A stretch of DNA of 64,000 nt from the NCBI GenBank assembly GCA_030602565.1, contig JAUVZL010000007.1, positions 761 to 64,760 on the forward strand, given 5' to 3'. Under the pieces are notes generated by a model. It was not told where the DNA came from and made no database searches. It saw only the letters and a list, made by a program, of their open reading frames with translations. Below are positions 1 to 64,000 of the stretch, piece by piece. The number at the start of each line of letters is the position of its first letter. Positions within the stretch are counted from its first letter, which is position 1. This stretch comes from Candidatus Stahliibacteriota bacterium. GTDB taxonomy: Bacteria > Hydrothermota > Tepidihabitantia > SM23-42. The position numbers were made by a program, and so were the translations under genes.

Positions 1-117
1 CTCGACCGAGTCCGCGATTCTTAAGCATCACTTCTTACCTTCTAATATGAATAGACTATAACAATACATTCGAATAAATATATACAGATATAGTAGTTTG
101 TCAAGTGTTATTTGTTA

Positions 118-522
118 CTATTTCTTAGGTAGATCAACGAGGGTTTGACCAGCAAAAGTTTCTTCTATGCATTCTGCAAGTTTTGCCCAGAGCTTCCGCG
201 TTGAACAGGTTCTTATTAAGGTACATACTTTCGGATTATCAAGGCAGTCAACCGGGGCAAATGATCCTTCCAGTATCTTATAGATAGCAGTGATTTTTAT
301 TTTCCTTGGGTCTTTGATCAGGAAATAACCACCCTTTGAACCTCTAGTTGCGCCGATCAAGCCCGCGGTACGCAATGTAATAACGATTTGCTCAAGGTAT
401 TTCTTGGAGATTCTTTCACATTCTGCGATGTCTTTAAGCAGGACCAGTCCTTTTCCATAACTCGCTGCTAAATCGACGAGAAGCCTTAATCCGTAACGGA
501 ATCGTGATGATACTTTCATCAT
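118..522 (-). CDS. Rrf2 family transcriptional regulator (IscR-like, 3 Cys ligands near C-terminus)
   Basis: 134 aa; N-terminal wHTH signature SRFRYGLRLL..GATRGSKGGY typical of Rrf2; Cys cluster CxxxxxxCxxxxxC. Confidence 0.8.
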   Translation of the reverse strand: MMKVSSRFRYGLRLLVDLAASYGKGLVLLKDIAECERISKKYLEQIVITLRTAGLIGATRGSKGGYFLIKDPRKIKITAIYKILEGSFAPVDCLDNPKVCTLIRTCSTRKLWAKLAECIEETFAGQTLVDLPKK

Positions 523-555
523 ATCCTTTCTTTTTAAGTCTCAAACGACATGTAT

Positions 556-945
556 TCAATTCCCCAAATATATTATTACTGTATCGACAGGTCCGCGGAG
601 ATTAGGGTACCAGGCAGTATCAGACCAAGTTGGATTGTCCACACTATCTATAAACATAGTCACATAGGTTACCCCCTGGATTTTGGTCGTGCCGTAACAG
701 ACACTGTCTATTTCAAAGTAACCAGGTAGAGAATCTTTAGTCTGAGTTATTAATGTGCGGTCACGCAGTACCTCGAGATCATGCGGGTTTATGTCTCTTA
801 TTTTTATTGTTAAGCCATTTATTCCAGTAGAATCACTTGTTTTATAAGCCCAACCGTACACATACGATAAAAGCGGTTCTTCGCCATCTGTACAATTGAT
901 ACATACAAACATGAAAAGAAATAGTAATATTGTAATTTTTTTCAT
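556..945 (-). CDS. small lipoprotein, carboxypeptidase-regulatory-like beta-sandwich (inferred)
   Basis: 129 aa; signal peptide ending in Cys (lipobox-like CINC); pattern resembles CarboxypepD_reg domain. Confidence 0.45.
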   Translation of the reverse strand: MKKITILLFLFMFVCINCTDGEEPLLSYVYGWAYKTSDSTGINGLTIKIRDINPHDLEVLRDRTLITQTKDSLPGYFEIDSVCYGTTKIQGVTYVTMFIDSVDNPTWSDTAWYPNLRGPVDTVIIYLGN

Positions 946-978
946 ATTGATTCTCCCTATTTATTATATGTATTACCC

Positions 979-1006
979 TTGCAATGTCAAGATATATATG
1001 TATAAT
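979..1006 (+). promoter_or_regulatory. sigma70-like promoter TTGCAA-16-TATAAT, -10 ends 9 nt before ATG 1016
   Basis: hexamers read directly; no SD between -10 and ATG, consistent with a leaderless transcript. Confidence 0.4.
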
Positions 1007-1015
1007 GATGCAAAT

Positions 1016-2104
1016 ATGAAGGTACTCATCCTGGCCGTACCGATCGGCGCCGGACATCTTAAGGCAGCAAAGGCGATTGAGCAAGCACTACATGAGATTG
1101 ATCCGAATATAGATGTGAGGTTTGAGAATTGTTTTAAATGGGTACAACCTATATATGGTTATTCATACAAGAAGATTTACGATTTCGGTCAAAAGAAGGC
1201 TCGGCGATTACTCAAGTTTCTCTATGGCGGGGTTGGTGTAAGTACCGGGGCATCGCCGTTTCTTTATCGTATGCATAAGGTTCTGGCTCATCGCTTCAGA
1301 ATCTTGCTTGATGAATATAAACCAGACTATATACTGTGCACACATTTTTCTCCAGGTTATTTTGCAGCTCTTTATGAAAATAACCATAACTACAGAATAG
1401 GGATTGTTGTGACCGATTATTATGTGCACCCACATTGGGTTAATAAGGAGATAGACGATTATTTCATACCACATGAATTCTTAACTGAGCAGATCATGGC
1501 TTATGGTGTGAAGCGAGAGCAGGTTTTTCCCTTTGGCATACCGGTCGCCCTTGAATTGGAGCAAGATATCGATGAGGAAGCTGCGCGCAAGCGCTTTGGT
1601 TTATCAAAAAACAGGGTTTCTGCTACGGTGATGGGAAGTAGGGTTTTTGGCGGAGAGTGGTTTGAACTAGTAAAGAGAATCGTCGATTTTGACTATGACC
1701 TATTGGTTTTGTGTGGCGATAACAATGAGGTCATGGGCAGGGTTAAGAAATTAAAGGGTAAATCACATTTGAGTACCTACGGTATGGTTGAGCGGATCCA
1801 TGAGTTGATCGGGACTACCGATATACTCATTACCAAAGCGGGTGGCATAACTTCAACTGAAGCATCTAAGGTTGGACCATGCCTTTTGTTTGCGAATTCG
1901 ATCGTCGGCTTAGAGAATATGAACGAGGATTTCTTCATAAGCCACAATGCCGCAATACGGCTTACCCTGGAAAACGCAAGTTCAGTAATAGCTGATCTCT
2001 TATTCCATCCTGAGAAAATGACAGCAATGAGGAAGAACTTGAAGGATATCGGGAAGAGAGAGACAACGCTCAATATCGCCAAGACGATTCTCCATGGAAC
2101 TTGA
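1016..2104 (+). CDS. MGDG-synthase family glycosyltransferase (diacylglycerol glycosyltransferase-like, GT28)
   Basis: N-terminus MKVLILAVPIGAGHLKAAKAI typical of MGDG_synth N-domain; C-terminal GT-B half; ORF track start 896 rejected in favour of ATG 1016. Confidence 0.7.
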   Translation: MKVLILAVPIGAGHLKAAKAIEQALHEIDPNIDVRFENCFKWVQPIYGYSYKKIYDFGQKKARRLLKFLYGGVGVSTGASPFLYRMHKVLAHRFRILLDEYKPDYILCTHFSPGYFAALYENNHNYRIGIVVTDYYVHPHWVNKEIDDYFIPHEFLTEQIMAYGVKREQVFPFGIPVALELEQDIDEEAARKRFGLSKNRVSATVMGSRVFGGEWFELVKRIVDFDYDLLVLCGDNNEVMGRVKKLKGKSHLSTYGMVERIHELIGTTDILITKAGGITSTEASKVGPCLLFANSIVGLENMNEDFFISHNAAIRLTLENASSVIADLLFHPEKMTAMRKNLKDIGKRETTLNIAKTILHGT

Positions 2105-2429
2105 AGAGTTTGAAAAAGTTGTTGAGCGTGCATTAGCGACTTTACCAGATTTTATCCGCAGCAAACTCCAGAATATCGATATTGTAATTGAAGAACAACC
2201 GATTCTTCATAAATCATTGCTGGGTCTTTATCAGGGAGTGCCTTTGAAAAAGCGGGGCGTTTGGTACGGCAATGTGATGCCCGATAAGATTACCTTATTC
2301 AAGAAGAACATAGAGCGGATAAGTAGTAATGAAGAAGAACTAAGACACTGGATTCACCGGGTCATAATCCACGAAATCGGACACTACTTCGGGTTTGATG
2401 AGGAAGGACTGAGACAAAGCGGATACTGA
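2094..2429 (+). CDS. zincin-like metallopeptidase family protein (Zincin_1/DUF1025 type)
   Basis: 111 aa; whole-length resemblance to the family, C-terminal HEIGHYFGFDEEG HExxH motif. Confidence 0.75.
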   Translation: MELEEFEKVVERALATLPDFIRSKLQNIDIVIEEQPILHKSLLGLYQGVPLKKRGVWYGNVMPDKITLFKKNIERISSNEEELRHWIHRVIIHEIGHYFGFDEEGLRQSGY

Positions 2430-2528
2430 AGTGAGTTTTGGAGTATCGGAGTACCGGAGTATCGGAGTACCGGAGTATGGGAGTAACGGAGAATAGGAGT
2501 AACGGTGAAACAGGACTAACGAGTAGAC
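2425..2528. repeat. degenerate 8-bp periodic tandem array (GAGTAxCG x ~11) with leader ACTGAAGTGAGT
   Basis: gagtatcg gagtaccg gagtatcg gagtaccg gagtatgg gagtaacg ... read directly; starts at stop codon of upstream gene. Confidence 0.8.
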
Positions 2529-2666
2529 TTTAAGGAGTAGTGTATCCTACTGAGGGCACGATTAATAATATCACTGTAATCTTTCTTCCATCACCGTCAT
2601 CGATTTAACCGTAGGTTAAAATGAACTTTTTTTTATCAAAATGGATTATTAATAATAGGAGGTAAG

Positions 2667-4796
2667 ATGAAGAAATTTCAACTATTTCTTGTTCTTGTTA
2701 TATTGGTTTTGTTGAGTTGTGCACCGACATATGTTGAGAGTATTGTTACATCACAAGGTACAGTTTTGGAAATAGACGGAGCTCGATTTGAAATACCGGA
2801 AAACAGTGTTCGGGATTCTACGTGGATCAGGATTGAGAAAAAGGGCGTGGCAAAGAAAAACTATGAACAGGGATATCGTATCAAAGGTGAATCTTTTGTC
2901 ATAAGCCCAGAGACATTGTTTTTTGAGAAACCTTTGCGGTTTTCTTTGCCAGTCAAGGACTCAAACGCTGCATTAGGCGCTAAAATAGGCAGTGGGTTCG
3001 TTTCTTTGGCAAGTTCGTTTGTTGAGGGTGAAACACTGCGGGCGCAGCTACGGCACGGCGGTGAATACTACCTTATAAGTAAACCTGCAGCATACGGCAT
3101 AAGAGATCATTCAGAGACTAAAGAGGGGCTGCTCATTGTCAGTGATATATACGTGAGTGATTATATCAAGAATTTCAAAAAGGTATTAAGGCAGGGCGGT
3201 TATGATTTTCCGATATGGACATTTGTTTATTCAAATGACAATTCAATTGAAGAAAATGCTAAATTTCTCGCTGAAGAACTTAAGACATTACATGAACAAT
3301 ACGGCAATTTCCGCCTTGATATCGTGAGTTTTGGTATTGGTGGCTTAATTGCACACCGCTATATTGCAGATACAATGACATATCAAAGAGACATTTCGCC
3401 CGCAATTATTGCAGTAGGTACACCTTTTTTCGGTTCGAGCTTTGCGAATATTGATAGTATTAAGAAAGCAAAAAGCCCTTATCGTTTCTTTTTTGTTGAT
3501 GGTATGGGAGAAAATGCAAAAGACTTAGAACCTGAATCAGATTTTATCACCTGGCTAAAAAAACATAAAGGTTTACGTGGCGGTTGGTTAAAAGATCCTG
3601 AGGAAGATAAAAACCCTGCTTCTATTAGAGGAAAATTTGGGTTTCCTGGAGAGTTAACCGAAGAAAAAGATGGTGATGGATTGGTTTCTTTATCTTCCAC
3701 AATGCTGACACCAATTGAGCCAGATCCATTCCCTTTAAGTCATTTTGATCTATTTGAAGACAGTGATGTTCATGAAGTAACTAGTGAATTTGTTCAACTG
3801 TATCGTAGTTTTGCGTGGATGGATTTTTTTCTTAAGGTCTGGGAAGAAGATGAACCATTTTCAGAAATCAGCAAGCTCTGGGAAAGAGAAATAAAATTAC
3901 ATTATCGAAATACGATCGATTTTGAAATATTGCTTGAATGGAATGAGAATATGCTGAAGTCGACACCTGAAAATGCTATCCTCATAACTAATGGCGATAA
4001 TGATACTTATCCTGCCTGGTTTCTTCAAGAAAAAGGTATTAGAGACGATATTATAGTAGTAAACCGCAACCTTTTAAATTTAAATGAATACGTACGTTTC
4101 CTTCTCAAACGCGGTTTACCTTTGGACCTCAGTGAAGAGGATTTGGATAGTCTGAAGCATAAGAAGAACGGTGAATTTATCACCAAGTCTGACCAACTTA
4201 TTGTGATGCTTATCGAGCAGAATGAACGACCTTTGGTTTTCTCAACAACCGTATATAGCCCCCAACTTTATGGTTATCCCTTGGAACTTGTTGGAAAAGT
4301 CTATGAAATTGCCGAAGAGAAAGGCGTTGACATAGTCAGGACAACAAAATTACTATATGAGGAGTTCAGTTATGATAAGGTTTCTTCGGTTCCTTTTGAA
4401 TCCTTGAGCGAACCTATTCAACAGTTATGTGGCAACTATGCGGCTTGTGCTCATGAGTTATCAATTGCACTTTTAGATGAAGAAAGATATGATGAAGCAC
4501 TAGCGGCTAATGCATTTGCAAAACGATTCGTAGGTTCTGAGAGTAGTATCATTTTATATTATAATGATGCGCTCATTTTTCTCAAACTCAATAATAAAGA
4601 AAAAGCTGACAGTGCTTTTCGACGATTGCTTAGCAAAGCAGACACTGGTGTTTTGATGAAGAAAAACATTGCAAAATATTATTACGAGATGGATATGAAA
4701 GAAGAAGCCATAAGAATACTTGCCGAGTGTTTGAAGGAAAACCCTGGTGACAGTGAACTCCCTGAGTTAATCAAGAAATACCAGGAGGGCTTATAG
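2667..4796 (+). CDS. secreted/lipoprotein with alpha/beta-hydrolase-like domain (DUF676/PGAP1-like) and C-terminal TPR-like repeats
   Basis: 709 aa; signal peptide with Cys (LLSCAPT); nucleophile-elbow-like segment IVSFGIGGL; helical repeat C-terminus. Confidence 0.45.
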   Translation: MKKFQLFLVLVILVLLSCAPTYVESIVTSQGTVLEIDGARFEIPENSVRDSTWIRIEKKGVAKKNYEQGYRIKGESFVISPETLFFEKPLRFSLPVKDSNAALGAKIGSGFVSLASSFVEGETLRAQLRHGGEYYLISKPAAYGIRDHSETKEGLLIVSDIYVSDYIKNFKKVLRQGGYDFPIWTFVYSNDNSIEENAKFLAEELKTLHEQYGNFRLDIVSFGIGGLIAHRYIADTMTYQRDISPAIIAVGTPFFGSSFANIDSIKKAKSPYRFFFVDGMGENAKDLEPESDFITWLKKHKGLRGGWLKDPEEDKNPASIRGKFGFPGELTEEKDGDGLVSLSSTMLTPIEPDPFPLSHFDLFEDSDVHEVTSEFVQLYRSFAWMDFFLKVWEEDEPFSEISKLWEREIKLHYRNTIDFEILLEWNENMLKSTPENAILITNGDNDTYPAWFLQEKGIRDDIIVVNRNLLNLNEYVRFLLKRGLPLDLSEEDLDSLKHKKNGEFITKSDQLIVMLIEQNERPLVFSTTVYSPQLYGYPLELVGKVYEIAEEKGVDIVRTTKLLYEEFSYDKVSSVPFESLSEPIQQLCGNYAACAHELSIALLDEERYDEALAANAFAKRFVGSESSIILYYNDALIFLKLNNKEKADSAFRRLLSKADTGVLMKKNIAKYYYEMDMKEEAIRILAECLKENPGDSELPELIKKYQEGL

Positions 4797-5335
4797 ACTA
4801 TACTGAGCTTGAGCCGTTTGCACTCTACAAATTATTCAAAGATGGTGATGAAAGAGCATTTGAGATATTATATCAGAGGTTTAATTCAGGGTTGTTCAAT
4901 TATTGTGTGCGGCTGCTCGGTGACTGGCATTATGCTGAGGATGTTTTGGTTGAAACATTCACAAAACTAGCGCACTCAAGCTTGAATGATAAAGGCAGTC
5001 TGAAAGCATGGTTGTACCGTGTGGCAACAAATAGCTGCTACCGGGTTTTCAGGAAAAAGAGGGGAGAGGTTTGTTTTTCAGAAGAAGAGTGTAAGGCAGG
5101 TATTCCAGACCATGGTCCACGTCTTCTTAAGGAAGTGAGGGTTCAGAAAATACTCAATGAACTGCCTGAAAAGCAAAGGGTCGTTGTTTTGTTGAAATTC
5201 TATGAAGACATGAGCTATCAGGAAATTGCGGATATTTTAGGTTGCCCTCTTGGTACGGTTAAATCAAGGATACATGAAGGTATAGGGAAGTTGAGAAAGA
5301 TGATTAAACAGAGAAATGATTATGCAGGAAAATAA
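4793..5335 (+). CDS. ECF (RpoE-like) RNA polymerase sigma-70 factor; start codon uncertain (no ATG/GTG/TTG upstream of conserved region 2)
   Basis: region 2 LYKLFKDGDERAFEILYQRFNSGLFNYCVRLLGDWHYAEDVLVETF and region 4 EIADILGCPLGTVKSRIHEGIGKLRK; frame open from 4766; only ATA at 4793 after AGGAGGG. Confidence 0.7.
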   Translation: MDYTELEPFALYKLFKDGDERAFEILYQRFNSGLFNYCVRLLGDWHYAEDVLVETFTKLAHSSLNDKGSLKAWLYRVATNSCYRVFRKKRGEVCFSEEECKAGIPDHGPRLLKEVRVQKILNELPEKQRVVVLLKFYEDMSYQEIADILGCPLGTVKSRIHEGIGKLRKMIKQRNDYAGK

Positions 5336-5347
5336 TAATAAGGTAGC

Positions 5348-5419
5348 CCCTCGATTAACTTGGGACACTGAATTTTCAAGCAAAGAAGTCCCTCGATTAA
5401 CTCGGGACACTAAATTTTG
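5348..5419. repeat. two 31-bp direct repeats (CCCTCGATTAACTYGGGACACTRAATTTT), period 41 bp, between sigma and anti-sigma genes
   Basis: 5348-5378 and 5389-5419, 2 mismatches; each contains GTCCC-N11-GGGAC inverted arms; related copy 6121-6142. Confidence 0.8.
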
Positions 5420-5460
5420 CAGTCAAATATGAAATTTGAGCAAAATTTGTGGAGGTATGA

Positions 5461-5901
5461 ATGAAATGCCAAGATATTAGGAGTTCTCTTGATGATTATA
5501 TTCTGGGGGATCTCGATTCAGATACTGAAATACAGATGAATGAACACCTTAGCGAATGCAAGGAGTGCGCAGAGGAATTAACCAAAAGGGAAGCAGCATT
5601 TAACATCGTGAAAAGCTCGGCAAGATTCGAGCCATCGGCTGAAATATTTAGGCGTATTAAGAGACAAATATTCATACAGAGGAAGCAACGAAGATCACTG
5701 TGGATTTTCCCGAAGAGCTTTGCTTATGCTGTGGTTGCTTTTTTGTTTGGAATTGCGCTTATGAAATCTCTCGATGTCTTTATTCTAAAACCCGCAGAGC
5801 GTCCCCGGGTTGAGATAAAATACGAAACGCGGCATGAAGAACCATTTGTAGATACAGTGGAGTTTTATCATGCACCGGCTAAGAACCTGGCTAGAATATA
5901 G
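5461..5901 (+). CDS. anti-sigma factor, zf-HC2 type with one TM segment
   Basis: 146 aa; HLSECKECAEEL (HxxxCxxC) near N-terminus, hydrophobic helix AYAVVAFLFGIALM; directly downstream of ECF sigma. Confidence 0.65.
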   Translation: MKCQDIRSSLDDYILGDLDSDTEIQMNEHLSECKECAEELTKREAAFNIVKSSARFEPSAEIFRRIKRQIFIQRKQRRSLWIFPKSFAYAVVAFLFGIALMKSLDVFILKPAERPRVEIKYETRHEEPFVDTVEFYHAPAKNLARI

Positions 5902-5967
5902 GAGTAACTGAAGTGAGTAACGGGGTGTCGGGGTAATGGTGTATCGGGGAAACGGTGTAACGGAGCA
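5902..5967. repeat. 8-bp periodic degenerate array with same leader ACTGAAGTGAGT
   Basis: gagtaact gaagtgag taacgggg tgtcgggg taatggtg tatcgggg aaacggtg taacggag; immediately after anti-sigma stop. Confidence 0.75.
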
Positions 5968-6354
5968 TAAAAGAAAACATTGTAGTTGTCTGATTTATCA
6001 GACATTGCCCGATGAATCCCGCTCCTTCATAAGGGGCGTGGATGAATCGGGCGACTACCAGGAACTAAGTTCCAAGAACATAATTACTTAATAACTGAAT
6101 GATGCTAAGCATAGAAGTGATCCCTCGACTTGCTCGGGATGGAAATGATCCACGCACTTTCATCAAAAGTGCGGGATGGAATGGATTCTTCGAATGGAAT
6201 AATTCGAAATATTCCAGCGTAGCTCCCTTCCAGTACTGTGTACTTCTTTCCAGCCAATGGCTCCTTTCCAGCCGAAGGTCTCGTCGAAGATATCGAACGG
6301 CGTGAGATGAGTTTTTCGAGAGGCAGTGCCATTTCTTCTTGTTTCTTGGAATTT

Positions 6355-6397
6355 GTCTTTAGGTATTTAGGAATTTAGGTGTTTAGGTATTTGATAC
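6355..6397. repeat. tandem 8-bp repeat GTNTTTAG x5
   Basis: gtctttag gtatttag gaatttag gtgtttag gtatttga; reverse-complement-related copy next to tRNA at 17418-17455. Confidence 0.75.
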
Positions 6398-6422
6398 ATT
6401 CTCTCTTCCAATCCGTTAGGAT

Positions 6423-7001
6423 TCAAAGGTCTTCCAGTTCTTTTTTTGCTGAGTCAGCGAGGATTTTGCTGATTAAGGGGTTTTTCAGAATGGCTTGAAG
6501 TTTCTCACCGATATCATAATTTCTTTCTTTGACTTTAACTAAGAATTTCTTTACTACTGCATAACTCGGGTTAACCTTTTTCAACTCATCTATTATTTCT
6601 TTTATCCCTTCTATAATGAGTTCTTTCAAATCACTGTTTATGCTGTCATCAACTTCTGTAGCATCTATAAGGAGGGTGAATTGATTAAATACATTGTCCG
6701 GTGGCGATGCTCTTTTGACAGCTGGAAACATGATATCAAATTCGTACTCGTTTTCTACAAGATCAATGCCCCGGTAGGTGATTCGTGCTCCGACAAAAAG
6801 GCTGCCTTCAAGAGGTTTTTGCAGTTCTATGAGACCTTTGTCTTCAAGGTATATCATATTGTAGTTCAGATCTCTAAGACTGATGCCCAATTGCTCTTTG
6901 AATTCCTTTGGGGTTGTTCTATTATACGGGTGTTCGACAAATCGCTCATAGAGTATTTCTAGAATCCTACGTCTTACTTTGATTTTATCCATTACTTCCA
7001 T
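6423..7001 (-). CDS. hypothetical protein (possible N-terminal winged-helix)
   Basis: 192 aa ORF, no recognisable catalytic motif. Confidence 0.4.
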   Translation of the reverse strand: MEVMDKIKVRRRILEILYERFVEHPYNRTTPKEFKEQLGISLRDLNYNMIYLEDKGLIELQKPLEGSLFVGARITYRGIDLVENEYEFDIMFPAVKRASPPDNVFNQFTLLIDATEVDDSINSDLKELIIEGIKEIIDELKKVNPSYAVVKKFLVKVKERNYDIGEKLQAILKNPLISKILADSAKKELEDL

Positions 7002-7012
7002 TCAAATTGGTG

Positions 7013-7801
7013 TTAGAGCTTTGTTTGCTCACAGAATTTTTCAAAAATCCGGGAAGGCCGGCGTTTTAAGAATCGATCCTGTGCATCTTTGTCTTCGATG
7101 AATTTTAGAATCCAATCTCTATTCGCTTTTGCCATTTTGCCGTATTCCATTGTTTTCTCCGGTTCGCCCGTGACAAAAATAAGTTTTTCTGAACGGAATA
7201 TGAGATCCCTCAGTTTGGCAAATTCGTCTTTCCGGTCAAGGAATTGATTTTCATACTGACGTTTAATCTTTTTTTCTGTTAGTATCTTATAGAATTCATT
7301 CTTGTTTTCGAGAAGCCTTTCACAATCAAAAAAGTTTTTGTTAAGCTCATAGCAGTTTTGGTCGATGAATATTTCACCGACCGGTGCTTTTTCTTCAAGT
7401 AAAGAGGCAGTATCAATAACCGGGCCGTAGACGTTACCGTCTTCACAAATCACTTCGCCGGTGGCAATACCGAGATGAGTGCCCATTAACTGAGTGATTT
7501 CTTTTGTAGCTTCCAATATTCTTAAGCCGCTTAGAACCGCGCTATACGAATCATAGCCATGCGATTTCGGGAAGCCAAAGATCGCCATGACACGGTCGCC
7601 TTCGTGGCGCAAAACAGTGCCGTCATGGATGTGGATTATCGAATCCAGGGTTCTGAAGCACTCGTTGACAAATTCGGCGATTCTTTCAGGTCCCAGTTTT
7701 GAGGTTAGCTCAGTAAATCCAGTAAGGTCTGCATAGAGGATTGTGGCAAGTCTTTTTTCCCTCACGATAAGTATTATACCTAAAAAAGGAATATTAGTCA
7801 A
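7013..7801 (-). CDS. class III adenylate/guanylate cyclase domain protein
   Basis: RLATILYADLTGFTELT ... VLRHEGDRVMAIFGFP cyclase homology domain signatures; TTG start. Confidence 0.75.
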   Translation of the reverse strand: MTNIPFLGIILIVREKRLATILYADLTGFTELTSKLGPERIAEFVNECFRTLDSIIHIHDGTVLRHEGDRVMAIFGFPKSHGYDSYSAVLSGLRILEATKEITQLMGTHLGIATGEVICEDGNVYGPVIDTASLLEEKAPVGEIFIDQNCYELNKNFFDCERLLENKNEFYKILTEKKIKRQYENQFLDRKDEFAKLRDLIFRSEKLIFVTGEPEKTMEYGKMAKANRDWILKFIEDKDAQDRFLKRRPSRIFEKFCEQTKL

Positions 7802-7879
7802 TGATTGACCGTAAGGATAGGATGCACTAGGAACTAGAAGGTGAGCGGCAAGAGAAGCGTCATTAAGTCACTCAACTGT

Positions 7880-7912
7880 GTATTGGGGTAACGGAGTACC
7901 GGTGTATCGGTG
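7880..7912. repeat. short 8-bp periodic array (tattgggg taacggag taccggtg tatcggtg)
   Basis: same unit family as 2425-2528 and 5902-5967. Confidence 0.6.
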
Positions 7913-8042
7913 AAAAAGAACAAATAAAAAAACCAAATAAACTAAAGAAACTAAATAGACTAAAGAAACGATATTAACGATCACAACGCCTATCTATGCG
8001 CATTCAATATTGACTTTCGGATTTTTTAGGATATCATTCAGT

Positions 8043-9470
8043 ATGGATGAACGGCTGAGGAAACTCGCGGAGCTGCGCAAGATGAAAATTAACCCTTACC
8101 CGTACAAATATGAGCGTACCCATACTTTTACTGAGCTGAAGGAGGGTTTTGAGAAGCTGAGCCAATCAGAAGAGATAGTGGCAAGCTGCGGTAGAATTCT
8201 TGCGATTCGTGGCCACGGCAAGACTATTTTTGCTACCCTCACGGATGAGACTTCGAAAATGCAGGTCTATTTTCGTCAAGACAGACTTGGTGACAGATTT
8301 GCTGTCTTTGGGCTATTTGACATCGGCGATTTTATCGGCATCAAAGGTAATCTTTTTAAGACAAAAACCGGTGAGATAACAATACTCGTAAGTGATTTTG
8401 CATTGCTTGCGAAAACCCTAAGACCCCTACCTGAGAAATGGCACGGGTTGAAAGATGTTGAAATAAGGTATAGAAAACGTTATCTTGACCTTATCGCTAA
8501 CCCTGAGATACGTGAGATTTTTAAAAAGAGGACAAGATTGGTGGGTTTGATTCGCAAATTCTTTGATGACCATGGATTTGTTGAGATGGAAACACCTATT
8601 CTCCAGCCTATCTATGGTGGCGGTGAGGCTAATCCATTTAAAACTTATTATAATGCTTTGGAAAGGGATATGTATTTGAGGATCGCTGATGAGCTTTATC
8701 TCAAGAGATTGATCGTTGGTGGTTATGAGAAGGTGTATGAAATCTGCCGTGACTTTCGCAATGAAGGTATTGACCGTTTCCATAACCCCGAGTTCAGCAT
8801 GATTGAGGTGTATCAAGCTTATACTGATTATGAAGGTATTATGGATCTTGTTGAACACCTTGTGGAATTTTTGCTCGATAATCTAAGTAGTTCAAAAACC
8901 ATGGTATTCTGCGACCGTGAGGTAGAATTCAAACGACCCTTCAAACGGATCAAATATACTGATACGTTAAGTGAAAAACTTGGCTTTGACATATTGTCAG
9001 CAAAAGAGAGCGAGGTGGATAAACTCTGCAAAGCACACGGCATTGATTATAAGATATTGTCAACTGGTGCAAAGATTGACAAGCTGTTTAGTGAATTGAT
9101 TCAAAAATACATCATAGAACCTACTTTTGTAATTGACCACCCGAAAGTGATATCGCCGCTTGCTAAAGTGCACAGAAAAGACGAGCGTCTCGTTGAGCGC
9201 TTTGAGTTCATTATGTTTGGTATTGAGCTGGCAAACGCCTTTTCTGAGCTGAATGACCCGGTGGAACAACGTAAGCGGTTTGAAGCGCAACTCGCTCAGA
9301 AGGCAGAAGGTATCAGCAAAATAGATGAAGATTTCCTTGAAGCATTAGAATACGGTATGCCGCCGTGTGGAGGTTTGGGTATTGGCATCGACCGTTTGTT
9401 AATGATTTTGCTTGATCAACCTTCAATCCGGGACGTAATCCTTTTCCCGCAACTACGGCAGGAGAGGTGA
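8043..9470 (+). CDS. lysS: lysine--tRNA ligase (class II)
   Basis: full-length class II aaRS with LysRS motifs (FRNEGID..HNPEF, GGLGIGIDRL); start moved to ATG 8043 (MDERLRKL). Confidence 0.9.
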   Translation: MDERLRKLAELRKMKINPYPYKYERTHTFTELKEGFEKLSQSEEIVASCGRILAIRGHGKTIFATLTDETSKMQVYFRQDRLGDRFAVFGLFDIGDFIGIKGNLFKTKTGEITILVSDFALLAKTLRPLPEKWHGLKDVEIRYRKRYLDLIANPEIREIFKKRTRLVGLIRKFFDDHGFVEMETPILQPIYGGGEANPFKTYYNALERDMYLRIADELYLKRLIVGGYEKVYEICRDFRNEGIDRFHNPEFSMIEVYQAYTDYEGIMDLVEHLVEFLLDNLSSSKTMVFCDREVEFKRPFKRIKYTDTLSEKLGFDILSAKESEVDKLCKAHGIDYKILSTGAKIDKLFSELIQKYIIEPTFVIDHPKVISPLAKVHRKDERLVERFEFIMFGIELANAFSELNDPVEQRKRFEAQLAQKAEGISKIDEDFLEALEYGMPPCGGLGIGIDRLLMILLDQPSIRDVILFPQLRQER

Positions 9471-10669
9471 TAAACACCGAGTTCTTTGTTGCCAAGCGTT
9501 ATCTCCGTTCAAAGCACAGGAGGTTCTTTTCGCTTTCGACATTAATTGCTATCGGCGGGATTTTTGTCGGTGTTGCAGCTCTTCTTATTACACTCTCGAT
9601 GATGAACGGGTTTCAGAACGAATTGAGAAGAAGGATTCTCGGTGGTACGCCACACATTGTTGTTGGTCGATATTTCAATGAACCATTGGAAAATCATGTG
9701 GCGGTAATGCAAGAGCTGGAAAAACACAAGTTCATCAAGGCTATGGCGCCGTTCATAATTCAGAAATCCATTATCAGATCACGCAAGATGATGGATGGGG
9801 TGGTGATAAAAGGTGTTGATGAAGCATTAGAGAGAAACATAACAGAGATTGAACACAAGATAGTCAATGGCATTTTTGATTTGGATGGCGGTTGCGTGTT
9901 AGGCATTGAATTGGCGCATAACCTGAGGGTTACGGTTGGTGACACACTTATTGTCGCTTCACCATTTGGCGACCAGCTGGGCATGTTGCCGCGTGCAAAA
10001 AGAGTTGTTCTAAAAGGTATATTCGATTTTGGATACTATGATTACAACTCGACTATCGTCTACATGAATCTGGAAGATGTACGGTCTTTATTTGAGATGG
10101 GTGATGTCGTAAGTGCCATAGGTTTGAGCGTTGATGATGTATACGCCACACCCCATTACTCTGAGCTAATCGAAAATGATCTTGGCTATCCTTATCGTGT
10201 CAAGGATTGGATAAGGAGAAATCATTCGGTGTTCGCGGCGCTCAAACTTGAAAAGATTATTACATTTATCGTCCTGGCTTTGATCGTTCTGGTGGCTGGG
10301 TTCAATATTATCGGTACTTTAGTAAACATGGTCAAGAAGAAGACCAAGGAAATCGGCATACTCCGTTCTTATGGTTTCACATCAGGCGCCATTATGAGAC
10401 TCTTCATCTATCATGGAAGTATGATCGGTATCCTCGGTACCACCCTGGGATTAATTTTTGCTTTTGTTGCATGTCTTGTATTAGACAAGATCATTTTCAT
10501 ACACTTACCTGGTGATGTTTACTTTATTGATACCCTGCCGGTTGAAATGGCGACTCAGGATTTTGTGGTTACTGCCACCGCCGCGATTCTTATCAGCTTC
10601 TTGTCGACCATATATCCGGCTAAAAGAGCCGCAAAATTGACAACCGTTGAGGCACTCCGTAATGAATAA
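9467..10669 (+). CDS. lolC: lipoprotein-releasing system permease LolC/LolE (FtsX family)
   Basis: 400 aa; N-terminus FVAKRYLRSKHRRFFSLSTL typical of LolC/E, 4 TM with large periplasmic loop. Confidence 0.8.
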   Translation: MINTEFFVAKRYLRSKHRRFFSLSTLIAIGGIFVGVAALLITLSMMNGFQNELRRRILGGTPHIVVGRYFNEPLENHVAVMQELEKHKFIKAMAPFIIQKSIIRSRKMMDGVVIKGVDEALERNITEIEHKIVNGIFDLDGGCVLGIELAHNLRVTVGDTLIVASPFGDQLGMLPRAKRVVLKGIFDFGYYDYNSTIVYMNLEDVRSLFEMGDVVSAIGLSVDDVYATPHYSELIENDLGYPYRVKDWIRRNHSVFAALKLEKIITFIVLALIVLVAGFNIIGTLVNMVKKKTKEIGILRSYGFTSGAIMRLFIYHGSMIGILGTTLGLIFAFVACLVLDKIIFIHLPGDVYFIDTLPVEMATQDFVVTATAAILISFLSTIYPAKRAAKLTTVEALRNE

Positions 10670-11336
10670 CATTCTTCGATTGAGTGACATAGCAAAGACT
10701 TATTTTCTAAAGAATGAAACCATAGAAGTGTTGAAAGAGGTTAACCTGGAAGTGGGAAAAGGGCGGTTTGTGGTCATTGTTGGGCCTTCAGGATGCGGTA
10801 AGTCCACACTATTAAACATAATGGGTAGTTTGGACCGTCCGACCAGGGGAACGGTTGTTTTAGATGATGTTGATATTTCATCACGTGATGACACAGAGCT
10901 TTCCGCGTTAAGAAACAAAAAACTAGGGTTTGTTTTTCAGTTTCATCATCTTTTGGCTGAATTCACCTGCCTTGAAAATATAGCTTTGCCAGGTTTGCTC
11001 AGCGGTGAGCAGCCGAGACGCGTCTACCAGCGGGCTGAACATCTGCTTGATGAATTCGGCATGGCTGATAAGGTGAACCGTCTCCCTGAGCAGCTTTCAG
11101 GTGGTGAGAAGCAACGTGTGGCTATTGCCCGTGCTTTAATAAATGACCCCCTGATCATCCTGGCAGATGAACCCGCAGGAAACCTTGATGAAGGGAATAC
11201 AAATAAACTATTGGAAGTATTCCTGGGTCTAAAGAACGAAGGTAAGGCAGTCATTCTCGTGACTCACTCTTTAGATATTGCAAAGACAGGTACAGATGTG
11301 TATAATTTAAGAGAAGGAAGGTTATATGCTATGTGA
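10662..11336 (+). CDS. lolD: lipoprotein-releasing system ATP-binding protein LolD
   Basis: Walker [13 protein letters not shown] signature [15 protein letters not shown], Walker B ILADEP; overlaps lolC stop (ATGAATAA). Confidence 0.85.
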
Positions 11337-11802
11337 TGATTGCAAGAAGAAGCCGGCAACGATATTCTTTAAGGAAGTATTACCAGGTAAGGTAACAGAG
11401 TTGCACCTTTGTGAGGCATGTGCACAAAAACGCGGTTTGATGATGGACAAGAAGCTGTCGCCCTTTGAGCTTCTCCAAAAGCTTTTACAAAAGAGAAGTG
11501 CTAAGGATGAACAGGTGATATGTCAGGTCTGCTATTTGTCGCTCGCAGAATTCAAACGCCAGGGCAGGTTTGGCTGCAGTCATTGCATAGAGCACTTCAG
11601 ACCGTACATTGAGAATTTGATAAAACAGATACACCAGTCCAGCAAACATGTTGGAAGACGACCAAAACAGGGTGCACGGAAGAGTTTCAAGGTCTTCAAG
11701 TTGCGTGAGGAATTGCGACGTGCTTTGGAAAAAGAAGCCTATGAGGACGCGGCTCAGATAAGGGATAGACTGAAGGATTTTGGAGTAGATGATGCTGAAT
11801 AA
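11326..11802 (+). CDS. mcsA: McsA-like protein (zinc-finger pairs plus UVR domain), activator of protein-arginine kinase
   Basis: CDDC..CEAC and CQVC..CSHC Cys pairs; C-terminal UvrB/C motif EAYEDAAQIRDRL. Confidence 0.7.
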   Translation: MLCDDCKKKPATIFFKEVLPGKVTELHLCEACAQKRGLMMDKKLSPFELLQKLLQKRSAKDEQVICQVCYLSLAEFKRQGRFGCSHCIEHFRPYIENLIKQIHQSSKHVGRRPKQGARKSFKVFKLREELRRALEKEAYEDAAQIRDRLKDFGVDDAE

Positions 11803-12841
11803 CATAAGGTGGTTAGTTCCTGCAAAGCAGGGTGGAGACTCAAGCGAAGATAGAGAAATCGTTGTTTCATCGCGCGTAAGGCTTGCTCGTAACTTATCTG
11901 ATTTCCCATTTGAGATAAAACTGAAGGTAAAGGATTCTGAACGACTGCTTCAATTATCCAGGTCAGTTATTGAAAGAGATTGTCCTGGTCAATATATCGA
12001 CATGAAGGAACTCACGTCATTGGAAAGGGAATCCCTTTTGGAATGTCACTTGATTTCACCGGCGTTTCTCAAGATGAACAAACCGACGGGTCTTTATCTT
12101 AATGAGCACGGGAATATCTCAATAATGATAAATGAAGAAGACCATTTGAGAATCCAGGGTTTGACCGGTGGTCTGAACCTAACTGATATTTCCGCCCAGG
12201 TCTTCGAGTGCGAAGAAGAGATTGGCAGAGATTTGGAATATGCATTCGATGAAGCTTATGGATTTCTTACCTCCTGTCCAACCAACCTTGGTACTGGGTT
12301 GAGGGCGTCGGTTCTCCTGCATCTGCCTGGTTTGGTTTTCACAAATGAGGTTGAAAAGGTCTTAAGAGGCGCCTTGCAGATCGGCATGGCGGTGCGGGGA
12401 CTTTATGGTGAAGGGAGTGAGATTAAAGGGAGCCTTTTCCAGATTTCTAATCAGCATACGCTCGGTTTGAAAGAAGAAGAATTAATACAGACTATCATAA
12501 AACTAACCCACATGATTGTTGATGTCGAAATGAAGGCACGCGATGCAATCTTCACAAAAGCAAAACATGAATTTGAAGACAAGATATTCAGAAGTCTGGC
12601 AGTCTTAAGATCAGCCAGAGTTATGAGTACTGACGAGACACTGAATCTGTTGTCAGCACTCAGGTTTGGTATTGGGACCGGTACTATTAAAGATGTATCG
12701 CTCGATGTCGTGAATGAGATAATGCTCGTTGCGCGACCAGCTAATATCCAATTGTACTTTAGCCAAATCCTTGAAGAGCATGAACGGGACATCCGGCGTG
12801 CCGAATATATAAGAAAGAAACTTGGTGGCAACGAAAAATAG
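11789..12841 (+). CDS. mcsB: protein-arginine kinase McsB (ATP:guanido phosphotransferase family)
   Basis: 350 aa; phosphagen-kinase C-domain signatures (EEDHLRIQ, CPTNLGTGLRASV); adjacent to mcsA. Confidence 0.8.
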   Translation: MMLNNIRWLVPAKQGGDSSEDREIVVSSRVRLARNLSDFPFEIKLKVKDSERLLQLSRSVIERDCPGQYIDMKELTSLERESLLECHLISPAFLKMNKPTGLYLNEHGNISIMINEEDHLRIQGLTGGLNLTDISAQVFECEEEIGRDLEYAFDEAYGFLTSCPTNLGTGLRASVLLHLPGLVFTNEVEKVLRGALQIGMAVRGLYGEGSEIKGSLFQISNQHTLGLKEEELIQTIIKLTHMIVDVEMKARDAIFTKAKHEFEDKIFRSLAVLRSARVMSTDETLNLLSALRFGIGTGTIKDVSLDVVNEIMLVARPANIQLYFSQILEEHERDIRRAEYIRKKLGGNEK

Positions 12842-13607
12842 TATTGTTTTTCTCGGCACGGGCGGTGCACGTTACGTCATTGCCAGGCAGATGAGGGCAA
12901 CTGGCGGCATTTTGTTTAGAATTAATGGAAAGGACATCCTGGTTGACCCAGGGCCTGAGTCATTATTGCGTCTTTTAAACTATGTGCCTAAATTCAGCCC
13001 TGAGAAGCTCGATGCCATAGTACTTTCGCATAAACATATTGATCATTCAGCTGACATAAATGTCTATCTCGATATTCTGACACGAGGTGGTTTTAAACAT
13101 GGAGGGCATCTAATTGCACCTGCGGATGCATTTGGTGAGGATGGCGTAATATTCAAATATCTCACGCAATATCTTGAGAAAACACAGACAATTAAACCAG
13201 AACTTGAGCTTAATATTGGGGATGTGACATTTGAGTTTCCATTACGTCATATTCATCCAGTAGAGACCTACGGCTTAAAGATAAAGGGTGATGATTATTC
13301 AATTTCCTATATCAGTGACACGAAGTTCTTCCCTGAACTGATCCATGCATATATGGCAGATATCGTCATTTTGAACCTCTTGTGCCTGGAGCCATCTGAT
13401 ATCGATCATCTTTCTGTACCAGATTGTGCTCGGATAATTTCTGGTATAAAACCAAAGGTTGCCATCATTACCCATTTTGGCATGACCATGCTAAGAGCCG
13501 GACCCTGGAACATTGCCCGGCGATTAAAACAAGAGACCGGCGTAACAGTCCTTGCTGCGGAGGATGGAAAGCACTACGCGATAGACAAACTTCTGTCATA
13601 CAAGTAA
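12822..13607 (+). CDS. MBL-fold metallo-hydrolase
   Basis: SHKHIDHSADI (HxHxDH) motif. Confidence 0.7.
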   Translation: MVATKNSIVFLGTGGARYVIARQMRATGGILFRINGKDILVDPGPESLLRLLNYVPKFSPEKLDAIVLSHKHIDHSADINVYLDILTRGGFKHGGHLIAPADAFGEDGVIFKYLTQYLEKTQTIKPELELNIGDVTFEFPLRHIHPVETYGLKIKGDDYSISYISDTKFFPELIHAYMADIVILNLLCLEPSDIDHLSVPDCARIISGIKPKVAIITHFGMTMLRAGPWNIARRLKQETGVTVLAAEDGKHYAIDKLLSYK

Positions 13608-13682
13608 AACACTGCCCACGTTTCCGTATTCATCAATTCGGCAATTACCGAATTAATGAATTGAGAGGATAAGTTGGTGGTC

Positions 13683-13710
13683 TTGACATGCGAGGCGTAT
13701 TTGTTATAAT
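13683..13710 (+). promoter_or_regulatory. sigma70 promoter TTGACA-16-TGtTATAAT with upstream 7-bp-arm palindrome AATTCGG-N6-CCGAATT (13635-13654)
   Basis: consensus hexamers read directly; SD GGAGG and ATG 13731 follow. Confidence 0.55.
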
Positions 13711-13730
13711 TTAGTTAGAATGGAGGAAAA

Positions 13731-15218
13731 ATGAGAAAAATCCTTGTAATTGTGTTTTTAATAAACATCTCATTTGCGTGGTGGTCATCGCCGATGAATC
13801 TTGGGATAACTGGCGCAGATGATATTAATCCCCAGACCTGTCGTATGCAGTTAATGTTTTATCCTCACACCTGTCTTGTCTGGCAGACAGATCTCAATGG
13901 CAACTGGGATATCTTTTCTCGGTTCAGCTACGGAGGAACATGGGGTGATACACTAAGAGTAACAACTGATGTTTCCACTGATAGTTGTCCGAGTGTTGCC
14001 TATGATTTTTCACGAGATTGTTTTTGGTGTGCCTGGCAGAACAATAGCACTGGTTACTGGGATATTTTTGTGGCTCAGACTGATACGTCAGGCGGATGGT
14101 TGTCACCATATCAACTTACGACGAGTGATGCTGATGATGAATCACCGTCTGTCTATGTTGATTTCGATACTGTTTGGGTAGTCTGGCAACATTCAGTTAC
14201 CGACTCAACAAATATCTATTCAACTTATTATGATGGTACAACCTGGGCAACGCCGGCTCCAATCACCAGTGATTCTAATGTTAGCAATATTCATCCAAAG
14301 ATAAATAGCCGCTATAATCATCCAATTGTAGTATGGGAGAGAGGTGATGAATTTTCTCAGCATGATATCTACTACAGTGAATATCTCAGTGGCACCTGGC
14401 AACTACCGCAGCCTATTACCACTGATCTGGGTCATGATTGTAACCCTGAAATAACGAGCGAAATTGACCCTGGTGGTAATGATACGTATGGTTCATGGGT
14501 GGTGTGGCAGTCAGACCGTGATGGGAATTACGAGATTTATTCTACTGGATATGATACATTCAATGTGTGTCATCGTTTGACTTTTGATGATTCCACTGAT
14601 ATTACGCCAAATCCACTGTTTTTTGACGCCGTAACTCAAGACAATGGTCCAACATGTACAGCTTTTAGTACAAATCGGAATGGTAATGCTGATATCTATA
14701 CGCATTTTGCTTATTGGGGAGGAGCAGATACGATAGTACCTGTGGATACTGATCCAGCCGACGACATTTCGCCTGTCATGACAGGTGGCAATATGTATAT
14801 CTGGGTCCTGTGGCAAACAGATAGGAACACTGATTGGGATATTTACGGAAGCTATATCTTTGTTGGAGGAGTTGAGGAATCAAAGGTTTATAATACTAAA
14901 GCGACTGCTGATTTAACCATCTACCCCAATCTGTTCAGACAAAAAACCAAGATCAGCTTTTGCATAGAGCATACCAATAGGAGAACACGTTCCTCCTACG
15001 GGACAGGAAGAGCAAAGGGCGCAGAGCTAAAAATCTATGATGCTACAGGGAGTGTGGTCAAGAATTTTTCACTGCCTACTGCTTACTCCTTACTGCCTGC
15101 TACTATCTTCTGGGATGGTACTAACAGCAAAGGTGAGCGATTGCCTCCAGGGGTTTATTTTGTGCGGTTGGAAAATGAGTCTGAAGCATTAACTGAAAAG
15201 GTTGTGCTGATTGAATAG
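13731..15218 (+). CDS. secreted PD40/TolB-like beta-propeller repeat protein with T9SS C-terminal sorting domain
   Basis: signal peptide; about 8 repeats of WQxDRDGNxDIY type; C-terminus KIYDATGSVV...GVYFVRLENE matches Por_Secre_tail. Confidence 0.7.
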   Translation: MRKILVIVFLINISFAWWSSPMNLGITGADDINPQTCRMQLMFYPHTCLVWQTDLNGNWDIFSRFSYGGTWGDTLRVTTDVSTDSCPSVAYDFSRDCFWCAWQNNSTGYWDIFVAQTDTSGGWLSPYQLTTSDADDESPSVYVDFDTVWVVWQHSVTDSTNIYSTYYDGTTWATPAPITSDSNVSNIHPKINSRYNHPIVVWERGDEFSQHDIYYSEYLSGTWQLPQPITTDLGHDCNPEITSEIDPGGNDTYGSWVVWQSDRDGNYEIYSTGYDTFNVCHRLTFDDSTDITPNPLFFDAVTQDNGPTCTAFSTNRNGNADIYTHFAYWGGADTIVPVDTDPADDISPVMTGGNMYIWVLWQTDRNTDWDIYGSYIFVGGVEESKVYNTKATADLTIYPNLFRQKTKISFCIEHTNRRTRSSYGTGRAKGAELKIYDATGSVVKNFSLPTAYSLLPATIFWDGTNSKGERLPPGVYFVRLENESEALTEKVVLIE

Positions 15219-15316
15219 ACAGTGATTACCTGATTACTCGAATCGGCTGAGTTCTTGTATCTTAGCCTATACTTAGCGGGACAAAGTATGGACCAGAAGG
15301 TGGTGGCAACCTATTC

Positions 15317-16165
15317 TTATCCGCAGCCGAATGCGAATTTGCACGACATCATATTTTGAAAACCAATATCCGTGATTTTCCGTCTGAGTCGATTGCAGTA
15401 ATGGTCTGCGTCATTCTGAAACGAACGAAAATGCTCAATAGCCTCGGGAAAGTGTTTCTTGACCAGGCGTTTCAGATTTTTCCAGACCTTTGGATATGGG
15501 TTGAGTGTATCAAACATAATATAGCGCGCACCTGCATTACGCGCTTTTTTAATGATTTGAGTGATCATATATTCAGAATCAGTAAAATAGGGGAGTACTG
15601 GTGCAACAAATACCCAGGTATGGATTTTATATTGGCTGAGTATTTTAATTGCCCTGAAGCGTTGTCTCGGTGGAGAAGTCCCAGGTTCAAAAACCTTTCT
15701 AACCTTTGGGTCAAGCGTGGTGATTGTAAAACCGACTTCAATATCATCAATCCGTCTTAGCAGATCTATGTCCCTGGTTACAAGAGGAGATTTTGTGAGT
15801 ATGGATACTGAATGATTGTATGGGATGAGTTTGCTCAGGCATTCTCTTGTGATCTTGTATTTTCGTTCAATAGGTTGATAAGCATCGCAGACCGTACCGA
15901 AATTTATATGGCTCCTCCTTTTCAGTCGTGTCAGTTGGCGTTCAAGCACGACAGGGGCATTTGTCTTAATATCAACAAAGTCACCCCAGGGTTCAGTATG
16001 TCCTGAGAATCTCTTCATGAATACGGCATAGCAGTACTGGCATTTGTGAGTGCAACCGATATAGGGATTTATCGCGTAATCGATACCCGGGATACCTGAT
16101 TTGTTAAGTATTGAACGACACTCGATAGTCTTAAGGTACTTCACTGAACCATTATGCTCCCACAA
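15317..16165 (-). CDS. radical SAM protein, spore-photoproduct-lyase-like (COG1533) family
   Basis: CxxxCxxC cluster GCTHKCQYCY near N-terminus; length and context typical. Confidence 0.7.
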   Translation of the reverse strand: MWEHNGSVKYLKTIECRSILNKSGIPGIDYAINPYIGCTHKCQYCYAVFMKRFSGHTEPWGDFVDIKTNAPVVLERQLTRLKRRSHINFGTVCDAYQPIERKYKITRECLSKLIPYNHSVSILTKSPLVTRDIDLLRRIDDIEVGFTITTLDPKVRKVFEPGTSPPRQRFRAIKILSQYKIHTWVFVAPVLPYFTDSEYMITQIIKKARNAGARYIMFDTLNPYPKVWKNLKRLVKKHFPEAIEHFRSFQNDADHYCNRLRRKITDIGFQNMMSCKFAFGCG

Positions 16166-16228
16166 ACATCCTAAGCTACTAGAATAGCATGATTAGTTGA
16201 ACTGGGCAAATAGAGCTTAAGAACAGTT

Positions 16229-17242
16229 TTATTTTTTACGATACCTACCAATTCTGAGGATTTTGGCAATATTGGCATTGGCACTGATCACCGGTTCAAT
16301 AATCGGTATGCTGGCAGATAGTAAAGTGGATACACCTGGTCCATGACCAGCATAGCGGCAATCACCGTGGATGACAATGCCTATGGTCACCGCGCCCTTG
16401 CGAAAACTCCTGCCAAAGAGATTATCGTGGTCCATCAAGGCAACAAAATCACCAAAGCGCAACTTGTCGATCTTATATTTTTTGATGAACTTCTTATCAG
16501 TTGTCATGATGTCATAGTCGCCGCCAGTCATCATCATGCTGCCCGTACCTGAACCCATCAATGCGGCGGGGATTTTTGTCGTAACTGGTACCTGGATTAT
16601 TTGGCCCCGTGTTTTTATCGACATTTTTCGAATGAGCCTGGGATCGAGGTTATAGACTGCAATATCAGGATAGTCTAAGAGTTTCAAGCCCTGACCAAAT
16701 CCTTTTATCAGAATTTTGTCATCAAGGGTCATTTTTTCAAGCGTCACATCAGCAAAGTCGATCATCACGTGTTCGGCACCGCCGTGGTGGCCAGTAACTA
16801 CTCCTTTCTTACCTTTGGCATCGCCTGATTTAATGATCGCCTCGTTGCCTATGCAAGCATAAAAGACATACCCTGCATTAGGTCCTTCATATCTTTTTTT
16901 CTCATCGAGTATTGTAGAAGCGCAGGGTTCGAGATGATCTGCTTCCCATCCAAAAGCAGGGTCACCCACTTTGACATTGTAGACAATACCGCCAGTTCCG
17001 GGCAAATGGAACGGCTTTCCAGCTGAGTCCACACTGTGCATCCGGCGTCCACCAGGGTTCGCTACTTTGCCTTGAACTGACATCATCACCAATTTTTTTT
17101 CATTTATCCGAAGCATTGTTTTCCTCCTTAGATTTTCTATTATAAGAGGCTTTTTTCTAATGTCAACAATAATGTAGAAGGTTGAGAAAGGGCAGAAGAG
17201 GATGACTGGAAGGCGATAGGGGATCATCAAAGCGGTTGACAA
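16229..17242 (-). CDS. hypothetical protein (possibly co-transcribed with the radical SAM gene)
   Basis: 337 aa ORF; Gly/His-rich segments, no assignable family from sequence alone. Confidence 0.4.
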   Translation of the reverse strand: MSTALMIPYRLPVILFCPFSTFYIIVDIRKKPLIIENLRRKTMLRINEKKLVMMSVQGKVANPGGRRMHSVDSAGKPFHLPGTGGIVYNVKVGDPAFGWEADHLEPCASTILDEKKRYEGPNAGYVFYACIGNEAIIKSGDAKGKKGVVTGHHGGAEHVMIDFADVTLEKMTLDDKILIKGFGQGLKLLDYPDIAVYNLDPRLIRKMSIKTRGQIIQVPVTTKIPAALMGSGTGSMMMTGGDYDIMTTDKKFIKKYKIDKLRFGDFVALMDHDNLFGRSFRKGAVTIGIVIHGDCRYAGHGPGVSTLLSASIPIIEPVISANANIAKILRIGRYRKK

Positions 17243-17335
17243 TTATGATTTGCTGCTTATAATACCCCAAGAAAAAGATTTTCAGAGATTGAAATTTGGT
17301 TTTTGGAGTTTGTAATTTTCCGCTGAAAGCGGGGA

Positions 17336-17409
17336 GGGCCTGTAGCTCAGTTGGTTAGAGCAGCTGACTCATAATCAGCGGGTCGGGGGTTCAAGTCCCT
17401 CCGGGCCCA
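17336..17409 (+). tRNA. tRNA-Met (anticodon CAT), elongator-type (or tRNA-Ile2 if lysidinylated)
   Basis: cloverleaf folded by hand: acceptor GGGCCTG/CGGGCCC, D-arm GCTCAGTTGGTTAGAGC, anticodon stem GCTGA/TCAGC loop CTCATAA, T-arm GGGGG-TTCAAGT-CCCTC; lacks initiator 3xGC anticodon stem. Confidence 0.85.
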
Positions 17410-17568
17410 TTTTAAGGAGAAACTCTAATCTCTAAATACGAAATTCTAAATTCCGATTTATGGTCGAGAATCCTCGCAAAACGGGACAATTTCAAAAATC
17501 CAATGCTCGAAATTCAAAACTGTTTCTGTAGGCAAAACACAGATATAATTAGCTGATAGCAGGAGAAA

Positions 17569-17961
17569 ATGAAAGTAACCAAGAAGAATATAGAAAAGCA
17601 TTTATCTAAATGGCAAGTTAAACTCCAGTTACGGGATTGGGATATATCTGTTAAGATTATACGCACAAGGTGGCGCAAATCAGGTGATATAAAGGTAGAT
17701 TTGGAAAATAGAAAAGCAACGCTTCTATTAAATCATAAACCCAAATGCCTGAATCTTGAAGAAATAATTGTGCATGAGTTATTACACATCAAGTTATATG
17801 GTTTGGATCAAATGATTGAGGATTTAATTGACATTCTGTATGGTAAGCGGAAGACAAAGAAACGACAGTTTGCATGGAATCAATTTATGTCGCTGCTTGA
17901 AACTACTGTTGAGGATTTGACAAAAGGATATCTTTATCATACAAATAACTCAAATAACTAA
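17569..17961 (+). CDS. small hypothetical protein with HExxH motif (HELLH)
   Basis: 130 aa; VHELLHIKL; SD AGGAG 4 nt upstream. Confidence 0.4.
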   Translation: MKVTKKNIEKHLSKWQVKLQLRDWDISVKIIRTRWRKSGDIKVDLENRKATLLLNHKPKCLNLEEIIVHELLHIKLYGLDQMIEDLIDILYGKRKTKKRQFAWNQFMSLLETTVEDLTKGYLYHTNNSNN

Positions 17962-17964
17962 TTC

Positions 17965-18528
17965 ATGGTTGAAAGCGTGAGTAAATCTAAACTCGATATG
18001 CGTTTATATGGTTTATGTGTATATCTTCGTCCTGTAATTATTGAAGACGCAGCAATAATTAGAAAATGGCATAATGATCCTGAACTAATGAGGATGGCAC
18101 GTGTAGGTGAGAAGAGAACTACCTTAAGGCAGGAAAGAGAAGATATAAAAATTGCACGCAGATCCAGTAATCAGACATATCATTTGATTTTGACCAAATT
18201 AGATAATACTCCTATTGGTTTTCTCAGATTCAATTTTATTGATAAATCAAGCGGTAATGTATGGTTTCGTATGATGATTGGAGAAAAGAAATCGCAAGGA
18301 AAAGGTTATGCTCGTGAGGCACTGCAGTGTTACTTAAAGTGGATGTTTGCTAAATTGAGGATTCACCGGGTTACGCTTGAATGTTATTCAACAAATCTAA
18401 GAGGTATCAAATTCTTTAAAAAAATAGGGTTTCAAAAAGAGGGTGTACTAAGAGAAGCGGTTTTCATTAATGGAAAATACCACGATATTATCTCGTTTGG
18501 TATGCTAAGAAAAGATTTCAAAGACTGA
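17965..18528 (+). CDS. GNAT family N-acetyltransferase (RimJ/RimL-like)
   Basis: 187 aa; acetyl-CoA binding region QGKGYAREAL; Acetyltransf_3-like N-terminus. Confidence 0.75.
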   Translation: MVESVSKSKLDMRLYGLCVYLRPVIIEDAAIIRKWHNDPELMRMARVGEKRTTLRQEREDIKIARRSSNQTYHLILTKLDNTPIGFLRFNFIDKSSGNVWFRMMIGEKKSQGKGYAREALQCYLKWMFAKLRIHRVTLECYSTNLRGIKFFKKIGFQKEGVLREAVFINGKYHDIISFGMLRKDFKD

Positions 18529-18543
18529 CATGCGATCAGATTG
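18525..18543. repeat. junction motif copy 1: CTGACATGCGATCAGATTG (includes stop TGA of GNAT gene)
   Basis: identical 15-nt core ACATGCGATCAGATT shared with 4 downstream junctions; following frame gives MRSDCKDCGNI* mini-ORF. Confidence 0.85.
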
Positions 18544-18549
18544 TAAGGA

Positions 18550-19743
18550 TTGTGGAAATATCTGATTATGCTAAAAGGCATCCATGAGATAGTGCTCGGT
18601 CTTTACTGGCGTTCTTGCCAGTATCCCTGGTACATCTTTGTCAATATTGGACTTGCTGTTATATTCTATTTATTGGCTCTTAAATATGGACCTACTCTTC
18701 GCACGTTTATTTGTGACAAAGTGCTGGGATTGAAATGTCCGTCTGATTCAGTCTTCGTCCTTTTACTGGATATTGGAATTCCTTTTATTCTCTGCTCTAT
18801 ACTCGTGGTCATACTGTCTCTGCCCTTGTTGTTGTATAAGGGCATAGTTTTTAATGTTTTGGGATACGCTCTTTTTTACTGGTTTTTGTTCTTCTCTATC
18901 CAGCTTTTTTATAATCTTCTGAGGAAACAGATTACTGCGCATTCCTTAACAATACCGTTGTTTGTTATAGGGATATTTCTGCTCCTTGTTTTTGTGATGG
19001 CATTATTTTATTACCCGAATCAAATCAAGCAGCGTTTTCTGGCATTTGAATCGGAAAAAATAACGGAAAAAGTCAGGATAATCCATTTATCCGATGTCCA
19101 TGCGGAAAATTATGGCTCACGAGAAAAAGAATTAATAAAGATCGTGAGTTCGCTTAATGCAGATATTATCTTGATAACTGGGGATATGTTCATCAAGCCA
19201 TACAAATACAATACCAGAGGATTTAATGCTGCGGTGAAAATCCTTGATCAATTGCATTCAAAGCATGGCGTCTATCTGGTAGAAGGGCATCACGATTACC
19301 AGGAAACCCATTACCTGGCTGATGTTCTTGGCGATAAAATCAATGTACTTAATGAGCAGTGGCACTGTCTTGATTTGCTTGGCATATCGATTTTTGGAGC
19401 AACTCTGTACAGCGAAATTGAGCCATTTAGTGAACCTGTTCCAGACGACAATTTTAACATATATTTCTCACACGATCCAGACAGAATGGAATACCGCAAA
19501 GACACGGATTTTGATCTGGCGTTGTTTGGTCATACTCATGCCGGGCAGGTTTACATTCCGGTACTCTCGTATTTAATCGTAGGGAAATACAGACATGGTC
19601 TCTATGATCATCATGGTATACCGATATACGTTAATGCTGGTATTGGATTAGAAGGATATCTTGCTCCACGTATACGTTGGTTTACCTATCCGGAGGTGGT
19701 TGTGATTGATTTGGAGCCTTTGGATCCAGGAGGCGAGGACTAA
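18550..19743 (+). CDS. membrane-anchored metallophosphoesterase (calcineurin-like)
   Basis: N-terminal TM helices then IIHLSDVHAE, ITGDMF, GHHDY, GHTHAGQ motifs; start TTG 18550 or ATG 18568. Confidence 0.7.
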   Translation: MWKYLIMLKGIHEIVLGLYWRSCQYPWYIFVNIGLAVIFYLLALKYGPTLRTFICDKVLGLKCPSDSVFVLLLDIGIPFILCSILVVILSLPLLLYKGIVFNVLGYALFYWFLFFSIQLFYNLLRKQITAHSLTIPLFVIGIFLLLVFVMALFYYPNQIKQRFLAFESEKITEKVRIIHLSDVHAENYGSREKELIKIVSSLNADIILITGDMFIKPYKYNTRGFNAAVKILDQLHSKHGVYLVEGHHDYQETHYLADVLGDKINVLNEQWHCLDLLGISIFGATLYSEIEPFSEPVPDDNFNIYFSHDPDRMEYRKDTDFDLALFGHTHAGQVYIPVLSYLIVGKYRHGLYDHHGIPIYVNAGIGLEGYLAPRIRWFTYPEVVVIDLEPLDPGGED

Positions 19744-19744
19744 T

Positions 19745-20575
19745 ATGCAAGCGAACAGTAATAGCGAAAAGAGTAAAGTCATAATGATGCTGAAGAGGAT
19801 TTTTGGTATACTGCTTGGCTTAATGATAAGTGCCATTGGTATGATTGTACTAGGGAATGAAAAATCGCTATTAGGATGGTTTTTCATGTGGTATCTGCCC
19901 TTGTTCTTAGGAGGAATTATTGCAGGCTACTTTGCACACGATAAAGGGTGGATTTCAGGTTTTATAATTGCTATGATTTGGGCAAGTAGCTCGGTATTTA
20001 CTGATCTAAGTGGCAAAACCCCAATGATTTTTGTTCTCTGGCATACAATGGGATTACCAGTTGGTGCTGCAAGTGGATATTTTGGTCAGTTCTTAGCACG
20101 AATGATCTCGGCAAAAATGCAGAGAAAAATTACCGCCGTAATTGTAGGCTCATTTGTTGCATTTGCATTATCAATGATATTGATTTGTCTTTTCGGTAAT
20201 GTAGGCAAAACGTGTTCATATAATGGAGGTCAGTTTTGGTTGAAAGACTTGATAAATAATTGTCTACCATTGCTTATTGGGGGTATTTTTGCAGGTATTA
20301 TTGCTCAACGACATGGCTGGGTCTGTGCTTTTCTCAGTTGGCTTTTCTTCCAAGCATTTACTATTGTAATCTTACTTATGATAGGACTTGGCAAACCAAT
20401 CATTTCCTCATTTGCCACATATGAGTGGTCATTTATTGCCAGAACGATGTCTCGTCTTATTTCTACATTGATTCCCGCTTGGTGGTTATATGCAATCTCG
20501 TTGTTTTCCGCTGTCATTGGTGGATATCTTGGACAGCTTTTGGTACAGAAATATCATAAAAGAATTCATAGCTAA
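19745..20575 (+). CDS. polytopic membrane protein, hypothetical
   Basis: multiple hydrophobic helices; ATG 19745 preceded by GGAGG. Confidence 0.5.
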   Translation: MQANSNSEKSKVIMMLKRIFGILLGLMISAIGMIVLGNEKSLLGWFFMWYLPLFLGGIIAGYFAHDKGWISGFIIAMIWASSSVFTDLSGKTPMIFVLWHTMGLPVGAASGYFGQFLARMISAKMQRKITAVIVGSFVAFALSMILICLFGNVGKTCSYNGGQFWLKDLINNCLPLLIGGIFAGIIAQRHGWVCAFLSWLFFQAFTIVILLMIGLGKPIISSFATYEWSFIARTMSRLISTLIPAWWLYAISLFSAVIGGYLGQLLVQKYHKRIHS

Positions 20576-20591
20576 CATGCGATCAGATTGG
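20572..20591. repeat. junction motif copy 2: CTAACATGCGATCAGATTGG
   Basis: stop TAA of upstream gene, 1 nt, ATG of next gene (MRSDW...). Confidence 0.9.
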
Positions 20592-21506
20592 TCTAAGAAA
20601 TACTGGAAAAATTTTTTGATTGAACAACGTAAATACCAATGGTTTGAAGATACAGTGGAAAAACTTGCTGATTGGATGCACTTAGAACACGGAATGGTTG
20701 TAGTCGATGTTGGATGTGGTTTGGGACAGTTGGGCCTGTTATACTGGCCTCACTTCGGCAGACAGGGACGATACATAGGAGTAGATCTTTCATATAAGTT
20801 GCTCCGGGATGCCAAAAAGGCTGCAAAAAACTGGATCAAGAAAGGTAAGTCATATTTTATAACAGGGGATGCTTACAAATTACCTTTCCCCGATGCCTTT
20901 GCGGACTGCGTTATGTGTCAGACCCTTTTTTATCACCAAAGAACTCCACAAATTGCACTAAGTGAGATGGTTCGTATAGCAAAACCTGGCGGTTTTATTG
21001 TATGTAAAGACCTTGATTATTTATCAACGTTTCTGGCAAAGGATTTCACATCACTTCCTGAATTTACGCTCAAGGAACAACTGCTTTCCGCGAAGGTTCT
21101 TTTGGTTTCACATAAGGGTAAAATAAAACTGGGCAGAGGAGATAACAGCATCGGTCGGAAAATTCCTATGATGATGAAAGAAGCAGGATTGGTCGATATA
21201 GATATAAAGAACAACGATCTTGTCTATTTTTTACAACCACCTTATGAAAGTCCACGTCAACAATATTATATCAGCATGTTAAAAAAGCGACTTAGACGAG
21301 AAAAAGATAATCTAACTTGGTGGAGGCAAGCAGAGGAAGAATTCGTAGCAGGAGGCGGTGAGAAAAATGATTTTATTCGTTATAAGAGGGTGGTGAATAA
21401 ACACAAATCATTATACAGAAAGCAGATAAAGAATGGTGAGTATTATCGCTGCACCCCAGGATATTTCTTGGTTACGATAGGTAGAAAACCAAAGAAAAGA
21501 AAATAA
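20577..21506 (+). CDS. class I SAM-dependent methyltransferase
   Basis: VVDVGCGLGQLG motif I; starts MRSDWSKKYW at junction motif. Confidence 0.75.
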   Translation: MRSDWSKKYWKNFLIEQRKYQWFEDTVEKLADWMHLEHGMVVVDVGCGLGQLGLLYWPHFGRQGRYIGVDLSYKLLRDAKKAAKNWIKKGKSYFITGDAYKLPFPDAFADCVMCQTLFYHQRTPQIALSEMVRIAKPGGFIVCKDLDYLSTFLAKDFTSLPEFTLKEQLLSAKVLLVSHKGKIKLGRGDNSIGRKIPMMMKEAGLVDIDIKNNDLVYFLQPPYESPRQQYYISMLKKRLRREKDNLTWWRQAEEEFVAGGGEKNDFIRYKRVVNKHKSLYRKQIKNGEYYRCTPGYFLVTIGRKPKKRK

Positions 21507-21527
21507 CTAACATGCGATCAGATTGGG
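21507..21527. repeat. junction motif copy 3: CTAACATGCGATCAGATTGGG
   Basis: read directly. Confidence 0.9.
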
Positions 21528-21712
21528 TAGCTATTTTAATGTGGATTTTTTTCGTGATGCCGATGGTAATTCTGTTAACGATAATCGCCCCGAGTCTGTT
21601 TGCGGATAAAGAAAGAGTATTTATCATACAGGGAATCATACTTTTCGTTGGAATTGCTATAATAATATTCAACATTATAAGAATAATTAAATCATTGAAG
21701 GATAAAGACTAA
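21512..21712 (+). CDS. small membrane protein (66 aa), starts MRSDW
   Basis: two hydrophobic helices. Confidence 0.35.
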   Translation: MRSDWVAILMWIFFVMPMVILLTIIAPSLFADKERVFIIQGIILFVGIAIIIFNIIRIIKSLKDKD

Positions 21713-21729
21713 CATGCGATCAGATTGGG
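21709..21729. repeat. junction motif copy 4: CTAACATGCGATCAGATTGGG (preceded by AAAGACT as in copy 1)
   Basis: read directly. Confidence 0.9.
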
Positions 21730-22289
21730 AACGCTTTTTCGATACTTTTCCGGAATTTGATTTCGAAGGGTATAAACTACGGGCTTTCCGGAAAAACGAT
21801 GCCGACGACCTATACAAATGTTTATCCGATCCTGACGTTACTGAATTAACGAGCTTTGAACTAAATTCATTTGACCAAATCACAAAACTGATCGAAGCCA
21901 GCAGCATCAAATTCAATAAAAAACATGGTGTAAATTGGGCAATAGTTGATAAAAAGACCGATCGGGTAATAGGTTTCTATGGTTTAGTATGGATCGACCA
22001 ACATAATTCCAGAACAGAAGTTGGTTTTATCTTGGCAAAGGAATATTGGAATAAGGGAATAACCACACAAGTTCTTAAACGGATTTTGGAATTGGTATTT
22101 ACCGAACTTGGTGTAAACAGCGTTGAAGCTACTGCAATGGTTGGTAATAATGCCTCAGCGCGAGTCTTGGAGAAATGCGGTTTCAAGAAAGAAGGCATAT
22201 TAAGAGAGTTGCGATATTGCAGAGGAAAATACCATGATTTTTGGAAATTCTCCCTATTACAGAAGGAGTGGGTACATGATAAGAACTAA
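21714..22289 (+). CDS. GNAT family N-acetyltransferase, starts MRSDW
   Basis: 191 aa; RimL-like pattern, NKGITTQVLK region. Confidence 0.75.
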   Translation: MRSDWERFFDTFPEFDFEGYKLRAFRKNDADDLYKCLSDPDVTELTSFELNSFDQITKLIEASSIKFNKKHGVNWAIVDKKTDRVIGFYGLVWIDQHNSRTEVGFILAKEYWNKGITTQVLKRILELVFTELGVNSVEATAMVGNNASARVLEKCGFKKEGILRELRYCRGKYHDFWKFSLLQKEWVHDKN

Positions 22290-22299
22290 CATGCGATCA
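22286..22299. repeat. junction motif copy 5 (partial): CTAACATGCGATCA then diverges; 17-codon leader ORF ends ATGA-overlapping next start
   Basis: read directly. Confidence 0.8.
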
Positions 22300-22340
22300 A
22301 AAAAGACAGAATGGTTTAAGGCCTATATGACGAATTTAGG

Positions 22341-23036
22341 ATGAAGAGGACATTTGGTGGTGTTTCTGATGAGAGAACAAGACAGGATGTTGATTTCATA
22401 ATTGATGTTCTTAACTTATCTGAAGGGGCAAAAATTCTTGAATTATTCTGTGGTATAGGAAGACACTCAATTGAACTCGCGAAGAGAGGTTATAAACCTG
22501 TTGGGATTGAATATAATCGAGAATATCTTAAAATCGCACAAAGCAAGTCGCAAGAGAAGAATGTTCATGTAAAATTTATTCAAGGCGATGTTAGAGAAAT
22601 TGAATTTGGTATTAATTTTGATGCTGCTATTATAATGTATCAGAGTTTTGGATACTTCAGCGATGAAGAAGACAAAATGGTTTTACAAAAAATCTATAAA
22701 GCCTTGAGACAAAACGGTAAATTTTTAATTGAAATTCTTAGCAAGGATTGGATTTTGAACAACTTTGTAGAGAATGAAGTGACTGAGGTAAATGGTATAA
22801 ACATAGATCAAACAAGAACATTCGATGCTACAACAAGCCGAGTGAATTTTACCATTAATAGACATTTAGAAGAAGGAGTGGTTACTAAAAAAGGTTCATG
22901 GAGACTTTATTCTTCATCTGAAATTATCAGCAAATTGGACAATATTGGATTCAAGTATGTTGCAGGTTACAATGATTTGGATAAAACTCCACTAACAAAG
23001 AATACAAGACTCATGCGTCTGGTGTTCGAAAAATGA
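22341..23036 (+). CDS. class I SAM-dependent methyltransferase
   Basis: ILELFCGIGRHS motif I. Confidence 0.75.
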   Translation: MKRTFGGVSDERTRQDVDFIIDVLNLSEGAKILELFCGIGRHSIELAKRGYKPVGIEYNREYLKIAQSKSQEKNVHVKFIQGDVREIEFGINFDAAIIMYQSFGYFSDEEDKMVLQKIYKALRQNGKFLIEILSKDWILNNFVENEVTEVNGINIDQTRTFDATTSRVNFTINRHLEEGVVTKKGSWRLYSSSEIISKLDNIGFKYVAGYNDLDKTPLTKNTRLMRLVFEK

Positions 23037-23659
23037 GTAGGTATAAAGCCATAATTTTCGATTGTGGCGGTGTTATCTTCACTTGTTCATTCGATAAAGC
23101 ACTCAACTATTGGGCAATGGTGAGTGGCAAGGATATTAATGAAATCAAAAATAAGTTTGATTTCGACGAAATATTTCAAGGACTTGAGAGAGGTGAAATT
23201 AATTCTACCGCGTTCAGAAAACATGCTTTGAGTAAACTAGGGTTAAAAATTAGTGATGAGAAATTTGACAAAGGATGGAATAGTATATATTTAGATTTAG
23301 TCCCTGGTATCAAACAGTTGCTCCAAGAATTAAAGCAAAAGCATAGACTGGTTGCCTTAACAAACACAAATGAAATACATGCAAAAAAATGGAAAATTAC
23401 GTTTGCATCTATTCTCAATTATTTTGAGAAAGTGTTCAGTTCCCACGAGATCCATGCACGAAAGCCAGAACGAAAAGCATATAACACCGTATTGAATTAT
23501 CTCCGATTAGAACCCAATGAAGTAGTATTCTTAGACGATAATCCTGAATACGTTCAAGCTGCCTCTGAGATGAATATTGCAAGTATTCACGTTACGTCAT
23601 TCAAGCAAATGGTTGAAGACCTAAGTAAGCTTGGCGTGGAGGTTAAGAGTGCCGTTTGA
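23033..23659 (+). CDS. HAD-superfamily hydrolase (variant motif I DCGGV)
   Basis: IIFDCGGVIF, later LTNTNE and FLDDN motifs. Confidence 0.6.
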   Translation: MSRYKAIIFDCGGVIFTCSFDKALNYWAMVSGKDINEIKNKFDFDEIFQGLERGEINSTAFRKHALSKLGLKISDEKFDKGWNSIYLDLVPGIKQLLQELKQKHRLVALTNTNEIHAKKWKITFASILNYFEKVFSSHEIHARKPERKAYNTVLNYLRLEPNEVVFLDDNPEYVQAASEMNIASIHVTSFKQMVEDLSKLGVEVKSAV

Positions 23660-23714
23660 GGTGTTAAGGGACATCTGTCCTTGATATTATTCCAGATTGA
23701 CATTATAATGTTAT

Positions 23715-24398
23715 ATGCACGATGAATCACAACGGGAGTTATTTGCTTATTATAATGAGAGAGCACAGGAATACGACGATGTTTATTGCGGCAAAGGTAC
23801 CGCAATTCCACATCAACATCTATATAAGAAAGATGCAGCGAAAATCAGCAATATCATTTCGTCATTTGGTAAAGGGCACATTATAGATATAGGTTGTGGT
23901 ACAGGTTATTGGCTACCACATTATGCGCGAAACTGTGAGAAAATAACATTGATTGATGTTTCGGAAAAAATGATTGCAGAGTGCAGGAATAAATGCGACA
24001 AACTCGGTATTACAAACAAATGTCATTGTGTAAAAGGTGATTTCTTTGAACTTGATTTCAAAGACCACCTATTTGATAGTGTACTTGTTGGATTTCTTCT
24101 AAGCCACTTGACGCAGAAAACAGAAAAAGCCTTCTTTGAGAAACTCAGACGTATCACTGTAACAAAAGCACAAGTGTTTTTTATCGATACTCTATGGAAC
24201 AAACTACGCCAGCAATATAGAAAAAAAGAAGGAATTCACGAACGCTTTCTAAATGATGGACGTAAATTCAGGATATATAAAAGATATTTCACTAAATCTG
24301 ATATCCATGAAATTTTCAAGAACAACGCCCTCAAACTGATTTCATTCTCTCAAGGACATGTATTTTTTGCAGCAACTGGAGTGATTGAGGAGCAGTAG
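23715..24398 (+). CDS. class I SAM-dependent methyltransferase
   Basis: IIDIGCGTGYW motif I. Confidence 0.7.
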   Translation: MHDESQRELFAYYNERAQEYDDVYCGKGTAIPHQHLYKKDAAKISNIISSFGKGHIIDIGCGTGYWLPHYARNCEKITLIDVSEKMIAECRNKCDKLGITNKCHCVKGDFFELDFKDHLFDSVLVGFLLSHLTQKTEKAFFEKLRRITVTKAQVFFIDTLWNKLRQQYRKKEGIHERFLNDGRKFRIYKRYFTKSDIHEIFKNNALKLISFSQGHVFFAATGVIEEQ

Positions 24399-24415
24399 AC
24401 TGTCTCTTCTTAGCT

Positions 24416-24536
24416 AACTCACCAGGATGTCCGAGATATTGAGTTCATCGAAATGCATTAGTATCGCCTGTCCCGAGTAATATCGAGGGGAGTAAACCGA
24501 GATGTCGAAGATCTCGAGTAAATCGAGAGGTTATAG
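24416..24536. repeat. short copy of composite dispersed repeat (left end AACTCACCAGGATGTC, internal GTATCGCCTGTCCCGAGTAATATCGAGGGGAGTA and CCGAGATGTCGAAGATCTCGAG blocks)
   Basis: blocks identical to 28282-28437. Confidence 0.8.
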
Positions 24537-24600
24537 GTAAGAAACAGTCAAAATATTGAGAGTGTTGTTTGAAGTGGTAAGGAATTTTGAACGAAAAGGC

Positions 24601-24629
24601 TTGAATTTACATGCTACCTGTATTATAAT
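24601..24629 (+). promoter_or_regulatory. sigma70 promoter TTGAAT-17-TATAAT
   Basis: read directly; precedes ATG 24646. Confidence 0.5.
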
Positions 24630-24645
24630 CAAGCGCAGGAAAAAG

Positions 24646-25896
24646 ATGAAGACAAAAACTATTATTCTAATCGCGATTTTTGTATATATAACGGCACCAG
24701 GATGTGAAAAAAAAGAACAGACTGCACTAAAGAGAAATCCAAAGGCACAAGCTTTATATGAAAAAATGATTCAGGTGATGCGTGATGCTCAGACAATGTA
24801 CTACGAGAGCGCATATGAGTGCGAGGAATTAGAAGGAGAAACTATACCAAAAAGCAATTATAGAATCTGGTTAAAAAAGCCAAATTTCGCTCGTGTAGAA
24901 GTTGAACAAGAGGGTGACCTGAGAGGGGTCATCATTGGCGACGGTAAATGTTGGTGGTCCTACTGGCCAAATAAACGCCCTTTTTTTCCATGGGAAGACT
25001 CAATAGAATATGTGAAAACGTGTTCAACATCATACACGAAAGAACATCTTTCATTAGGTCTATACTCTATTGCCCATTTGATAGGCAACTTACGAATAAA
25101 CATGGGTATGCCAATATTACAGCCAAGTGTTTTCTATAATTATCCAGACCATCTTGTTAAACATGTAGACAGCGTCATATGTTTAGGAACTGAAAAAATA
25201 GGTGAACAAGAGTATGATGTCATCGAAGTGAGCTACATGAATCATCAACGTAGTAAATACTACTGGTTATCTAAGGTTGATCACTTACCGAGGAAGCTAA
25301 AACAGGTAATTCGGACTGCTGAGACTTATGTATCACATGAGCTATGGTCTTATATAGCTATTGATATGGAAATACCTGATGAAAAATTTACTTGGCAACC
25401 ACCTGAACATTGGCAAGAGTACGGCTTTCCGCAAAAGCGAGATGGGTTATTGAACCCAGGCACAGAAGCGCCAGATTTCGCATGTAAGGGGGTAGATGGT
25501 AGTACTATTAAGCTTTCAGATTACCGCGGCAAGATTATTATAATAAACTTCTGGCGTGTAGGGTGTCCGCCGTGTCGTAAAGGCATACCGTATCTTGAAG
25601 AATTATACAGAAAATATAAGGATAAAGGTTTAGTAGTTATCGGATTCAATTGTGATGATGACTTAAAAATCACTTTGTGTCTGCTAAAAGAACATTCAGT
25701 TACTTATCCTAATATTGTAGATGCCTCTGGTGAAGCAAGGGATGTATGCTATAGACAATATCAAACTATAAGAGGAAAATCCGCTGTGCCATTGCATTAC
25801 TTGATAGACAAAGAAGGTAGGGTCATTGATGCTTGGTATGGATTGTGGGGTGAGGAGTTACTCTACCAGGCATTGTTAAAAGCAGGATTGAAATAA
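24646..25896 (+). CDS. TlpA/ResA-family thiol-disulfide oxidoreductase lipoprotein with N-terminal LolA-like domain
   Basis: signal+lipobox (ITAPGC); thioredoxin CxxC active site WRVGCPPCRKG; ORF-track start 24556 rejected (lies upstream of promoter). Confidence 0.7.
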   Translation: MKTKTIILIAIFVYITAPGCEKKEQTALKRNPKAQALYEKMIQVMRDAQTMYYESAYECEELEGETIPKSNYRIWLKKPNFARVEVEQEGDLRGVIIGDGKCWWSYWPNKRPFFPWEDSIEYVKTCSTSYTKEHLSLGLYSIAHLIGNLRINMGMPILQPSVFYNYPDHLVKHVDSVICLGTEKIGEQEYDVIEVSYMNHQRSKYYWLSKVDHLPRKLKQVIRTAETYVSHELWSYIAIDMEIPDEKFTWQPPEHWQEYGFPQKRDGLLNPGTEAPDFACKGVDGSTIKLSDYRGKIIIINFWRVGCPPCRKGIPYLEELYRKYKDKGLVVIGFNCDDDLKITLCLLKEHSVTYPNIVDASGEARDVCYRQYQTIRGKSAVPLHYLIDKEGRVIDAWYGLWGEELLYQALLKAGLK

Positions 25897-25927
25897 TGAC
25901 TATTACAAAATCTAAGCACACAATGAC

Positions 25928-25942
25928 CTACGGACGAGCACC
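25928..25942. repeat. 15-bp direct repeat CTACGGACGAGCACC (copy 1), inside hairpin CCTACGGAC..GTCCGTAGG
   Basis: identical copy at 27114-27128 on the other side of pilT. Confidence 0.8.
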
Positions 25943-26002
25943 ATTACAAATCAATTGTAACGGCGCAGGCAGTCCGTAGGTTTAGTTGAATCAAATTTAA
26001 AC

Positions 26003-26020
26003 GGTCGGTGAAAGCCGACC
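26003..26020 (-). terminator. hairpin GGTCGG-TGAAAG-CCGACC followed on minus strand by GUUUAAAUUUGAUU; candidate pilT terminator
   Basis: read directly. Confidence 0.4.
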
Positions 26021-26032
26021 CTATAACTCGTA

Positions 26033-27067
26033 TTATGGATAATTTAGAAGGATAGCGTCAGCTTGATCTTCAGTGATAAGTTTTTCCTCAAGCAGTTTAG
26101 TAATGGATTGACGCATAGTAATCATCCCTTCCCTACCACCAGTCGCCATTACATTCCTCAAGAAATATGCTCCCCTCTTCCGAAATATATGCCGCGTCGC
26201 GCCAGTTGCAACCATAATCTCACAAGCCACGCGCTTTTCACCTGAGATTGTGGGAATAAGTTCTTGATGAATTATTGCTTGGACTGAATCTGCCAACAAA
26301 TACCGGATGTGCATTTCGAAATCAGTTGAACCATAGCTGACCAGGCGTTCGATAACTTTGTCGATCGATATTGTGTGCAAAGTCGAAAGGACCAGAATAC
26401 CAGTTGATGCAGCAATCAAGGCAATTTTAAACGTCTCAAAATCCCGCATTTCACCAATCGATATAACGTCCGGGTTCTGACGGAGCGCGGCTCGTAAACC
26501 TTGAGCAAAAGTTTTCGTGTCTCGACCAACTTCTCGCTGCCGAACTACACTCTTGATATTTCTATGTACATATTCAATCGGATCTTCTATAGTTACAATA
26601 TGTTTTTTATAATTTCGATTTATTTCATGGATCACAGCCGCCATTGTCGTGGTTTTCCCTTGACTTGTGGCACCGGTAATCAGAACAAGACCCTTAGTTA
26701 AGGTTGTGAACTTTTTTATAACTGATGGTAGATGTAATTCGTCAATGGTTTGAGGATTATCGATCAAAATCCTCAAGACCGATCCGATGTTGCCATCGTT
26801 AAAGCTAATATTAATTCGATACCGATTCTGATGGTATGCAAGCATAAAATCAATATCTAACTCATCCTCAAAAGTTTTTATCTGATCATTGTTCATTAAA
26901 TCGTAGGATAATTTTTTGGATACATCGGAAGTCAAAACGGTTTCATTCATTGGGATTAAATCATCACCAATCCTGAAAAGAATTGGCGCATGTGCACAAA
27001 TATGAATATCTGTCGCATTTTTCTGTTTTGCTATTTCGAATATTTTCTTAAGCTCATCGGATAACAT
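26033..27067 (-). CDS. pilT: type IV pilus twitching-motility ATPase PilT
   Basis: 344 aa; Walker A GATSQGKTTT, PilT-family Asp/His boxes, typical length. Confidence 0.85.
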   Translation of the reverse strand: MLSDELKKIFEIAKQKNATDIHICAHAPILFRIGDDLIPMNETVLTSDVSKKLSYDLMNNDQIKTFEDELDIDFMLAYHQNRYRINISFNDGNIGSVLRILIDNPQTIDELHLPSVIKKFTTLTKGLVLITGATSQGKTTTMAAVIHEINRNYKKHIVTIEDPIEYVHRNIKSVVRQREVGRDTKTFAQGLRAALRQNPDVISIGEMRDFETFKIALIAASTGILVLSTLHTISIDKVIERLVSYGSTDFEMHIRYLLADSVQAIIHQELIPTISGEKRVACEIMVATGATRHIFRKRGAYFLRNVMATGGREGMITMRQSITKLLEEKLITEDQADAILLNYP

Positions 27068-27073
27068 TATAAT

Positions 27074-27101
27074 ATTCTAATCTGTTAGATTGCAATGTCA
27101 A
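27074..27101 (-). promoter_or_regulatory. sigma70 promoter TTGACA-16-TAGAAT ending 6 nt before pilT ATG (leaderless candidate)
   Basis: reverse complement of 27065-27110 read directly. Confidence 0.45.
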
Positions 27102-27113
27102 GATGCCCATACT

Positions 27114-27128
27114 CTACGGACGAGCACC
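27114..27128. repeat. 15-bp direct repeat CTACGGACGAGCACC (copy 2)
   Basis: identical to 25928-25942. Confidence 0.8.
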
Positions 27129-27217
27129 CCGTCGCTCTACCTTGACAAAGTCGATTTTTCATTATAATGTTACAGACAAGTTTGTGGTACAAACCTATCT
27201 GGAGAAAGGAGGTTATA

Positions 27218-27838
27218 ATGGAACAGAGCATTAACATCGAAGAAGTAAAGCGAAAGACGTATCGTGCCATTCAGCAGGATGGACTAGACAAAATCCTTCT
27301 GGGCATTTTGTTTGGTCTCTGCTCCCTCATCTATGTTAGTATGGTTTGGATAGCTGTTGTTGCGTGCAGCCCAGTATTAGCACAGTTTGCGAGAGAAATA
27401 ATAAGGAAAAAGCTTACCTATAATAGGATAGGCTATGTGGAGTTCTCCAAGAGCCTTGATAAAAAAGAAACACTATTCACTCTTTTGACTGTTACAATAT
27501 TCCTATCGCTCCTGGTGATAGTGAACCGTACGGGATTCAAAGCACTCTTACCTCTTCTCGTTGTTATCATTCCATCCGGTATATACTTCATGATTACCCA
27601 CTATCGATCGAGGGCTAAAATAGATTATATGATTACAATTCTTTTCCTGCTCAGTGGAGTCATTGGACTTTTCTTTACGCTACACGGGTATGATACTACC
27701 ACCGTATTGGTTGTCCAAATCAGCGGATTAGGTGTAGTATTACTCACGATTGGTATTGTTCAATTCATTCGTTTTCTCCGCAAGTACCCTAAACAAACTG
27801 TGGAGGCATCTAATGTCTTCAAAGAAAAAAGAAAATAA
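27218..27838 (+). CDS. membrane protein, hypothetical
   Basis: ATG 27218 after AAAGGAGG; 4-5 TM helices. Confidence 0.45.
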   Translation: MEQSINIEEVKRKTYRAIQQDGLDKILLGILFGLCSLIYVSMVWIAVVACSPVLAQFAREIIRKKLTYNRIGYVEFSKSLDKKETLFTLLTVTIFLSLLVIVNRTGFKALLPLLVVIIPSGIYFMITHYRSRAKIDYMITILFLLSGVIGLFFTLHGYDTTTVLVVQISGLGVVLLTIGIVQFIRFLRKYPKQTVEASNVFKEKRK

Positions 27839-28142
27839 AGATTTCCAGCCGATAACTGATATAGATCGAATTATTCATGAACCAGCGCGTCTCATGATCT
27901 TGGCTTTCCTGTACGTCGTTGAAAGGGCGGATTTTATCTTCTTGATGCGTCAGACCAATCTAACTAAAGGTAATCTGTCTTCTCATCTGAGTAAGCTGGA
28001 GGCTGCAGGTTATATCGATATCGAAAAGAAGTTTGTAAGCAAAATCCCGCGGACGCTTCTCCGTCTCACCAAGAGAGGCAGAAAAGCATTTCAGATCTAC
28101 CGACAGAACATGAAAAATGTATTCGAGAATCTGCCTGAATGA
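27813..28142 (+). CDS. winged-helix transcriptional regulator (HTH_34-like)
   Basis: IHEPARLMILAFL...LSSHLSKLEAAGYI pattern; overlaps upstream membrane gene. Confidence 0.55.
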   Translation: MSSKKKENKDFQPITDIDRIIHEPARLMILAFLYVVERADFIFLMRQTNLTKGNLSSHLSKLEAAGYIDIEKKFVSKIPRTLLRLTKRGRKAFQIYRQNMKNVFENLPE

Positions 28143-28281
28143 CAGATAGGCTCAGCGATTAAGATCGTAATATTATGGTTATTGCATTATAACGCACTGT
28201 GAATTAATGGTCCGCTACTTTACATCAGATGGGAATAGTCAAAATACCCCAGCGCATGATAAGTCCATTGTTTAACTCGTC

Positions 28282-28555
28282 CAACTCACCAGGATGTCGG
28301 AGATATCGTCGAAGATATCGAGGGTAATGAGATGAAGTATTTGAGATGCGTCAGTATCGAGTATCCCGAGATGTCGAAGATCTCGAGCACACCGAGAGGC
28401 ATCAGTATCGCCTGTCCCGAGTAATATCGAGGGGAGTATCCCGAGATGCTGAAAGTCCTGAGGAATCGAAGGGATTTGACCCCAATTTCTTCCCTTAGTA
28501 TCGAGAGAAGCCGAGATGAAGAATTGAAGGGACCTGATCCCCAACCTTTCCGCCA
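28282..28555. repeat. full-length composite dispersed repeat (MITE-like): left end CAACTCACCAGGATGTC, 8-bp-periodic TATCGAG/GTCCCGAG interior, right end tandem GAATCGAAGGGATTTGACCCCAATTTCTTCCC-like units
   Basis: fragments of same element at 24416-24536, 30322-30338 (left end only) and 31487-31576 (right end only). Confidence 0.8.
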
Positions 28556-28562
28556 CTCATTT

Positions 28563-28748
28563 TCATGGTTTTGGTATTTCTAACCTTCTGGTTATTTTAA
28601 TGACTAACTTTTTCGCAATTTCTGTGTGCCGTGGTATCGCTTCTATAATACCGTTCCTTGGATTCAACCAAAGAGAATGCTTAGTACCTTCGCGTTTCAA
28701 AATGCAACCATGACGACGAAGATGTCGCAATAATTTTATCCTTTTCAC
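28563..28748 (-). CDS. hicA: type II toxin HicA (mRNA interferase)
   Basis: 61 aa; LRHLRRHGCILKREGTKHSLW pattern of YcfA/HicA. Confidence 0.8.
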   Translation of the reverse strand: MKRIKLLRHLRRHGCILKREGTKHSLWLNPRNGIIEAIPRHTEIAKKLVIKITRRLEIPKP

Positions 28749-28961
28749 TTATATTGAAATTGTTTCTTTTATAGCCTTGGCTGGCATGCCTCTTAGTGAA
28801 TCCTCAAGACGGTCTTGTAGAATTAGTTTAATGGCTTCGGTCAAGTTTTTTCGACATTCTTCCAACGTGCACCCCTGACCATTTGCACCAGGAACTTCGG
28901 GACAGTAACCAATCCACCATTTACCGTCCTTTTCATAAATTGCATGAAATAGATTTGCCAT
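28749..28961 (-). CDS. hicB: HicB-family antitoxin
   Basis: 70 aa UPF0150/HicB-like; adjacent and co-directional with hicA. Confidence 0.65.
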   Translation of the reverse strand: MANLFHAIYEKDGKWWIGYCPEVPGANGQGCTLEECRKNLTEAIKLILQDRLEDSLRGMPAKAIKETISI

Positions 28962-29056
28962 CTTGCACCTCTTTTTTTCAAGAATTTTAAACCTTATTCC
29001 TCCTTCATTATATATGAAGTCAACTAAAAGTCAATAGACCGATTTGCACTAACTCT

Positions 29057-29096
29057 ATCACTGTCCCGCTCACGAGGACTCTTGGAGTAATCTGCT
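29057..29096. repeat. 40-bp exact repeat ATCACTGTCCCGCTCACGAGGACTCTTGGAGTAATCTGCT (copy 1)
   Basis: identical at 30393-30432; 16-bp partial reverse-complement copy at 48926-48941. Confidence 0.9.
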
Positions 29097-29193
29097 ATTT
29101 TTACCCCGTTAGATGACTGCTAAAGTGTCTTTTAGACACCTTAAATACTTGCGAGCAATTAACAATGTTTGACTGCCAATTTAATAAAGATTT

Positions 29194-29823
29194 CTAACGG
29201 GGTGAATCAGTGTCCCGAGTGTATCGAGAGAAGGTTGTCGAGGGGATTTTCTTTTTGTTAGTTTCATTTTTGTTTATTTTATATATTATGTGATAACGAT
29301 ACCATATGCCTCTTGTTTTTCTGAAACCTGCTTTCTCATAAACTCTTATTGCTGGTATATTTTCTTTATGGGGAGGGACTAGAAGGATATCAGCTTTTGT
29401 CTCGGAAAAAACGTATTGCACGATGGTTTTCATTACCTCGGTGCCGTACCCTTTATTCCAGTAAGTTTTGATTAACTTAACATCAGTCATTAGAGCAAGC
29501 TTATTTTTTGGAGCTTTATAGTTTGGACACGACCAGCCTGATCTTAATCTTCCCAACCCACTTTCTCCAATCCGCCCTTCTTTCTTAAGTTTAACAATAA
29601 AATGGATTTCAGTGTTACCATACTTTGTTATATTTTTTTTATATTTCTCAAACCATTTGCAGATTTGGGCGTAATTCCAGTTTTTTGCAAAGCCAGCGTA
29701 CCGCATAATTTCGGGATCATTCCAGAGTTTTAATAGAAACTTCAAATGTTGTTGAGTCATAGGATGGATCACTAGATGTCGTGTCTTTATAATTTGCCTT
29801 TTTTTCATATTTTGTACATTCAT
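29194..29823 (-). CDS. GNAT family N-acetyltransferase
   Basis: 209 aa; acetyl-CoA-binding-like region NKGYGTEVM. Confidence 0.7.
   Translation of the reverse strand: MNVQNMKKRQIIKTRHLVIHPMTQQHLKFLLKLWNDPEIMRYAGFAKNWNYAQICKWFEKYKKNITKYGNTEIHFIVKLKKEGRIGESGLGRLRSGWSCPNYKAPKNKLALMTDVKLIKTYWNKGYGTEVMKTIVQYVFSETKADILLVPPHKENIPAIRVYEKAGFRKTRGIWYRYHIIYKINKNETNKKKIPSTTFSRYTRDTDSPR
29209..29272. repeat. ~65-bp dispersed element GTGTCCCGAGTGTATCGAGAGAAGGTTGTCGAGGGGWTTTTCTTTTTGTTRGTTTCATTTYTG (copy 1)
   Basis: copies at 30622-30694 and partial 31367-31411. Confidence 0.85.
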
Positions 29824-30264
29824 TTATTCCTGAGATGGCTCATAGATTTTTTGACCGCCTGTCCAGCTGTCTCGCCATTCAATCTTGTTGATGTTGATTT
29901 TTAAAAGACAATATTCTTTAGACTCCGGACCATCTGGAAAATACTGTGACAAATCAAATGTTGCCAACTTCCATATTCTCCTTTTTTCTTCCATGTCTGG
30001 AATTATTTCAGCTTGACCGATGATAGTAGCAGCTTTGTCCCCACGGGGTTGTTCTGCAAAAGCAAGACAAATTTTGGGATTTTGCTGAATTTGCTTCACC
30101 TTTCTGGAAGTATTGAAAGTCGTTACCCAGACCGACAGATTGTCTTCAACTATTGGTGACACTGGACGAACTCTTGGTTGGTCTCCATCACAAGTGGCAA
30201 GATATGCATGGAGACAATTTTTTTTCATTATTTCTATTATTTTTTGTTTGTCAGATGAATTCAT
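29824..30264 (-). CDS. pyridoxamine 5'-phosphate oxidase-family (PNPOx-like/general stress protein 26) FMN-binding protein
   Basis: start at MNSSDK with strong SD AAAGGAGGTGG; split-barrel pattern. Confidence 0.65.
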   Translation of the reverse strand: MNSSDKQKIIEIMKKNCLHAYLATCDGDQPRVRPVSPIVEDNLSVWVTTFNTSRKVKQIQQNPKICLAFAEQPRGDKAATIIGQAEIIPDMEEKRRIWKLATFDLSQYFPDGPESKEYCLLKININKIEWRDSWTGGQKIYEPSQE

Positions 30265-30392
30265 TATCCACCTCCTTTTTTTCAAAGAGTATATTCTGAA
30301 GTTAACACATGTCAAGCCAATCCAACTCACCAGGATGTATCTCTACGAGATTCGATTACGGCGATAAACCAAATAAATTACATACCAGTGAT

Positions 30393-30432
30393 ATCACTGT
30401 CCCGCTCACGAGGACTCTTGGAGTAATCTGCT
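30393..30432. repeat. 40-bp exact repeat (copy 2)
   Basis: identical to 29057-29096. Confidence 0.9.
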
Positions 30433-30621
30433 CATAATCGCTGTCCCGCATAGCGTGGATCCTCGTCTTGTATGGCGGGATAATCATACGAGTCTACTCG
30501 TTGCATTTAATTATTGTTGTATCTGTAAATCACTGTCATCTGTTGTTAATCGCTGAAATTGACCCTAGGAGATAATGGCTGTCACGAATTTTTCTCAAAT
30601 CTATGATTTGATTGCAAAACT

Positions 30622-30694
30622 CAGTGTCCCGCCTGTCCCGAGTGTATCGAGAGAAGGTTGTCGAGGGGTTTTTCTTTTTGTTGGTTTCATTTCT
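30622..30694. repeat. ~65-bp dispersed element (copy 2, with extra GTCCCGCCT prefix)
   Basis: see 29209-29272. Confidence 0.85.
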
Positions 30695-31064
30695 GGGCTC
30701 CTTATATCTATTGGTTGCCGTAGGTCTCGTCGTAGATCTCGAAGTATTGAGAGGAGTGTATCGAGAGGCAATTTTTTCATAGACGGAGCAACCGTTTCTC
30801 CAAGTCTTAACAAGATGACACCATTTGCTTCTTTTGTAGCATTTGTCAAACGTTTAGATTTGACGCCATTTGTTTACAAAACAGTATAATCAAAGATAAT
30901 AAAGTCATATTGTCATGCACCGTCCCTACTTCCCAACAGTTAATTTTAGACAACCAGGCGGACGAGGATCGGTCTCAAGATTCTTTATCGAACGTAAAAT
31001 TCGAATAGCATCATTAGGGGAGAGTCTATAGATGAATTTTTCGGCTGATGGTTTTATTAAAACT

Positions 31065-31277
31065 CTATAATTCAAGTTTAGTATTATGCAATTTTTCGTA
31101 GCGTTCTACTACATCAGAAACTGAAATTGGTTGCCCTTTCTCTTCTTTTGCTTTCTTTAAGTCCTCAAGATCCTCAAGGATCTCAATTAATTCAGTGAAA
31201 GCTGGATTAGATTTTGCCCATTCCCAAATCTCTTTTGAAATAATAACTGAATCCTTTTCTATGTTGACTTTCGACAT
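31065..31277 (-). CDS. small hypothetical protein (70 aa), only ORF in a repeat-rich 1.5-kb stretch
   Basis: acidic helical protein; no family assigned. Confidence 0.3.
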   Translation of the reverse strand: MSKVNIEKDSVIISKEIWEWAKSNPAFTELIEILEDLEDLKKAKEEKGQPISVSDVVERYEKLHNTKLEL

Positions 31278-31486
31278 AAGATCCTCCTTATATTCAGTAT
31301 ACGATTATATGTCTAATTCACATTCTGTCAACATAAATGGTGCACGTTTTTATCTGAGTTCTGCAAAGCGAGACGATGAGGGGTTTTTCTTTTTGTTAGT
31401 TTCATTTTTGGCTGCACAAAATTTACTGTCCTCGTTTTCTGTAAAAGAAACGGGACTTCATCAATTTGTGAATTGTGAAGCTGAAA

Positions 31487-31576
31487 GTATCGCCTGTCCC
31501 GAGATGTCGAAGATCTCGCCTGTATCGAGTTTATCGAGATGAGTGAATCGAAGGGATTTGACCCCAATTTCTCTCC
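31487..31576. repeat. right-end fragment of composite dispersed repeat
   Basis: AGTATCGCCTGTCCCGAGATGTCGAAGATCTCG...GAATCGAAGGGATTTGACCCCAATTTCTCTCC. Confidence 0.8.
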
Positions 31577-31579
31577 TGG

Positions 31580-31702
31580 ATACCCTGGTCCCCTGATCAA
31601 GTCAGAGGATGCCAGGGTATGACCCCCGTACGATTAACATCCTACGGGACAGGCGGGATAAATAAAGCGAAAAGACTGAATACCCTGGTCAAGCCAGGGT
31701 AT
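31580..31702. repeat. two hairpins with identical 9-bp stems ATACCCTGG/CCAGGGTAT (31580-31620 and 31680-31702)
   Basis: second has loop TCAAG; both followed by TATGAC. Confidence 0.7.
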
Positions 31703-31889
31703 GACAATAAGTATGCTATAGGGTCAAATATGCCTTCGTTGGAAACTACGGCATACATGCCTACCCTCTCCCTCAATGGGAGAGGGAATTTTTTATTTGA
31801 CTTTTTATCGATATCCTATATAATCAAAACGCAATGAGATTTCAGGGGATAGGACACGAGAGCAGTGCAAGTGATTTATTCTTAATGAT

Positions 31890-32336
31890 ATGCAAAACTA
31901 TTTGCCTATGAAGTGGTCTGTCCATCCAGCAAAAGATAACTTTATAAAGACTATTTTCAGTCTTATTTTCATCGTTGGTTTCCTCGTGTTTGTATCAATT
32001 TTCTACGGAGTTTTCTGGGCTATCCTGGGTTCCATAATTCTTTTTGTCAGTTTGTATTCCTACTTTTTTCCATCGCATTATGAAGTGAATCAGGAGCAGG
32101 TGATTATCAGGAATATATTCCTTACCCAACGCAGGCGCCTGGCCGAGTTCAAGAAAGTCTACCGAGGTAAAAATGGGATACTACTCAGTCCGTTCAAAAG
32201 AAAAACCTTTTTGAACCAGTTTCGCGGTGTTTTTCTTTTGTTGCCGAGAGAACGACAGGAAATTGAGGACTACGTAAGGGGGCTGGTTGAAAGTGATGAA
32301 ATGACCGAGGACGAGCATTCGAAGAAAGATGGTTAG
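31890..32336 (+). CDS. membrane protein, hypothetical
   Basis: two long hydrophobic helices. Confidence 0.4.
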   Translation: MQNYLPMKWSVHPAKDNFIKTIFSLIFIVGFLVFVSIFYGVFWAILGSIILFVSLYSYFFPSHYEVNQEQVIIRNIFLTQRRRLAEFKKVYRGKNGILLSPFKRKTFLNQFRGVFLLLPRERQEIEDYVRGLVESDEMTEDEHSKKDG

Positions 32337-33849
32337 TTCAGATAAGTACGCTGTTGTCGACAAGGTGATTGCTCAGAGATACTCATCGGATTTCTCTATA
32401 CCTTATGAACTCGCACAAATCCTCGCGGCGCGTTTCCCGTCATACAGTGAAGCAAAAAGATTCTTATTTCCAAACGTTGCAAACCTCCATGACCCATGGT
32501 CAATCCCAGACATGGGAAAAGCAGTTGATGAAATTGTTGCTTCAATAAAGGGCAACGAATGTATCCTTATTTACTGCCACGATGATCCTGATGGCTACAC
32601 TTCAGCATCAATTATGTACAAGACTCTTATCGACCTAACAAAGGGGCAGGATGAGAGGATTTTTTTGTACCCGGTTGTGCGTGAAAAAGACGGTTACATC
32701 CTTAACCCGGATGTTCTGAAAAGATATCAAGAACAAGGGGTTAGACTTCTCATAACAGTTGATTTTGGTATCAGTAGTATGGAGAATTTTCGCATCGCCT
32801 CTGAACTCGGCCTGAAACTCGTTGTTTGTGATCATCACGAAACCAAGCTGTCTGATTTTCCTGCTCCAGCAGTAGATCCGAAACGGCCCGATTCACAATA
32901 TCCATTCCGCGAACTGGCGGGCGTTGGCGTTAGCTTCAAGCTTGCCCAGTGTCTTTATCAAAGAGCACTCAATCTAAATGCGGCTGAATTCTATTCGTTG
33001 AAAAGAGATTTTTTTCCATTATTAATGCTTGGTACTATATCAGATCGAGTTGTTCTATTGGATGAGAACCGCATATTTAGCTCCTATGGTTTGAGCGTTT
33101 TTAACAGATTCGATGAACCGTGGATAAAGTACTTCAAAAGAGATGACGAGGTCGATACGTTTTTGATAAGACGTGAGATCATCCCGACAATTGGTTCAGC
33201 CGCTTATGTTGATCCCAACCTCGGTGTAGAGGTGTTCTTATGCCGTGATTTTGAGCGCGTGTCGGAAATTCTTGGTGTTTTAGAGGATATGAACAAGGAA
33301 CGGAAGCGAGGTGTTGATGAGTTATTGAACGCGGTTATTTCAGCAGCAAAGTTCTTCCCCCAACTCGTTGTTTCAATAGTTCCCTTTTCAAAACAGCATT
33401 ATCTTGGTTCGGTTGCCGCACGCCTGAGAGCCCGGTATAAAAAAACCGCGGTCCTTATTGGGCTCAAAGATGCCAAGTGTTTTGGTGAACTGCGTAGTAA
33501 TACAGTCGATCTATTCAAGATGTTAGACCGTTTCAGGTCATTGTTTATAGACTTTGGTGGTCATTGCAAGGCGGCTGGGTTCACGATGTCTGAGACGAAC
33601 CTTGATAGGTTTGTTGACGGCGTGGTTGGATACATTTCAAACGACGATTTACCAGTGAAATTAGAAGAAGAACCAGGTTTGAATGCTCAACCCATTTTTT
33701 TTCTTGAACGTACAAAAATAAATTTATTGCAGCCGCTGACACCGTTTGGCGAAGGCAATCCGCCGCCTCTATTGACAGACCGCACAAATATCTATACAAT
33801 CGATGACAGGCTCAATATAATCGAGAAGGAGATCGATGGCAAACCTTAA
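32329..33849 (+). CDS. DHH-family phosphoesterase (RecJ-like, DHH + DHHA1)
   Basis: motifs YCHDDPDG, DFGISS, CDHHE (DHH). Confidence 0.7.
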   Translation: MVSSDKYAVVDKVIAQRYSSDFSIPYELAQILAARFPSYSEAKRFLFPNVANLHDPWSIPDMGKAVDEIVASIKGNECILIYCHDDPDGYTSASIMYKTLIDLTKGQDERIFLYPVVREKDGYILNPDVLKRYQEQGVRLLITVDFGISSMENFRIASELGLKLVVCDHHETKLSDFPAPAVDPKRPDSQYPFRELAGVGVSFKLAQCLYQRALNLNAAEFYSLKRDFFPLLMLGTISDRVVLLDENRIFSSYGLSVFNRFDEPWIKYFKRDDEVDTFLIRREIIPTIGSAAYVDPNLGVEVFLCRDFERVSEILGVLEDMNKERKRGVDELLNAVISAAKFFPQLVVSIVPFSKQHYLGSVAARLRARYKKTAVLIGLKDAKCFGELRSNTVDLFKMLDRFRSLFIDFGGHCKAAGFTMSETNLDRFVDGVVGYISNDDLPVKLEEEPGLNAQPIFFLERTKINLLQPLTPFGEGNPPPLLTDRTNIYTIDDRLNIIEKEIDGKP

Positions 33850-34432
33850 TTTTGCAAAGAAGGAACTCAATCTAAAAATTGTCTACTACGGAACAGGTCT
33901 TTGTGGCAAAACAACTAATTTACGTACGATATTTTCCGCGATGGGTCCAGCAAGACGGGGACAGATGATGAGTCTTGCTACAGAACTCGATCAGACACTA
34001 TTTTTTGATTTCTTGCCGGTAGATCTGGGAAGTGTTAAGGGCTGGAAACTACGACACCACCTTTACACTGTACCAGGTCAAATATACTACAATGTTTCAC
34101 GCAAGTTAGTTCTTAAGAACGTTGACGGTTTGGTCTTCGTAGTAGATTCCCAGGAAGAACGCGTCGACGAAAATATCGAAAGTCTCAACAACTTACATGA
34201 TAATCTGGGTAGTTATGGTTTGAACCTCAAGGATATCCCAATGGTTATTCAATATAATAAGCGGGATCTTCCCAATATTATACCGATAAGTGATCTGCAA
34301 TTGCATATTAACCGGAACGGATATACTTATTTTGAAAGCGTGGCAATCCGGGGCATAGGTGTTTTTGATACGCTCAAGTCAATCTGTCAGCTCACCGTAG
34401 TCAAGCAGATGGAAAGTTTGCCCCAGGTCTAA
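33836..34432 (+). CDS. mglA: Ras-like small GTPase MglA
   Basis: KIVYYGTGLCGKTTNL P-loop and TLFFDFLP...YTVPGQ switch regions match MglA almost residue-for-residue pattern. Confidence 0.85.
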   Translation: MANLNFAKKELNLKIVYYGTGLCGKTTNLRTIFSAMGPARRGQMMSLATELDQTLFFDFLPVDLGSVKGWKLRHHLYTVPGQIYYNVSRKLVLKNVDGLVFVVDSQEERVDENIESLNNLHDNLGSYGLNLKDIPMVIQYNKRDLPNIIPISDLQLHINRNGYTYFESVAIRGIGVFDTLKSICQLTVVKQMESLPQV

Positions 34433-34470
34433 GCAGCCCCTATTCATAGCCCATTCAACCTAAAAAACTA

Positions 34471-34499
34471 TTGACTTTGGTTTAGTTGTTTGCTATAAT
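34471..34499 (+). promoter_or_regulatory. sigma70 promoter TTGACT-17-TATAAT, -10 ends 9 nt before mglB ATG (leaderless candidate)
   Basis: read directly. Confidence 0.55.
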
Positions 34500-34508
34500 T
34501 TACGTACA

Positions 34509-34916
34509 ATGGATAGACAACGAACAATCATCCTAACCACTGAAAAAGTCAAAAAACTCGACAGTCTACTAGCTGATTTCTGCGAAGAGGCAAATATAGT
34601 ATGGGCGATTTTTACTACAGCATCAGGTCAGATTCTGGTGCAGAAAGGGTTTGTCCATTCCTTTGATGTGTTAGCGATATCTGCGTTGGCATGTGGTGTT
34701 TTCAATTCGACTATGGAACTAGCCCGGATAGTTGGAGAAAGGCATTTCAGTCAATTCCTCCAAGAAGGTAAAAAATTCAGCGTCTACTATATCGGGGTCC
34801 ACGAAGATTATTTATTGGTTTCTCTTTTTGACGACCGTACGCTACCTGGCGTCGTTAAGGTGGCGAGCAAGGATTTTTCAGTAGGTGCAGAGGAGGTTCT
34901 GAGAAACGGAAAATGA
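34509..34916 (+). CDS. mglB: roadblock/LC7-domain protein MglB (MglA GAP)
   Basis: 135 aa roadblock fold pattern; adjacent to mglA. Confidence 0.75.
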   Translation: MDRQRTIILTTEKVKKLDSLLADFCEEANIVWAIFTTASGQILVQKGFVHSFDVLAISALACGVFNSTMELARIVGERHFSQFLQEGKKFSVYYIGVHEDYLLVSLFDDRTLPGVVKVASKDFSVGAEEVLRNGK

Positions 34917-36871
34917 AACGCCGACCAGACTTCGAAAATTTCTATGTGTATGAAGGCAACAAGGTTGCTTATCTTGCTGCCCGGAAGATTATTGAGTTCC
35001 CAGGTGAACTCTTCAATCCATTATATGTATACGCCAATACTGGTTTGGGTAAGACTCATATCTTGTTAGCAGTACAAGCTGAATTGAACAAGAAATCCAC
35101 GACGAAGTTTTTCTCCGCCAAAGAATTCGAAAAAGCCCTGGATGAAACAAAAGTCTTTGACTGTTCGATTATTGTCGATGACCTACATGCGATATCAGAT
35201 ACATATCATGATGCACTTCTCGGAGTTATTGATACAGCATTAGCGAACAACCGACAGGTGTGCTTCTCTGGTAACGCGGCACCCCGGGATTTGAAGAATT
35301 TTGATCACCACCTAGTTTCCCGACTTGAAGGTGGTCTTATCTGCGACATATTACCGCCAAAGGAGATGGCACTCATCGATATGATCAAGAAGAAATCTGG
35401 TGAAGCCGGGGTTCTTTTGCCAGACGAGGTTGCCTTGGAACTTGCTCAGATATCGATTGGTTCAATACGCACGATAGAGGGCATGATCAATCGCATAGTT
35501 GCCTATTCATCGCTCGGAAACCTATCACTCGACCCTAACAGCGTTCGCATGATTTTGAAGGAGTTTTATCCCAAGGGTATTTATAGTCCAGTTTCTTCAC
35601 TCCTTGAGGAATTGAAGAAGAACGCGAGTGAAGTATTGGCTGATGTGTCAGAAAAACTCGATGTGCGCGAAGAGTACAAGGAGAAGATATACATCTGGAA
35701 GATGAAGGGGTTTGATACTACCGTTCTTAAACCTTTGCTGGAAGGCGACGTTGAAAAACTAAAAAAAACATATGATGAATTCATCAAGAAGGTGGAAAGG
35801 CTTATTGAACTCCAGAAGGAATTCGGTTCACTTAACACGAGCAATTTTCCTGACGAAGCCATGAAGATTGAATCGATGTTATTTTCTCCAGAACACGTCG
35901 ATGACATCGAAGAACTCATCGCGAAAATAAAACAGGTGGTTCGGGTTGCTCAAGCAAAGAGAGCATTTGAGGACTACCTGATTGGTGCGTGCAACAAGGA
36001 TGCATATGACCTGTACAAAGAGCAGGTCGTCAAGAATTTAGGGGAGAAATTTAATCCCTTTATGGTATTTGGTAAAGAAGGGACCGGTCGAACGAGGTTC
36101 TTGAAAGAAGTAAGGATTGATCTGGAATCAGTAGATAAGGTGGTTTGCTTTGTTGATCTTGACGTTGAAGATGCGGTACACCAGCTTGAGAAGACGAACA
36201 GCTTTGATGTTCTGATAATGGACAACTTCCATAATATTTTTTCTTATAACAAGGAACTTCGCAAGAAAGTATTTGATATTGTGAGAAATTTCCTTGGTTC
36301 TGGGAAGGCAGTAATATTCAGTTCAGCTACATTCTCTTCGGATGTAGTGCTGGAAGAAGACGAAAAATCGATTTTCGAACTCGGTATCGAGGTCGAGTTG
36401 AAAGAACCGAGCTCTGACGTAGTTGAGTCTTATATCAAGACAAAGCTGGAGCCTGATAAGGCTGAATCTTTGATTGGCAAAGGGTTGCCAGAATTTGCTG
36501 CTTTCTCCAAGATAGACGATTTTATCAGTGATATGGCAAAGGAAGGTATTGCTTCAGTTGCCGCGGTGCCTGTCAGCGAGGTATTTGAACGAACCGAAGC
36601 ACCTGCCGAGCAGGAAGTAGTGCCATTGGGTCTGCTCGGAGAGACAATTGAAGCAGGCGAGGTCGCCAGTGAAGAAACATCGGTTGTATCATTAGGTCTG
36701 CCTGGGGAAGAAGCAATCAGCAAACAAGAGGTTGAGGAAGAAAGACCACCAGAAAAACTAAAGGAAAAAACCGAGCCTCCAGTTGTTAAAGGCGAGCCAC
36801 TCAAGGAAATCAAAGAAGAAAGGTTTATAGTAAAAGAAATACGTGGTGAGTTGATTGAAGATAATTATTAA
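34913..36871 (+). CDS. protein with two tandem DnaA/Hda-like AAA+ modules and acidic Pro/Glu-rich C-terminal tail (no DnaA DNA-binding domain IV)
   Basis: module 1: NPLYVYANTGLGKTHILLA, IIVDDLHAI, SRLEGGL, IRTIEGMINRIVAY (DnaA boxes); module 2: NPFMVFGKEGTGRTRFL, VLIMDNFHNIF (degenerate Walker A). Confidence 0.55.
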   Translation: MKRRPDFENFYVYEGNKVAYLAARKIIEFPGELFNPLYVYANTGLGKTHILLAVQAELNKKSTTKFFSAKEFEKALDETKVFDCSIIVDDLHAISDTYHDALLGVIDTALANNRQVCFSGNAAPRDLKNFDHHLVSRLEGGLICDILPPKEMALIDMIKKKSGEAGVLLPDEVALELAQISIGSIRTIEGMINRIVAYSSLGNLSLDPNSVRMILKEFYPKGIYSPVSSLLEELKKNASEVLADVSEKLDVREEYKEKIYIWKMKGFDTTVLKPLLEGDVEKLKKTYDEFIKKVERLIELQKEFGSLNTSNFPDEAMKIESMLFSPEHVDDIEELIAKIKQVVRVAQAKRAFEDYLIGACNKDAYDLYKEQVVKNLGEKFNPFMVFGKEGTGRTRFLKEVRIDLESVDKVVCFVDLDVEDAVHQLEKTNSFDVLIMDNFHNIFSYNKELRKKVFDIVRNFLGSGKAVIFSSATFSSDVVLEEDEKSIFELGIEVELKEPSSDVVESYIKTKLEPDKAESLIGKGLPEFAAFSKIDDFISDMAKEGIASVAAVPVSEVFERTEAPAEQEVVPLGLLGETIEAGEVASEETSVVSLGLPGEEAISKQEVEEERPPEKLKEKTEPPVVKGEPLKEIKEERFIVKEIRGELIEDNY

Positions 36872-36885
36872 TAAGAGGGCAGTAA

Positions 36886-38475
36886 ATGGCAATTAAGGGA
36901 TCTTTGGCTGAGGCATCTTTGCCAGACGTTATTCAGCTGCTAACATATTCTGGTAAATCTGGTTGTCTGTCGGTGACCGACGGTCGAAACTTCGGCAATG
37001 TTTTTATCAAAGACGGCAGAATCATTTATGCCACAATATTGAACAAGAAACAGCGACTCGGCGACATTCTTTTGATGAAGAGCATAATTGATAATGAAAC
37101 CTTGTCGCGTGCCCTGGAAATACAGAAAACAGCTAAGAAAAAGAGACTGGGCGAAATATTCATTGAAATCGGCGCTTTGACAAAAGATGTATTAGAGAAA
37201 GAACTCAAGGGGCAGATCGAGCAAACGATTTTCACCATGTTGACGTGGGAAACCGGGTATTTCAATTTTGAGGCTGATCTGCTACCATCACATGAGGAAT
37301 ATACAGTACAGCTGTCAGCTCAAGAACTTCTGCTTGAAGGAGCAAGACGAATAGACGAATGGCGGCAAATTGAAAACAAGATACCGTCTTTTGAAACCGT
37401 GCTAGTTCACAAAGGAGATAGCGCAGACATACCACTGACCACTGAGGAGAAGCAGATCATTGAGTTGATTGATGGCGCGCGGAGTATTGACGATGTCTTG
37501 AAGTTGTCGAAGTTTGATTTCTTTGAGACATGCCGAACAATCTATGGATTACTTTCTGCTGGTTTATTGGAGAAACCTGAGAAACTCTTGAGGAGCAAGA
37601 AGACAACAGGGGACGTATCAGAATATAAGAACCTCGGGTTTGCTTTTTACAAAACGGAGATGTTTGACGAGGCTGAACGGGAATATAAAAAGGTTCTCGA
37701 TATTGATGACAAGAACGCGGAAGCACTATTCTATCTCGGACTTATTGAATTAACTCATGGTAGCTTTACCGACGCGCGAGACAATTTATTGAAAGCACTA
37801 GCTCAAGACAATCGGGCATCAGTGCTCACTAATTTGGGTTATGTCTACCTGAAGTTGGAATTGTATGATGAAGCAGTAGATTATCTGAATCAAGGGGTCG
37901 GGCTCGCACCAGATAACATGAGAGTAAAAACCAACCTGGCGATTGCCTTCTATGAAAAGGACGATTTTGATAAAGCCGCTGAGATTTTTAGGGAAATTAT
38001 TGATAAATCACCGGAAATTATAAGCCCATATATTTACTTACCGTTAGTTCATTTGAAGCAGGGGGATAGTGGGGCATCAGCCAAATTGCTGAATGATGCG
38101 ATCGACCGATTCCCCAGATTCTCGATTTTTAAGAACAACCTTGCGGTGCTCTACGAAAGCACTGATCGACCCGAAGATGCCGAGAAGCTCTATAGGCAAG
38201 CGCTTGAAACAGATCTTGGAGACAACGTGGTGTGCCGAAATCTTGCTGATTTTTATTACGAAGCTCAGATTTTAGGTGCGGCGAAAGAATTGTATGAGAA
38301 GATCCTTGATGAAAACAAAGATTGGCAGATTTTATTCAAGCTGGGTAATATTTCATTACGCCAGGGCGATGCGGAAAATGCGCTGAGTTTTTGGGAACGA
38401 GCTCAGCAACTGAATCCGTCAGAAGAGATTATTGCACGTAACATCGAAGTGTTGAAGAAGTCGGGTGGAAAATAG
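36886..38475 (+). CDS. DUF4388/PATAN-like N-terminal domain protein with C-terminal TPR repeats
   Basis: N-terminus SLPDVIQLLTYSGKSGCLSV...GRIIYA matches DUF4388 consensus; TPR region from about residue 250. Confidence 0.6.
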   Translation: MAIKGSLAEASLPDVIQLLTYSGKSGCLSVTDGRNFGNVFIKDGRIIYATILNKKQRLGDILLMKSIIDNETLSRALEIQKTAKKKRLGEIFIEIGALTKDVLEKELKGQIEQTIFTMLTWETGYFNFEADLLPSHEEYTVQLSAQELLLEGARRIDEWRQIENKIPSFETVLVHKGDSADIPLTTEEKQIIELIDGARSIDDVLKLSKFDFFETCRTIYGLLSAGLLEKPEKLLRSKKTTGDVSEYKNLGFAFYKTEMFDEAEREYKKVLDIDDKNAEALFYLGLIELTHGSFTDARDNLLKALAQDNRASVLTNLGYVYLKLELYDEAVDYLNQGVGLAPDNMRVKTNLAIAFYEKDDFDKAAEIFREIIDKSPEIISPYIYLPLVHLKQGDSGASAKLLNDAIDRFPRFSIFKNNLAVLYESTDRPEDAEKLYRQALETDLGDNVVCRNLADFYYEAQILGAAKELYEKILDENKDWQILFKLGNISLRQGDAENALSFWERAQQLNPSEEIIARNIEVLKKSGGK

Positions 38476-39259
38476 CTTTCAGAACCTAATCAGGTACATT
38501 GAACAGAAAACCCCGTTCAGATGTCAGAGTTATAAAGAAAAGCCACTCAAGAGACGTCTCAGAGTCAGAATGAGGGTTCTGAATATCAAAGATTTTGCAA
38601 AATATGAAACATACTTGAGAGACGATGACACTGAGCTGAAGAAATTAGTGGAAACGCTGACTATAAATCTGTCGTATTTCTTCCGAAACCCTGAAACTTT
38701 TTTCTTTTTGAAAGACTACATATTTCCAGTATTTAAAAGAAAAAAAGACGACCTTGTTTTCTGGAGCGCTGGATGTGCACAAGGTGAGGAACCGTATTCT
38801 CTTGCAATTATGGCGGCGGAGAGTAGGATGCTCGATAACGTGAAGATATTTGGTACTGATATAGACAGCAGGGTGTTGGATGTCGCACACCAGGGGTTGT
38901 ATTCAGACATTGCCTTTCAGTATACTCCAGACGATCTGCAGAAGAAATATTTCAAACGTGTTTCTGGTGGTCATTTGATCGATACCAGGTTGAGAGAGCG
39001 GGTTAGTTTTTTAAATGTTGATCTCTTTGCAACCCCTCCTTTCGGACCATGTGATTTGATAATGTGCCGAAATGTGATGATCTATCTTGACCGAAATGCC
39101 CAATCAACTATCCTTAAGAATTTCTACGATCATTTGAACCCTGATGGCTACTTGGTGATCGGTAAAGTGGAGTTGCTGATAGGCATCCCTGAGGTAGAGT
39201 TGTTCAACACAGTAAGCCGAGTTGAACACGTCTACCAGAGAAAAGAAATGCCTTTATAA
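38465..39259 (+). CDS. cheR: chemotaxis protein methyltransferase CheR
   Basis: FFRNPETF, WSAGCAQGEEPYSLAI, GTDIDSRVL motifs. Confidence 0.8.
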   Translation: MENSFQNLIRYIEQKTPFRCQSYKEKPLKRRLRVRMRVLNIKDFAKYETYLRDDDTELKKLVETLTINLSYFFRNPETFFFLKDYIFPVFKRKKDDLVFWSAGCAQGEEPYSLAIMAAESRMLDNVKIFGTDIDSRVLDVAHQGLYSDIAFQYTPDDLQKKYFKRVSGGHLIDTRLRERVSFLNVDLFATPPFGPCDLIMCRNVMIYLDRNAQSTILKNFYDHLNPDGYLVIGKVELLIGIPEVELFNTVSRVEHVYQRKEMPL

Positions 39260-39301
39260 GACAACTGGGAAAAGGATAGTGCAGGTTAGCTATTCGCAGA
39301 G

Positions 39302-39760
39302 ATGAACGAACAAAAGGTTGGTATCGGTGAAGTTCGGGTTGAACAAGGTAAGGTTAAACTCCTTGCTTTTGGCGTTGGTTCTTGTATTGTGATAATACTT
39401 TATGACGAAACGAAGAAAATTGGCGGACTTGCCCATTGCCTTTTACCGTTTGGCAGCGATATGAGTCTAAAATATCCGCGTGATGCGATAGCCGAAATGC
39501 TCAGACAGATGTCTCAAAAAGGGGCATCTAAAGGTCAGGTCATCGCCAAGATAGTGGGTGGTGCTACAATGTTCGAAGGTTTTGAACGACATGCAATTGG
39601 TAAGCGTAACGTAGTCAAAACCAGGGAGGAACTGAACAGCGTCGACATCCCAATAATTGCTGAAGACGTATTTGGTAACTGGGGTAGATCGATTTCATTC
39701 AATATTGATAATGGTGAAGTCAAGGTGAGGTCGTACCGACACGGTGAGAAAATTCTATGA
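39302..39760 (+). CDS. cheD: chemoreceptor glutamine deamidase CheD
   Basis: LLAFGVGSCIVIILYD...GGLAHCLLP pattern. Confidence 0.8.
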   Translation: MNEQKVGIGEVRVEQGKVKLLAFGVGSCIVIILYDETKKIGGLAHCLLPFGSDMSLKYPRDAIAEMLRQMSQKGASKGQVIAKIVGGATMFEGFERHAIGKRNVVKTREELNSVDIPIIAEDVFGNWGRSISFNIDNGEVKVRSYRHGEKIL

Positions 39761-39792
39761 AGATAATAGTCCGCAAAGCGAGGCGTGGTCCG

Positions 39793-40811
39793 TGAAGAAG
39801 AAAGTCCTCATTGTCGAAGATTCAATTTTAATGCAAAGGGTTATTGGCGACATTATTAGTTCGTCTGGCGATTTTGAGGTTTGCGGTTATGCCCGTGATA
39901 TAGTTGAAGGATGGGCGAAATTCAACAAGCGGCAGCCTGACCTCGTTACCCTCGATTATGAGCTGCCTGGTGAGAATGGTTTGGTATTACTGAGTAAGAT
40001 CATGAATTCAAAGCCAACACCTGTTCTAATGCTATCAGCACACACTAAAGACGGCGCTGAGTTGACGATCCGTTCATTAGAAATGGGGGCAGTGGATTTC
40101 TTCACAAAACCATCGGGTACTATTTCTATTGATTTATATAACTATAAGATGGACTTGATAGATAAACTGCAGATCGCGAGTCAAGCAAGGCTTCCCGAGG
40201 TCCTGGAGGGTAAGGTTCGGAAGAAAATATCGATATTCCGCGAGCTCTATGTTGGTATCGCTGCATCGACCGGCGGTGTGCGCGCGCTCAACTATATCAT
40301 CCCTTCGTTTCCGGCAAAGTGTGGTTTACGAATTATTGTGGTGCAGCATATGCCAAGGTATTTTACTGCCAGCCTTGCCTTGCACATGAATGAGCGAGCC
40401 AGTATGGTCGTCAGAGAAGCAGAAGATGGTGATCCAATCTCGGATGGAGAAGTTCTTGTTGCACCGGGTGGCCATCACATAAAGGTCGATGATGCCGGCA
40501 CCAAAGTTGTGCTGAGTGACGAGCCAGCAAGACACGGCGTTAAGCCATCGGCAGATATTTTATTTGAATCTATGGCAACCGTTTACAAAGATGCCGCAGT
40601 CGGTATTGTTTTGACTGGGATGGGACGTGACGGCGCCGCTGGCATAAAGGTAATCAAGAGACACGGTGGTGTTGTTATTGCTCAAGACCCGGATGACGCG
40701 ATTATCGGAGGGATGCCGCAATCAGCGATAAACACCGGTGTGGTCGATTATGTTCTGCCATTGAATTTAATCCCAGACAAGATTTTTGAGTATGTTGCGA
40801 AAAAGATATGA
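39793..40811 (+). CDS. cheB: protein-glutamate methylesterase/response regulator CheB
   Basis: receiver KVLIVEDS..D..LPG; methylesterase GASTGG, HMP motifs; GTG start chosen downstream of cheD stop. Confidence 0.8.
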
Positions 40812-41698
40812 AACAAGGGAATAAAGATCTACAGGAGCGGCTTACAGCACTGGAACATAGAGTCAAACACTTCAAACCTGAAGATGACAAAGCGATAAGG
40901 GACGAAATAAAAAAGATATACGTCGACATTGCGAATGGCCTTAAGATACTCACCGAAGCCCAGGAAAAAATAAGAAGCATTGCCCATGAGTTTAAGAAAA
41001 GTAAAACAACTTATACTGAAGTTGGTAAATTCTATTCTTTTGTGAAATCACAGACATCAGCTGAATTGGACCTGGCTACCTTGCTTGACCGCGCTTGGAA
41101 CCTCATAGTCATGGAGGACTTGGATGAAGCAATAAAGGTGCTTAAGAGAGTTCTTGATATTGAGCCAAAAAACATAAAAGGATTAGGTTTTATGTGCTTA
41201 GCTTTGATGGACAAGGATCAATATGATGATGCCATGATGCACCTACAAAAGGTTTTGGTTAATGAACCTGACAACCCTTTTGCGCTCAACAACCTTGGCT
41301 ATATATGCTATAAAAAAGGCATATGGGGTGAAGCAATAGAACATCTGGGTAAAGCCGCAAAGCAAACAAAAGATCGAATGGCGTCTCTGTATGCCAACTA
41401 CTACTTGGGTCTGGTCTATTACGAGCGGTCAATGCTCGACGATGCAGTAAGATTCTTCAAGAAGGCGCTCAAACTTGGGCCAAATTTACAGGAAGCTTAT
41501 TACTATCTGGGTTTGGCTGAGGTGAAGCGCTATGAGTTCAAGAATGCGATTGGCTATTTCGAGAAGTGTGTTCTTATCGACCGCCGGTCAAAATACAGCA
41601 AGCTCAGCAAGGCTGAATGCGATAAAATCAGACCCCTGATTGATACCCGCAAGAAACTGAAGGATTTAAGTAGCCGGCAATCAAATGACGATGAGTAG
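40808..41698 (+). CDS. TPR-repeat protein
   Basis: several 34-aa TPR units (ALNNLGYICYKKG etc.). Confidence 0.6.
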   Translation: MKQGNKDLQERLTALEHRVKHFKPEDDKAIRDEIKKIYVDIANGLKILTEAQEKIRSIAHEFKKSKTTYTEVGKFYSFVKSQTSAELDLATLLDRAWNLIVMEDLDEAIKVLKRVLDIEPKNIKGLGFMCLALMDKDQYDDAMMHLQKVLVNEPDNPFALNNLGYICYKKGIWGEAIEHLGKAAKQTKDRMASLYANYYLGLVYYERSMLDDAVRFFKKALKLGPNLQEAYYYLGLAEVKRYEFKNAIGYFEKCVLIDRRSKYSKLSKAECDKIRPLIDTRKKLKDLSSRQSNDDE

Positions 41699-42488
41699 AA
41701 TGATACAAAAGCGTGAACTCAAACGCTGTTTAGGTGATATCATCGATCTAGCGATAAAAGTAGGTGCCTACATATTCAAGAGTGCTGAGAAAAAGAAGCA
41801 GCTTCGTTACAAGGGAGAAATTGATATTGTGACGCAATTCGACAAAAAATCACAGGATATGATTGTTGCGGAACTGGCAAAGAAATATCCACGATATGGT
41901 ATCCTTAGTGAAGAGGGGATAAGGTGTAATGCCGATGCTTTGCTAAAGTGGATAATCGATCCCCTGGATGGTACAACGAATTTTGCTCACGGATTACCGA
42001 TCTGGACAATTTCCATTGCCCTGGAAGTAGAAGGAGATATTTTACTCGGTGTTGTCTATGACCCGACGCGTCAGGAAATGTTTTTTGCAATCAAAGGTAA
42101 TGGTGCATTCAGGGATCGGAAGAGAATAAAAGTGTCAGGTGTTCGGAAGTTAGACCGTGCCCTCCTTGTTACTGGTTTTCCTTACGACATAAGAACGTCA
42201 AGTGAAAACAACTTGAGTCACTTTGCCGATTTTGCGGTACGTGCCCAGGCCGTGAGGCGTTTGGGCTCTGCTGCATTAGATCTGTGCTACACTGCGTGCG
42301 GTAGATTCGACGGTTATTGGGAACTTAAACTTTCACCATGGGATCAAGCAGCAGGTTCGTTGATTCTCAAGGAGGCAGGTGGTAGAATTACTGATTTCAA
42401 GGGTAACAAATTTGATATCTATGGCGACGAAGTCCTTGGAACAAACCGTCTAATTCACCATCAAATGATGAAAGTGTTGAGATTGTAG
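41685..42488 (+). CDS. inositol monophosphatase family protein (SuhB-like)
   Basis: LSEEG, WIIDPLDGTTNF, WDQAAG motifs. Confidence 0.8.
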   Translation: MTMSRMIQKRELKRCLGDIIDLAIKVGAYIFKSAEKKKQLRYKGEIDIVTQFDKKSQDMIVAELAKKYPRYGILSEEGIRCNADALLKWIIDPLDGTTNFAHGLPIWTISIALEVEGDILLGVVYDPTRQEMFFAIKGNGAFRDRKRIKVSGVRKLDRALLVTGFPYDIRTSSENNLSHFADFAVRAQAVRRLGSAALDLCYTACGRFDGYWELKLSPWDQAAGSLILKEAGGRITDFKGNKFDIYGDEVLGTNRLIHHQMMKVLRL

Positions 42489-42501
42489 CTTGTTTGATCT
42501 T

Positions 42502-43761
42502 TTAAAATGCATAGCTGAACACTAACCCTGCAGCATATTGCCGTCCGGTAAGAAAATAACCATCATAAATTTGTTCTGTTTCATCAGTTGCATTGTGCAC
42601 GGTTAGAAACACCTTGAATATCTTGTACCTACAAGCGACACTTGGGTTTATCATAAACAACGGGGCTAGGTCATTCACTACTCCATCTCGCGCCGCATAA
42701 TGTACTGCTTCCGCCGCGATCACGATGGGGCCTACCCCTATACTTATCGTATCACACGCGGTATGTCGGGGGACAAAGGCGATTATTGTATCCGACCAAT
42801 TATAAGTAACACACAAGGAGTTTTCAAAATGCATATTTCTGTATGTGAAATCGTCTTTTATTGTTACGCAGATATTTAATTCCTCAACATCCCCTTTTGT
42901 TTTTATAATAAAACCTTGGCCGGGTGCGAGTTTTTCGCGCCAACTATTATAAGACCCGATAATTTGAAAGCTATGGTGATAAAGATCTAGTTTGAGATCA
43001 AGAGCAATACCGGTTTTGAGACTTTCACTGGGCATCGATATTCTGTATTGAAGCGGCAGTGCTGGATCGAACTTCTGTTTTAGCGTCCGTATCAAAGGAC
43101 CAGTCCTGAAGCTTGCGCCGACTTTCAATCTTGGATTGAGGTATTGTATGTTGAGTGTCGGTGATGGGAAGCCTTGAGATAACCGCGAACCGACCGAGAG
43201 ATGGAGGTTACTTATGTGTAATTTGCCAGTCAGGTTCGGTTCGAGTTTTTTCCCTGAATAAATACCCCTGATTTCAAAATGAGGCAGGTAGATAACACGA
43301 TCAAAGATAAGGTTTACAGCAGCAGTGTATTCTTGGTAATTCAGGCTATTGATCTGCCACAAATCAGCGTTGGTGGTAGCCAGGATGATTGCCCACGGTA
43401 GGTTCACTGCCATATCAAGGTTAGGGCAGAGCAAGCGGTATTCATCATCCCTTTTATGGAAAAGGCCGTTAACTGATGGTTTCAGAAAGAGATGGGCTAG
43501 TGGTATTGAGTAGGAAAGTGAACCACTTGCGCTTATTATTGAATCCCAATCCTCACGTTGATCGTACAAGGCAGAAAGCTTGAAATTCTTGAACACAATA
43601 TCACACAAACCGCCAAAATACTGACCTCCATAAGAACCGAGCTCGACACTTTTCTCGGCTGGTTCTAACCACAGGTGCGGTTCTGGAAATATTACCTGGG
43701 ATAGGTCAGGGATCGGCGGCAGTGAATCAACGCTGACAAGGAACAATAGGAGTCCTATCAT
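42502..43761 (-). CDS. outer-membrane beta-barrel-like hypothetical protein
   Basis: signal peptide; alternating-hydrophobic strands; C-terminal ...FSYAF. Confidence 0.4.
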   Translation of the reverse strand: MIGLLLFLVSVDSLPPIPDLSQVIFPEPHLWLEPAEKSVELGSYGGQYFGGLCDIVFKNFKLSALYDQREDWDSIISASGSLSYSIPLAHLFLKPSVNGLFHKRDDEYRLLCPNLDMAVNLPWAIILATTNADLWQINSLNYQEYTAAVNLIFDRVIYLPHFEIRGIYSGKKLEPNLTGKLHISNLHLSVGSRLSQGFPSPTLNIQYLNPRLKVGASFRTGPLIRTLKQKFDPALPLQYRISMPSESLKTGIALDLKLDLYHHSFQIIGSYNSWREKLAPGQGFIIKTKGDVEELNICVTIKDDFTYRNMHFENSLCVTYNWSDTIIAFVPRHTACDTISIGVGPIVIAAEAVHYAARDGVVNDLAPLFMINPSVACRYKIFKVFLTVHNATDETEQIYDGYFLTGRQYAAGLVFSYAF

Positions 43762-44783
43762 AGATACTTGTTTAAACCACTATTCTTGAGTCTTTCTATT
43801 TTCGTTCGGTCTGGTCGTTCTATGATACCTTTCTCAGTTACTATGCCACTTATCAAATCAGCTGGTGTAATATCAAATGCGGGGTTGTAAATTCCTGCCC
43901 GGTCAGCAACGATTTTTTTATTATTGAATTTTCTTAGTTCGTCTTCAGAGCGCATTTCGATCGGTATATCAGCGCCTGTTTCGATACTGAAATCAAAAGT
44001 GGAGAGTGGTGCTGCAACATAGAATGGTACGTTATTATATCGGGCAATGATTGCCAAGCCGCGGGTGCCGATCTTATTGGCAGTATCCCCGTTTAACGCA
44101 ATGCAGTCTGCACCCACAATGGCCAGGTCCATCTCCGGCATATAAGTGGCAGCCATATTATCAGATATAACATAGGTCTTAATACGGTTCTTCGTGAGTT
44201 CCCAGGAAGTCAGTCGCGCCCCTTGCAATAGTGGTCTAGTTTCACAAGCATAGACAACCGGGTTCTTGTTCTGGCTTTCTGCCGTGTAGATAATACCGAG
44301 CGCCGTGCCAATACCGGCGGTAGCCAAGGCGCCAGCATTGCAGTGAACCATGATCTTAGCATGTGCCTTCACCAATTCACTGCCATATTGCCCGATGTAC
44401 TGACAAGCACTACGGTCTTCCTGCTCGATTGCCTGTGCTTCTTTCAAAAGCCCTTCAAACAGGTTTTTTGACTTGGCAGCAACATCTTTCATACGTTTGA
44501 TCGCCCAAGAAAGGTTAACTGCCGTAGGTCGGGCAGATTCTAAGTAGTCAGCTGCTTTGAGTATGCTCTCGAGCTCGTTTGAATGAGCTGTTAAGACAAT
44601 GCCATAGGCAGCGGCAATACCGATCAACGGAGCGCCGCGTAGCTTCATGCTTTTTATCGCCTCATATACATCGTCTACAGTTTTCAGGTGTTTATACATC
44701 TCTTTTTCAGGTAGCTGAGTTTGATCCAGGATGACTATTGTATTTGCAGTTTGCCTGTACTCAAGGGGTTTGAATCCCAGCAT
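43758..44783 (-). CDS. mtnA: S-methyl-5-thioribose-1-phosphate isomerase (eIF-2B alpha/beta/delta family)
   Basis: 341 aa full-length family match. Confidence 0.8.
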   Translation of the reverse strand: MLGFKPLEYRQTANTIVILDQTQLPEKEMYKHLKTVDDVYEAIKSMKLRGAPLIGIAAAYGIVLTAHSNELESILKAADYLESARPTAVNLSWAIKRMKDVAAKSKNLFEGLLKEAQAIEQEDRSACQYIGQYGSELVKAHAKIMVHCNAGALATAGIGTALGIIYTAESQNKNPVVYACETRPLLQGARLTSWELTKNRIKTYVISDNMAATYMPEMDLAIVGADCIALNGDTANKIGTRGLAIIARYNNVPFYVAAPLSTFDFSIETGADIPIEMRSEDELRKFNNKKIVADRAGIYNPAFDITPADLISGIVTEKGIIERPDRTKIERLKNSGLNKYL

Positions 44784-44785
44784 AG

Positions 44786-45673
44786 CTACTCAATACCAGC
44801 GTGTTTTTTCGCGGCTTGGATTGTGTTATGCAAGAGCATACTAATGGTCATCGGTCCGACGCCACCAGGTACTGGGGTGATTGCACTTGCCTTTTCGCTC
44901 ACCTCTTCAAAGTCAACATCACCGACGAGGCGGTAGCCTCTTTTTCTGGTTTTGTCTTCAACCCTATTCACACCGACATCGATGACCACAGCTCCTTGTT
45001 TAACCATATCTTTGGTGACCGTGTGGGGCCTGCCCACCGCAGCTACAAGGATATCAGCAGTTCTCGTGATTTCCTGGATGTTTTTAGTGCGCGTGTGGCA
45101 CAATGTCACCGTGGCATTTGCCCCGGGTTTTTTCTGTATGAGGATCATTGCTAAAGGCTTGCCAACGATATTGCTTCGGCCAATAATCACAACGTGTTTA
45201 CCTTGGATCTCAATATCATTACGGACAAGGAGTTGTTGAATGCCGTGTGGTGTACAAGGCAGAAAACACGATCCACCAATCATCATCTTTCCGACATTAA
45301 CCGGGTGAAAACCATCGACATCTTTTCCAGGGTCGATAGCATAGAGTACCTTTTCTTCATTGATATGGTCAGGTAGAGGTAACTGTACCAAGATACCGTG
45401 AATATTATTATTATTATTTAAATCGTTTATGAGCTTTAGAAGTTCTTCTTCTTTGTAGTCTGTATTGAACTTGTGGTCATGCGAGACAATGCCCACTTCA
45501 GCACAGGCTTTTTCTTTGAGTTTGACATAAGACAACGATGCGGGGTTGTCACCGATCAAGACTACTGCAAGGCCTGGTACAACATTATGCTGTTGTTTCA
45601 TCTGTTCTATTTCTTTTTTATACTCTTGTTTCATCTTGTCCGCAAGGTCTCGACCACTCAAAATTTTTGCCAT
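44786..45673 (-). CDS. folD: bifunctional methylenetetrahydrofolate dehydrogenase/cyclohydrolase
   Basis: LAVVLIGDNPAS..YVKLKEKAC and GGVGPMT motifs. Confidence 0.9.
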   Translation of the reverse strand: MAKILSGRDLADKMKQEYKKEIEQMKQQHNVVPGLAVVLIGDNPASLSYVKLKEKACAEVGIVSHDHKFNTDYKEEELLKLINDLNNNNNIHGILVQLPLPDHINEEKVLYAIDPGKDVDGFHPVNVGKMMIGGSCFLPCTPHGIQQLLVRNDIEIQGKHVVIIGRSNIVGKPLAMILIQKKPGANATVTLCHTRTKNIQEITRTADILVAAVGRPHTVTKDMVKQGAVVIDVGVNRVEDKTRKRGYRLVGDVDFEEVSEKASAITPVPGGVGPMTISMLLHNTIQAAKKHAGIE

Positions 45674-45790
45674 TTAACCTCCTCGTTCAATAAATAAAAT
45701 GGTTTGAAAAGATGATATTCATAATGTCGTTAATGTCAATATAATGAATAGAAACTTGGACACATCCTTATCCCTTGATTCTGCGTTATA

Positions 45791-45962
45791 AAGGAACTTC
45801 TCGATGCGCCCCGTTCTGTGGGACTTACTCGAAGAGTAAAGAGTTACTGTTCGAGCTTGTCGAGAACATACATTAAGGAACTTCTCGATGCGTCCTTTGA
45901 TAAACTCAGGACTTACTCGAAGGATAAAATATTACTGTTCGAGCTTGTCGAGAACACACATT
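45791..45962. repeat. two tandem copies of an ~85-bp unit (about 85% identical)
   Basis: 45791-45874 and 45875-45962; AAGGAACTTCTCGATGCG...TTACTGTTCGAGCTTGTCGAGAACAYACATT. Confidence 0.85.
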
Positions 45963-46007
45963 TCGTGGATGATATGAGAACTATTTTATGTTTTCCTTAA
46001 TAATACA

Positions 46008-46032
46008 CCCTCTCCTTTTTTAAGGGAGAGGG
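46008..46032 (-). terminator. hairpin CCCTCTCC-loop-GGAGAGGG downstream of minus-strand GT39 gene
   Basis: 8-bp perfect stem; weak U-tract. Confidence 0.35.
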
Positions 46033-46155
46033 AAAGAGCCTGCCCTGAACCTTGTGCTGAATATCATTTCAGTATTGTTTCAGGGGTGAGGGTTTCCTAA
46101 AATATCTATTAAACGATGTGTCCAAGTTTCTGAATACAAGTCTTGCTACTTCGGT

Positions 46156-47427
46156 CTACAATTGCTTCTTTGTGAAGTATCCCTTGAACTCAGTAACAGA
46201 AAGACTGGCAAAAATTAGAAGAATCGTTTCGACCGGCATTCGGTATCTTGCAAGACCGACATGGGTAAAGATATATGTTGTTGAGATAATGATTAACACA
46301 AGGATGAGCACTAAAGACTGCTTTTTGTAGTTGTGGCTCAGGGACAATACAATGCCGATAATACCAAGTACAAGGAGCGGTGCATAGATCATGGTGTTTA
46401 TTACCCGGTACTTTATCGCGTCGACTGAGCCGTTTATCTCAGGAGGTGCAAACCACCAGAAATAGAAGGTTTTGGTGAATAGCAGGTTCATAGATTTGGT
46501 AGGGTTTTGCACGATGAATACAAGTCCTTGGTTGAGGAAGTAATCTGAGCGTTCTATTTCAGTTTGTCTGCTGAGGTTGTGCTTAACCTCTCTCGGTAAT
46601 GTGCTGGTCATTAGCACGAAAACGGGTTTGTCATTTCGTAATACTCGGTAGTAATCAGTGCCGGTTGCATTTGGGTTGTTACCAATCCAGAAATTCTTGC
46701 AAAACTGCGTTGTAACCGGGACGAGCCGGTGGTGGATTTTGTGATTCCTGGTTGTCCAGGGTACCAGAACAACAAGGGTTACTAAAATAAGCAGGCAGAG
46801 CTTTCTGAATCCGACAGGTTTTTTTACGAGATACCATATAATGAGCGCTGGGAAAAATGCAAAAGCAATAGGGTTAGTCAATATAGATAAACCCATGGTT
46901 AGACCGCAGAGAAAAGTAGTCCTCAGAGAGTTGTTTTTGAGTTTTAGTATAAAAAAGATAGTTAGGCTCATGAAAAAGACGGTCCACACCGTAGGGGTTA
47001 GCTTGGTTGAATAGTAGATAAGGGGAGGGTACAAAGACGCCCCAAGCGCGGCAATGATTGCTGATAGTCTATTAAATAACAATAGCGTAGTTTTGTAGAT
47101 AATCCCTATAGTCAAAGCAGATACGAGTATTTGGATTAATTGGATAATCAAGTAAACCCAGTTCTTTTGTCCGAATTGGTAGAAAAAACTGAGAAAGTAA
47201 GGATATAGCGGAGCGTGGCTTGAGGTGTTTTCTATAGTATGGCTGAATTCATTGATGCGAGAAAAGCCGCGACCTTCCACGATATTTTCTGCAATGTCAC
47301 CATACTCCCACGCTTGCGGCGCTATGTAGCTTTTCAGCACAATCATGGACATGATCCTCAAACTGAAGCCGATTATAATCAGCAGGGTAATGAGCGTGGG
47401 GTAATTTAGGGGTTTGTCTGACTGCAT
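46156..47427 (-). CDS. glycosyltransferase family 39 (ArnT/PMT-like) membrane protein
   Basis: polytopic; N-terminal loop with DxD-like region typical of GT39/GT83. Confidence 0.65.
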   Translation of the reverse strand: MQSDKPLNYPTLITLLIIIGFSLRIMSMIVLKSYIAPQAWEYGDIAENIVEGRGFSRINEFSHTIENTSSHAPLYPYFLSFFYQFGQKNWVYLIIQLIQILVSALTIGIIYKTTLLLFNRLSAIIAALGASLYPPLIYYSTKLTPTVWTVFFMSLTIFFILKLKNNSLRTTFLCGLTMGLSILTNPIAFAFFPALIIWYLVKKPVGFRKLCLLILVTLVVLVPWTTRNHKIHHRLVPVTTQFCKNFWIGNNPNATGTDYYRVLRNDKPVFVLMTSTLPREVKHNLSRQTEIERSDYFLNQGLVFIVQNPTKSMNLLFTKTFYFWWFAPPEINGSVDAIKYRVINTMIYAPLLVLGIIGIVLSLSHNYKKQSLVLILVLIIISTTYIFTHVGLARYRMPVETILLIFASLSVTEFKGYFTKKQL

Positions 47428-47541
47428 TTGGTTATTATATTTTTTAGTACACCTGAGTCAAGACATAAATTCAGAAGAGATTGTTAAAGGGGAGTAATAT
47501 ACTCACAGGTGCAATAGAGTGTTATTGAATTGTTTAAGGAG

Positions 47542-47568
47542 TCAACCTCCCCTTTAAGGGGAGGTTGA
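47542..47568 (-). terminator. hairpin TCAACCTCCCC-TTTAA-GGGGAGGTTGA downstream of Spy-like gene
   Basis: 11-bp perfect stem; no clear U-tract. Confidence 0.35.
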
Positions 47569-47593
47569 CAAGAATAAGCAGTTTATAAACTTC

Positions 47594-48043
47594 TTAATGT
47601 ATTTTCTTAATCATTTTCTTTTCTATAGTTTTATGCATTGGTTTTTTCAATTGCTCTCTTTGTTCGGGTGTAAGGGTCGAATGGATCTTCAATTTCTGGT
47701 CTAACATAAGCTGTTTTATCTTCAGTTGGAGATCGCTCATTTGTTTGATGGTGGTCATGAGTTTGCTACGGTTCGGGTTATCTGCCTTCATTTCTTTTTG
47801 CATATCAAGGTGTTTGAGCTGGATTTCAGCACGCAGCGGGATTACTTTTTTCTCAACTTCGTACCTTGAGTTTTCAATTTCTTCTTGCTGCTCAGGGCTT
47901 AGGTCAAGCATTTCTAATTTCATCATGTGTTTGGGTTGATGTCTAACTTCGTGCCCACAATGTCCTGGGCGGTCGAATTCTTGTGCAAAACCATAAGATG
48001 TTATGATCATAAGCCCGATCAATACTAATAGGTTCCTTTTCAT
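47594..48043 (-). CDS. Spy/CpxP-family periplasmic protein (LTxxQ motifs)
   Basis: signal peptide; LSPEQQEEI and LTPEQREQLKK motifs. Confidence 0.6.
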   Translation of the reverse strand: MKRNLLVLIGLMIITSYGFAQEFDRPGHCGHEVRHQPKHMMKLEMLDLSPEQQEEIENSRYEVEKKVIPLRAEIQLKHLDMQKEMKADNPNRSKLMTTIKQMSDLQLKIKQLMLDQKLKIHSTLTPEQREQLKKPMHKTIEKKMIKKIH

Positions 48044-48106
48044 TTAATACCTCCTTCTATGAAATTTAGACTATTACCAGGTGGCAATGGTTTAATACTA
48101 TGCGAT

Positions 48107-48661
48107 TCAATTTATTTCCACGATCCAGACCTTTTCCATGATTACCGGAGTACTTGGTTGATCCATAGGGCCGGTCTTGACATTGCCAATCCGGCTGACA
48201 ATATCCATGCCCGTGATTATCTTGCCGATGATAGTATAACCGCTATCAAGTCGGGGTTGTGGTTCAAGACAGATATAGAATTGGCTGCCATTTGTATTAG
48301 GACCGCTATTAGCCATGGCAACAGTTCCTTTCAGATGGGTCAGGTTTGATGATATTTCATCGTCAATTCGGTAACCTGGTGAGCCAGTCCCGTCACCGCG
48401 CGGGCACCCCCCTTGAATCATAAAGCCTTTGATAATACGGTGAAAAGTAAGGCCGTTGTAAAAACCCTCATTAGTAAGCTTGACAATATTAGCTACATTA
48501 TTGGGTGCTTCTTCTTTGTACATTTTTATAATGATTTCACCATAGTCTTTTACGTTTATATGCATGTACGTACCTTTTTCCAATGCTACTTTGGTTTGTC
48601 CATCTTTTGGCCCTGCACACATGATAAGAGCTAAAAGGACAAGGAACAGATATTTCATCAT
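48107..48661 (-). CDS. ppiB: cyclophilin-type peptidyl-prolyl cis-trans isomerase, secreted
   Basis: FHRIIKGFMIQGGCP... motif; signal peptide. Confidence 0.85.
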   Translation of the reverse strand: MMKYLFLVLLALIMCAGPKDGQTKVALEKGTYMHINVKDYGEIIIKMYKEEAPNNVANIVKLTNEGFYNGLTFHRIIKGFMIQGGCPRGDGTGSPGYRIDDEISSNLTHLKGTVAMANSGPNTNGSQFYICLEPQPRLDSGYTIIGKIITGMDIVSRIGNVKTGPMDQPSTPVIMEKVWIVEIN

Positions 48662-48960
48662 ACCTCCTTAGATAGTTTATTATAATAATCGAGCACTTGC
48701 CGGGCGATATTTTACCATTGGTGTAAGGTCCAACATTGTAAACCGTGCAGATAAGTACTCGCAGCCGTCTCAAAGCACTCTATAATAGCAAGATAATGAA
48801 GAAAGTCAAATGATATTTTATGAGAGCTCTGACAAAGTATTCATCGCTCTCTCGATTACAAAGATGCACGAAAGATTATCCCGATTTATCATCTTAAAGG
48901 TCAATATAGGAAAATCGAGGATCCCGTACAGCGGGACAGTGATATTTTATGTATGTCCTA

Positions 48961-48995
48961 TTGACAAATAGCTTCTATTTTATATAATAGAAGCT
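48961..48995 (+). promoter_or_regulatory. sigma70 promoter TTGACA-16-TATAAT for rpsA with 9-bp perfect palindrome AGCTTCTAT/ATAGAAGCT overlapping the -10
   Basis: read directly. Confidence 0.5.
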
Positions 48996-49032
48996 TGAAC
49001 AGCGAACCTGTTCAAAGGAGGATTTGTACGAA

Positions 49033-50703
49033 ATGAAAAGGTATTCTGAAGAAGAGATGAAGAAGCTTTTAGAAGCTTCTTTTGTCATCGCAAAAGAGGG
49101 CGATATCGTAAAGGCTTCAGTAATCAAAAAGACTGAGAATGGCGTTCTTCTGAATCTCGGACTTAAAGCCGAAGGTTTTTTACCTTTAGAAGAATTTGCA
49201 GCATCAGAAGATGCAGCAGTTGGCAAAGACGTTTATGTATTTTTGGAAGCCTATGAGGACCGCGATGGGTTTCCAGTGATTTCAAAAAAGAAAGCCGAAT
49301 TTCAGCTTGCCTGGGATAAAATAAAACATCTCTACGAAAATGGCGAACTTGCCATGGCCACCTTGAAGAAACGCATAAAAGGCGGGTTTACTGTTGATAT
49401 AATCGGCGTTGAGGCTTTCTTGCCCAGTTCTCAGATTGAATTCAAATCACAGGCTGAGATTGATGCTGCGATTGGTAACAAGGTTGGTGTGAAGATTGTA
49501 AAGATCAATATGATGCGCAAGAATATTGTTGTTTCCAGGAGATTTGTGGTTGAAGAAGAGCAGGTGAAAACACGTAAGATAATCTTCAGCAAGATAAAGG
49601 TCGGCGATATTATTGAAGGCACAGTACGTAACATAACTGATTTCGGCGGTTTTATCGATATCGGTGGGATCGATGCTTTGCTTCACATAACTGATATCTC
49701 ATGGTCAAAGATAACCCATCCAGCTGAGATATTAAAGGTCGGCAGCAAGATAAAGATTAAGGTATTAGTAATGGACCCTGAGACCGGCCGTATAGCTGTT
49801 GGTTTAAAGCAACTGTCTCTTCATCCATGGGCAAAAATCGAGAAGAATTTCCCGGTTGGCGCAAGGATTAAAGGAAAAGTCACGAGCGTCGTTGACTATG
49901 GCGCATTTGTTGAAATCGAGAAGGGTATTGAAGGACTCGTTCACGTTTCGGAAATGTCCTGGAAAAAAGATATCAAAGACCCGGCGAAAATTCTCAAAGT
50001 TGGTGATATTGTAGAGGCAGTCGTCTTGTCGATTGCTCGTGATGAACGAAGGATTTCGCTCGGCATGAAACAGACCAAACCAGATCCTTGGTCAACGGTC
50101 GATGAGAGATTCGAAGTTAATCAAAAGGTTGTAGTGAAAGTTACTAACCTCAAGGACTTTGGTGCTTTTGTGCAGCTTATCGATGGGGTTGAAGGTTTGA
50201 TTCATGTGAACGACTTTTTCTGGGATAAAAAGGTTAAGAAGGCTTCTGATTATTTGAAGAAAGGTCAGAATGTTGAGGTTGTGATCCGAATGGTCGACCG
50301 CAGAAACCGTAGGATTTCGTTGTCCATAAAACACACAAAAGAAGATCCTTTTAACAGATTCACGGACTGCCATAATGAAGGTACGATGGTGATCGGAAAG
50401 GTCAGCGATATTTTGCCTAAAGGCATAAGGATTATGCTCGAAGGAGGCATTGAGGAGTTTATCCCGGCGAACTATTTGGCACGGCGTGGGAAAAAGCCTA
50501 AGGATTTGTACAAGTTGGGTGAAGAAGTCGAGGTCATAATCAGGAAGATTAACCCCAGATTAAGAAGGATTATACTCAGCGAAAAAGAACTCCATAAACC
50601 ACGCGTCAAGAAGAAGGAACCGGTTAAGCCTAAGCCAACTGATAAGTTTACAATCGGTGATATTCTCGGTGCCAAAAATAAAGAAACCGATAAACCAAAA
50701 TAG
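49033..50703 (+). CDS. rpsA: 30S ribosomal protein S1
   Basis: six S1 domains; ATG 49033 spaced from AGGAGG. Confidence 0.9.
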   Translation: MKRYSEEEMKKLLEASFVIAKEGDIVKASVIKKTENGVLLNLGLKAEGFLPLEEFAASEDAAVGKDVYVFLEAYEDRDGFPVISKKKAEFQLAWDKIKHLYENGELAMATLKKRIKGGFTVDIIGVEAFLPSSQIEFKSQAEIDAAIGNKVGVKIVKINMMRKNIVVSRRFVVEEEQVKTRKIIFSKIKVGDIIEGTVRNITDFGGFIDIGGIDALLHITDISWSKITHPAEILKVGSKIKIKVLVMDPETGRIAVGLKQLSLHPWAKIEKNFPVGARIKGKVTSVVDYGAFVEIEKGIEGLVHVSEMSWKKDIKDPAKILKVGDIVEAVVLSIARDERRISLGMKQTKPDPWSTVDERFEVNQKVVVKVTNLKDFGAFVQLIDGVEGLIHVNDFFWDKKVKKASDYLKKGQNVEVVIRMVDRRNRRISLSIKHTKEDPFNRFTDCHNEGTMVIGKVSDILPKGIRIMLEGGIEEFIPANYLARRGKKPKDLYKLGEEVEVIIRKINPRLRRIILSEKELHKPRVKKKEPVKPKPTDKFTIGDILGAKNKETDKPK

Positions 50704-50721
50704 ATTCCCTCACGACATAAT

Positions 50722-51879
50722 TTGCAGAAGATAATTAACCTTGGCTGCAAACTAAATCAGTATGAGGGGTTTTGTTTGGCAAAGAAATTTGCCGACACCC
50801 AAAATTTGATTATTGTCAATACTTGTTGTGTGACAAAAGAAGCTGAGACCAAGTCACTGAGGAAATTCAGATCAGCAAAAAGGCAGTATCCTGATCACAA
50901 GGTTATTGCCACTGGATGTGCCTGTCGGCTCGCCCCTGAAAAATTCCATAGTGCTGATCAAGTTATTGATAACGTACAAAGGAATGAGTTCATCAAAGGC
51001 ATTTTTCCAGAGCCTGAAAAATCCAGATATTTTTTGAAAATTCAAGACGGTTGCAATGGGGAATGTTCTTACTGTGTCGTGGTAAAGGTCAGGGACAAGG
51101 TTGAGAGCAGATCGACAGAAGAAATCATCGAGGAAATCAAATGGGCTGTGTCGCATGGTTATCAAGAAGTTGTGCTTGTCGGTGCTAATATCGGTCTTTA
51201 CGGTTATGATATTGGGTTGCAACTAATAGATTTACTGAAAGCGCTTAGTAAAATATCTGGTCTGCCGCGACTCAGGCTTTCGTCACTTGAACCTAATTTC
51301 GTCAATGAAGACTTGATTCGATGCCTGAAAGATTTGCCCTTTTGTCGCCATTTTCACTTGCCTGTACAGAGTGCTGATAACAGCATCCTGGTAGCAATGA
51401 AACGGCAGTACGACATCGTGTATCTTGAAAAGATAGTTTCTCTGATAGCTAAGAGTTTCACTGATGTTGCGATTGGTGCAGATATAATCGTAGGCTTTCC
51501 CGGTGAAATGGAACACGAGTTTGACAATACCTACAAGTTTATCAAAAGACAGCCATTTACTCATTTGCATGTTTTCCCCTATTCACCAAGACCATTGACG
51601 AGCGCGTATATCCTGGGCGACCCAATAGACCGTAGAACAAAGCGACAACGCCTCTGGCAACTAAAGGACCTGATCAAGGAGAAAAACCACCTGTTCAGAA
51701 AAAGCCTCTTGGGCAAGTTGTTTGACGTTGTGATTGAGGGAAGGGATCCAGTACCGAAGGGATTAACGGATAACTATATCAGGGTATTTATCAATGGCGT
51801 GTGCAATACAAAGCGAGCAACCATTAAAGTTGAAAGGGTAACAGCTGATAAGACGTTTGGGACCGTTGATAATGCCTGA
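50722..51879 (+). CDS. mtaB: MiaB-family radical SAM methylthiotransferase, MtaB-like
   Basis: N-terminal INLGCKLNQYEG, radical SAM GCNGECSYC; 385 aa; TTG start. Confidence 0.7.
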   Translation: MQKIINLGCKLNQYEGFCLAKKFADTQNLIIVNTCCVTKEAETKSLRKFRSAKRQYPDHKVIATGCACRLAPEKFHSADQVIDNVQRNEFIKGIFPEPEKSRYFLKIQDGCNGECSYCVVVKVRDKVESRSTEEIIEEIKWAVSHGYQEVVLVGANIGLYGYDIGLQLIDLLKALSKISGLPRLRLSSLEPNFVNEDLIRCLKDLPFCRHFHLPVQSADNSILVAMKRQYDIVYLEKIVSLIAKSFTDVAIGADIIVGFPGEMEHEFDNTYKFIKRQPFTHLHVFPYSPRPLTSAYILGDPIDRRTKRQRLWQLKDLIKEKNHLFRKSLLGKLFDVVIEGRDPVPKGLTDNYIRVFINGVCNTKRATIKVERVTADKTFGTVDNA

Positions 51880-51986
51880 CTGAAGGCGAGGCGGCGAGAT
51901 GAAGCCACTTGATTAGGCGTAGCCCTCTCAATGGAGAAACAAGGTGTAATTTCAATAATTGAACTTATGGGACAGGTTTTATTTAC

Positions 51987-52014
51987 TTGACAAAAACTGA
52001 AAAATGTGTAAAAT
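51987..52014 (+). promoter_or_regulatory. sigma70 promoter TTGACA-16-TAAAAT
   Basis: read directly; upstream of 52061 gene. Confidence 0.45.
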
Positions 52015-52060
52015 CTATGTTGTATAAATATTTACGATAGTTACTTAGGAGATAACTAAC

Positions 52061-52861
52061 ATGAATAATAGTACAGCTGAAAAATATCTTGGCCCAAAGG
52101 AAACAGAAGTAATTGCAAGACTTTCTTACGAGAAAGCAACCTTAATTACAAAAGAGCAGTTTGACAAGTGGTTTGAGTTTAACCCCGCACTGCGGAAACA
52201 GATAATCTTTAGGCTCAAGAAAAAAGGCATACTGACTGCTATTAAAAGAGGAGTTTATTTTTATTCGCCGCTTGAATCAGGTCCGGCAGGAAGTAGTATA
52301 AACGAGTTCCTTGTGCCGCCTGTTTTCTTTCCAGGAGGCAATTACTACGTAGGGTATTCAATTATGTATAACTATTATGGCTTCACAGACCAGATTTTCC
52401 AGACAATGTATATTCTCAACACTTCTTTACAACGTGCGAAGACAATAGGCAATGTGCGATATAAAATGGTTAAAATACCTGCAAAAAGAATGTTTGGGCT
52501 TGAAAATATTAAGATAGAGGATACTGAAGTCATAATAAGCGATAGGGAAAGGACTCTTGTGGATTTGATTTATTTTTCAGGACCTGTCGGTGGACTAAAG
52601 AAAGCATTTGAGATATTAGAAGAGCAGGCAAAAAATCGTAAGGTTAATGTTAGTAAATTGGTTAAATATGCTGCTAAATTTCCTAATATTTCAACTCGAA
52701 AAAGGATAGGTTTTGTTTTAGAAAAGGCAGGCATCGATTATAAGAGACTCGAGCCTTTGCTTAAAACCGTAAGAAAGACATCCTTTGTTACGCTTTATCC
52801 TTCAAAATCAAGAAGAGGAAGAATAAATAAGAAGTGGATGGTAATTGAAAATGCTCCATAG
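52061..52861 (+). CDS. AbiEi-like (type IV TA antitoxin-like) winged-helix protein, orphan
   Basis: N-terminal wHTH with KRGVYFY motif reminiscent of AbiEi; no AbiEii partner present. Confidence 0.35.
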   Translation: MNNSTAEKYLGPKETEVIARLSYEKATLITKEQFDKWFEFNPALRKQIIFRLKKKGILTAIKRGVYFYSPLESGPAGSSINEFLVPPVFFPGGNYYVGYSIMYNYYGFTDQIFQTMYILNTSLQRAKTIGNVRYKMVKIPAKRMFGLENIKIEDTEVIISDRERTLVDLIYFSGPVGGLKKAFEILEEQAKNRKVNVSKLVKYAAKFPNISTRKRIGFVLEKAGIDYKRLEPLLKTVRKTSFVTLYPSKSRRGRINKKWMVIENAP

Positions 52862-52974
52862 CAATAAGGACGAATAGCATGGCAAAAACCAATCATGAGC
52901 GTAATGCGGTATTTAGAAATATTTATTAGATTTATCAAAAAAGATAAATTGGATTTTTTTGGAAAGGATAGAGA

Positions 52975-53150
52975 CATGTCATTCCCGCGCAAGCGGGAAT
53001 CTATGAATGGTTGGTTTGATTCTGGATTCCCAGTCAAGCTGGGAATGACAAGAGGGGATGCTGGGAATGACAAGAGGGGATGCCGGGCAATGACCAGACA
53101 GGTATTGCCGAAGGGTTTTCCTGTCTCGGCAATCGCAGGCATCCGACTTT
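52975..53150. repeat. cluster of hairpins with GGGAAT/ATTCCC arms incl. GNRA-looped ATTCCCGC-GCAA-GCGGGAAT, ATTCCCAG-TCAAG-CTGGGAAT, tandem 21/22-bp GGGAATGACAAGAGGGGATGC x2
   Basis: read directly; ORFs 52795-53142(-) and 52895-53152(+) here judged spurious. Confidence 0.7.
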
Positions 53151-53209
53151 AATTTCGACTATGCGCAGTATCTGCAGTAGCCATTAGGAAAGTCCCCCCG
53201 AAAAATGTA

Positions 53210-53238
53210 TTGCAATATCCGGCCGCAATATGTATAAT
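53210..53238 (+). promoter_or_regulatory. sigma70 promoter TTGCAA-17-TATAAT upstream of recombinase remnant/miaB
   Basis: read directly. Confidence 0.4.
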
Positions 53239-53345
53239 GTAAATCGTTCAATGAAATCTCAAAAAATGAGAATATAGCGAAAGGAAAACAATGAAGAGAA
53301 TTTCTATTAGACATAAGAGCTTCTCCCAAAATGAACGATAATTCG

Positions 53346-53447
53346 ATGAAGATGAAAATCGCTATCTATATTCGTATTTCTACGGAAGAACAGGCAAAAG
53401 AAGGTTATTCGATAGAATTTCAGCCAAATTCAAATATAAGCTCATAG
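53346..53447 (+). pseudogene. N-terminal remnant (34 codons) of a serine recombinase (resolvase/invertase/large serine recombinase)
   Basis: MKMKIAIYIRISTEEQAKEGYSIEFQ matches catalytic N-terminus (Ser in RIST/RVST); truncated by stop. Confidence 0.6.
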
Positions 53448-53456
53448 AAAATAATA

Positions 53457-54785
53457 ATGTCAAAAGAATCAAAATCGTATAAAAATTCACCGAAAAAATT
53501 CTACATTAAGACCTTCGGTTGTCAGATGAATAAAAATGATTCCTCAATAATAACCGATATTTTGGAAAGCAACGAGTATAAACGTACTGAAGACCCTTGT
53601 TACGCTGATATCTATATTGTAAATACGTGTTCAGTAAGGGAGCATGCAGAACAGCGTGCCTTGGGACATATCGCTTCTTTGAAAAAATGGTCAGATAAGG
53701 AAGAACGGGTAGTTGCCGTAGTCGGCTGCATGGCACAACGTTTGGCTAATGAGATCACCAAGCAATATGCTTTTGTAAATTTGGTCTTGGGTCCTGATTC
53801 ATACCGAAAGATCGCCGAGTACCTGGACCAGATATTTGATACCAAGACGAGAATTATCGAAACGAAGCTGGGTAATGAGGTCTACGGTGATATCTTTCCA
53901 AAACGGACAGGCATAACCGATTTCGTATCGATTATGCGCGGCTGTGATAACTTCTGTACCTACTGCATTGTACCTTATGTCAGGGGACGGGCGCGTTCCA
54001 GATCTGTAGATGAGATTATGAGCGAGATGCAGAGCATGGTGCGCAGCGGCGTGAAAGACATTACCCTTTTAGGACAGAATGTCAATGAATACTCACATGG
54101 CAATACGGATTTTGCCGGTCTGTTAAACATGGTTGCTCAGAACCTTGAATTAGTGCGGCTTCGTTTCCTGACCTCACATCCAAAGGATCTGGATGACGCA
54201 ACTATTAAGGCAGTTAGAAACAACGACAAGATATGTAGGTGGTTTCATTTGCCCCTCCAATCAGGGTGTGATCGGATACTTCAATTAATGAACCGCAAGT
54301 ACACCAAGAATGATTTTCAAGAGCTCGTTCAGAGAATAAGACAGAACATCCCTGATGCAACGGTCACGACCGACATCATTGTCGGTTTTCCTACAGAGAC
54401 CGAGGAGGAATTTCAGGAAACAGTTGGCATGATGACTGAGATAGGGTTTGATAATGCCTACTTGTATAGGTATTCACCAAGACAAGGCACAAAAGCATTT
54501 GAGTATGAATCTTTGCCTGAACACGTGATTAAAGATCGACTCAAGAGGATAATCAATGTTCAGAACAAGATAGTCATTAGTAAGGCAAGGCAGATGATTG
54601 GTCAGACATATGAAGTCCTTTTTGAAAGCCCGGCATTGAATAACGCGACACGGGCCAAGACACGGGGTAATAAGAATGTTATCGTTGAAAAAGAAATCGC
54701 ACCTGGTGTTTTGAGTAAAGTAATAGTAAAAGAGGTGAGAGGGAGGACCCCGATTGCCGAAATCATCAAATATTTTAGGTATTGA
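53457..54785 (+). CDS. miaB: tRNA-2-methylthio-N6-dimethylallyladenosine synthase
   Basis: FYIKTFGCQMNKNDS N-domain, MRGCDNFCTYC radical SAM, TRAM C-terminus. Confidence 0.85.
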   Translation: MSKESKSYKNSPKKFYIKTFGCQMNKNDSSIITDILESNEYKRTEDPCYADIYIVNTCSVREHAEQRALGHIASLKKWSDKEERVVAVVGCMAQRLANEITKQYAFVNLVLGPDSYRKIAEYLDQIFDTKTRIIETKLGNEVYGDIFPKRTGITDFVSIMRGCDNFCTYCIVPYVRGRARSRSVDEIMSEMQSMVRSGVKDITLLGQNVNEYSHGNTDFAGLLNMVAQNLELVRLRFLTSHPKDLDDATIKAVRNNDKICRWFHLPLQSGCDRILQLMNRKYTKNDFQELVQRIRQNIPDATVTTDIIVGFPTETEEEFQETVGMMTEIGFDNAYLYRYSPRQGTKAFEYESLPEHVIKDRLKRIINVQNKIVISKARQMIGQTYEVLFESPALNNATRAKTRGNKNVIVEKEIAPGVLSKVIVKEVRGRTPIAEIIKYFRY

Positions 54786-54870
54786 CAAATGGAGAATTAT
54801 TGTTAGTATATAGTAATTGTAAACTTAAGTCTTTCGGGGAGTTTGTAAGTTAGATATAAGAGGAGGAATT

Positions 54871-57800
54871 ATGAAGAAAATAGGATTAGGTATATTAGTG
54901 TTTGCTGTTTTTCTTAACGCGGCAGTGACAACAGCAATAGGGAAGACAAATCCAGTTCCGCTATACAATAACCAGAAGCAATCCATAAATGCTCCGGTTG
55001 TGCAGAGTGATGTGGTGCCGTGTATTGACCAAGAAAACCATGGTGTGTTCATACCGATGGTGTATGGAAATGCGGGTAAGATAACGTTTTCTAATGGCAT
55101 ATCGTTCGATACTGAGGTTTTAGAAAAGGCCGGCGAACCGAATCTGCCGGGTGAAATGCAGTATCGTCCTGACGAATCTGCGTATTATATTGTGCAGTTT
55201 AAAGGTCCGGTATATGAAGCGCAGAAGTCCTGGTTGAATAGTAATGGTGTGGTCATTCATTTCTATGTACCGCATTATGGTTTTGTCTGTAGTATTGAAG
55301 ATATGGGTGATGTTGAGAAGGTACGTGCGGCTTTGTCAGTGGCATGGGTTGGTATGTATCAGCCGGCGTACAAGGTATCTGGTTTATTTAAACATGTTGG
55401 TAATGAACATCGGGTTACAATACTAATGTTTATGGATGCGGATATCAGTGCTGTTTTGGCTGAGGTCGAGGTAATTACTGGTCGCGCGCAATTTGAAGTT
55501 ACAGACAATGGTATTAATAAGATGATTCATGGTATGGTTAGTCAGGGACATGTTAATGATTTGGCGCGTATCCCTGGTATTTACTGGATCGAGCCGTATA
55601 TTCAGCCAGTAACACATAATAATAATGTGCAGTGGATTGTCCAGGATGCGCAGAATAATGTTCGCAATATCTGGGATAAGGGTATACGTGGTGAGGGTGA
55701 GATTGTCAATAATACAGACTCGGGTATTAATACGAATCATTATCAACACCGGTCTGGAAGTTCAGCAATAGGCACATGGGGTTATTATCCTTCGCATAAT
55801 GCGATCGTAGCCTATGATTCAGGCGCGCCATCGACGATCGTGTTTGGTGATGGCGGTTCGTATCATGGTACACATACAGTCTGTACGCTGACTGGCGATG
55901 ATTCACCACATGCGTCTTCGAATCGTGATGGCATTGCCATGAAAGCAAAGGTGTATTTTAATGACTGCGGTGATAATACATCAGGTTCGATCTACACGTA
56001 TGGTGACCTTAATGATCTATATATAAGATCTTATAATCGTTATTATCCTCCGACCAGGGCACATATCAGTACTAACTCCTGGGGTGCTGAGGTTGATGGT
56101 GAGTATACCTCAACCTCGCTTGCGGTTGATCAGTTTATGTGGGGACAAAAAGATTTCCTTTTATGTTTTTCTGCTGGTAATAGTGGACCATCTTCTGGAT
56201 CAATAGGCGCACCGGCTTCTGCAAAGAATGTGGTGACAGTAGGCGGTTGCCTTAATGGTTCGGCTAATCAGTATCAATCGATTTATTTCTGGGGCAGCCG
56301 TGGGCCATGTCAGGATGGTCGAATGAAACCGACTATTATTACCCCGGCGCAGGCCGTGGTGTCTGCATGGTATGGGACGAGCAATTATCAAAGTATGAGT
56401 GGTACGAGTATGGCATCGCCGAGTGCAGCTGGTGCTGCAGCATTGGTCAGGCAGTATTTACGCGAGGGCTGGTATCCAACTGGTTCGCAGACTGCTTCGG
56501 ATTCATTTGCGTTTATTAGTGCCGCGCTATTAAAGGCAATCCTTGTCAATTGCGCTGATGACGATATTTCGGGTTATCAGGTTCCTGACAATAATATTGG
56601 CTGGGGCAGGGTAGACCTTGATTCGACGCTTTACTTTACTGGTGAGGCGCGCAAGACTTTGTTGGTTGATAATACTCCCGGTGTGCTAACTGGTGAACAA
56701 GTTGATTATCATTTTAATGTTCCTTCAGGTGCATCAAACCTTAAGATAGCACTTGTCTGGACTGATTATCCAGGAAATCCAGCGGTACTGACTCAGATTG
56801 TGAATGACCTGGACTTGGTCGTCACGATCAATGGTACATATTATAATGGTAATCAGTATTCAGGTGGTCAATCACAGGCTAATCCAGCAGGTCGTGATTC
56901 ATTGAACGTGGTGGAGTGTGTGCGTCGGAACAATCCATCGTCGGGTGATTACCGGGTGAGCATACTTGCGCGCAATGTGCCGTGTGGACCCCAGCCATTC
57001 AGTCTTGCTATCAGTTATAATGCAGGAGCAATTGCTGGCGTTGTGACCCTTGATAAGCCCGTGTATAGGGCAAATGACTTTGTGGTTGACACGGTACGTA
57101 TAAGAGTAGAAGATACGAACTATGGCGCTCCAGGTTCAGTTGATCAGGTAATGGTAGTAATTAATAGTGCGATAACTGAAACACAACCTGAGACATTATA
57201 CTGCACAGAGCTCGCGGCGAATGCGTATGTATTTACCGGTGAAATGTCGCTGCTCTTTCACAAACCAGTACATGGTGATTCAAAGTTATCAGTATGCCAG
57301 GGTGATACAATCCATGTGGCATATACTGATGCAAATCCTTCCTACACCTCGATAGCATGGGCTGGCGTTGATGCTTCGTACTTTGTGATTAGCGATGTCC
57401 ACTGCGAGAACATTGAGGCGGATATGGTTGACATAGTGTGGATAACCAATGAGAATTCCAGCTCGACGGTCTATTATGGTATTGATCCAGGTAATTTAAA
57501 TCAGGTTGTTTCGCCTGATACTCCGTATGTAAGCACACACCGCGTCCACATTACAGGTCTCAGCGAAACGACTCGCTACTACTACGACGTTGAATCAAGA
57601 GACTTCCGAGGAAACGTGGTGCGTGATAATAATGGTGGTCAGCACTACTCATTTAGCACCGGGAGTTTTGCCGGTGTCGATATTCTGGTTGCGCTTGCAG
57701 ATGGAATTGATGGCGGAGCCGCATCAGGCCAGCCTTTGCCTGGTTTGCAATACCGTTTCCGAAAGGCAATAGAAAGTGGAGGTTGGTCATACACGTGGTG

Positions 57801-59427
57801 GAGATCTTCGGATCACGGTGGTGAAATACCTGCTCGAGATATGATGAAGAATTACAAGGCAGTATTTGTGCCCTGTGAAGATGAATATCCACCATACCTT
57901 CGCGCCCAGCAGGAGACGATCAAGGTTTATCAGGAGAACGGTGGTAGAATTGCATTCGCTGGTCACGATTTTCTGTGGCATGCCTGGGATAATAGTACGA
58001 CTCCTGGCTATGATAGTCTGTGGTGTAAAAACTATCTCCAGGGACGGTATGTCAGTGATATCACCGTGGCCGGAAACTATGACATCTATGGTGTTGCGGG
58101 TGACCCGATAAGTGGTGATTATACTGGTGGTGTGTTTTATAGTCCTCACCGTACTGGTGCATGTGGTGATGAAATGCAAGGAATAAATAATCCACCGAAT
58201 GGATGGGATACTGGAACATCGACGAATATCTGGCGCTGGGACGCAATAAACGGTATGCTCGTCGGCACAAAATGGGAATCCAATAGTAACCACGGGACGC
58301 CAGGCGATGGTGTCTGGGGTGGATATCGTACCAGGACAGTGATGAATGCTTTCTCAGCTACTCAGATGGATACATTATTACTACCAGACATTCTCAACAA
58401 AATATTTATCTGGCTCATTGGACACGACCATCCTGACGTGACACTTAGCTCACCGCAAGGTGGTCAAACCTATTCATCGAGTCCGATTTCGATCGCCTGG
58501 ACCGCTTCAACACATGGTGGTGCGTCAGTTGATACAACCTGGATTGAATATTCACCTGATCAAGGACAAACCTGGATTGAATTAATATCAGGCACCGGCG
58601 TGACCTCGCCCTATTCCTGGGATATCAGTAGTTTGATCAATGGTTTACGATATCGTGTCAGGGTAACTGTCTGTGACAAGGATGTTTATCCGTCAATGAA
58701 AGGTTTTGACGAAACAGAAAATTTCACAATCAGTATTCCTGGCAATGATTACATAGGACCAAAGGTTATCCCGCAGTCGATGACAGTTCAATATAACCCG
58801 ATGATCGTGACCGCGACTAATCTTCTCCTGCCGATCGCTGCAGCGGTCAATGATTCTCTCAGTGGTCTAAGTAATATCGCAGCGGCTGAGTGGTCTTTGG
58901 GCTCTGACCCTGCTTCACCAGGTTCAGGGTATGCAATGGCAGCGCTTGATGGTTCATTCAATCAGATACAAGAAGCAGTGGTAGATACTATGGATTGCAT
59001 ATATAACCCTGGTGTTACTAATGTCTGTACGCTGTGGGTACGTGGACAGGATGCCGCCACAAATTGGGGGTCAGCGTTAATGCGGACCTTTACAATAATT
59101 GACGGCCAGATAATTATCGGTGTTTCTGAATCAGGTAAACTGATTCCGTTTCACTTTTCGCTATCCAATCCAATTCCTAATCCGTTCACAAACCAGGTAG
59201 CGATTTCTTATGGCATACCCAAATCTGTGCAAGTTAGTCTTAAGATCTACAATTGCCTTGGTCAGGTCGTTAAAACACTGGAAGACGGCGTAGTCGAGCC
59301 TGGTATTTACAGGGCTATGTGGAATGGTACTGACAACTTAAATCGTAAAGTTAGTGCGGGTATATATTTCTACAGATTCACGAGTGATGAATACACATCA
59401 ACGAAGAAGATGGTGATGGTAAGATAG
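54871..59427 (+). CDS. 1518-aa secreted subtilisin-like (S8) serine peptidase with multiple beta-sandwich domains and T9SS C-terminal sorting domain
   Basis: catalytic triad motifs NNTDSGIN, SYHGTHTV, GTSMASPSAAGAAALV; C-terminus NPIPNPF...SGIYFYRF...KKMVMVR = Por_Secre_tail. Confidence 0.8.
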   Translation: MKKIGLGILVFAVFLNAAVTTAIGKTNPVPLYNNQKQSINAPVVQSDVVPCIDQENHGVFIPMVYGNAGKITFSNGISFDTEVLEKAGEPNLPGEMQYRPDESAYYIVQFKGPVYEAQKSWLNSNGVVIHFYVPHYGFVCSIEDMGDVEKVRAALSVAWVGMYQPAYKVSGLFKHVGNEHRVTILMFMDADISAVLAEVEVITGRAQFEVTDNGINKMIHGMVSQGHVNDLARIPGIYWIEPYIQPVTHNNNVQWIVQDAQNNVRNIWDKGIRGEGEIVNNTDSGINTNHYQHRSGSSAIGTWGYYPSHNAIVAYDSGAPSTIVFGDGGSYHGTHTVCTLTGDDSPHASSNRDGIAMKAKVYFNDCGDNTSGSIYTYGDLNDLYIRSYNRYYPPTRAHISTNSWGAEVDGEYTSTSLAVDQFMWGQKDFLLCFSAGNSGPSSGSIGAPASAKNVVTVGGCLNGSANQYQSIYFWGSRGPCQDGRMKPTIITPAQAVVSAWYGTSNYQSMSGTSMASPSAAGAAALVRQYLREGWYPTGSQTASDSFAFISAALLKAILVNCADDDISGYQVPDNNIGWGRVDLDSTLYFTGEARKTLLVDNTPGVLTGEQVDYHFNVPSGASNLKIALVWTDYPGNPAVLTQIVNDLDLVVTINGTYYNGNQYSGGQSQANPAGRDSLNVVECVRRNNPSSGDYRVSILARNVPCGPQPFSLAISYNAGAIAGVVTLDKPVYRANDFVVDTVRIRVEDTNYGAPGSVDQVMVVINSAITETQPETLYCTELAANAYVFTGEMSLLFHKPVHGDSKLSVCQGDTIHVAYTDANPSYTSIAWAGVDASYFVISDVHCENIEADMVDIVWITNENSSSTVYYGIDPGNLNQVVSPDTPYVSTHRVHITGLSETTRYYYDVESRDFRGNVVRDNNGGQHYSFSTGSFAGVDILVALADGIDGGAASGQPLPGLQYRFRKAIESGGWSYTWWRSSDHGGEIPARDMMKNYKAVFVPCEDEYPPYLRAQQETIKVYQENGGRIAFAGHDFLWHAWDNSTTPGYDSLWCKNYLQGRYVSDITVAGNYDIYGVAGDPISGDYTGGVFYSPHRTGACGDEMQGINNPPNGWDTGTSTNIWRWDAINGMLVGTKWESNSNHGTPGDGVWGGYRTRTVMNAFSATQMDTLLLPDILNKIFIWLIGHDHPDVTLSSPQGGQTYSSSPISIAWTASTHGGASVDTTWIEYSPDQGQTWIELISGTGVTSPYSWDISSLINGLRYRVRVTVCDKDVYPSMKGFDETENFTISIPGNDYIGPKVIPQSMTVQYNPMIVTATNLLLPIAAAVNDSLSGLSNIAAAEWSLGSDPASPGSGYAMAALDGSFNQIQEAVVDTMDCIYNPGVTNVCTLWVRGQDAATNWGSALMRTFTIIDGQIIIGVSESGKLIPFHFSLSNPIPNPFTNQVAISYGIPKSVQVSLKIYNCLGQVVKTLEDGVVEPGIYRAMWNGTDNLNRKVSAGIYFYRFTSDEYTSTKKMVMVR

Positions 59428-59437
59428 CTAATGCAAA

Positions 59438-59471
59438 GGGGGCAGGTTTAACCTGCCCCCTTTTTGGTTTT
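59438..59471 (+). terminator. rho-independent terminator GGGGGCAGG-TTTAA-CCTGCCCCC + TTTTTGGTTTTT
   Basis: read directly. Confidence 0.8.
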
Positions 59472-59472
59472 T

Positions 59473-60117
59473 GTGGAAAACCTCAACAAATTCATAGACC
59501 AGACTATATTAAACCCCTCAGCTACAAAAGCTGAGATTATGGCATTCCTATGTGATGTCGAGAAGTATGAGTTTTATGCGGCAGTAGTTAATCCATGCTG
59601 GGTTTCCTCAGTGCGCCGAGCACTTCCTAAAGATATTAAGGTATGCAGTGTTGTTGGTTTTCCGCTTGGCGCATCAACCACTAAAGCTAAGGTATATGCG
59701 GCTCAGGATCTCATTGCTATGGGTTGTGATGAGATAGATATGGTGCTGAATATCGGCCAATTAAAGGATAAAAATTTCAAATATGTGGGGAAAGAGATAA
59801 AATCAGTAGTGGATGCAGCCCAAGGCAGGATTGTTAAGGTCATTATTGAAACATGTCTACTTGATCCTGATGAAAAACAAGCTGCAGCACGTATTGTCAA
59901 AGAAAGTGGCGCCCATTTTGTCAAAACTTCAACTGGATTTTCAAATGAAGGGGCTAAAGTAGAGGATGTGGCTTTGCTGCGCAGGGTTGTCGGCCCTAAG
60001 TTTGGTGTCAAGGCTTCAGGAGGGATTAGGCAACGCGTTTTTGCCGTAGAGCTCATAAAAGCTGGAGCCAATCGTATCGGTACATCAGCTGGTGTTCAGA
60101 TTATGAACAGTGATTAA
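59473..60117 (+). CDS. deoC: deoxyribose-phosphate aldolase
   Basis: FIDQTILNP, VVGFPLG, VKTSTGF (Schiff-base Lys), KASGGIR; GTG start chosen outside terminator. Confidence 0.85.
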   Translation: MENLNKFIDQTILNPSATKAEIMAFLCDVEKYEFYAAVVNPCWVSSVRRALPKDIKVCSVVGFPLGASTTKAKVYAAQDLIAMGCDEIDMVLNIGQLKDKNFKYVGKEIKSVVDAAQGRIVKVIIETCLLDPDEKQAAARIVKESGAHFVKTSTGFSNEGAKVEDVALLRRVVGPKFGVKASGGIRQRVFAVELIKAGANRIGTSAGVQIMNSD

Positions 60118-60179
60118 GAAGCAAGAAGAGACATCCGTGAATTAAGTCCTATAATATCGAGATTTATTCAATTTACCCC

Positions 60180-60207
60180 TTGACAAAGGGATATTTTTTA
60201 CTATAAT
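60180..60207 (+). promoter_or_regulatory. sigma70 promoter TTGACA-16-TATAAT for rpsU
   Basis: read directly; SD AAAGGAGG and ATG 60236 follow. Confidence 0.55.
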
Positions 60208-60235
60208 ATATCTATTAAAAGGAGGTGTAAACTAG

Positions 60236-60430
60236 ATGACAAAGATAACTGTCTACGAGGGCGAATCATTTGATAATGCGATACGTCGTTTTCGTAAGTC
60301 GGTTGAACGTGCTGGTATTTTAAGAGATGTAAAAAAGCATGAGATATTCGAAAAACCGAGCGAAAAAAGAAAAAGACGTCTTATTGCGGCACGCAAAAAG
60401 GAACAAAAACGACAGCGGGAGGAAATATAG
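60236..60430 (+). CDS. rpsU: 30S ribosomal protein S21
   Basis: MTKITVYEGESFDNAIRRFRKSVERAGIL... near-invariant family sequence. Confidence 0.9.
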   Translation: MTKITVYEGESFDNAIRRFRKSVERAGILRDVKKHEIFEKPSEKRKRRLIAARKKEQKRQREEI

Positions 60431-60447
60431 GCAGGACCCATGCCGAA

Positions 60448-62376
60448 GTGGTATTAGAACTCCCAAAAGTCCTTAACATACTTGTTGATTACTGCGATAT
60501 CTCTGCTACCCGGGAAAAAGTGAAGCGCTTATCTCCTTTTACGACTCAGAAGATCGCGGAGCATGAACTGAACCGGGTAGATAATATAATGAAAAGTGGT
60601 GAGTATGTTCAACTCTATTGCCCGTTTGAGCCGAGATATTTAGAAAATGAATTGGCTGTACTACCTTATTTAACGGCTGAACAATTAGTTAAGTTAAAGA
60701 ATTGGTTTATATTCATCCATAATATAAAAAGGAAATTCAGGACATGTGCAATCAAGGCATACTTTAGTAAACTCGGTAATTACCGTGATATTGTGAGTAC
60801 AATCGAGGAGAAGATTGATGATAATGAACAGATACTCGATAAAGCATCTCAAGAGCTATCCAGGATACGCGTGCAGAAAAAGAAGCTGCGCAGTCAGATT
60901 AAACAGATTTTGAATACTGTCCTGATGAATCGACAAAGCATTTTTTCAGACTTGAATATAGTGGAGAGAGAGGGTAGGTATGTGTTACCAGTACTACGCA
61001 ACTTTAAGAACGATATCTCGGGAATTATTCATTCCTATTCAAATACTGGTGAGACAGTTTTTATTGAACCGGTGGAGATCACTGACAACAGTGCTCGGCT
61101 TCGAGGGTTAGATGATCTTGAAAACGAGGAAATCAAACGTATTCTCAAAGGTTTGACCGATATAATACGCTTTGATATTACACGTATCGAAGCAGACATT
61201 GATACTATTATTGATCTTGATATGCTTTTTGCCAAGGTGCGATTTGCTCAGGACCTTAAGGCAAATATGCCCATTTTCAGTGAGAATGTGAGTATTTATA
61301 ATGGTTATCATCCAATCTTAAAGCGCCTTATTAAAAATGTCATTTCCTTAAACCTGAAAATGAACGGACACGAAAAAATCCTTTTGATTTCGGGACCTAA
61401 TGCTGGCGGCAAGACCGTTGTTCTCAAAACTGTTGGGCTTCTTGCACTCATGGCAAAATGTGGTTTATTTATCCCTGTTGATGAAGGCAGCACAATACCT
61501 TTTTATGATGAAGTGTATGCGGACATTGGGGATGAACAAAGCATAGAATCTAATCTCTCAACATTTGCTGCCCATATCAAGCAAATTAAATATGCTTTAG
61601 AAGGGAGCAAGAAAAGCTTAGTTTTGTTAGACGAACTAATGAGTCAGACATCAGTGGAAGAGGGTTCAGCTTTAGCAATAGCTATATTGGAACGTTTTGC
61701 GAGCCGGGGAAATACTGTGCTGGCAACAACTCATAATGAGGATTTGAAGATATTTGTGAGCCGTCGTCAGGATATGATGAACGCCGGGATGGAATTTATT
61801 GATCGACCAACCTACCGACTCATATTGGGTGTCCCGCAACCGAGTAATGCAATTAAGTTGGCTAAAAGTCTTGGTATTGCCAGACAGGTGATTAGCAATG
61901 CGATTGATCATCTCGATAAAGATAAGATGTCCGTGAACACACTATTTGAGGACCTGGCATGTGAGCTCAAGGCAATTAAAGAGCAAAGGCAGAGGTTGTC
62001 CAGCCTCATTAATGAATACGAGGTAAAGCTCGGTGATTTGAATATGAGAAAAAAGCAGGAACTGAGTGATTTGAAGGCGAAATACAAGAAGGAATTGATT
62101 GCTTCTAAAAGGAGCATAGAGAAGCTCATCAAGGAGCTGAAAAAAAGACCAAAGCCTGAAGTTGTGCATACGATTAGGAAGTTTTTTGAAGAAAAGCTGA
62201 AAGTGGACGAGAATCACGAACCATACTATCCAAAATTAGGTGAAATGGTGAGAATTAGGCAGCTCAAGAAGACTGGTCAAGTTGTTGAGGTTCATACCGG
62301 GAAGTTTAAAATCAGTCTTGACAACATATTTTACTGGGTCGGACCTGAAGAAATTGAGCAAGTCGACCAGTCCTAA
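60448..62376 (+). CDS. mutS2: endonuclease MutS2 family protein
   Basis: MutS domain V Walker A ISGPNAGGKTVVLKTVGL, DELMSQTS; 642 aa. Confidence 0.8.
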   Translation: MVLELPKVLNILVDYCDISATREKVKRLSPFTTQKIAEHELNRVDNIMKSGEYVQLYCPFEPRYLENELAVLPYLTAEQLVKLKNWFIFIHNIKRKFRTCAIKAYFSKLGNYRDIVSTIEEKIDDNEQILDKASQELSRIRVQKKKLRSQIKQILNTVLMNRQSIFSDLNIVEREGRYVLPVLRNFKNDISGIIHSYSNTGETVFIEPVEITDNSARLRGLDDLENEEIKRILKGLTDIIRFDITRIEADIDTIIDLDMLFAKVRFAQDLKANMPIFSENVSIYNGYHPILKRLIKNVISLNLKMNGHEKILLISGPNAGGKTVVLKTVGLLALMAKCGLFIPVDEGSTIPFYDEVYADIGDEQSIESNLSTFAAHIKQIKYALEGSKKSLVLLDELMSQTSVEEGSALAIAILERFASRGNTVLATTHNEDLKIFVSRRQDMMNAGMEFIDRPTYRLILGVPQPSNAIKLAKSLGIARQVISNAIDHLDKDKMSVNTLFEDLACELKAIKEQRQRLSSLINEYEVKLGDLNMRKKQELSDLKAKYKKELIASKRSIEKLIKELKKRPKPEVVHTIRKFFEEKLKVDENHEPYYPKLGEMVRIRQLKKTGQVVEVHTGKFKISLDNIFYWVGPEEIEQVDQS

Positions 62377-62385
62377 TTGCACAAA

Positions 62386-64000
62386 ATGATTGAGAAAGAA
62401 AAGATCGAAGAGATTAAGAGACAAACTGACATAGTCGGTCTAGTATCTCAATATATTCAGTTGAAAAAGGTAGGTAAGAACTATCGAGCTTTGTGTCCAT
62501 TCCATTTGGAAAAAACGCCTTCTTTTTATGTGAACTCTGAGAAGGGAATTTTTTATTGCTTTGGGTGTAAAAAAGGTGGAAATGCGATAAATTTTCTCAT
62601 GGAATATGAAAAAATGGATTTTCCAACCGCGGTTAAGTTATTGGCAAAGAACCTCGGTATTGAAATCGAAACGACAAAAGGTTTGAAATACAAGGAGATT
62701 TACGAAGCTAATGAAATCGCTTGTCAGTTCTATGCTTTATGCCTTTCAAAAAATATCGGTAAAAGAGGTCGGAACTATTTGGCTAAACGGAACATAGATA
62801 TTGAGAAATTGCAGGATTTCCAGCTTGGCTATGCGCCGTTGTCTGGTGGTCTAGTAACCTATGCAAGGCAAAACGGTGTATCCAAGCAAGCACTTTTTAC
62901 GGCTGGTCTTATTTCTCAGTCAACGTCAAGCAGGAGTCTTGAGGCGTTCCGGGATCGTTTGATTTTTCCAATCCTTAACTTGTCTGGAAGAATTATTGGT
63001 TTTGGTGGTCGAAGCATCGACGATCAGAACAGACCAAAATACCTTAATTCTCCAGAGACACCGATATTTAAGAAGGGCGATATCCTCTATGGCCTTTATC
63101 AGGCTAAAAAAGCCATACGCACCAAGAACGAAGCGATCCTTGTTGAAGGTTATTTTGATCTTTTGAGTTTGTTTCAGCAAGGCATTGATAATCTCTGTGC
63201 ACCTTTGGGCACGTCTTTGACTGAAAAACAAGCAATGTTGATTTCTCGTTTTGCTAAAAAGGTAAATATTCTGTTTGATGGAGATTTATCGGGTATGAAA
63301 GCTGCGCTGCGTGCGATAGGTTTGCTTATTAATGTACAGGTGGATGTATTCGTGACTTCACTGCCAGAAGATACTGACCCTGACCGTTTTATAAATGAGA
63401 GCGGTGCTGACGTGTTGAAAGAGGCCATTAAATCTGCAACAGATTTTTTCCACTTTTATAAAAAGATGTCAAAACCCGAAACTGTTGAACAGGAGGTTGT
63501 TTTAATAAAAGATCTCATTCAAATAATCGGTAATATACATGATCCCATCAGATTTGACAGGTATTTGAAATACGCATCCCATGTTTTTGACATCCCGGTT
63601 GAAACAATAAAAAAAGCGATGCGGCGTACTGACGTTACTGATAAGCCAGTCGCGCGAGCAAAGACCACGGCTGAAGAATGGCTCATCGCCATGATTCTAA
63701 ATCTGCGCGAACACTTCGCACAGATCAAAAGTATACTAGTTCCTGAAGATTTCAGTGAACCTGGAGTTAGACGGCTCTACAAACAGCTCCTTATGGGGGA
63801 AGATATTGATATTGACGATGCTTTGGCTAGCGCGGATCAGAATCTTCGTCAAAAGGTTTATTCAATCATCATGAGAGGCGAATCAGTGAGTAAAGAAGCG
63901 TTGTTAGAAAGCATTAAGCGTCATAAGAGTAGTATTGAAGAGACAAGGATAAGAACGAAGATCAGTGAAGCAAGAACCAAGGGTGATGATGCGGCACTGA
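62386..64000 (+). CDS. dnaG: DNA primase (partial, continues past window end)
   Basis: zinc ribbon CPFHLEKTPSFYVNSEKGIFYCFGCKKGG, TOPRIM EGYFD motif. Confidence 0.85.
   Translation, partial: MIEKEKIEEIKRQTDIVGLVSQYIQLKKVGKNYRALCPFHLEKTPSFYVNSEKGIFYCFGCKKGGNAINFLMEYEKMDFPTAVKLLAKNLGIEIETTKGLKYKEIYEANEIACQFYALCLSKNIGKRGRNYLAKRNIDIEKLQDFQLGYAPLSGGLVTYARQNGVSKQALFTAGLISQSTSSRSLEAFRDRLIFPILNLSGRIIGFGGRSIDDQNRPKYLNSPETPIFKKGDILYGLYQAKKAIRTKNEAILVEGYFDLLSLFQQGIDNLCAPLGTSLTEKQAMLISRFAKKVNILFDGDLSGMKAALRAIGLLINVQVDVFVTSLPEDTDPDRFINESGADVLKEAIKSATDFFHFYKKMSKPETVEQEVVLIKDLIQIIGNIHDPIRFDRYLKYASHVFDIPVETIKKAMRRTDVTDKPVARAKTTAEEWLIAMILNLREHFAQIKSILVPEDFSEPGVRRLYKQLLMGEDIDIDDALASADQNLRQKVYSIIMRGESVSKEALLESIKRHKSSIEETRIRTKISEARTKGDDAAL

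What the first reader, a model, noticed from the sequence alone, without database searches (positions are those of the whole stretch)
28282..28555. Composite MITE-like dispersed repeat with conserved termini, present as full, shortened and split copies
The full copy is about 274 bp (28282-28555). A 120-bp internally deleted copy lies at 24416-24536 with blocks identical over 20-33 bp. The isolated left end (CCAACTCACCAGGATGT) is at 30322-30338 and the isolated right end (…GAATCGAAGGGATTTGACCCCAATTTCTCTCC) at 31487-31576, so the two ends bracket about 1.1 kb that contains other repeat families and a 70-aa ORF. The element has no coding capacity (ORF 28272-28556 is repeat-encoded). Its interior is 8-bp periodic (GAGATGTC GAAGATCT CGAG…).
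Basis: seen in the sequence. Interest (0 to 1): 0.55.

Follow-up and report, generated by a model that had tools for sequence, protein, structure and literature searches.

The report
Cassette-junction repeats in a variable island
The reported "MITE" is a real non-coding repeat in an uncultured WOR-3 bacterium, but it behaves as a 17-18 bp junction site followed by an unstable ~9-bp-period array, marking where gene cassettes are gained and lost in a tRNA-linked variable island.

Summary
The repeat is real: exact blocks of 15-34 bp recur at 24416, 28283, 30324 and 31487, far beyond chance. The MITE reading is not supported. There are no terminal inverted repeats, no target-site duplication and no fold better than shuffles. 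The interior period is 9 bp, not 8. Copies were found only inside one variable island (about 17.53-31.9 kb) between tRNA-Met and the RecJ-like gene. More distant relatives have no island there.

Strain comparisons show three parts:
- **Junction core.** TCCAACTCACCAGGATGT is met with at least seven left flanks and five right flanks.
- **CGAG-module array.** It shrinks, grows or is replaced between strains (0, about 25, about 100 or about 165 bp).
- **hicA-linked block.** A fixed block travels with the hicBA toxin-antitoxin pair.

The "split copy" is refuted. Two independent assemblies join the flank left of 28280 directly to the flank right of 30338 through a single core. The window therefore carries a 2,041-bp gene-bearing segment bounded by identical 18-bp cores.

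Best explanation: recombination at this core gains or loses cassettes, and the array changes by slippage or unequal exchange. The recombinase is unknown and none is encoded in the window. This is a new variant of known intergenic mosaic or junction repeats, of moderate interest.

The parts
28280..28297 (+). Junction core ("left end"), copy B: TCCAACTCACCAGGATGT
   Evidence: It is exact at three window sites. Homology to other strains breaks exactly here.
28298..28462 (+). Variable array of CGAG modules with a ~9-bp period (includes 28366-28385, 28405-28421 and 28422-28438)
   Evidence: Autocorrelation peaks at lag 9. About 105 bp of it is missing in L028, and it is replaced by other sequence in L032-L035.
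28463..28495 (+). Unit 1: GAATCGAAGGGATTTGACCCCAATTTCT ("right-end" motif)
   Evidence: It is repeated at 31545. Homology to L032 ends at 28496, just beside it.
28496..28555 (+). Unit 2, a diverged copy of unit 1; the fixed 3' flank of hicA
   Evidence: It is kept next to hicA in every relative, whatever the genomic context.
28563..28961 (-). hicA (28563-28748) and hicB (28749-28961), a toxin-antitoxin pair that travels with unit 2
   Evidence: Pfam matches are HicA_toxin and UPF0150/HicB_lk. The block 28496-29272 is conserved in L032-L036 at another locus.
24416..24430 (+). Junction core, copy A (AACTCACCAGGATGT, preceded by GCT instead of TCC)
   Evidence: L069 has the core at the orthologous place.
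24431..24549 (+). Short CGAG-module array plus right end GTTATAGGTAAGAAACAGTC
   Evidence: It is 84/105 identical to 28370-28472. The L069 allele has only about 25 bp between the core and TTATAGACAAC. L047 and L046 have none.
30321..30338 (+). Junction core, copy C, identical 18-mer; 7 bp from the -35 box of the PNPOx promoter on the - strand
   Evidence: (family D12).
28298..30338 (.). 2,041-bp segment (array, hicBA, GNAT, PNPOx, one core) present in the window and absent in L061/L063
   Evidence: L061 and L063 read 27140-28297 followed directly by the 30339-30512-like sequence.
30339..30512 (+). Sequence natively attached to the core in relatives; holds the 41-bp repeat 30392-30432 (also at 29056-29096)
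   Evidence: (family D11).
31487..31577 (+). Separate patch of the same modules (31487, 31499, 31545)
   Evidence: Relatives L058-L062 carry a recombinant of 31509-31541 and 30729-30768 at this place.
6271..6325 (+). Weak partial copy (43/56 identical to 28298-28349) outside the island
   Evidence: (family D9).
5340..5418 (-). Two tandem copies of a GTCCCGAGTTAATCGAGGG-type module in inverted orientation
   Evidence: (family D13).
17336..17409 (+). tRNA-Met, the left landmark of the variable island (about 17530-31900)
   Evidence: In L048-L050 the tRNA lies about 130 bp from the ORF136/RecJ pair.

Best explanation
The feature is not one transposable unit. It is a compound found at cassette boundaries in a strain-variable island of a candidate division WOR-3 bacterium, inserted between tRNA-Met and the RecJ-like gene.

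**Three parts**
- **Core.** The 17-18 bp core (T)CCAACTCACCAGGATGT is the point where DNA segments are joined. Each minus-strand cassette ends with one core, and all cores point the same way.
- **Array.** Beside the core lies a run of short CGAG-containing modules with a ~9-bp period. It expands, contracts and recombines between strains through its own short direct repeats.
- **hicA block.** The last about 60 bp is simply the fixed 3' flank of the hicBA cassette.

**Proposed mechanism**
Recombination between two cores integrates or deletes the intervening genes, most simply through a circular intermediate carrying one core. This is comparable to cassette traffic at a recombination site.

**Shown versus inferred**
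- Shown: homology breakpoints lie at the core, and the array differs in length between alleles.
- Inferred: the reaction is enzyme-catalysed rather than short-homology recombination, the enzyme's identity, and any role of the array as accessory binding sites.
For: **Source and island**
- Close homologues of window proteins are named candidate division WOR-3, and the window lies on a 67,189-bp NCBI contig.
- More distant relatives L048-L050 and L056 have no island next to the RecJ-like gene; in L048 the sequence shows tRNA-Met about 130 bp from the ORF136/RecJ-like pair.
- L052 and L057 keep a 17-nt tRNA 3' remnant there.

**Breakpoints at the core**
- L061 and L063 are two independent assemblies. 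They read window 27140-28297, then the 30339-30512-like sequence. The window therefore has 2,041 extra bp bounded by identical 18-mers.
- The core is joined to other left partners in L058-L060 and L062 (HAD side), L028 (a 195-aa gene), L032-L035 (tRNA side) and L047 (PilT promoter).
- It is joined to five different right partners.
- All three window cores are on the + strand.

**Array length alleles**
- L028 lacks about 105 bp of the array.
- L069 has about 25 bp where the window has about 100.
- L047 and L046 have none.
- L032-L035 have a different interior that includes a MITE with true inverted ends.

**Linkage and other properties**
- Block 28496-29272 (hicBA plus unit 2) is conserved at a different locus in L032-L036.
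- No structure, no inverted ends, no coding potential.
- A second core, TAACATGCGATCAGATTGG, behaves the same way in the plus-strand part of the island.
Against: - No recombinase or transposase was found among the window ORFs scanned against Pfam or NCBIfam (about 40 of the 62 ORFs of at least 120 aa plus three shorter island ORFs, including those of the island from 17569 to 32336).
- No circular form or empty and filled sites within one sample could be looked for.
- An 18-bp identity can support rare homology-driven deletion without any dedicated enzyme.
- Only about a dozen independent core contexts are available, all from metagenome assemblies. Such assemblies tend to break or mis-join at repeats. 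L025, L029 and L030 end inside the repeat.
- The window's own join at 30321-30338 has no second assembly behind it.
- Cassette content between cores is mixed in orientation (24.4-28.3 kb), unlike tidy integron cassettes.
- A genome-wide count was not possible.
Confidence: 0.55

Rival explanations
1. It is a MITE or other non-autonomous transposable element. A defined unit from the left end to the right end is moved by a transposase acting in trans, and the copies are full, internally deleted or interrupted.
For: - It is small, non-coding and multi-copy, with a conserved left end and length variants.
- A compact form is repeated at three further loci in L046 and L047 (core plus TTRTAGACAACAARCAGG, about 33 bp).
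- Relatives' islands carry an IS110 transposase and a Y1 transposase-like gene.
Against: - No terminal inverted repeats were found.
- No target-site duplication is present at either copy end.
- No hairpin potential was found.
- The interior is not a constant unit. It differs in order and content between copies.
- The "interrupted" copy is refuted.
- Copies are confined to the island.
- No transposase is encoded in the window.
Confidence: 0.12
2. It is a REP/BIME-like mosaic mobilised by a REP-associated tyrosine transposase (RAYT). Short motifs would be copied by a Y1 HUH enzyme and combined into mosaics.
For: - Short motifs combine into mosaics in intergenic DNA.
- A 281-aa Y1_Tnp gene lies in the island of L058-L060. 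Its best NCBIfam match is REP_Tyr_transpos.
- The motif TGTCCCG recurs nine times on one strand in 2.3 kb of island spacers.
Against: - The modules are direct repeats, not palindromes.
- No fold is better than shuffles.
- The Y1 match scores 47 bits against a cut-off of 80.
- That gene is flanked by a different inverted-repeat family (ACAGGYTGACCGAGAAT), which is absent from the window.
- Copy number is low in the DNA available.
Confidence: 0.1
3. It is passive debris. The modules would be leftovers of local segmental duplications and deletions in a fast-changing region, with no site-specific role. The core would be just one more shared scrap.
For: - All strong copies lie within 7 kb, on one strand.
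- Another island repeat (29237-29272, 30660-30695, 31375-31410) turns out to be the 3' end of a GNAT gene copied around.
- Truncated parE and altered GNAT ends show repeated deletion.
Against: - The core is kept at 14-16 of 17 positions in most other contexts, though two of the L046/L047 copies are diverged (11-12 of 15), while both flanks are unrelated there.
- It sits exactly at homology breakpoints in at least four independent comparisons. Random debris does not predict this.
Confidence: 0.18
4. The ~9-bp-period array is a row of binding sites for a DNA-binding protein, for example a ribbon-helix-helix or winged-helix regulator or a recombination accessory factor. It would act in regulation or as a centromere-like site.
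For: - There is significant 9-bp periodicity of a CGAG core.
- The sequence is unstructured and strongly one-stranded in orientation.
- An HTH_34 regulator gene lies directly upstream of copy B.
- From general knowledge, tandem 7-9 bp operator or centromere arrays are known for RHH proteins.
Against: - The array is dispensable. It is absent or replaced in close strains while the neighbouring genes stay.
- In L061 the HTH_34 gene is followed by the core without the array.
- No binding data exist.
Confidence: 0.05

Closest known systems
Integron gene cassettes and attC sites, including CALIN arrays without an integrase (Cury et al. 2016, PMC4889954)
   Same: - There is one recurrent site per cassette, and all sites are in one orientation.
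- Cassettes are present or absent between strains exactly at the site.
- Toxin-antitoxin and small accessory genes are the cargo.
- No recombinase lies nearby, as in CALIN.
   Different: - attC sites are 57-141 bp imperfect palindromes with paired R and L boxes. Here there is a 17-18 bp core, no GTTRRRY partner and no fold.
- The cassettes here carry their own promoters and mixed gene orientations.
- No IntI was seen.
Asymmetric sfx sites of the R64 shufflon recombinase Rci (PMC11852207)
   Same: About 19 conserved bp (core plus one arm) lie next to a non-conserved arm. Multiple copies border exchangeable DNA segments.
   Different: - sfx sites are inverted and give inversions. The cores here are direct and are associated with insertion or deletion.
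- There is no sequence similarity.
- No Rci-like gene was found.
STAR elements of Staphylococcus aureus, interspersed intergenic direct repeats (PMC3532100)
   Same: - Both are intergenic, made of direct repeats and non-palindromic.
- Loci expand and contract between strains.
- Function and spread are unknown.
   Different: - STAR is a 14-bp GC-rich unit spaced by at least 40 bp and scattered over the genome.
- Here the units have a ~9-bp period, are anchored to a fixed core and are confined to one island.
- The sequences are unrelated.
REP/BIME mosaics with RAYT transposases (PMC2817692)
   Same: Short intergenic motifs combine into mosaics. A Y1 transposase-like gene is present in related islands.
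   Different: - The units are not palindromic.
- Copy number is low.
- The Y1 gene scores below the family cut-off and is not flanked by these modules.
MITEs (Delihas 2011, PMC3184786)
   Same: It is under 300 bp, non-coding and intergenic, with several copies and length variants.
   Different: - It has no inverted ends and no target-site duplication.
- There is no constant core sequence.
- A true MITE with 17-bp inverted ends exists in relatives and looks quite different.
tRNA-linked genomic islands built by serial integration
   Same: The island sits at the 3' side of tRNA-Met. Relatives show an empty site and a partial tRNA repeat.
   Different: The internal junction core is not derived from the tRNA, with 6-7 edits over 22 nt. 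No integrase is present in the window.

Membership tests
MITE | Terminal inverted repeats | tested here: not met
   No inverted arms were found at the ends of 28282-28555. Only an 11-nt pair lies outside the ends of the 24.4-kb copy, and it is not shared with L069.
MITE | Target-site duplication flanking each copy | tested here: not met
   Flanks of the copies at 24416 and 28282 share nothing. The only flanking direct repeat is the core itself around a 2-kb gene block.
MITE | Many dispersed copies of near-uniform length | tested here: inconclusive
   Copies lie only in the island within 380 kb of lineage DNA, and their lengths run from 33 to 274 bp. No complete genome was available. Collection scans found nothing further.
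REP/BIME | Imperfect palindromic units that form stem-loops | tested here: not met
   Z-scores are -0.95 to +1.71 for the window elements and their subregions. The four compact forms in relatives give -1.97 to +1.10, with no shared hairpin.
REP/BIME | Cognate RAYT gene flanked by the repeats | tested here: not met
   None is in the window. The Y1 gene of relatives scores 47 bits against a cut-off of 80 and is flanked by another repeat family.
Integron attC / CALIN | Palindromic site with R''/L''...L'/R' boxes (RYYYAAC ... GTTRRRY) | tested here: not met
   GTCCAAC fits RYYYAAC, but there is no GTT triplet anywhere in 28283-28555 and no hairpin. The attC covariance model itself was not available.
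Integron attC / CALIN | Cassettes present or absent exactly at the site, with sites co-oriented | tested here: met
   A 2,041-bp block is bounded by identical cores and absent in L061/L063. All cores are on the + strand.
Integron attC / CALIN | Integron integrase (IntI) nearby or in the genome | tested here: inconclusive
   It is absent from the window and the fetched loci. The rest of the genome was not seen.
Interspersed intergenic direct repeats (STAR-like) | Short direct repeats in intergenic DNA whose number varies between strains | tested here: met
   There is a 9-bp periodicity. Alleles hold 0, about 25, about 100 or about 165 bp. The STAR consensus sequence itself is absent.
tRNA-derived att repeats of an integrative island | The repeat is a copy of the tRNA 3' end | tested here: not met
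   The best match of the right-end motif to tRNA-Met has 6-7 edits in 22 nt, no better than random sites.
Site-specific recombination site (generic) | Conserved core with unrelated flanks on both sides in different genomes | tested here: met
   At least seven left flanks and five right flanks were seen.
Site-specific recombination site (generic) | A cognate recombinase and demonstrated exchange at the core | not testable with these tools
   This needs read-level circle or empty-site junctions, or a biochemical assay.

The most novel reading that the evidence does not exclude
This WOR-3 lineage may run an integron-like cassette system that uses short, unstructured, asymmetric junction cores instead of folded attC sites. 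Two cores are seen: CCAACTCACCAGGATGT in the minus-strand array and TAACATGCGATCAGATTGG in the plus-strand array. Their sequences share the ends ACAT...TTGG when read in gene orientation. A recombinase encoded elsewhere in the genome would serve them, and the ~9-bp CGAG array would act as accessory binding sites.
Probability: 0.15. Interest if true: 0.75.

Novelty: new variant of a known kind. Interest (0 to 1): 0.4.

Why it matters
If the core is a true recombination site, it offers a handle on how an uncultured phylum shuffles accessory genes next to a tRNA gene. The cargo includes toxin-antitoxin pairs, acetyltransferases and methyltransferases. No recognisable integron, integrase or transposase lies in the neighbourhood.

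It also explains why assemblies of this lineage break at these places. It warns against calling any multi-copy intergenic block a MITE. If the core is only recombination debris, the finding is ordinary.

Tried and rejected
- **Genome-wide count.** All are single (two in L010) chance matches in genomes of 53-73% G+C (all but one at least 62%), with no flanking similarity. The metagenome scan with ATCGAAGGGATTTGACCCCAA found only one contig, a 98%-identical strain. Viral-contig scans gave nothing or chance hits.
- **Protein search with the repeat-encoded ORF.** Nothing was found.
- **Known RNA families.** None was found in 24.3-31.9 kb at E up to 5, apart from two sub-threshold chance hits. Only tRNA-Met was found in the whole window.
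- **Terminator role.** No terminator-like site lies in the elements.
- **tRNA-derived origin of the right-end motif.** Rejected.
- **attC reading.** Rejected: no R' box and no fold.
- **Hairpin in the compact 33-bp form.** Not consistent across copies.
- **Plasmid and phage collections.** No similarity.
- **Similarity between the two junction cores.** They match at 9 of 17 positions, which I judged not significant on its own.

Full report
**Observation**

- AACTCACCAGGATGT occurs exactly at 24416, 28283 and 30324. Chance expectation with up to two mismatches is 0.12.
- CCGAGATGTCGAAGATCTCG occurs exactly at 24497, 28366 and 31499, with chance expectation 0.00.
- A 34-mer (GTATCGCCTGTCCCGAG plus TAATATCGAGGGGAGTA) is exact at 24461 and 28405.
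- GAATCGAAGGGATTTGACCCCAATTTCT is exact at 28463 and 31545, with a diverged second unit at 28521.
- The 24.4-kb copy aligns to 28370-28472 at 84 of 105 positions.
- All copies are on the + strand.

The stated 8-bp periodicity is wrong. Autocorrelation peaks at lag 9 (0.42, against 0.23 at lag 8), and none of 2000 shuffles reaches that value at any lag.

ORF 28272-28556 has no relative in the large protein collection. This supports the reading that it is repeat-encoded and non-coding.

**Anatomy**

- The element has no terminal inverted repeats.
- It has no flanking target duplication.
- Neither strand folds better than shuffled sequence. Z-scores are -0.95 and +0.41 for the whole element and -0.64 to +1.71 for parts.
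- No known RNA family matches, and no terminator-like site lies in it.
- The copies are mosaics of the same short modules in different orders and numbers, so there is no single consensus unit.
- Related modules occur next to other island repeats (29211, 30626), weakly at 6271-6325, and inverted at 5340-5418.
- The heptamer TGTCCCG occurs ten times on the + strand of the window. Nine of these lie in island spacers.

**Context**

Exact matches and close homologues of window proteins come from a 67,189-bp NCBI contig and carry names such as candidate division WOR-3 bacterium.

The copies lie in a run of accessory genes between tRNA-Met (17336-17409) and a RecJ-like gene. These genes include GNATs, methyltransferases, a HAD hydrolase, a redoxin, PilT, an HTH_34 regulator, hicBA, PNPOx and an orphan antitoxin.
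- More distant relatives (about 80% identity; L048-L050, L056) carry an anti-sigma gene cluster next to the RecJ-like gene pair instead. In L048 the sequence shows the same tRNA-Met about 130 bp upstream of that pair.
- Window positions about 17,530 to 31,900 are therefore an insertion relative to them.
- L052 and L057 keep a 17-nt remnant of the tRNA 3' end at that place.
- No integrase or transposase is encoded among the window ORFs I scanned, about 40 of the 62 ORFs of at least 120 aa plus three shorter island ORFs, including those of the island from 17569 to 32336.

**Strain comparisons, which decide the matter**

*The "split copy".* L061 and L063 are two independent assemblies about 95% identical to the window.
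- They read window 27140-28297 (membrane protein, HTH_34, spacer, core). They then run straight into the sequence that in the window follows 30338, and on to the ParE/antitoxin pair.
- Relative to them, the window holds 2,041 extra bp (28298-30338). This block contains the module array, hicBA, GNAT and PNPOx, and is bounded by identical 18-mers TCCAACTCACCAGGATGT.
- This refutes the idea that 30322 and 31576 are the ends of one interrupted element.

*Other partners of the core.*
- In L058-L060 and L062 the core (one mismatch) is joined instead to the sequence downstream of the HAD gene.
- In L028, a strain about 98% identical to the window in shared genes, it is joined to a different gene on the left. 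The array next to it lacks about 105 bp.
- In L032-L035 the hicBA block (window 28496-29272) sits beside tRNA-Met at another locus. It has the same core and the same unit 2. The interior is different and contains a genuine small inverted-repeat element.

*Length alleles at the 24.4-kb locus.*
- L069 is the orthologous locus and has only about 25 bp between the core and TTATAGACAAC.
- L047 (twice) and L046 have the core fused directly to that sequence.

Altogether the core is seen with at least seven unrelated left flanks and five right flanks.

**Interpretation**

The "composite element" resolves into three things:
- a conserved junction core;
- an unstable array of ~9-bp-period CGAG modules beside it;
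- the fixed 3' flank of the hicBA cassette.

In gene orientation, the two minus-strand cassettes seen (hicBA and ParE/antitoxin) each end with one core.

Exchange between two cores accounts for the observed gain or loss of gene blocks. Most simply, a circle carrying one core integrates, or the reverse deletion occurs.

Array length changes fit slippage or unequal exchange at its own short repeats. One example is GATGTC at the L069/window difference.

What is shown is the coincidence of breakpoints with the core and the array length alleles. What is inferred is whether a dedicated recombinase does this. Short-homology recombination at an 18-bp identity cannot be excluded.

**Rivals**

- **MITE or other transposable unit.** It fails on inverted ends, duplications, uniformity and the refuted split copy.
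- **REP/BIME with a RAYT.** Islands of relatives do hold a 281-aa Y1 transposase-like gene and an IS110 RNA-guided transposase. However, the modules are not palindromic. The Y1 match is below the family cut-off (47 against 80 bits). That gene is flanked by another repeat family that is absent from the window.
- **Passive duplication debris.** Another island repeat proves to be a copied 3' end of a GNAT gene. Debris does not explain why the core is conserved with unrelated flanks in several other contexts, including one more distant relative, or why it lies exactly at breakpoints.
- **Protein-binding array.** This is possible for the 9-bp repeats, but the array is dispensable between close strains.

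**Comparison with known systems**

- It works most like cassette traffic at a recombination site, as with integron cassettes or CALIN arrays (PMC4889954). It is not an attC, having no paired boxes and no fold.
- A precedent for a short, one-sided conserved site is the shufflon sfx site, which has 19 conserved bp and one variable arm (PMC11852207).
- The array part resembles STAR-type intergenic direct repeats that expand and contract (PMC3532100).
- It is not a member of any of these families by sequence or defining structure.

**Limits**

- The genome of this lineage is not in the species-genome collection in searchable form, and the metagenome scan found one contig only. No genome-wide count was possible.
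- All comparisons rest on metagenome assemblies, which break at these repeats. L025, L029 and L030 end inside them.
- The window's own join at 30321-30338 lacks an independent assembly.

**Verdict**

- This is a real, lineage-restricted repeat that was misread as a MITE.
- It is best described as junction cores plus an unstable array in a tRNA-linked cassette island.
- It is a new variant of known kinds, of moderate interest. There is a modest chance that it marks an undescribed cassette-exchange system.

Noticed in passing
window 18514-22306 (cores at 18526, 20573, 21508, 21710, degenerate 22287); L066 9997, 10574, 11758, 14313; L061 3056, 3258: A second junction core, TAACATGCGATCAGATTGG, lies between tightly packed plus-strand accessory genes. 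The GNAT unit 21708-22297 runs from core to core and has other neighbours in L066. A formyltransferase unit present in L066 and L069 is absent from the window. The ATG inside the core is not always a real start codon.
   Followed up: partly
window 2440-2505, 5917-5963, 7880-7905: These are tandem 8-bp arrays (GGAGTAYC and variants, up to 8 copies). Each follows a shared head, ACTGAAGTGAGT or ACTCAACTGTGT, in the spacers next to genes. They form a separate repeat family of unknown role.
   Followed up: no
window 25928-25942 and 27114-27128: The 15-bp direct repeat CTACGGACGAGCACC lies on both sides of the PilT unit (about 25970-27140). That unit occurs in other gene contexts in L046 and L047 and is absent from L061. 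L058 and L028 carry an uninterrupted form of the flanking motif after the HAD gene.
   Followed up: partly
window 29237-29272, 30660-30695, 31375-31410: This repeat is the reverse complement of the 3' end of the GNAT gene as found in L067 and L068 (coding INKNETNKKK). The window's GNAT (29194-29823) is 209 aa against 194 aa in relatives, because it reads into this junction.
   Followed up: yes
window 30934-31277: The 70-aa ORF (31065-31277, minus strand) is the antitoxin of a ParE pair in relatives. The window keeps only about 140 nt of parE, so the antitoxin is orphaned.
   Followed up: partly
window 29056-29096 and 30392-30432: A perfect 41-bp direct repeat (TATCACTGTCCCGCTCACGAGGACTCTTGGAGTAATCTGCT) lies upstream of hicB and of the PNPOx unit. 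It is also conserved upstream of hicB in all relatives.
   Followed up: partly
window 31580-31702; L026 39-330; L059 1-340: Further small repeat families lie at the island's right edge. They include the inverted pairs ATACCCTGG/CCAGGGTAT and the hairpin CCCGTACGATTAACATCCTACGGG followed by ACAGGCGGGAT. Copy number differs between strains.
   Followed up: no
L059 2578-3423 and 3701-4945; L058 7780-8625; L032 10546-10725: Islands of relatives hold a 281-aa Y1 transposase-like gene and an IS110-family RNA-guided transposase. They also hold a 130-190 bp element with 17-bp inverted ends, ACAGGYTGACCGAGAAT. None of these is present in the window.
   Followed up: partly
L028 6240-6400 compared with window 17414-17525 and 31890-31910: The roughly 110-bp segment that follows tRNA-Met in the window sits directly upstream of the ORF148 homologue in L028 and L052. 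The island therefore lies on different sides of this segment in different strains.
   Followed up: partly
window 45788-45962 and 53038-53098: An 84-88 bp tandem duplication lies in the spacer after 45673. A 22-bp tandem repeat (2.7 copies, GCTGGGAATGACAAGAGGGGAT) lies at 53038.
   Followed up: no

What the first reader, a model, noticed from the sequence alone, without database searches (positions are those of the whole stretch)
33836..41698. mglA-mglB followed by tandem-DnaA-like ATPase, PATAN/DUF4388-TPR protein and an incomplete che set (cheR-cheD-cheB, no cheA/cheW/MCP)
MglA/MglB polarity GTPase pairs are known to sit near PATAN-domain proteins, but here the module additionally contains a protein made of two DnaA/Hda-like AAA+ modules and a receptor-modification trio without kinase, coupler or receptor. 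All are co-directional with short or overlapping gaps (38465/38475 overlap, cheD-cheB, cheB-TPR 4-nt overlap), suggesting one operon. This is a plausible uncharacterised variant of the Mgl polarity/motility switch in a T9SS-bearing lineage.
Basis: partly seen in the sequence, partly recalled or inferred. Interest (0 to 1): 0.75.

Follow-up and report, generated by a model that had tools for sequence, protein, structure and literature searches.

The report
Reduced chemosensory–MglAB polarity operon with DnaA-like ATPase
This is a real, widely conserved operon of uncultured WOR-3 bacteria. It joins a Ras-like polarity switch (MglA/MglB), a new ATPase derived from the replication initiator DnaA, a predicted c-di-GMP-binding adaptor and three chemoreceptor-modifying enzymes. 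It is a cut-down version of a roughly 20-gene chemotaxis-plus-polarity cluster found intact in sister phyla.

Summary
The gene calls are confirmed. The run is MglA (60% identical to Myxococcus MglA), MglB, a 652-aa protein with two DnaA-domain-III-like AAA+ modules, a PATAN/DUF4388-TPR protein, CheR, CheD, CheB and a TPR protein. All are co-directional with short gaps or overlaps. The 64-kb window holds no CheA, CheW or MCP.

The cluster is not unique to this contig.
- mglB, the DnaA-like gene and the PATAN-TPR gene form a nearly invariant core in 33 WOR-3/Stahlbacteria/TA06 species genomes.
- cheR-cheD-cheB-TPR follows in 22 of 28 informative loci.
- mglA is adjacent in only about 13.

In five loci of other lineages (Edwardsbacteria, UBP2 and unclassified; protein hits add TA06 and Zixibacteria) the same core sits inside a che system. 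Where the contig reaches, the order is cheW-cheY-cheA-cheC … mglB-mglA-DnaA-like-PATAN-cheR-cheD-cheB-TPR-cheW-mcp-mcp. The window therefore carries a reduced derivative.

New details:
- WOR-3 MglA has Gln in place of the intrinsic arginine finger Arg53.
- The PATAN domain carries a tandem MshEN-type c-di-GMP motif.
- The second AAA+ module has a non-canonical Walker B (Asp-Asn).
- The DnaA-like family keeps a conserved acidic C-terminal peptide.

The proposed mechanism is polarity control of type IV pili. It is inferred, not shown. Whether cheA and MCP genes lie elsewhere in WOR-3 genomes could not be tested.

The parts
31764..31824 (+). Terminator-like hairpin with a T-run (31764-31786), followed by a sigma-70-like promoter (TTGACT-16-TATAAT, 31797-31824). 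Likely start of the co-directional run.
   Evidence: consensus scan only
31890..32336 (+). 148-aa small protein with no Pfam match and a hydrophobic N-terminal half. Conserved upstream neighbour in the Stahlbacteria-type loci that also keep mglA.
32329..33849 (+). RecJ-like DHH/DHHA1 phosphoesterase (506 aa). Overlaps the mglA start by 14 nt. Adjacent to mglA only in the subset of loci that keep mglA.
   Evidence: Pfam DHH E 9e-18 and DHHA1. TIGR00644 recJ scores 270 bits, below its 397 cut-off. Synteny.
33836..34432 (+). MglA-family Ras-like GTPase (198 aa) with Gln53 in place of the intrinsic arginine finger. P-loop, Thr54, the TLFFDFLP strand and Gln82 are kept.
34471..34499 (+). Promoter-like site (TTGACT-17-TATAAT with extended TG) in the 76-nt mglA-mglB gap. 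A similar site precedes mglB in L007, which has no mglA.
   Evidence: consensus match only
34509..34916 (+). MglB-like Roadblock/LC7 protein (135 aa). Its stop overlaps the start of the DnaA-like gene (ATGA) in 30 of 32 WOR-3 loci.
34913..36871 (+). Tandem DnaA-domain-III-like AAA+ protein (652 aa).
- Module 1, residues 1-215: intact Walker A (GLGKT), Walker B (DD), box VII Arg and sensor II Arg.
- Residues 226-244: highly conserved short helix.
- Residues 250-343: helical middle domain.
- Module 2, residues 350-545: Walker A GTGRT and Walker B Asp-Asn.
- Residues 546-652: disordered acidic tail with two PLGLPGEE-like repeats, ending in the conserved peptide GELIEDNY.
- No DnaA domain I or IV.
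36886..38475 (+). PATAN (DUF4388) plus TPR protein (529 aa). Predicted c-di-GMP receptor and adaptor.
37042..37212 (+). Insert within the PATAN domain (aa 53-109) carrying two 24-residue MshEN-type c-di-GMP-binding motifs: RLGDILLMKSIIDNETLSRALEIQ and RLGEIFIEIGALTKDVLEKELKGQ.
   Evidence: NF053729 scores 40.9 bits against a 38 cut-off. Close variants of the tandem motif are present in all 37 orthologues. The insert aligns to MshE 5htl and PilF 6f8l.
38465..39259 (+). CheR methyltransferase (264 aa, GTG start). Closest solved structure is B. subtilis CheR.
39302..39760 (+). CheD deamidase (152 aa). Catalytic Cys (GVGSC) and His (AHCLLP) are kept.
39744..40811 (+). CheB with REC and methylesterase domains (355 aa from the GTG start; alternative ATG at 39792). 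The phospho-acceptor Asp and the Ser-His-Asp triad motifs are kept.
   Evidence: (NF001965: 340 bits against a 293 cut-off)
40808..41698 (+). Cytoplasmic TPR protein (296 aa) with an N-terminal segment that reads as coiled-coil-like. It travels with cheR-cheD-cheB: present in 21 of 22 loci that have them, and absent from all 6 that lack them.
41685..42488 (+). Inositol-monophosphatase-family gene overlapping the TPR gene by 14 nt. It is the constant downstream neighbour whether or not cheRDB is present, so it is probably a housekeeping boundary gene.

Best explanation
The region is one operon-like run in a WOR-3 (Stahlbacteria-like) bacterium. It encodes a reduced form of a chemosensory-plus-polarity signalling cluster.

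Shown here:
- The gene identities.
- The tight, often overlapping gene junctions.
- Conservation of the mglB / DnaA-like ATPase / PATAN-TPR core across WOR-3.
- An expanded cluster in other candidate phyla, in which the same core is flanked by cheW-cheY-cheA-cheC on one side and cheW-mcp-mcp on the other.

Inferred working model:
1. A Che-type pathway with methylation-based adaptation (CheR, CheB, CheD and the companion TPR protein) feeds into a Ras-like GTPase/Roadblock polarity switch (MglA/MglB).
2. The PATAN-TPR protein is the adaptor to the motility machine. By analogy with cyanobacterial PATAN regulators, that machine is most likely the type IV pilus motor.
3. The PATAN-TPR protein adds a c-di-GMP input through its MshEN-type insert.
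4. The DnaA-derived AAA+ protein has lost both DNA-binding and helicase-loading domains. It is proposed to be an ATP-dependent self-assembling switch or scaffold that works with MglB.
5. Its conserved acidic C-terminal peptide is proposed to dock on the neighbouring TPR proteins.

In WOR-3 the module has been rewired:
- The kinase and receptor genes have left the locus. They may be elsewhere or lost; this is unknown.
- mglA has lost its arginine finger or has left the locus.
- The ATPase has gained a second AAA+ module that probably cannot hydrolyse ATP.
For: Gene identities.

Conservation:
- 33 WOR-3/Stahlbacteria/TA06 loci share the core.
- The mglB stop and the ATPase start overlap by 4 nt in 30 of 32 loci. 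The PATAN-cheR overlap is also conserved.

Complete cluster with CheA, CheC, CheY, CheW and MCPs: L036, L041 and L042. L035 and L037 hold the same core with downstream CheW and MCP, but their upstream side is cut off. Their CheR/CheD/CheB/TPR are 37-44% identical to the window's and lie in the same order.

Enzymes intact: the CheB Asp and Ser/His/Asp motifs and the CheD Cys/His motifs are kept in nearly all WOR-3 orthologues, apart from a few pattern misses.

c-di-GMP motif.

ATPase anatomy:
- Invariant or near-invariant Walker A, Walker B, box VII Arg and sensor II Arg in module 1.
- Asp-Asn Walker B in module 2.
- AlphaFold model and DnaA domain III as the best fold match.
- No Pfam or NCBIfam hit for DnaA_N or Bac_DnaA_C.
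- A conserved C-terminal peptide across WOR-3, the short forms and the Gemmatimonadota forms, always beside TPR proteins.

Link to type IV pili:
- PATAN domains bind PilB1 and PilC in Synechocystis (bioRxiv 10.1101/2021.06.11.447907).
- pilT lies in the window.
- The first cultured WOR-3 strain has pili and showed no motility under the microscope (PMC12285271).

The Frz chemosensory system controls MglA/MglB in M. xanthus, but the genes are unlinked there (PMC4316618).
Against: - No experiment exists for any protein of this cluster. Every functional link is by homology or gene context.
- The pilus link is by analogy. No pilB, pilC or pilM-Q gene is in the cluster.
- mglA is missing from about 18 WOR-3 loci and cleanly deleted in L007. 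The GTPase is therefore not obligatory at the locus.
- Gln53 in MglA predicts poor GTP hydrolysis, which sits badly with a cycling switch.
- Six WOR-3 loci lack cheRDB altogether.
- The role of the DnaA-like protein is the weakest step. TPR docking and MglB coupling are inferences from adjacency and from a conserved peptide.
- Whether a phosphodonor for CheB and a methylation substrate exist in WOR-3 genomes is unknown.
Confidence: 0.5

Rival explanations
1. Split but ordinary chemotaxis system. WOR-3 genomes encode CheA, CheW, CheY and MCPs elsewhere. CheR/CheD/CheB here are the normal adaptation enzymes for those receptors. They remain next to the mgl core only because of shared ancestry with the full cluster.
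For: - CheB keeps its REC phospho-acceptor Asp, which implies a kinase.
- The enzymes are intact in nearly all orthologues.
- The ancestral-type cluster has the MCPs right next to them.
- A WOR-3-related 'Pyropristinus' assembly was reported to have cheB, cheY and cheC without flagellar genes (PMC4791363).
Against: - No CheA, CheW or MCP lies in the 64-kb window or within 10 kb of any of 33 WOR-3 loci.
- A search with the cluster-type CheA returned about 40 orthologues from TA06, Zixibacteria and Edwardsbacteria, then generic CheAs. None was named WOR-3. This is weak evidence because many hits are unnamed.
Confidence: 0.45
2. Orphan modification enzymes with a non-receptor substrate. After loss of the MCPs, CheR/CheD/CheB (with the companion TPR protein) methylate, demethylate or deamidate another protein of the module, for example the DnaA-like ATPase or a TPR protein.
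For: - Catalytic residues are retained in 22 species without a nearby receptor.
- The DnaA-like protein has a near-invariant short helix with an Glu-Glu pair (SSLLEELKKNAS, residues 228-239) that the model predicts with low confidence. This is typical of a partner-binding segment.
Against: - A scan of all cluster proteins found no conserved MCP-type methylation consensus outside CheR itself.
- The Glu-Glu helix is also kept in loci that lack cheRDB, since the protein aligns throughout.
- No non-MCP substrate of this trio is established, to my knowledge.
Confidence: 0.1
3. The output is not the type IV pilus. The module instead controls T9SS-linked gliding, secretion or cell-division placement.
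For: - T9SS-type C-terminal sorting domains occur on two window proteins.
- MglA controls gliding as well as pili in Myxococcus (established knowledge).
- The Gemmatimonadota relative of the ATPase sits next to two bactofilin genes.
Against: - No T9SS or gliding-motor gene lies in or next to any of the loci examined.
- The only tested partners of PATAN domains are pilus motor proteins.
- pilT is present in the window.
Confidence: 0.15
4. The DnaA-like protein is an Hda-type regulator of replication initiation, and its place beside mglB is incidental.
For: Sequence and fold are closest to DnaA domain III and Hda.
Against: - Adjacency to mglB or mglA and to the PATAN-TPR gene is conserved across WOR-3 and at least four other lineages, with a 4-nt start/stop overlap.
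- TIGR03420 Hda scores 103 bits, below its 194.8 cut-off.
- The N-terminus (MKRRPDFENF...) has no clamp-binding QL[SP]LPL-type motif. That motif is recalled from memory.
- The family has its own middle domain and C-terminal peptide.
- Canonical DnaA proteins with domains I and IV are separate, much weaker hits.
Confidence: 0.05

Closest known systems
Myxococcus xanthus Frz chemosensory system acting on the MglA/MglB(/RomR) polarity module
   Same: A Che-type pathway with CheR and CheB adaptation is combined with a Ras-like GTPase and its Roadblock partner. MglA is about 60% identical. TPR proteins accompany the methyltransferase. In Myxococcus the TPR is fused to the CheR homologue FrzF; this is from my own knowledge.
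   Different: - In Myxococcus the frz and mgl genes are unlinked (PMC4316618). Here they share one cluster.
- No RomR, RomX, FrzZ or FrzX was seen in the cluster.
- A DnaA-derived ATPase and PATAN-TPR proteins are core parts here.
- WOR-3 MglA lacks Arg53.
- The WOR-3 locus lacks the kinase, coupler and receptor.
Cyanobacterial Tax/Pix chemotaxis-like systems with PatA-type (PATAN-REC) regulators
   Same: A PATAN domain is associated with a chemosensory gene cluster. There the PATAN domain is the output domain that binds the pilus motor proteins PilB1 and PilC.
   Different: Here PATAN is fused to TPR repeats, not to a receiver domain. It carries an MshEN-type insert, and it is linked with MglA/MglB and an AAA+ ATPase.
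DnaA domain III / Hda
   Same: Module 1 has the DnaA-type AAA+ fold: TM-score 0.78 normalised to B. subtilis DnaA domain III, rmsd 3.1 Å over 235 aligned columns. Walker A, Walker B, box VII Arg and sensor II Arg are kept.
   Different: No domain I and no DNA-binding domain IV. The module is duplicated in WOR-3 and Gemmatimonadota. The family has its own helical middle domain, a disordered acidic tail and a conserved C-terminal peptide. Its gene context is signalling, not replication.
MshEN c-di-GMP receptor domain of MshE/PilB-type ATPases (Wang et al. 2016, PMC5013675)
   Same: Two 24-residue motifs that fit the published pattern and align to MshE 5htl and PilF 6f8l. NCBIfam NF053729 scores above its cut-off.
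   Different: Here the motif pair is an insert inside a PATAN domain, not the N-terminus of a secretion ATPase. In most orthologues the small residue at position 10 of the first motif is replaced by Lys or Gln. Co-annotation of DUF4388 with GspE_N has been noted in passing, so the combination itself is not new.
Actinobacterial conservons (CvnA-D)
   Same: An operon that hard-wires an MglA-like GTPase and a Roadblock protein to a sensor kinase (PMC4316618).
   Different: The kinase type is different (a membrane histidine kinase, not CheA/MCP). There are no PATAN, AAA+ or Che adaptation enzymes.

Membership tests
MglA (Ras-like polarity GTPase) | G domain closely similar to characterised MglA, with the P-loop GxGxxGKT and switch II TVPGQ (catalytic Gln82) | tested here: met
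   E 5e-68 and about 60% identity to 6hjh, 5ymx and 3t12. GTGLCGKT and TVPGQ are present.
MglA (Ras-like polarity GTPase) | Intrinsic arginine finger Arg53, described as 'absolutely conserved in MglA proteins' (Miertzschke 2011) | tested here: not met
   Gln53 in the window protein and in all 12 other WOR-3 orthologues examined. Arg is kept in L035-L037. Of the 150 best family representatives, 149 have Arg. Literature. It is therefore filed as an arginine-finger-less variant of the MglA family, not as a typical MglA.
MglA (Ras-like polarity GTPase) | Encoded next to a cognate Roadblock/LC7 MglB | tested here: met
   mglB starts 76 nt downstream.
MglB (Roadblock/LC7 GAP) | Sequence similarity to characterised MglB | tested here: inconclusive
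   phmmer E 4e-10 to M. xanthus MglB 6h5b. The NCBIfam equivalog NF052242 scores 39 bits against a 200 cut-off, and Pfam Robl_LC7 is not reported. GAP activity is not testable here.
DnaA (replication initiator) | AAA+ domain III | tested here: met
   PF00308 E 1e-35. Foldseek hit to 8bv3 at E 1.6e-14.
DnaA (replication initiator) | C-terminal DNA-binding domain IV (Bac_DnaA_C) and N-terminal domain I | tested here: not met
   No PF08299 or PF11638 hit. TIGR00362 scores 178 bits against a 344 cut-off. The C-terminal 107 residues are predicted disordered. Not a DnaA.
Hda | Single domain III protein scoring above the family threshold, with an N-terminal clamp-binding motif | tested here: not met
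   TIGR03420 scores 103 bits against a 194.8 cut-off. The protein has two modules plus extra domains. No QL[SP]LPL-like N-terminus (the motif is recalled from memory).
PATAN / DUF4388 | Pfam PF14332 above the gathering score | tested here: met
   118.7 bits against a 25 cut-off. Residues 4-160 cover profile positions 1-122, which implies an insert of about 38 residues.
MshEN-type c-di-GMP receptor | Two tandem 24-residue motifs [RKPN]hGxxhhxx[GAS]hhxxxxhxxxhxx[Q...] | tested here: met
   Both motifs fit in the window protein. NF053729 scores 40.9 bits against a 38 cut-off. Alignment to 5htl and 6f8l.
MshEN-type c-di-GMP receptor | Binds c-di-GMP | not testable with these tools
   Needs ITC, DRaCALA or a similar assay.
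CheR / CheD / CheB adaptation enzymes | Family models above threshold and catalytic residues present | tested here: met
   Pfam scores: CheR 166 bits, CheD 88 bits, CheB_methylest 207 bits. NF001965 CheB scores 340 bits against a 293 cut-off. CheB Asp and Ser/His/Asp, and CheD Cys/His, are present.
Complete chemosensory pathway | CheA kinase, CheW coupler and MCP receptor encoded with the adaptation enzymes | tested here: not met
   None in the window or within 10 kb of any WOR-3 locus. All are present in the expanded clusters L036, L041 and L042; L035 and L037 hold CheW and MCP, with the upstream side cut off. Presence elsewhere in WOR-3 genomes was not tested.

The most novel reading that the evidence does not exclude
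In WOR-3 the DnaA-derived AAA+ protein has become the nucleotide switch of the polarity module. MglB now regulates an ATPase rather than, or as well as, a GTPase. MglA is dispensable (arginine finger lost, gene missing from most loci). The orphan CheR/CheD/CheB tune this switch by modifying a non-receptor protein. That would be a replication-initiator fold recruited as a cell-polarity switch, and the first non-MCP target of the chemotaxis adaptation enzymes.
Probability: 0.1. Interest if true: 0.85.

Novelty: new variant of a known kind. Interest (0 to 1): 0.6.

Why it matters
In Myxococcus, how a chemosensory pathway talks to the MglA/MglB polarity switch had to be worked out genetically, because the genes are scattered. 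Here several uncultured phyla hard-wire both systems into one cluster. The extra core parts (a DnaA-derived ATPase, PATAN-TPR adaptors with a c-di-GMP motif, additional Roadblock proteins) are candidate missing links between signal, second messenger and cell pole.

The WOR-3 form adds a natural experiment. It has an MglA without its arginine finger, or no adjacent mglA at all, while mglB stays translationally coupled to an ATPase.

The work also defines a new protein family in which the replication-initiator AAA+ fold is used outside replication.

Tried and rejected
- I looked for CheA, CheW, CheC and MCP in the window and in all fetched loci by tblastn with the L036 proteins. None was found in any WOR-3 locus.
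- I searched the large protein database with the cluster-type CheA to find WOR-3 orthologues. None was named WOR-3, but many hits are unnamed, so this is inconclusive.
- I scanned MglA, MglB, the ATPase, PATAN-TPR, the TPR protein and the flanking proteins for a conserved MCP-type methylation consensus. The only hit was a chance match inside CheR, so there is no support for an in-cluster substrate.
- I looked for an mglA remnant in L007 between the recJ-like gene and mglB. None was found.
- WOR-3 genome papers and their supplements gave no chemotaxis or motility gene tables. Only the pili of strain sy37 and partial che sets in 'Pyropristinus' were reported.
- The MshEN paper does not mention PATAN. 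The co-annotation of DUF4388 with GspE_N is noted only in the Synechocystis PATAN preprint.
- The Foldseek search with the full model is dominated by the AAA+ modules, so the fold of the middle domain (residues 250-343) remains unassigned.
- Reading the ATPase as Hda or DnaA was rejected on domain content and thresholds.

Full report
**Observation**

The + strand between 31890 and 42488 carries eleven co-directional ORFs with short gaps or overlaps.
- 33836-34432 is an MglA-family GTPase. It matches the M. xanthus and T. thermophilus MglA structures at E 5e-68 and about 60% identity.
- 34509-34916 is an MglB-like Roadblock protein, E 4e-10 to M. xanthus MglB.
- 34913-36871 matches the DnaA ATPase domain twice (PF00308 E 1e-35). 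Its best solved relatives are DnaA domain III and Hda.
- 36886-38475 is a PATAN/DUF4388 domain followed by TPR repeats.
- 38465-39259, 39302-39760 and 39744-40811 are CheR, CheD and CheB with a REC domain.
- 40808-41698 is a TPR protein.

Pfam scans of essentially all other ORFs of 110 aa or more in the 64-kb window found no CheA, CheW or MCP. The stated overlaps are real. The cheD/cheB overlap depends on using the GTG start at 39744 rather than the ATG at 39792.

A consensus scan places a terminator-like hairpin and a promoter-like site just before the first gene of the run. It also places further promoter-like sites before mglA and before mglB. These are pattern matches only.

**Origin and conservation**

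The identical contig occurs in a public metagenome assembly. Homologues of the tandem DnaA-like protein form a tight family of about 100 sequence clusters. Nearly all named ones come from candidate division WOR-3 or TA06. Scores then drop sharply to ordinary DnaA proteins.

A scan of one genome per species returned 33 loci from WOR-3, 'Candidatus Stahlbacteria' and TA06 (L002-L034), plus three loci from other lineages with the same core (L035-L037) and two weaker, unrelated hits. The Stahlbacteria loci are closest to the window, at up to 90% identity. Synteny mapping shows:
- The DnaA-like gene is followed by the PATAN-TPR gene in every locus that extends far enough.
- It is preceded by mglB in 32 of 33 loci, with the mglB stop overlapping the ATPase start (ATGA) in 30 of 32.
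- cheR-cheD-cheB follows in 22 loci. In six loci (L005, L019, L031-L034) it is absent, and the PATAN-TPR gene runs straight into the inositol-monophosphatase gene.
- The last TPR gene is present in 21 of the 22 loci with cheRDB and in none without. It therefore belongs to the che sub-module.
- mglA, with the recJ-like gene and the small upstream gene, is adjacent in only about 13 loci including the window. About 18 loci start with mglB and have no mglA within up to 10 kb upstream.
- In L007 mglA is cleanly missing between the recJ-like gene and mglB.

The conserved core is therefore mglB, the ATPase gene and the PATAN-TPR gene, rather than mglA-mglB.

**The fuller relative**

Three loci from other lineages share a shorter, single-module form of the ATPase. 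They are L035 (Edwardsbacteria), L036 (unclassified) and L037 (UBP2). Two long metagenomic contigs found through that short form (L041, L042) do the same.

Where the contig extends far enough (L036, L041, L042), the order is (cheW-)cheY-cheA-cheC, a roughly 895-aa TPR protein, a PATAN-TPR protein, a TPR-Roadblock protein, a Roadblock protein, mglB, mglA, the DnaA-like gene, a second PATAN-TPR gene, cheR, cheD, cheB, a TPR gene, cheW, two mcp genes and a Ser/Thr kinase. L035 and L037 hold the same core with the downstream cheW and mcp genes, but their upstream side is cut off. About 40 clusters of this short form exist, with names pointing to TA06, Edwardsbacteria and Zixibacteria. A similar number of matching CheA proteins exists.

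The window's CheR, CheD, CheB and TPR proteins are 37-44% identical to those of these clusters and lie in the same order. The simplest reading is that the WOR-3 locus is a reduced derivative of such a cluster. The direction of change is an inference from distribution, not from a rooted tree.

A third form occurs in Gemmatimonadota. It has two modules, both with canonical Walker motifs. It lies next to a large TPR protein and two bactofilin genes, with no mgl or che genes.

**Anatomy of the ATPase**

Alignments of 19 and of 96 family members and an AlphaFold model (mean pLDDT 78) give this layout:
- Module 1 (residues 1-215) has invariant or near-invariant Walker A (GxGKT), Walker B (Asp-Asp), box VII Ser-Arg and a sensor II Arg. 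It is probably an active, oligomerising DnaA-type ATPase.
- A near-invariant short helix follows (YSPVSSLLEELKKNAS). It is predicted with low confidence, as is typical for partner-binding segments.
- A conserved helical middle domain (residues 250-343) contains the signature EYKEKIYIW-MKGFD.
- Module 2 (residues 350-545) has a Walker B that reads Asp-Asn across the WOR-3 family. Its Walker A lysine is replaced by arginine in the window's subclade. It probably binds but does not hydrolyse nucleotide.
- The last 107 residues are disordered and acidic. They hold one to three PLGLPGEE-like repeats and end in a conserved peptide.

The terminal peptide reads GELIE(E/D)NY in WOR-3, WPxxEDRLMEEF in the short forms and DWPDxxDRLIEExR in Gemmatimonadota.

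There is no DnaA domain I or IV, and the DnaA and Hda family thresholds are not reached. This is not a replication initiator or an Hda. All three forms sit beside TPR proteins, and TPR domains commonly bind acidic C-terminal peptides (established knowledge). Docking of the tail on the TPR partners is therefore a reasonable but untested idea.

**MglA without its arginine finger**

The window MglA and all 12 other WOR-3 orthologues read ELDQ53TLFFDFLP, where M. xanthus has ETDR53TLFFDFLP. The MglA proteins of the full clusters keep Arg.

Arg53 is the intrinsic arginine finger. It is described as absolutely conserved in MglA proteins, and its mutation nearly abolishes intrinsic and MglB-stimulated hydrolysis (PMC3199381). 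Among the 150 best representatives of the family in a library of 1.8 billion proteins, 149 have Arg, one has Val and none has Gln.

The WOR-3 protein is otherwise highly conserved, at 82-98% identity within the group. It is predicted to be a slow or GTP-locked MglA, or to need an arginine supplied in trans.

**c-di-GMP input**

The PATAN domain is interrupted by an insert (aa 53-109) holding two 24-residue motifs that fit the published MshEN pattern.
- The NCBIfam c-di-GMP motif model scores just above its cut-off.
- The insert aligns to the MshEN domain of V. cholerae MshE and to PilB/PilF N-termini.
- Close variants of the tandem motif are present in all 37 orthologues examined, although the first copy often deviates at position 10.
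- Co-annotation of DUF4388 with GspE_N has been noted in passing.

Binding itself is untested.

**How it probably works**

Four things are established elsewhere:
- Frz-type chemosensory signalling controls MglA/MglB polarity in Myxococcus.
- PATAN domains are output domains that bind the pilus motor proteins PilB1 and PilC in Synechocystis.
- MshEN motifs bind c-di-GMP.
- CheR, CheB and CheD modify receptors (established knowledge).

Put together with the gene linkage shown here, the most likely reading has three parts. A chemosensory pathway sets the state of an MglA/MglB-type polarity switch. PATAN-TPR adaptors integrate c-di-GMP and connect the switch to the type IV pilus machine. The DnaA-derived ATPase acts as an ATP-dependent assembly or switch component tied to MglB.

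A pilT gene lies 7 kb upstream in the window. The one cultured WOR-3 strain is piliated and showed no motility under the microscope.

In WOR-3 the system has been pared down and rewired. I put about 0.5 on this overall model. Gene identities and evolutionary relationships are near-certain, and the role of the ATPase is the weakest link.

**Open point**

It remains open whether WOR-3 genomes hold cheA, cheW and MCP genes elsewhere.
- For: CheB keeps its phospho-acceptor, and CheB and CheD keep their catalytic residues in nearly all orthologues. This argues for a working pathway.
- Against: nothing was found nearby, and no WOR-3-named CheA appeared among the closest relatives of the cluster-type CheA.
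- An in-cluster methylation substrate with the MCP consensus was looked for and not found.

**Novelty and verdict**

The MglA/MglB-PATAN association was already known (Makarova 2006; Wuichet and Søgaard-Andersen 2015). As far as the searchable literature shows, four things have not been described:
- The physical fusion of a che system with the mgl module.
- The DnaA-derived ATPase family as a core member of that module.
- The reduced WOR-3 form.
- The arginine-finger-less MglA.

I class this as a new variant of a known kind. It would interest specialists in bacterial polarity and chemosensory evolution. The caveat is that all carriers but possibly one are uncultured.

Noticed in passing
window 33836-34432 (codon 53, about 33992-33994): MglA has Gln where the family's intrinsic arginine finger (Arg53) sits. 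The same holds in all 12 other WOR-3 orthologues, but not in the MglA of the full che-mgl clusters. Of the 150 best family representatives, 149 have Arg.
   Followed up: yes
window 26033-27067 (-): PilT-type pilus retraction ATPase (E 4e-69 to P. aeruginosa PilT), 7 kb upstream of the operon. It is the only motility-machine gene seen in the window.
   Followed up: partly
window 54871-59427 (+) and 13731-15218 (+): A 1518-aa subtilase with a Por_Secre_tail/CHU_C type IX secretion sorting domain, and a 495-aa protein with a FlgD_ig-type C-terminal domain. These are the only support in the window for calling the lineage T9SS-bearing.
   Followed up: no
L040 (Gemmatimonadota contig RFFQ01000173.1), 3765-12094: A tandem DnaA-like ATPase in which both modules have canonical Walker motifs and the C-terminus reads DWPDxxDRLIEExR in most family members (VDWNKPPTRLDMEL in this one). 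It lies directly after an 867-aa TPR protein and a few genes after two bactofilin genes. There are no mgl or che genes nearby.
   Followed up: partly
L007 2137-2604: mglA is cleanly absent between the recJ-like gene and mglB, with no remnant by tblastn. The promoter-like site before mglB is kept.
   Followed up: yes
L015 5235-9477 (-): In WOR-3 loci without mglA, the genes upstream of mglB are divergently oriented. They encode a HEAT-repeat protein and an HD_5 (HD-GYP-like) phosphohydrolase, a possible c-di-GMP link.
   Followed up: no
window 31560-31790: An intergenic stretch with repeated ATACCCTGG...CCAGGGTAT inverted repeats and a strong hairpin with a T-run, just upstream of the operon. 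It could be a REP-like element or stacked terminators.
   Followed up: no
window 11326-12841 (+): A UVR-motif protein followed by an ATP:guanido phosphotransferase. This resembles a McsA/McsB-like protein arginine kinase pair.
   Followed up: no
window 7013-7801 (-): A 262-aa class III adenylate/guanylate cyclase domain protein. It is another nucleotide second-messenger gene in the window.
   Followed up: no
window 52061-52861 (+): An AbiEi-type antitoxin domain protein, possibly half of a type IV toxin-antitoxin pair.
   Followed up: no
window 42502-43761 (-): A 419-aa protein with no Pfam match that ends in an aromatic residue (…VFSYAF). It looks like an outer-membrane beta-barrel. It is convergent with the operon and syntenic in most WOR-3 loci.
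   Followed up: no

What the first reader, a model, noticed from the sequence alone, without database searches (positions are those of the whole stretch)
34913..36871. Two DnaA/Hda-like AAA+ modules in one 652-aa protein lacking the DnaA DNA-binding domain
Module 1 keeps an intact Walker A (GLGKTH), the DnaA sensor/box VII-like SRLEGGL and the IRTIEGMINRIVAY helix. Module 2 is degenerate (GTGRTR, VLIMDNFHNIF). The C-terminus is an acidic E/P/K-rich tail (…EEERPPEKLKEKTEPPVVKGEPLKE…). A replication-initiator-derived ATPase embedded in a motility/polarity operon is unusual. It could act as a nucleotide-dependent scaffold.
Basis: seen in the sequence. Interest (0 to 1): 0.65.

Follow-up and report, generated by a model that had tools for sequence, protein, structure and literature searches.

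The report
DnaA-derived tandem ATPase in pilus-polarity operon
A conserved protein built from two copies of the ATPase core of the replication initiator DnaA, with no DNA-binding domain, sits in a signalling operon for type IV pilus polarity in WOR-3 bacteria and related candidate phyla; its role there is uncharacterised.

Summary
ORF 34913-36871 (+) encodes a 652-aa protein. Both halves match Pfam Bac_DnaA on their own (E 1e-23 and 3e-13). DnaA domains I and IV are absent.

Module 1 keeps a full DnaA catalytic set: Walker A K47, Walker B D89/D90, arginine finger R137 and sensor II R186. Its initiator-specific motif is cut to one helix. Module 2 is degenerate: GTGRT, Asp-Asn Walker B, no arginine finger, no sensor II.

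- The 130-aa "linker" is the best conserved part. It is one copy of an unannotated helical repeat that occurs up to 25 times in other giant proteins, one of them from a Thermoplasmata archaeon.
- The acidic tail carries conserved LGLPGEE motifs and a conserved ELIEDNY end.
- The constant partners are PATAN and TPR proteins plus Che enzymes, more than MglAB.

In 68 related loci a PATAN-TPR gene follows directly in 57 of 64 testable cases. MglB (41) or MglA (18) precedes in 59 of 66. PilT, CheW and MCP genes join the cluster in some lineages.

Most likely it is a non-replicative, ATP-gated scaffold or switch in a type IV pilus polarity pathway. That mechanism is inferred, not shown. I found no published description.

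The parts
34913..36871 (+). Whole gene: 652-aa tandem DnaA-type AAA+ protein ('DnaA2x')
   Evidence: ORF. The start ATG overlaps the mglB stop as ATGA. About 100 full-length homologues at 45-90% identity.
34913..35557 (+). Module 1 (aa 1-215): complete DnaA domain III, AAA+ base plus lid
   Evidence: Pfam Bac_DnaA E 1.1e-23. PDB profile hit to B. subtilis DnaA 8bv3/8btg, E 4e-45, over aa 3-220. Foldseek 8bv3_A TM 0.81. pLDDT 90-96.
35033..35059 (+). Walker A, ANTGLGKTH (K47)
   Evidence: G46, K47 and T48 are conserved in >=90% of the family. Aligned to DnaA GLGKTH.
35165..35185 (+). Walker B, SIIVDDL (D89, D90)
   Evidence: D89 and D90 are invariant in 78 sequences.
35102..35164 (+). Shortened initiator-specific motif region between strands beta2 and beta3
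   Evidence: About 13 residues shorter than in true DnaA. AlphaFold2 shows one helix, 69-78, where DnaA has two.
35309..35338 (+). Box VII, HLVSRLEGGL, with arginine finger R137
   Evidence: S136, R137, E139, G140 and L142 are conserved in >=90%; G141 is invariant. Aligned to DnaA RSRF(E/G)WGL.
35453..35506 (+). Box VIII / sensor II helix, SIGSIRTIEGMINRIVAY (R186)
   Evidence: R186, G190, N193 and R194 are conserved in >=90%. Aligned to DnaA NIRELEGALNR.
35558..35659 (+). Conserved segment KEFYPKGIYSPVSSLLEELKKNASEVL (aa 216-249), a predicted amphipathic helix
   Evidence: More than 90% conserved at most positions; E233 is invariant. pLDDT below 50 in the full model, which suggests a partner-binding element (inference).
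35660..35947 (+). Middle helical domain (aa 250-345) with YIW(E/K)MKGF, LIELQKEFG and ESMLFSPD motifs
   Evidence: W262, K265 and G266 are invariant. pLDDT 85-93. The profile finds the same unit 3-25 times in tandem in other proteins. No Pfam model matches it. No PDB fold match.
35948..36550 (+). Module 2 (aa 346-546): degenerate DnaA-type AAA+
   Evidence: Pfam Bac_DnaA E 2.8e-13 for this half alone. pLDDT about 90. The catalytic-residue table reads R/D-N/no arginine finger/no sensor II.
36065..36097 (+). Module 2 P-loop, VFGKEGTGRTR (Lys replaced by Arg)
   Evidence: G387 and G390 are conserved in >=90%; G392 is invariant. Arg occurs only in the Stahlbacteria subclade; the rest have Lys.
36206..36232 (+). 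Module 2 Walker B, DVLIMDNFH (D437-N438)
   Evidence: D437 is invariant; N438 and F439 are conserved in >=90%.
36551..36868 (+). Acidic, Pro-rich disordered tail (aa 547-652)
   Evidence: pLDDT 31-45. 26 Glu, net charge -15, pI 4.35. Length varies across the family.
36614..36712 (+). Two short linear motifs, VVPLGLLGE and VVSLGLPGEE
   Evidence: L594, G595, G598 and E599 are conserved in >=90%. Copy number is 0-3 by regex, and a related VGVEELPAPAEEE / AGVLEEEVAPPEQ unit is reiterated many times in the tail of P0157.
36815..36868 (+). C-terminal motif EERFIVKEIRGELIEDNY-COOH
   Evidence: E646 is invariant and E649 is conserved in >=90%. ..ELIE(D/E)N(Y/F) ends most members, and acidic-aromatic variants end distant ones.
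33836..34432 (+). mglA (198 aa)
   Evidence: E 5e-68 to M. xanthus and T. thermophilus MglA structures.
34509..34916 (+). mglB (135 aa, Roadblock/LC7), translationally coupled to the target gene
   Evidence: E 4e-10 to MglB structures. NCBIfam MglB E 7e-10. ATGA overlap.
36886..38475 (+). PATAN (DUF4388)-TPR protein, 529 aa, 14 nt downstream
   Evidence: Pfam DUF4388 E 2e-34 plus TPRs. Directly downstream in 57 of 64 testable family loci.
38465..41698 (+). cheR, cheD, cheB and a 296-aa TPR gene, overlapping or closely spaced
   Evidence: Pfam. NCBIfam CheB 340 bits against a 293 cut-off. CheR is the second gene downstream in 45 of 58 loci.

Best explanation
The protein is a non-replicative paralogue of DnaA, made of two DnaA domain III ATPase modules. 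It has been recruited as a core subunit of a chemosensory / small-GTPase pathway that controls type IV pilus polarity.

Proposed working:
1. Module 1 is a complete DnaA-type ATP switch. When ATP is bound, its box VII arginine finger engages the nucleotide site of a neighbouring module. That neighbour is either module 2 of the same chain or module 1 of another chain. The protein therefore changes between an assembled and an unassembled state, and hydrolysis resets it.
2. Module 2 still has a selected P-loop and Walker B Asp but no catalytic carboxylate, arginine finger or sensor II. It serves as a nucleotide-binding, non-hydrolysing structural partner.
3. The conserved middle helical domain, the amphipathic helix before it, and the acidic tail with LGLPGEE motifs and the ELIEDNY end are docking elements. 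Likely partners are MglB (translationally coupled) and the TPR part of the PATAN-TPR protein.
4. The PATAN domain is the output to the pilus motor.

The ATPase would thus gate, in time or in space, the link between MglA/MglB polarity, Che-type adaptation enzymes and the pilus motor.

Shown here: the domain anatomy, motif conservation, loss of the DNA-binding domains, and conserved synteny.

Inferred: oligomerisation, the binding partners, the direction of signalling, and the pilus output.
For: Anatomy and DnaA origin.

Catalytic residues. Module 1 has K/DD/arginine finger/sensor II in the large majority of 165 N-modules. Module 2 has K or R, D-N, and no arginine finger in WOR-3. The P-loop glycines and D437 are still invariant.

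In a Gemmatimonadota member both modules are 48-50% identical to true DnaA domain III.

No domain I or IV. The whole protein has pI 4.85.

Synteny over 68 non-redundant loci from WOR-3/Stahlbacteria, TA06, Gemmatimonadota and Cloacimonadota MAGs:
- PATAN-TPR directly downstream in 57 of 64.
- MglB (41) or MglA (18) directly upstream, of 66.
- CheR next in 45 of 58.

Synteny holds at 25-28% identity.

Other genes in the cluster:
- A PilT-like ATPase lies just upstream of mglA in the L065 (WOR-3) and L049 (TA06) loci and further upstream in L054.
- CheW and two MCP genes close the cluster in L086, which also has three Roadblock genes.
- A CheW-domain gene and a CheC/CheX gene lie close upstream in the Cloacimonetes locus.

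Gene overlaps (ATGA with mglB, 14 nt to the PATAN-TPR gene) indicate co-expression.

The middle domain and the C-terminal motif are retained even where one ATPase module is lost or degenerate.

From the literature:
- PATAN domains bind PilB1 and PilC and act as the output domain (bioRxiv 10.1101/2021.06.11.447907).
- mglA/mglB genes are known to neighbour PATAN genes (PMC4316618).
- The cultured WOR-3 strain has pili (PMC12285271).

A PilT/PilU gene is in the window.
Against: No interaction, ATPase activity or oligomeric state was tested.

The AlphaFold2 model has pTM 0.41, so the relative placement of the two modules is undefined.

Synteny shows co-function, not mechanism.

Some members lack module 2 (L041, L043, L061, L062) or have a degenerate module 1 (L064, L065). 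The tandem pair itself is therefore not essential.

In the query the module 2 P-loop Lys is Arg, so nucleotide binding there is uncertain.

No CheA, CheW or MCP gene lies in the part of the window that was annotated.

A canonical dnaA in the same genome could not be verified with these tools.
Confidence: 0.55

Rival explanations
1. It is an Hda-like regulator of DnaA. The free arginine finger of module 1 stimulates ATP hydrolysis on the cell's true DnaA, and so couples the replication cycle to motility or polarity.
For: Module 1 is close to DnaA and Hda and keeps the arginine finger. A RecJ-family gene is co-conserved upstream in the Stahlbacteria-type loci.
Against: The Hda model scores 103 bits against a 194.8 cut-off. 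No clamp-binding QL[SD]LF-type motif is present. No replication genes other than the RecJ-like one are in the conserved neighbourhood, and that gene is absent from most loci. The tandem architecture, middle domain and acidic tail have no counterpart in Hda.
Confidence: 0.08
2. It is an AAA+ remodeller or assembly chaperone. It uses ATP to assemble or take apart complexes of MglB, PATAN-TPR, the pilus motor or the chemosensory array, rather than acting as a scaffold or switch.
For: One active and one degenerate module in tandem recalls NSF, p97 and ClpB-type proteins, which appear as weak structural matches. The genes for possible client proteins are co-operonic.
Against: Foldseek TM to those proteins is only 0.2-0.25, against 0.8 for DnaA domain III. 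Initiator-clade AAA+ proteins are not known to form closed pore-loop rings or to thread substrates (established knowledge). Single-module members exist.
Confidence: 0.15
3. It is a nucleic-acid-bound platform. Like DnaA domain III on single-stranded DNA, or FrzCD on the nucleoid, it oligomerises on DNA and tethers the signalling complex to the chromosome.
For: Gemmatimonadota and Cloacimonadota members keep a full-length initiator-specific motif region in both modules, together with both arginine fingers.
Against: In the window's protein that motif is cut to one helix in module 1 and is shorter still in module 2. Domain IV is absent. The protein is strongly acidic, pI 4.85 with a net -15 tail.
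Confidence: 0.07
4. It is a purely structural pseudo-enzyme. The ATPase folds are only a frame for the middle domain and the tail, and nucleotide turnover plays no part.
For: The middle domain and the C-terminal motif are the most constant features. Either ATPase module can decay or be lost in some lineages.
Against: At least one module with Walker A Lys, Walker B DD, arginine finger and sensor II is kept in nearly all members. D89 and D90 are invariant in 78 sequences. That is hard to explain without selection for catalysis.
Confidence: 0.1

Closest known systems
DnaA domain III (e.g. B. subtilis 8bv3/8btg, T. maritima 2z4r, A. aeolicus 2hcb)
   Same: Both modules are DnaA-type AAA+. Module 1 has Walker A, Walker B, box VII arginine finger and box VIII sensor II in register, and the lid subdomain is present. 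TM 0.81 to 8bv3.
   Different: No domain I, II or IV. Two modules in one chain. The initiator-specific motif is cut to one helix. The protein is acidic. It is encoded in a motility and signalling operon.
Hda / HdaA (DnaA regulatory inactivator)
   Same: A DnaA-derived AAA+ without a DNA-binding domain that retains the arginine finger.
   Different: Hda is one module of about 230-250 aa with an N-terminal clamp-binding motif. Here there are two modules, a middle domain and a tail, no clamp motif, and a score below the Hda cut-off.
'DnaA-related protein' 2kjq (149-aa PDB entry)
   Same: It is the best solved-structure sequence match for module 2, E 1e-4, over profile positions 379-491.
   Different: It is a stand-alone protein of unknown function, and the similarity is weak.
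MglA/MglB accessory proteins of Myxococcus (RomR, RomX, RomY, MglC) and the Frz chemosensory system
   Same: Analogous position: a protein encoded with and presumably working with MglA/MglB and Che-type enzymes. RomR also combines a folded domain with a Pro-rich and Glu-rich tail (my own knowledge of the literature). The Frz-MglAB link is described in PMC4316618.
   Different: No sequence or fold relationship. None of those proteins is an AAA+ ATPase.
PatA-type PATAN regulators (Synechocystis PixE/PixG etc.)
   Same: The invariant neighbour carries a PATAN domain, which in cyanobacteria binds PilB1 and PilC and is the output to the pilus.
   Different: Here PATAN is fused to TPRs, not to a receiver domain, so it cannot be switched by phosphorylation. 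The DnaA-derived ATPase is a candidate for that switching role (inference).
Tandem AAA+ proteins with one active and one degenerate module (NSF, p97, ClpB; also ORC and clamp-loader assemblies)
   Same: The division of labour between a catalytic module and a nucleotide-binding structural module.
   Different: They belong to different AAA+ clades. No pore loops here, TM only 0.2-0.25, and a helical domain is inserted between the two modules.

Membership tests
DnaA (chromosomal replication initiator, TIGR00362 / PF00308 + PF08299 + PF11638) | AAA+ domain III with Walker A/B, box VII arginine finger and box VIII sensor II | tested here: met
   Module 1 only.
DnaA (chromosomal replication initiator, TIGR00362 / PF00308 + PF08299 + PF11638) | C-terminal helix-turn-helix domain IV that binds DnaA boxes (Bac_DnaA_C) | tested here: not met
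   No PF08299 hit at E<=1. The C-terminus is a disordered acidic tail.
DnaA (chromosomal replication initiator, TIGR00362 / PF00308 + PF08299 + PF11638) | N-terminal domain I (DnaA_N) | tested here: not met
   The AAA+ module starts at residue 2, and there is no PF11638 hit.
DnaA (chromosomal replication initiator, TIGR00362 / PF00308 + PF08299 + PF11638) | Score at or above the curated equivalog cut-off | tested here: not met
   177.6 bits against 343.9.
DnaA (chromosomal replication initiator, TIGR00362 / PF00308 + PF08299 + PF11638) | Two-helix initiator-specific motif between beta2 and beta3 | tested here: not met
   About 13 residues shorter, with one helix (aa 69-78) in the model. It is retained in Gemmatimonadota and Cloacimonadota relatives.
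Hda (TIGR03420) | Single AAA+ module scoring above the cut-off | tested here: not met
   103.1 bits against 194.8, and a tandem architecture.
Hda (TIGR03420) | N-terminal beta-clamp-binding motif (QL[SD]LF-like) | tested here: not met
   A regex scan found none.
AAA+ superfamily, initiator / helicase-loader clade | P-loop, Walker B, sensor I, arginine finger and sensor II on an alpha-beta-alpha base plus helical lid | tested here: met
   Module 1 is complete. Module 2 has the fold only.
AAA+ superfamily, initiator / helicase-loader clade | ATP-dependent head-to-tail oligomerisation | not testable with these tools
   The arginine finger and the basic residue equivalent to E. coli DnaA R281 are conserved, but no complex prediction or biochemistry was possible.
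Chemoreceptor-like substrate or tether of CheR/CheB | Methylation consensus [ASTG][ASTG]xx[EQ][EQ]xx[ASTG][ASTG] | tested here: not met
   No match in the protein. Real MCP genes are in the cluster in L086.
Chemoreceptor-like substrate or tether of CheR/CheB | C-terminal xWxxF pentapeptide, together with a CheR that has the long beta-subdomain loop | tested here: not met
   The end is IEDNY. The CheR is closest to B. subtilis CheR, and its loop is 4 residues shorter than in Salmonella CheR 1bc5.

The most novel reading that the evidence does not exclude
A switch taken from the replication initiator has become the timing or landmark element of a cell-polarity pathway. On this reading, ATP-bound DnaA2x forms DnaA-like oligomers at one pole. 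They recruit MglB through the middle domain and the PATAN-TPR pilus-motor adaptor through the acidic tail. Hydrolysis triggered by the arginine finger then dissolves the assembly. This would take the place of the CheY-type phosphorylation that controls PATAN regulators elsewhere, and of RomR/RomX/MglC in Myxococcus. The middle domain would define a new helical repeat family that these bacteria share with giant repeat proteins, at least one of them archaeal.
Probability: 0.2. Interest if true: 0.85.

Novelty: new variant of a known kind. Interest (0 to 1): 0.62.

Why it matters
DnaA-type ATPases are known almost only from replication initiation and its control. Here a conserved family spans at least four candidate or little-studied phyla, and the DnaA ATP switch is built into a pilus-polarity and chemosensory operon. 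That would be a clear case of a replication initiator module reused for cell polarity.

It also gives a concrete candidate for how PATAN-TPR adaptors, which have no receiver domain, are switched, and for what takes the place of RomR/RomX-type partners of MglA/MglB outside Myxococcota.

The middle domain is a widespread helical repeat with no Pfam model and no solved structure, so it is a domain family still to be defined.

The hypothesis is testable: a handful of point mutants (K47A, D89/D90, R137A, a tail truncation) and a few binary interaction assays would decide it.

Tried and rejected
1. The tail as an NWETF-like tether for CheR/CheB. Rejected: the motif does not fit xWxxF, and the CheR is of the short-loop type, closest to B. 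subtilis CheR.

2. The protein as the methylation substrate of CheR/CheD/CheB. Rejected: no methylation consensus, and genuine MCP and CheW genes occur in the cluster in L086.

3. An Hda-like clamp-binding motif. None found.

5. A word-indexed protein search with the middle-domain alignment was swamped by Glu/Lys-rich words and returned only 5 hits. The exhaustive profile search replaced it.

6. A PATAN-like N-terminus in repeat protein P0213. Pairwise E was only 0.05 and there was no Pfam hit, so it is not claimed.

7. Genomic context of the multi-repeat proteins (P0126, P0127, P0129, P0154, P0181, P0213). It was heterogeneous, with no recurrent partner, although an MshEN protein and STAS/SpoIIE genes flank P0154.

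8. Taxonomy of the nearest true DnaAs and of distant family representatives. The sources give no organism names.

9. Literature. No paper links MglA/MglB, PATAN/DUF4388 or WOR-3 with a DnaA-like ATPase.

Full report
**1. Observation**

The ORF at 34913..36871 (+) encodes 652 aa. Each half, tested alone, matches Pfam Bac_DnaA. The N half (aa 2-145) scores 84.6 bits, E 1.1e-23. The C half (aa ~348-495) scores 50.8 bits, E 2.8e-13. The gathering score is 23 bits.

No DnaA_N or Bac_DnaA_C match appears at E<=1. NCBIfam ranks DnaA above Hda for both halves, and both scores are far below the equivalog cut-offs: 177.6 against 343.9, and 103.1 against 194.8.

A family profile hits B. subtilis DnaA (8bv3, 8btg) at E 4e-45 over residues 3-220.

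**2. Anatomy**

Module 1 (aa 1-215) is a complete DnaA domain III with its lid. It has:
- Walker A, ANTGLGKTH (K47)
- Walker B, IIVDD (D89 and D90 invariant in 78 sequences)
- box VII, SRLEGGL, with arginine finger R137
- box VIII, SIRTIEG, with sensor II R186

One difference from DnaA stands out. The stretch between strands beta2 and beta3 forms the two-helix initiator-specific motif in DnaA. Here it is about 13 residues shorter and is modelled as a single helix.

Module 2 (aa 346-546) has the same fold at pLDDT about 90. Its motifs are degenerate: GTGRT, Walker B Asp-Asn, Ile at the arginine-finger position, and no sensor II arginine.

The P-loop glycines G387 and G390 are conserved in at least 90% of sequences. 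G392 and D437 are invariant. The nucleotide pocket is therefore still under selection.

The Lys-to-Arg change is peculiar to the Stahlbacteria subclade. Most relatives have GTGKT.

Aa 547-652 form a disordered tail with 26 Glu, 9 Pro and net charge -15.

**3.

The segment between the modules is the best conserved part of the protein. It has two parts:
- a nearly invariant amphipathic stretch, KEFYPKGIYSPVSSLLEELKKNA, with low pLDDT
- a four-helix domain (aa 250-345) with the motifs YIW(E/K)MKGF, LIELQKEFG and ESMLFSPD

The tail carries one to three copies of a (V)PLGLPGEE motif. It ends in KEERFIxxEIxGELIE(D/E)N(Y/F), with E646 invariant. Distant members end in related acidic-aromatic peptides: RLIKDY, IIWEEL, VWEEY, YVEFEV, LIEWEF.

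**4. The middle domain is a repeat unit found elsewhere**

I searched a profile of aa 216-346 against 1.84 billion representative proteins. It found 308 proteins at E<=1e-3.

About 40% of a sample of 80 are DnaA-flanked proteins like this one: 33 have a Bac_DnaA match. The others carry the unit 3 to 25 times in tandem. Examples are P0126 (1281 aa, 11 copies) and P0127 (3090 aa, 25 copies).

These repeat proteins sometimes have DUF835, KaiC-like domains or zinc ribbons. One is from a Thermoplasmata archaeon.

The shared motifs are W-x3-G-(Y/F), L-x-E-L, and L-x-D-P-x-(K/R)-(I/V)-x-E-I-E. They are in register, so this is homology and not composition.

No Pfam or NCBIfam model covers the unit. 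A separate AlphaFold2 model (pLDDT 80.6) has no PDB match below E 4.

**5. The family and its variants**

The word-indexed search found about 100 full-length homologues at 45-90% identity, almost all from candidate division WOR-3 or TA06.

The genome scan places the window in Candidatus Stahlbacteria (WOR-3), with 90% identity to L015 and L035. It extends the family to MAGs labelled Gemmatimonadetes and Cloacimonetes.

Architecture varies with lineage:
- Gemmatimonadota and Cloacimonadota members have two near-canonical modules. Each is 48-50% identical to true DnaA domain III in the Gemmatimonadota member P0183, 38-47% in the Cloacimonetes member. They retain full initiator-specific motifs and arginine fingers.
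- Most WOR-3 members have a degenerate module 2.
- One WOR-3 group (L064, L065) has a degenerate module 1 and an intact module 2.
- L041/L043 and L061/L062 lack module 2 altogether.
- L077 and L078 have an LptB-like ABC ATPase in its place.

The constant elements are at least one competent P-loop module, the middle domain, and the C-terminal peptide.

**6. Context**

In the window the genes overlap or nearly abut from 31890 to 42488:

| Position | Gene |
|---|---|
| 31890..32336 | 148-aa membrane protein |
| 32329..33849 | RecJ-family DHH protein |
| 33836..34432 | mglA |
| 34509..34916 | mglB |
| 34913..36871 | DnaA2x |
| 36886..38475 | PATAN-TPR |
| 38465..39259 | cheR |
| 39302..39760 | cheD |
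| 39744..40811 | cheB |
| 40808..41698 | TPR |
| 41685..42488 | inositol monophosphatase |

A terminator-like hairpin and a promoter-like site lie just upstream, at 31764-31824. There is another promoter-like site in the mglA-mglB gap. The DnaA2x start overlaps the mglB stop as ATGA.

Across 68 non-redundant family loci:
- A PATAN-TPR gene is the next gene in 57 of 64 testable cases. In Gemmatimonadota and Cloacimonadota, separate TPR and PATAN genes lie directly upstream instead.
- MglB (41) or MglA (18) is the preceding gene, of 66 testable.
- CheR follows in 45 of 58.

The order MglB - DnaA2x - PATAN-TPR - CheR survives at 28% identity.

A PilT-like ATPase sits immediately before mglA in L065 (WOR-3) and L049 (TA06), and further upstream in L054.

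In L086 the cluster is: PATAN-TPR, three Roadblock genes, a 197-aa gene, DnaA-mid, PATAN-TPR, CheR, CheD, CheB, TPR, CheW and two MCPs.

The Cloacimonetes locus has a CheW-domain gene and a CheC/CheX gene close upstream.

The window itself holds a PilT/PilU gene at 26033-27067, scoring 341.9 bits against a 319.1 cut-off. No replication gene other than the RecJ-like one is part of the conserved set.

**7. Mechanism: what is shown and what is inferred**

Shown:
- The protein cannot be a DnaA-box-binding initiator.
- It keeps one complete DnaA-type ATP site with a trans-acting arginine finger.
- It is co-inherited with MglA/MglB, PATAN, TPR and Che proteins, and in places with PilT.

From the literature:
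- PATAN is the output domain that binds PilB1 and PilC in Synechocystis.
- mglA/mglB are known neighbours of PATAN genes.
- The cultured WOR-3 strain has pili.

Inferred. DnaA2x is an ATP-gated scaffold or switch. ATP lets the module 1 arginine finger engage a neighbouring nucleotide site, either module 2 in cis or another protomer in trans. This creates an assembled state that hydrolysis resets.

The middle domain, the helix before it and the multivalent acidic tail would dock MglB and the TPR domains. The C-terminal acidic-aromatic peptide next to ever-present TPR proteins resembles the way EEVD tails bind TPR clamps. That resemblance is an analogy from my own knowledge and was not tested.

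The PATAN-TPR protein has no receiver domain, so the ATPase is a plausible substitute for phosphorylation control.

I put 0.8 on 'non-replicative component of this pilus-polarity signalling module' and about 0.35 on the specific assembly and docking scheme. Overall confidence is 0.55.

**8. Rivals**

- Hda-like control of DnaA. No clamp motif, below the cut-off, wrong neighbours.
- AAA+ remodeller. Weak fold similarity to ring unfoldases, TM 0.2-0.25, and the wrong clade.
- DNA-bound platform. The protein is acidic, the initiator-specific motif is truncated and there is no domain IV. The canonical modules of Gemmatimonadota members keep this open for them.
- Pure pseudo-enzyme. Argued against by invariant catalytic residues.
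- Tail as CheR tether or methylation substrate. Tested and not supported.

**9. Comparison and novelty**

The protein works from DnaA parts but fails the membership tests for both DnaA and Hda. It belongs to the initiator clade of AAA+ by sequence and fold.

Databases label its relatives only as 'DnaA/Hda family protein' or 'DnaA ATPase domain-containing protein'. Five literature searches found no description of such a protein with MglAB, PATAN or WOR-3.

I class it as a new variant of a known kind: a DnaA-derived ATPase with a new architecture and a new, non-replicative context.

**10. Limits**

- Everything functional is inference from sequence, models and synteny.
- The inter-module geometry is undefined (pTM 0.41).
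- All relatives are from MAGs or metagenomes.
- I could not confirm a separate dnaA, or the location of cheA, cheW and mcp, in this genome.

Noticed in passing
window 37054-37212 (aa 57-109 of the PATAN-TPR protein, gene 36886-38475): The alpha-helical insertion of the PATAN domain holds two tandem MshEN-type c-di-GMP-binding motifs: RLGDILLMKSIIDNETLSRALEIQ and RLGEIFIEIGALTKDVLEKELKGQ. It passes NCBIfam NF053729 at 40.9 bits against a 38 cut-off. This points to a c-di-GMP input into the same module.
   Followed up: partly
window 35558-35950, and proteins P0126-P0268: The middle domain of the target is one copy of an unannotated helical repeat of about 105 aa. It occurs 3-25 times in tandem in giant proteins, one of them from a Thermoplasmata archaeon, and some carry DUF835, KaiC-like domains or zinc ribbons. 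No Pfam model and no PDB fold match.
   Followed up: partly
window 26033-27067 (-): A PilT/PilU family type IVa pilus ATPase, scoring 341.9 bits against a 319.1 cut-off. It lies 7 kb upstream of the operon. In other lineages a PilT-like gene sits directly before mglA.
   Followed up: partly
L077 5956-7785 and L078 1948-3771: In two MAGs, module 1 plus the middle domain is fused in one ORF to an LptB-like ABC ATPase (LLGPNGAGKST...LSGGERRR) where module 2 would be. I did not check whether this is a real fusion or a frameshift or assembly effect.
   Followed up: no
L086 1-13663: A fuller version of the cluster in a metagenome contig: PATAN-TPR, TPR-Roadblock, two more Roadblock genes, a 197-aa gene, single-module DnaA-mid protein, PATAN-TPR, CheR, CheD, CheB, TPR, CheW and two MCPs.
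   Followed up: partly
window 31890-33849: A 148-aa predicted membrane protein and a 506-aa RecJ-family DHH/DHHA1 protein are co-conserved directly upstream of mglA in Stahlbacteria-type loci. The RecJ-family protein scores 270 bits against TIGR00644, below the 396.9 cut-off, and its OB domain match is only marginal. Their role in the operon is unexplained.
   Followed up: partly
window 30926-31331 (-): Two small overlapping ORFs of 70 aa and 49 aa lie behind a perfect TTGACA-16-TATAAT promoter-like site at 31331-31304. The layout resembles a small, possibly truncated toxin-antitoxin pair. The 70-aa ORF has no NCBIfam hit.
   Followed up: no
window 54871-59427 and 13731-15218: A 1518-aa subtilase with a Por_Secre_tail (type IX secretion sorting domain) and FlgD_ig domain, and a second FlgD_ig protein. 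Both are likely type IX secretion cargo.
   Followed up: no
window 11789-12841: An ATP:guanido phosphotransferase (McsB-like protein arginine kinase family) next to ABC/FtsX genes.
   Followed up: no
window 52061-52861: A protein with an AbiEi antitoxin C-terminal domain, which may be a remnant of an abortive-infection toxin-antitoxin system.
   Followed up: no
protein P0157 (865 aa, family member): Its tail is expanded by many tandem copies of a short acidic Pro-rich unit (VGVEELPAPAEEE / AGVLEEEVAPPEQ) related to the LGLPGEE motif. The number of tail motifs therefore varies in evolution.
   Followed up: no
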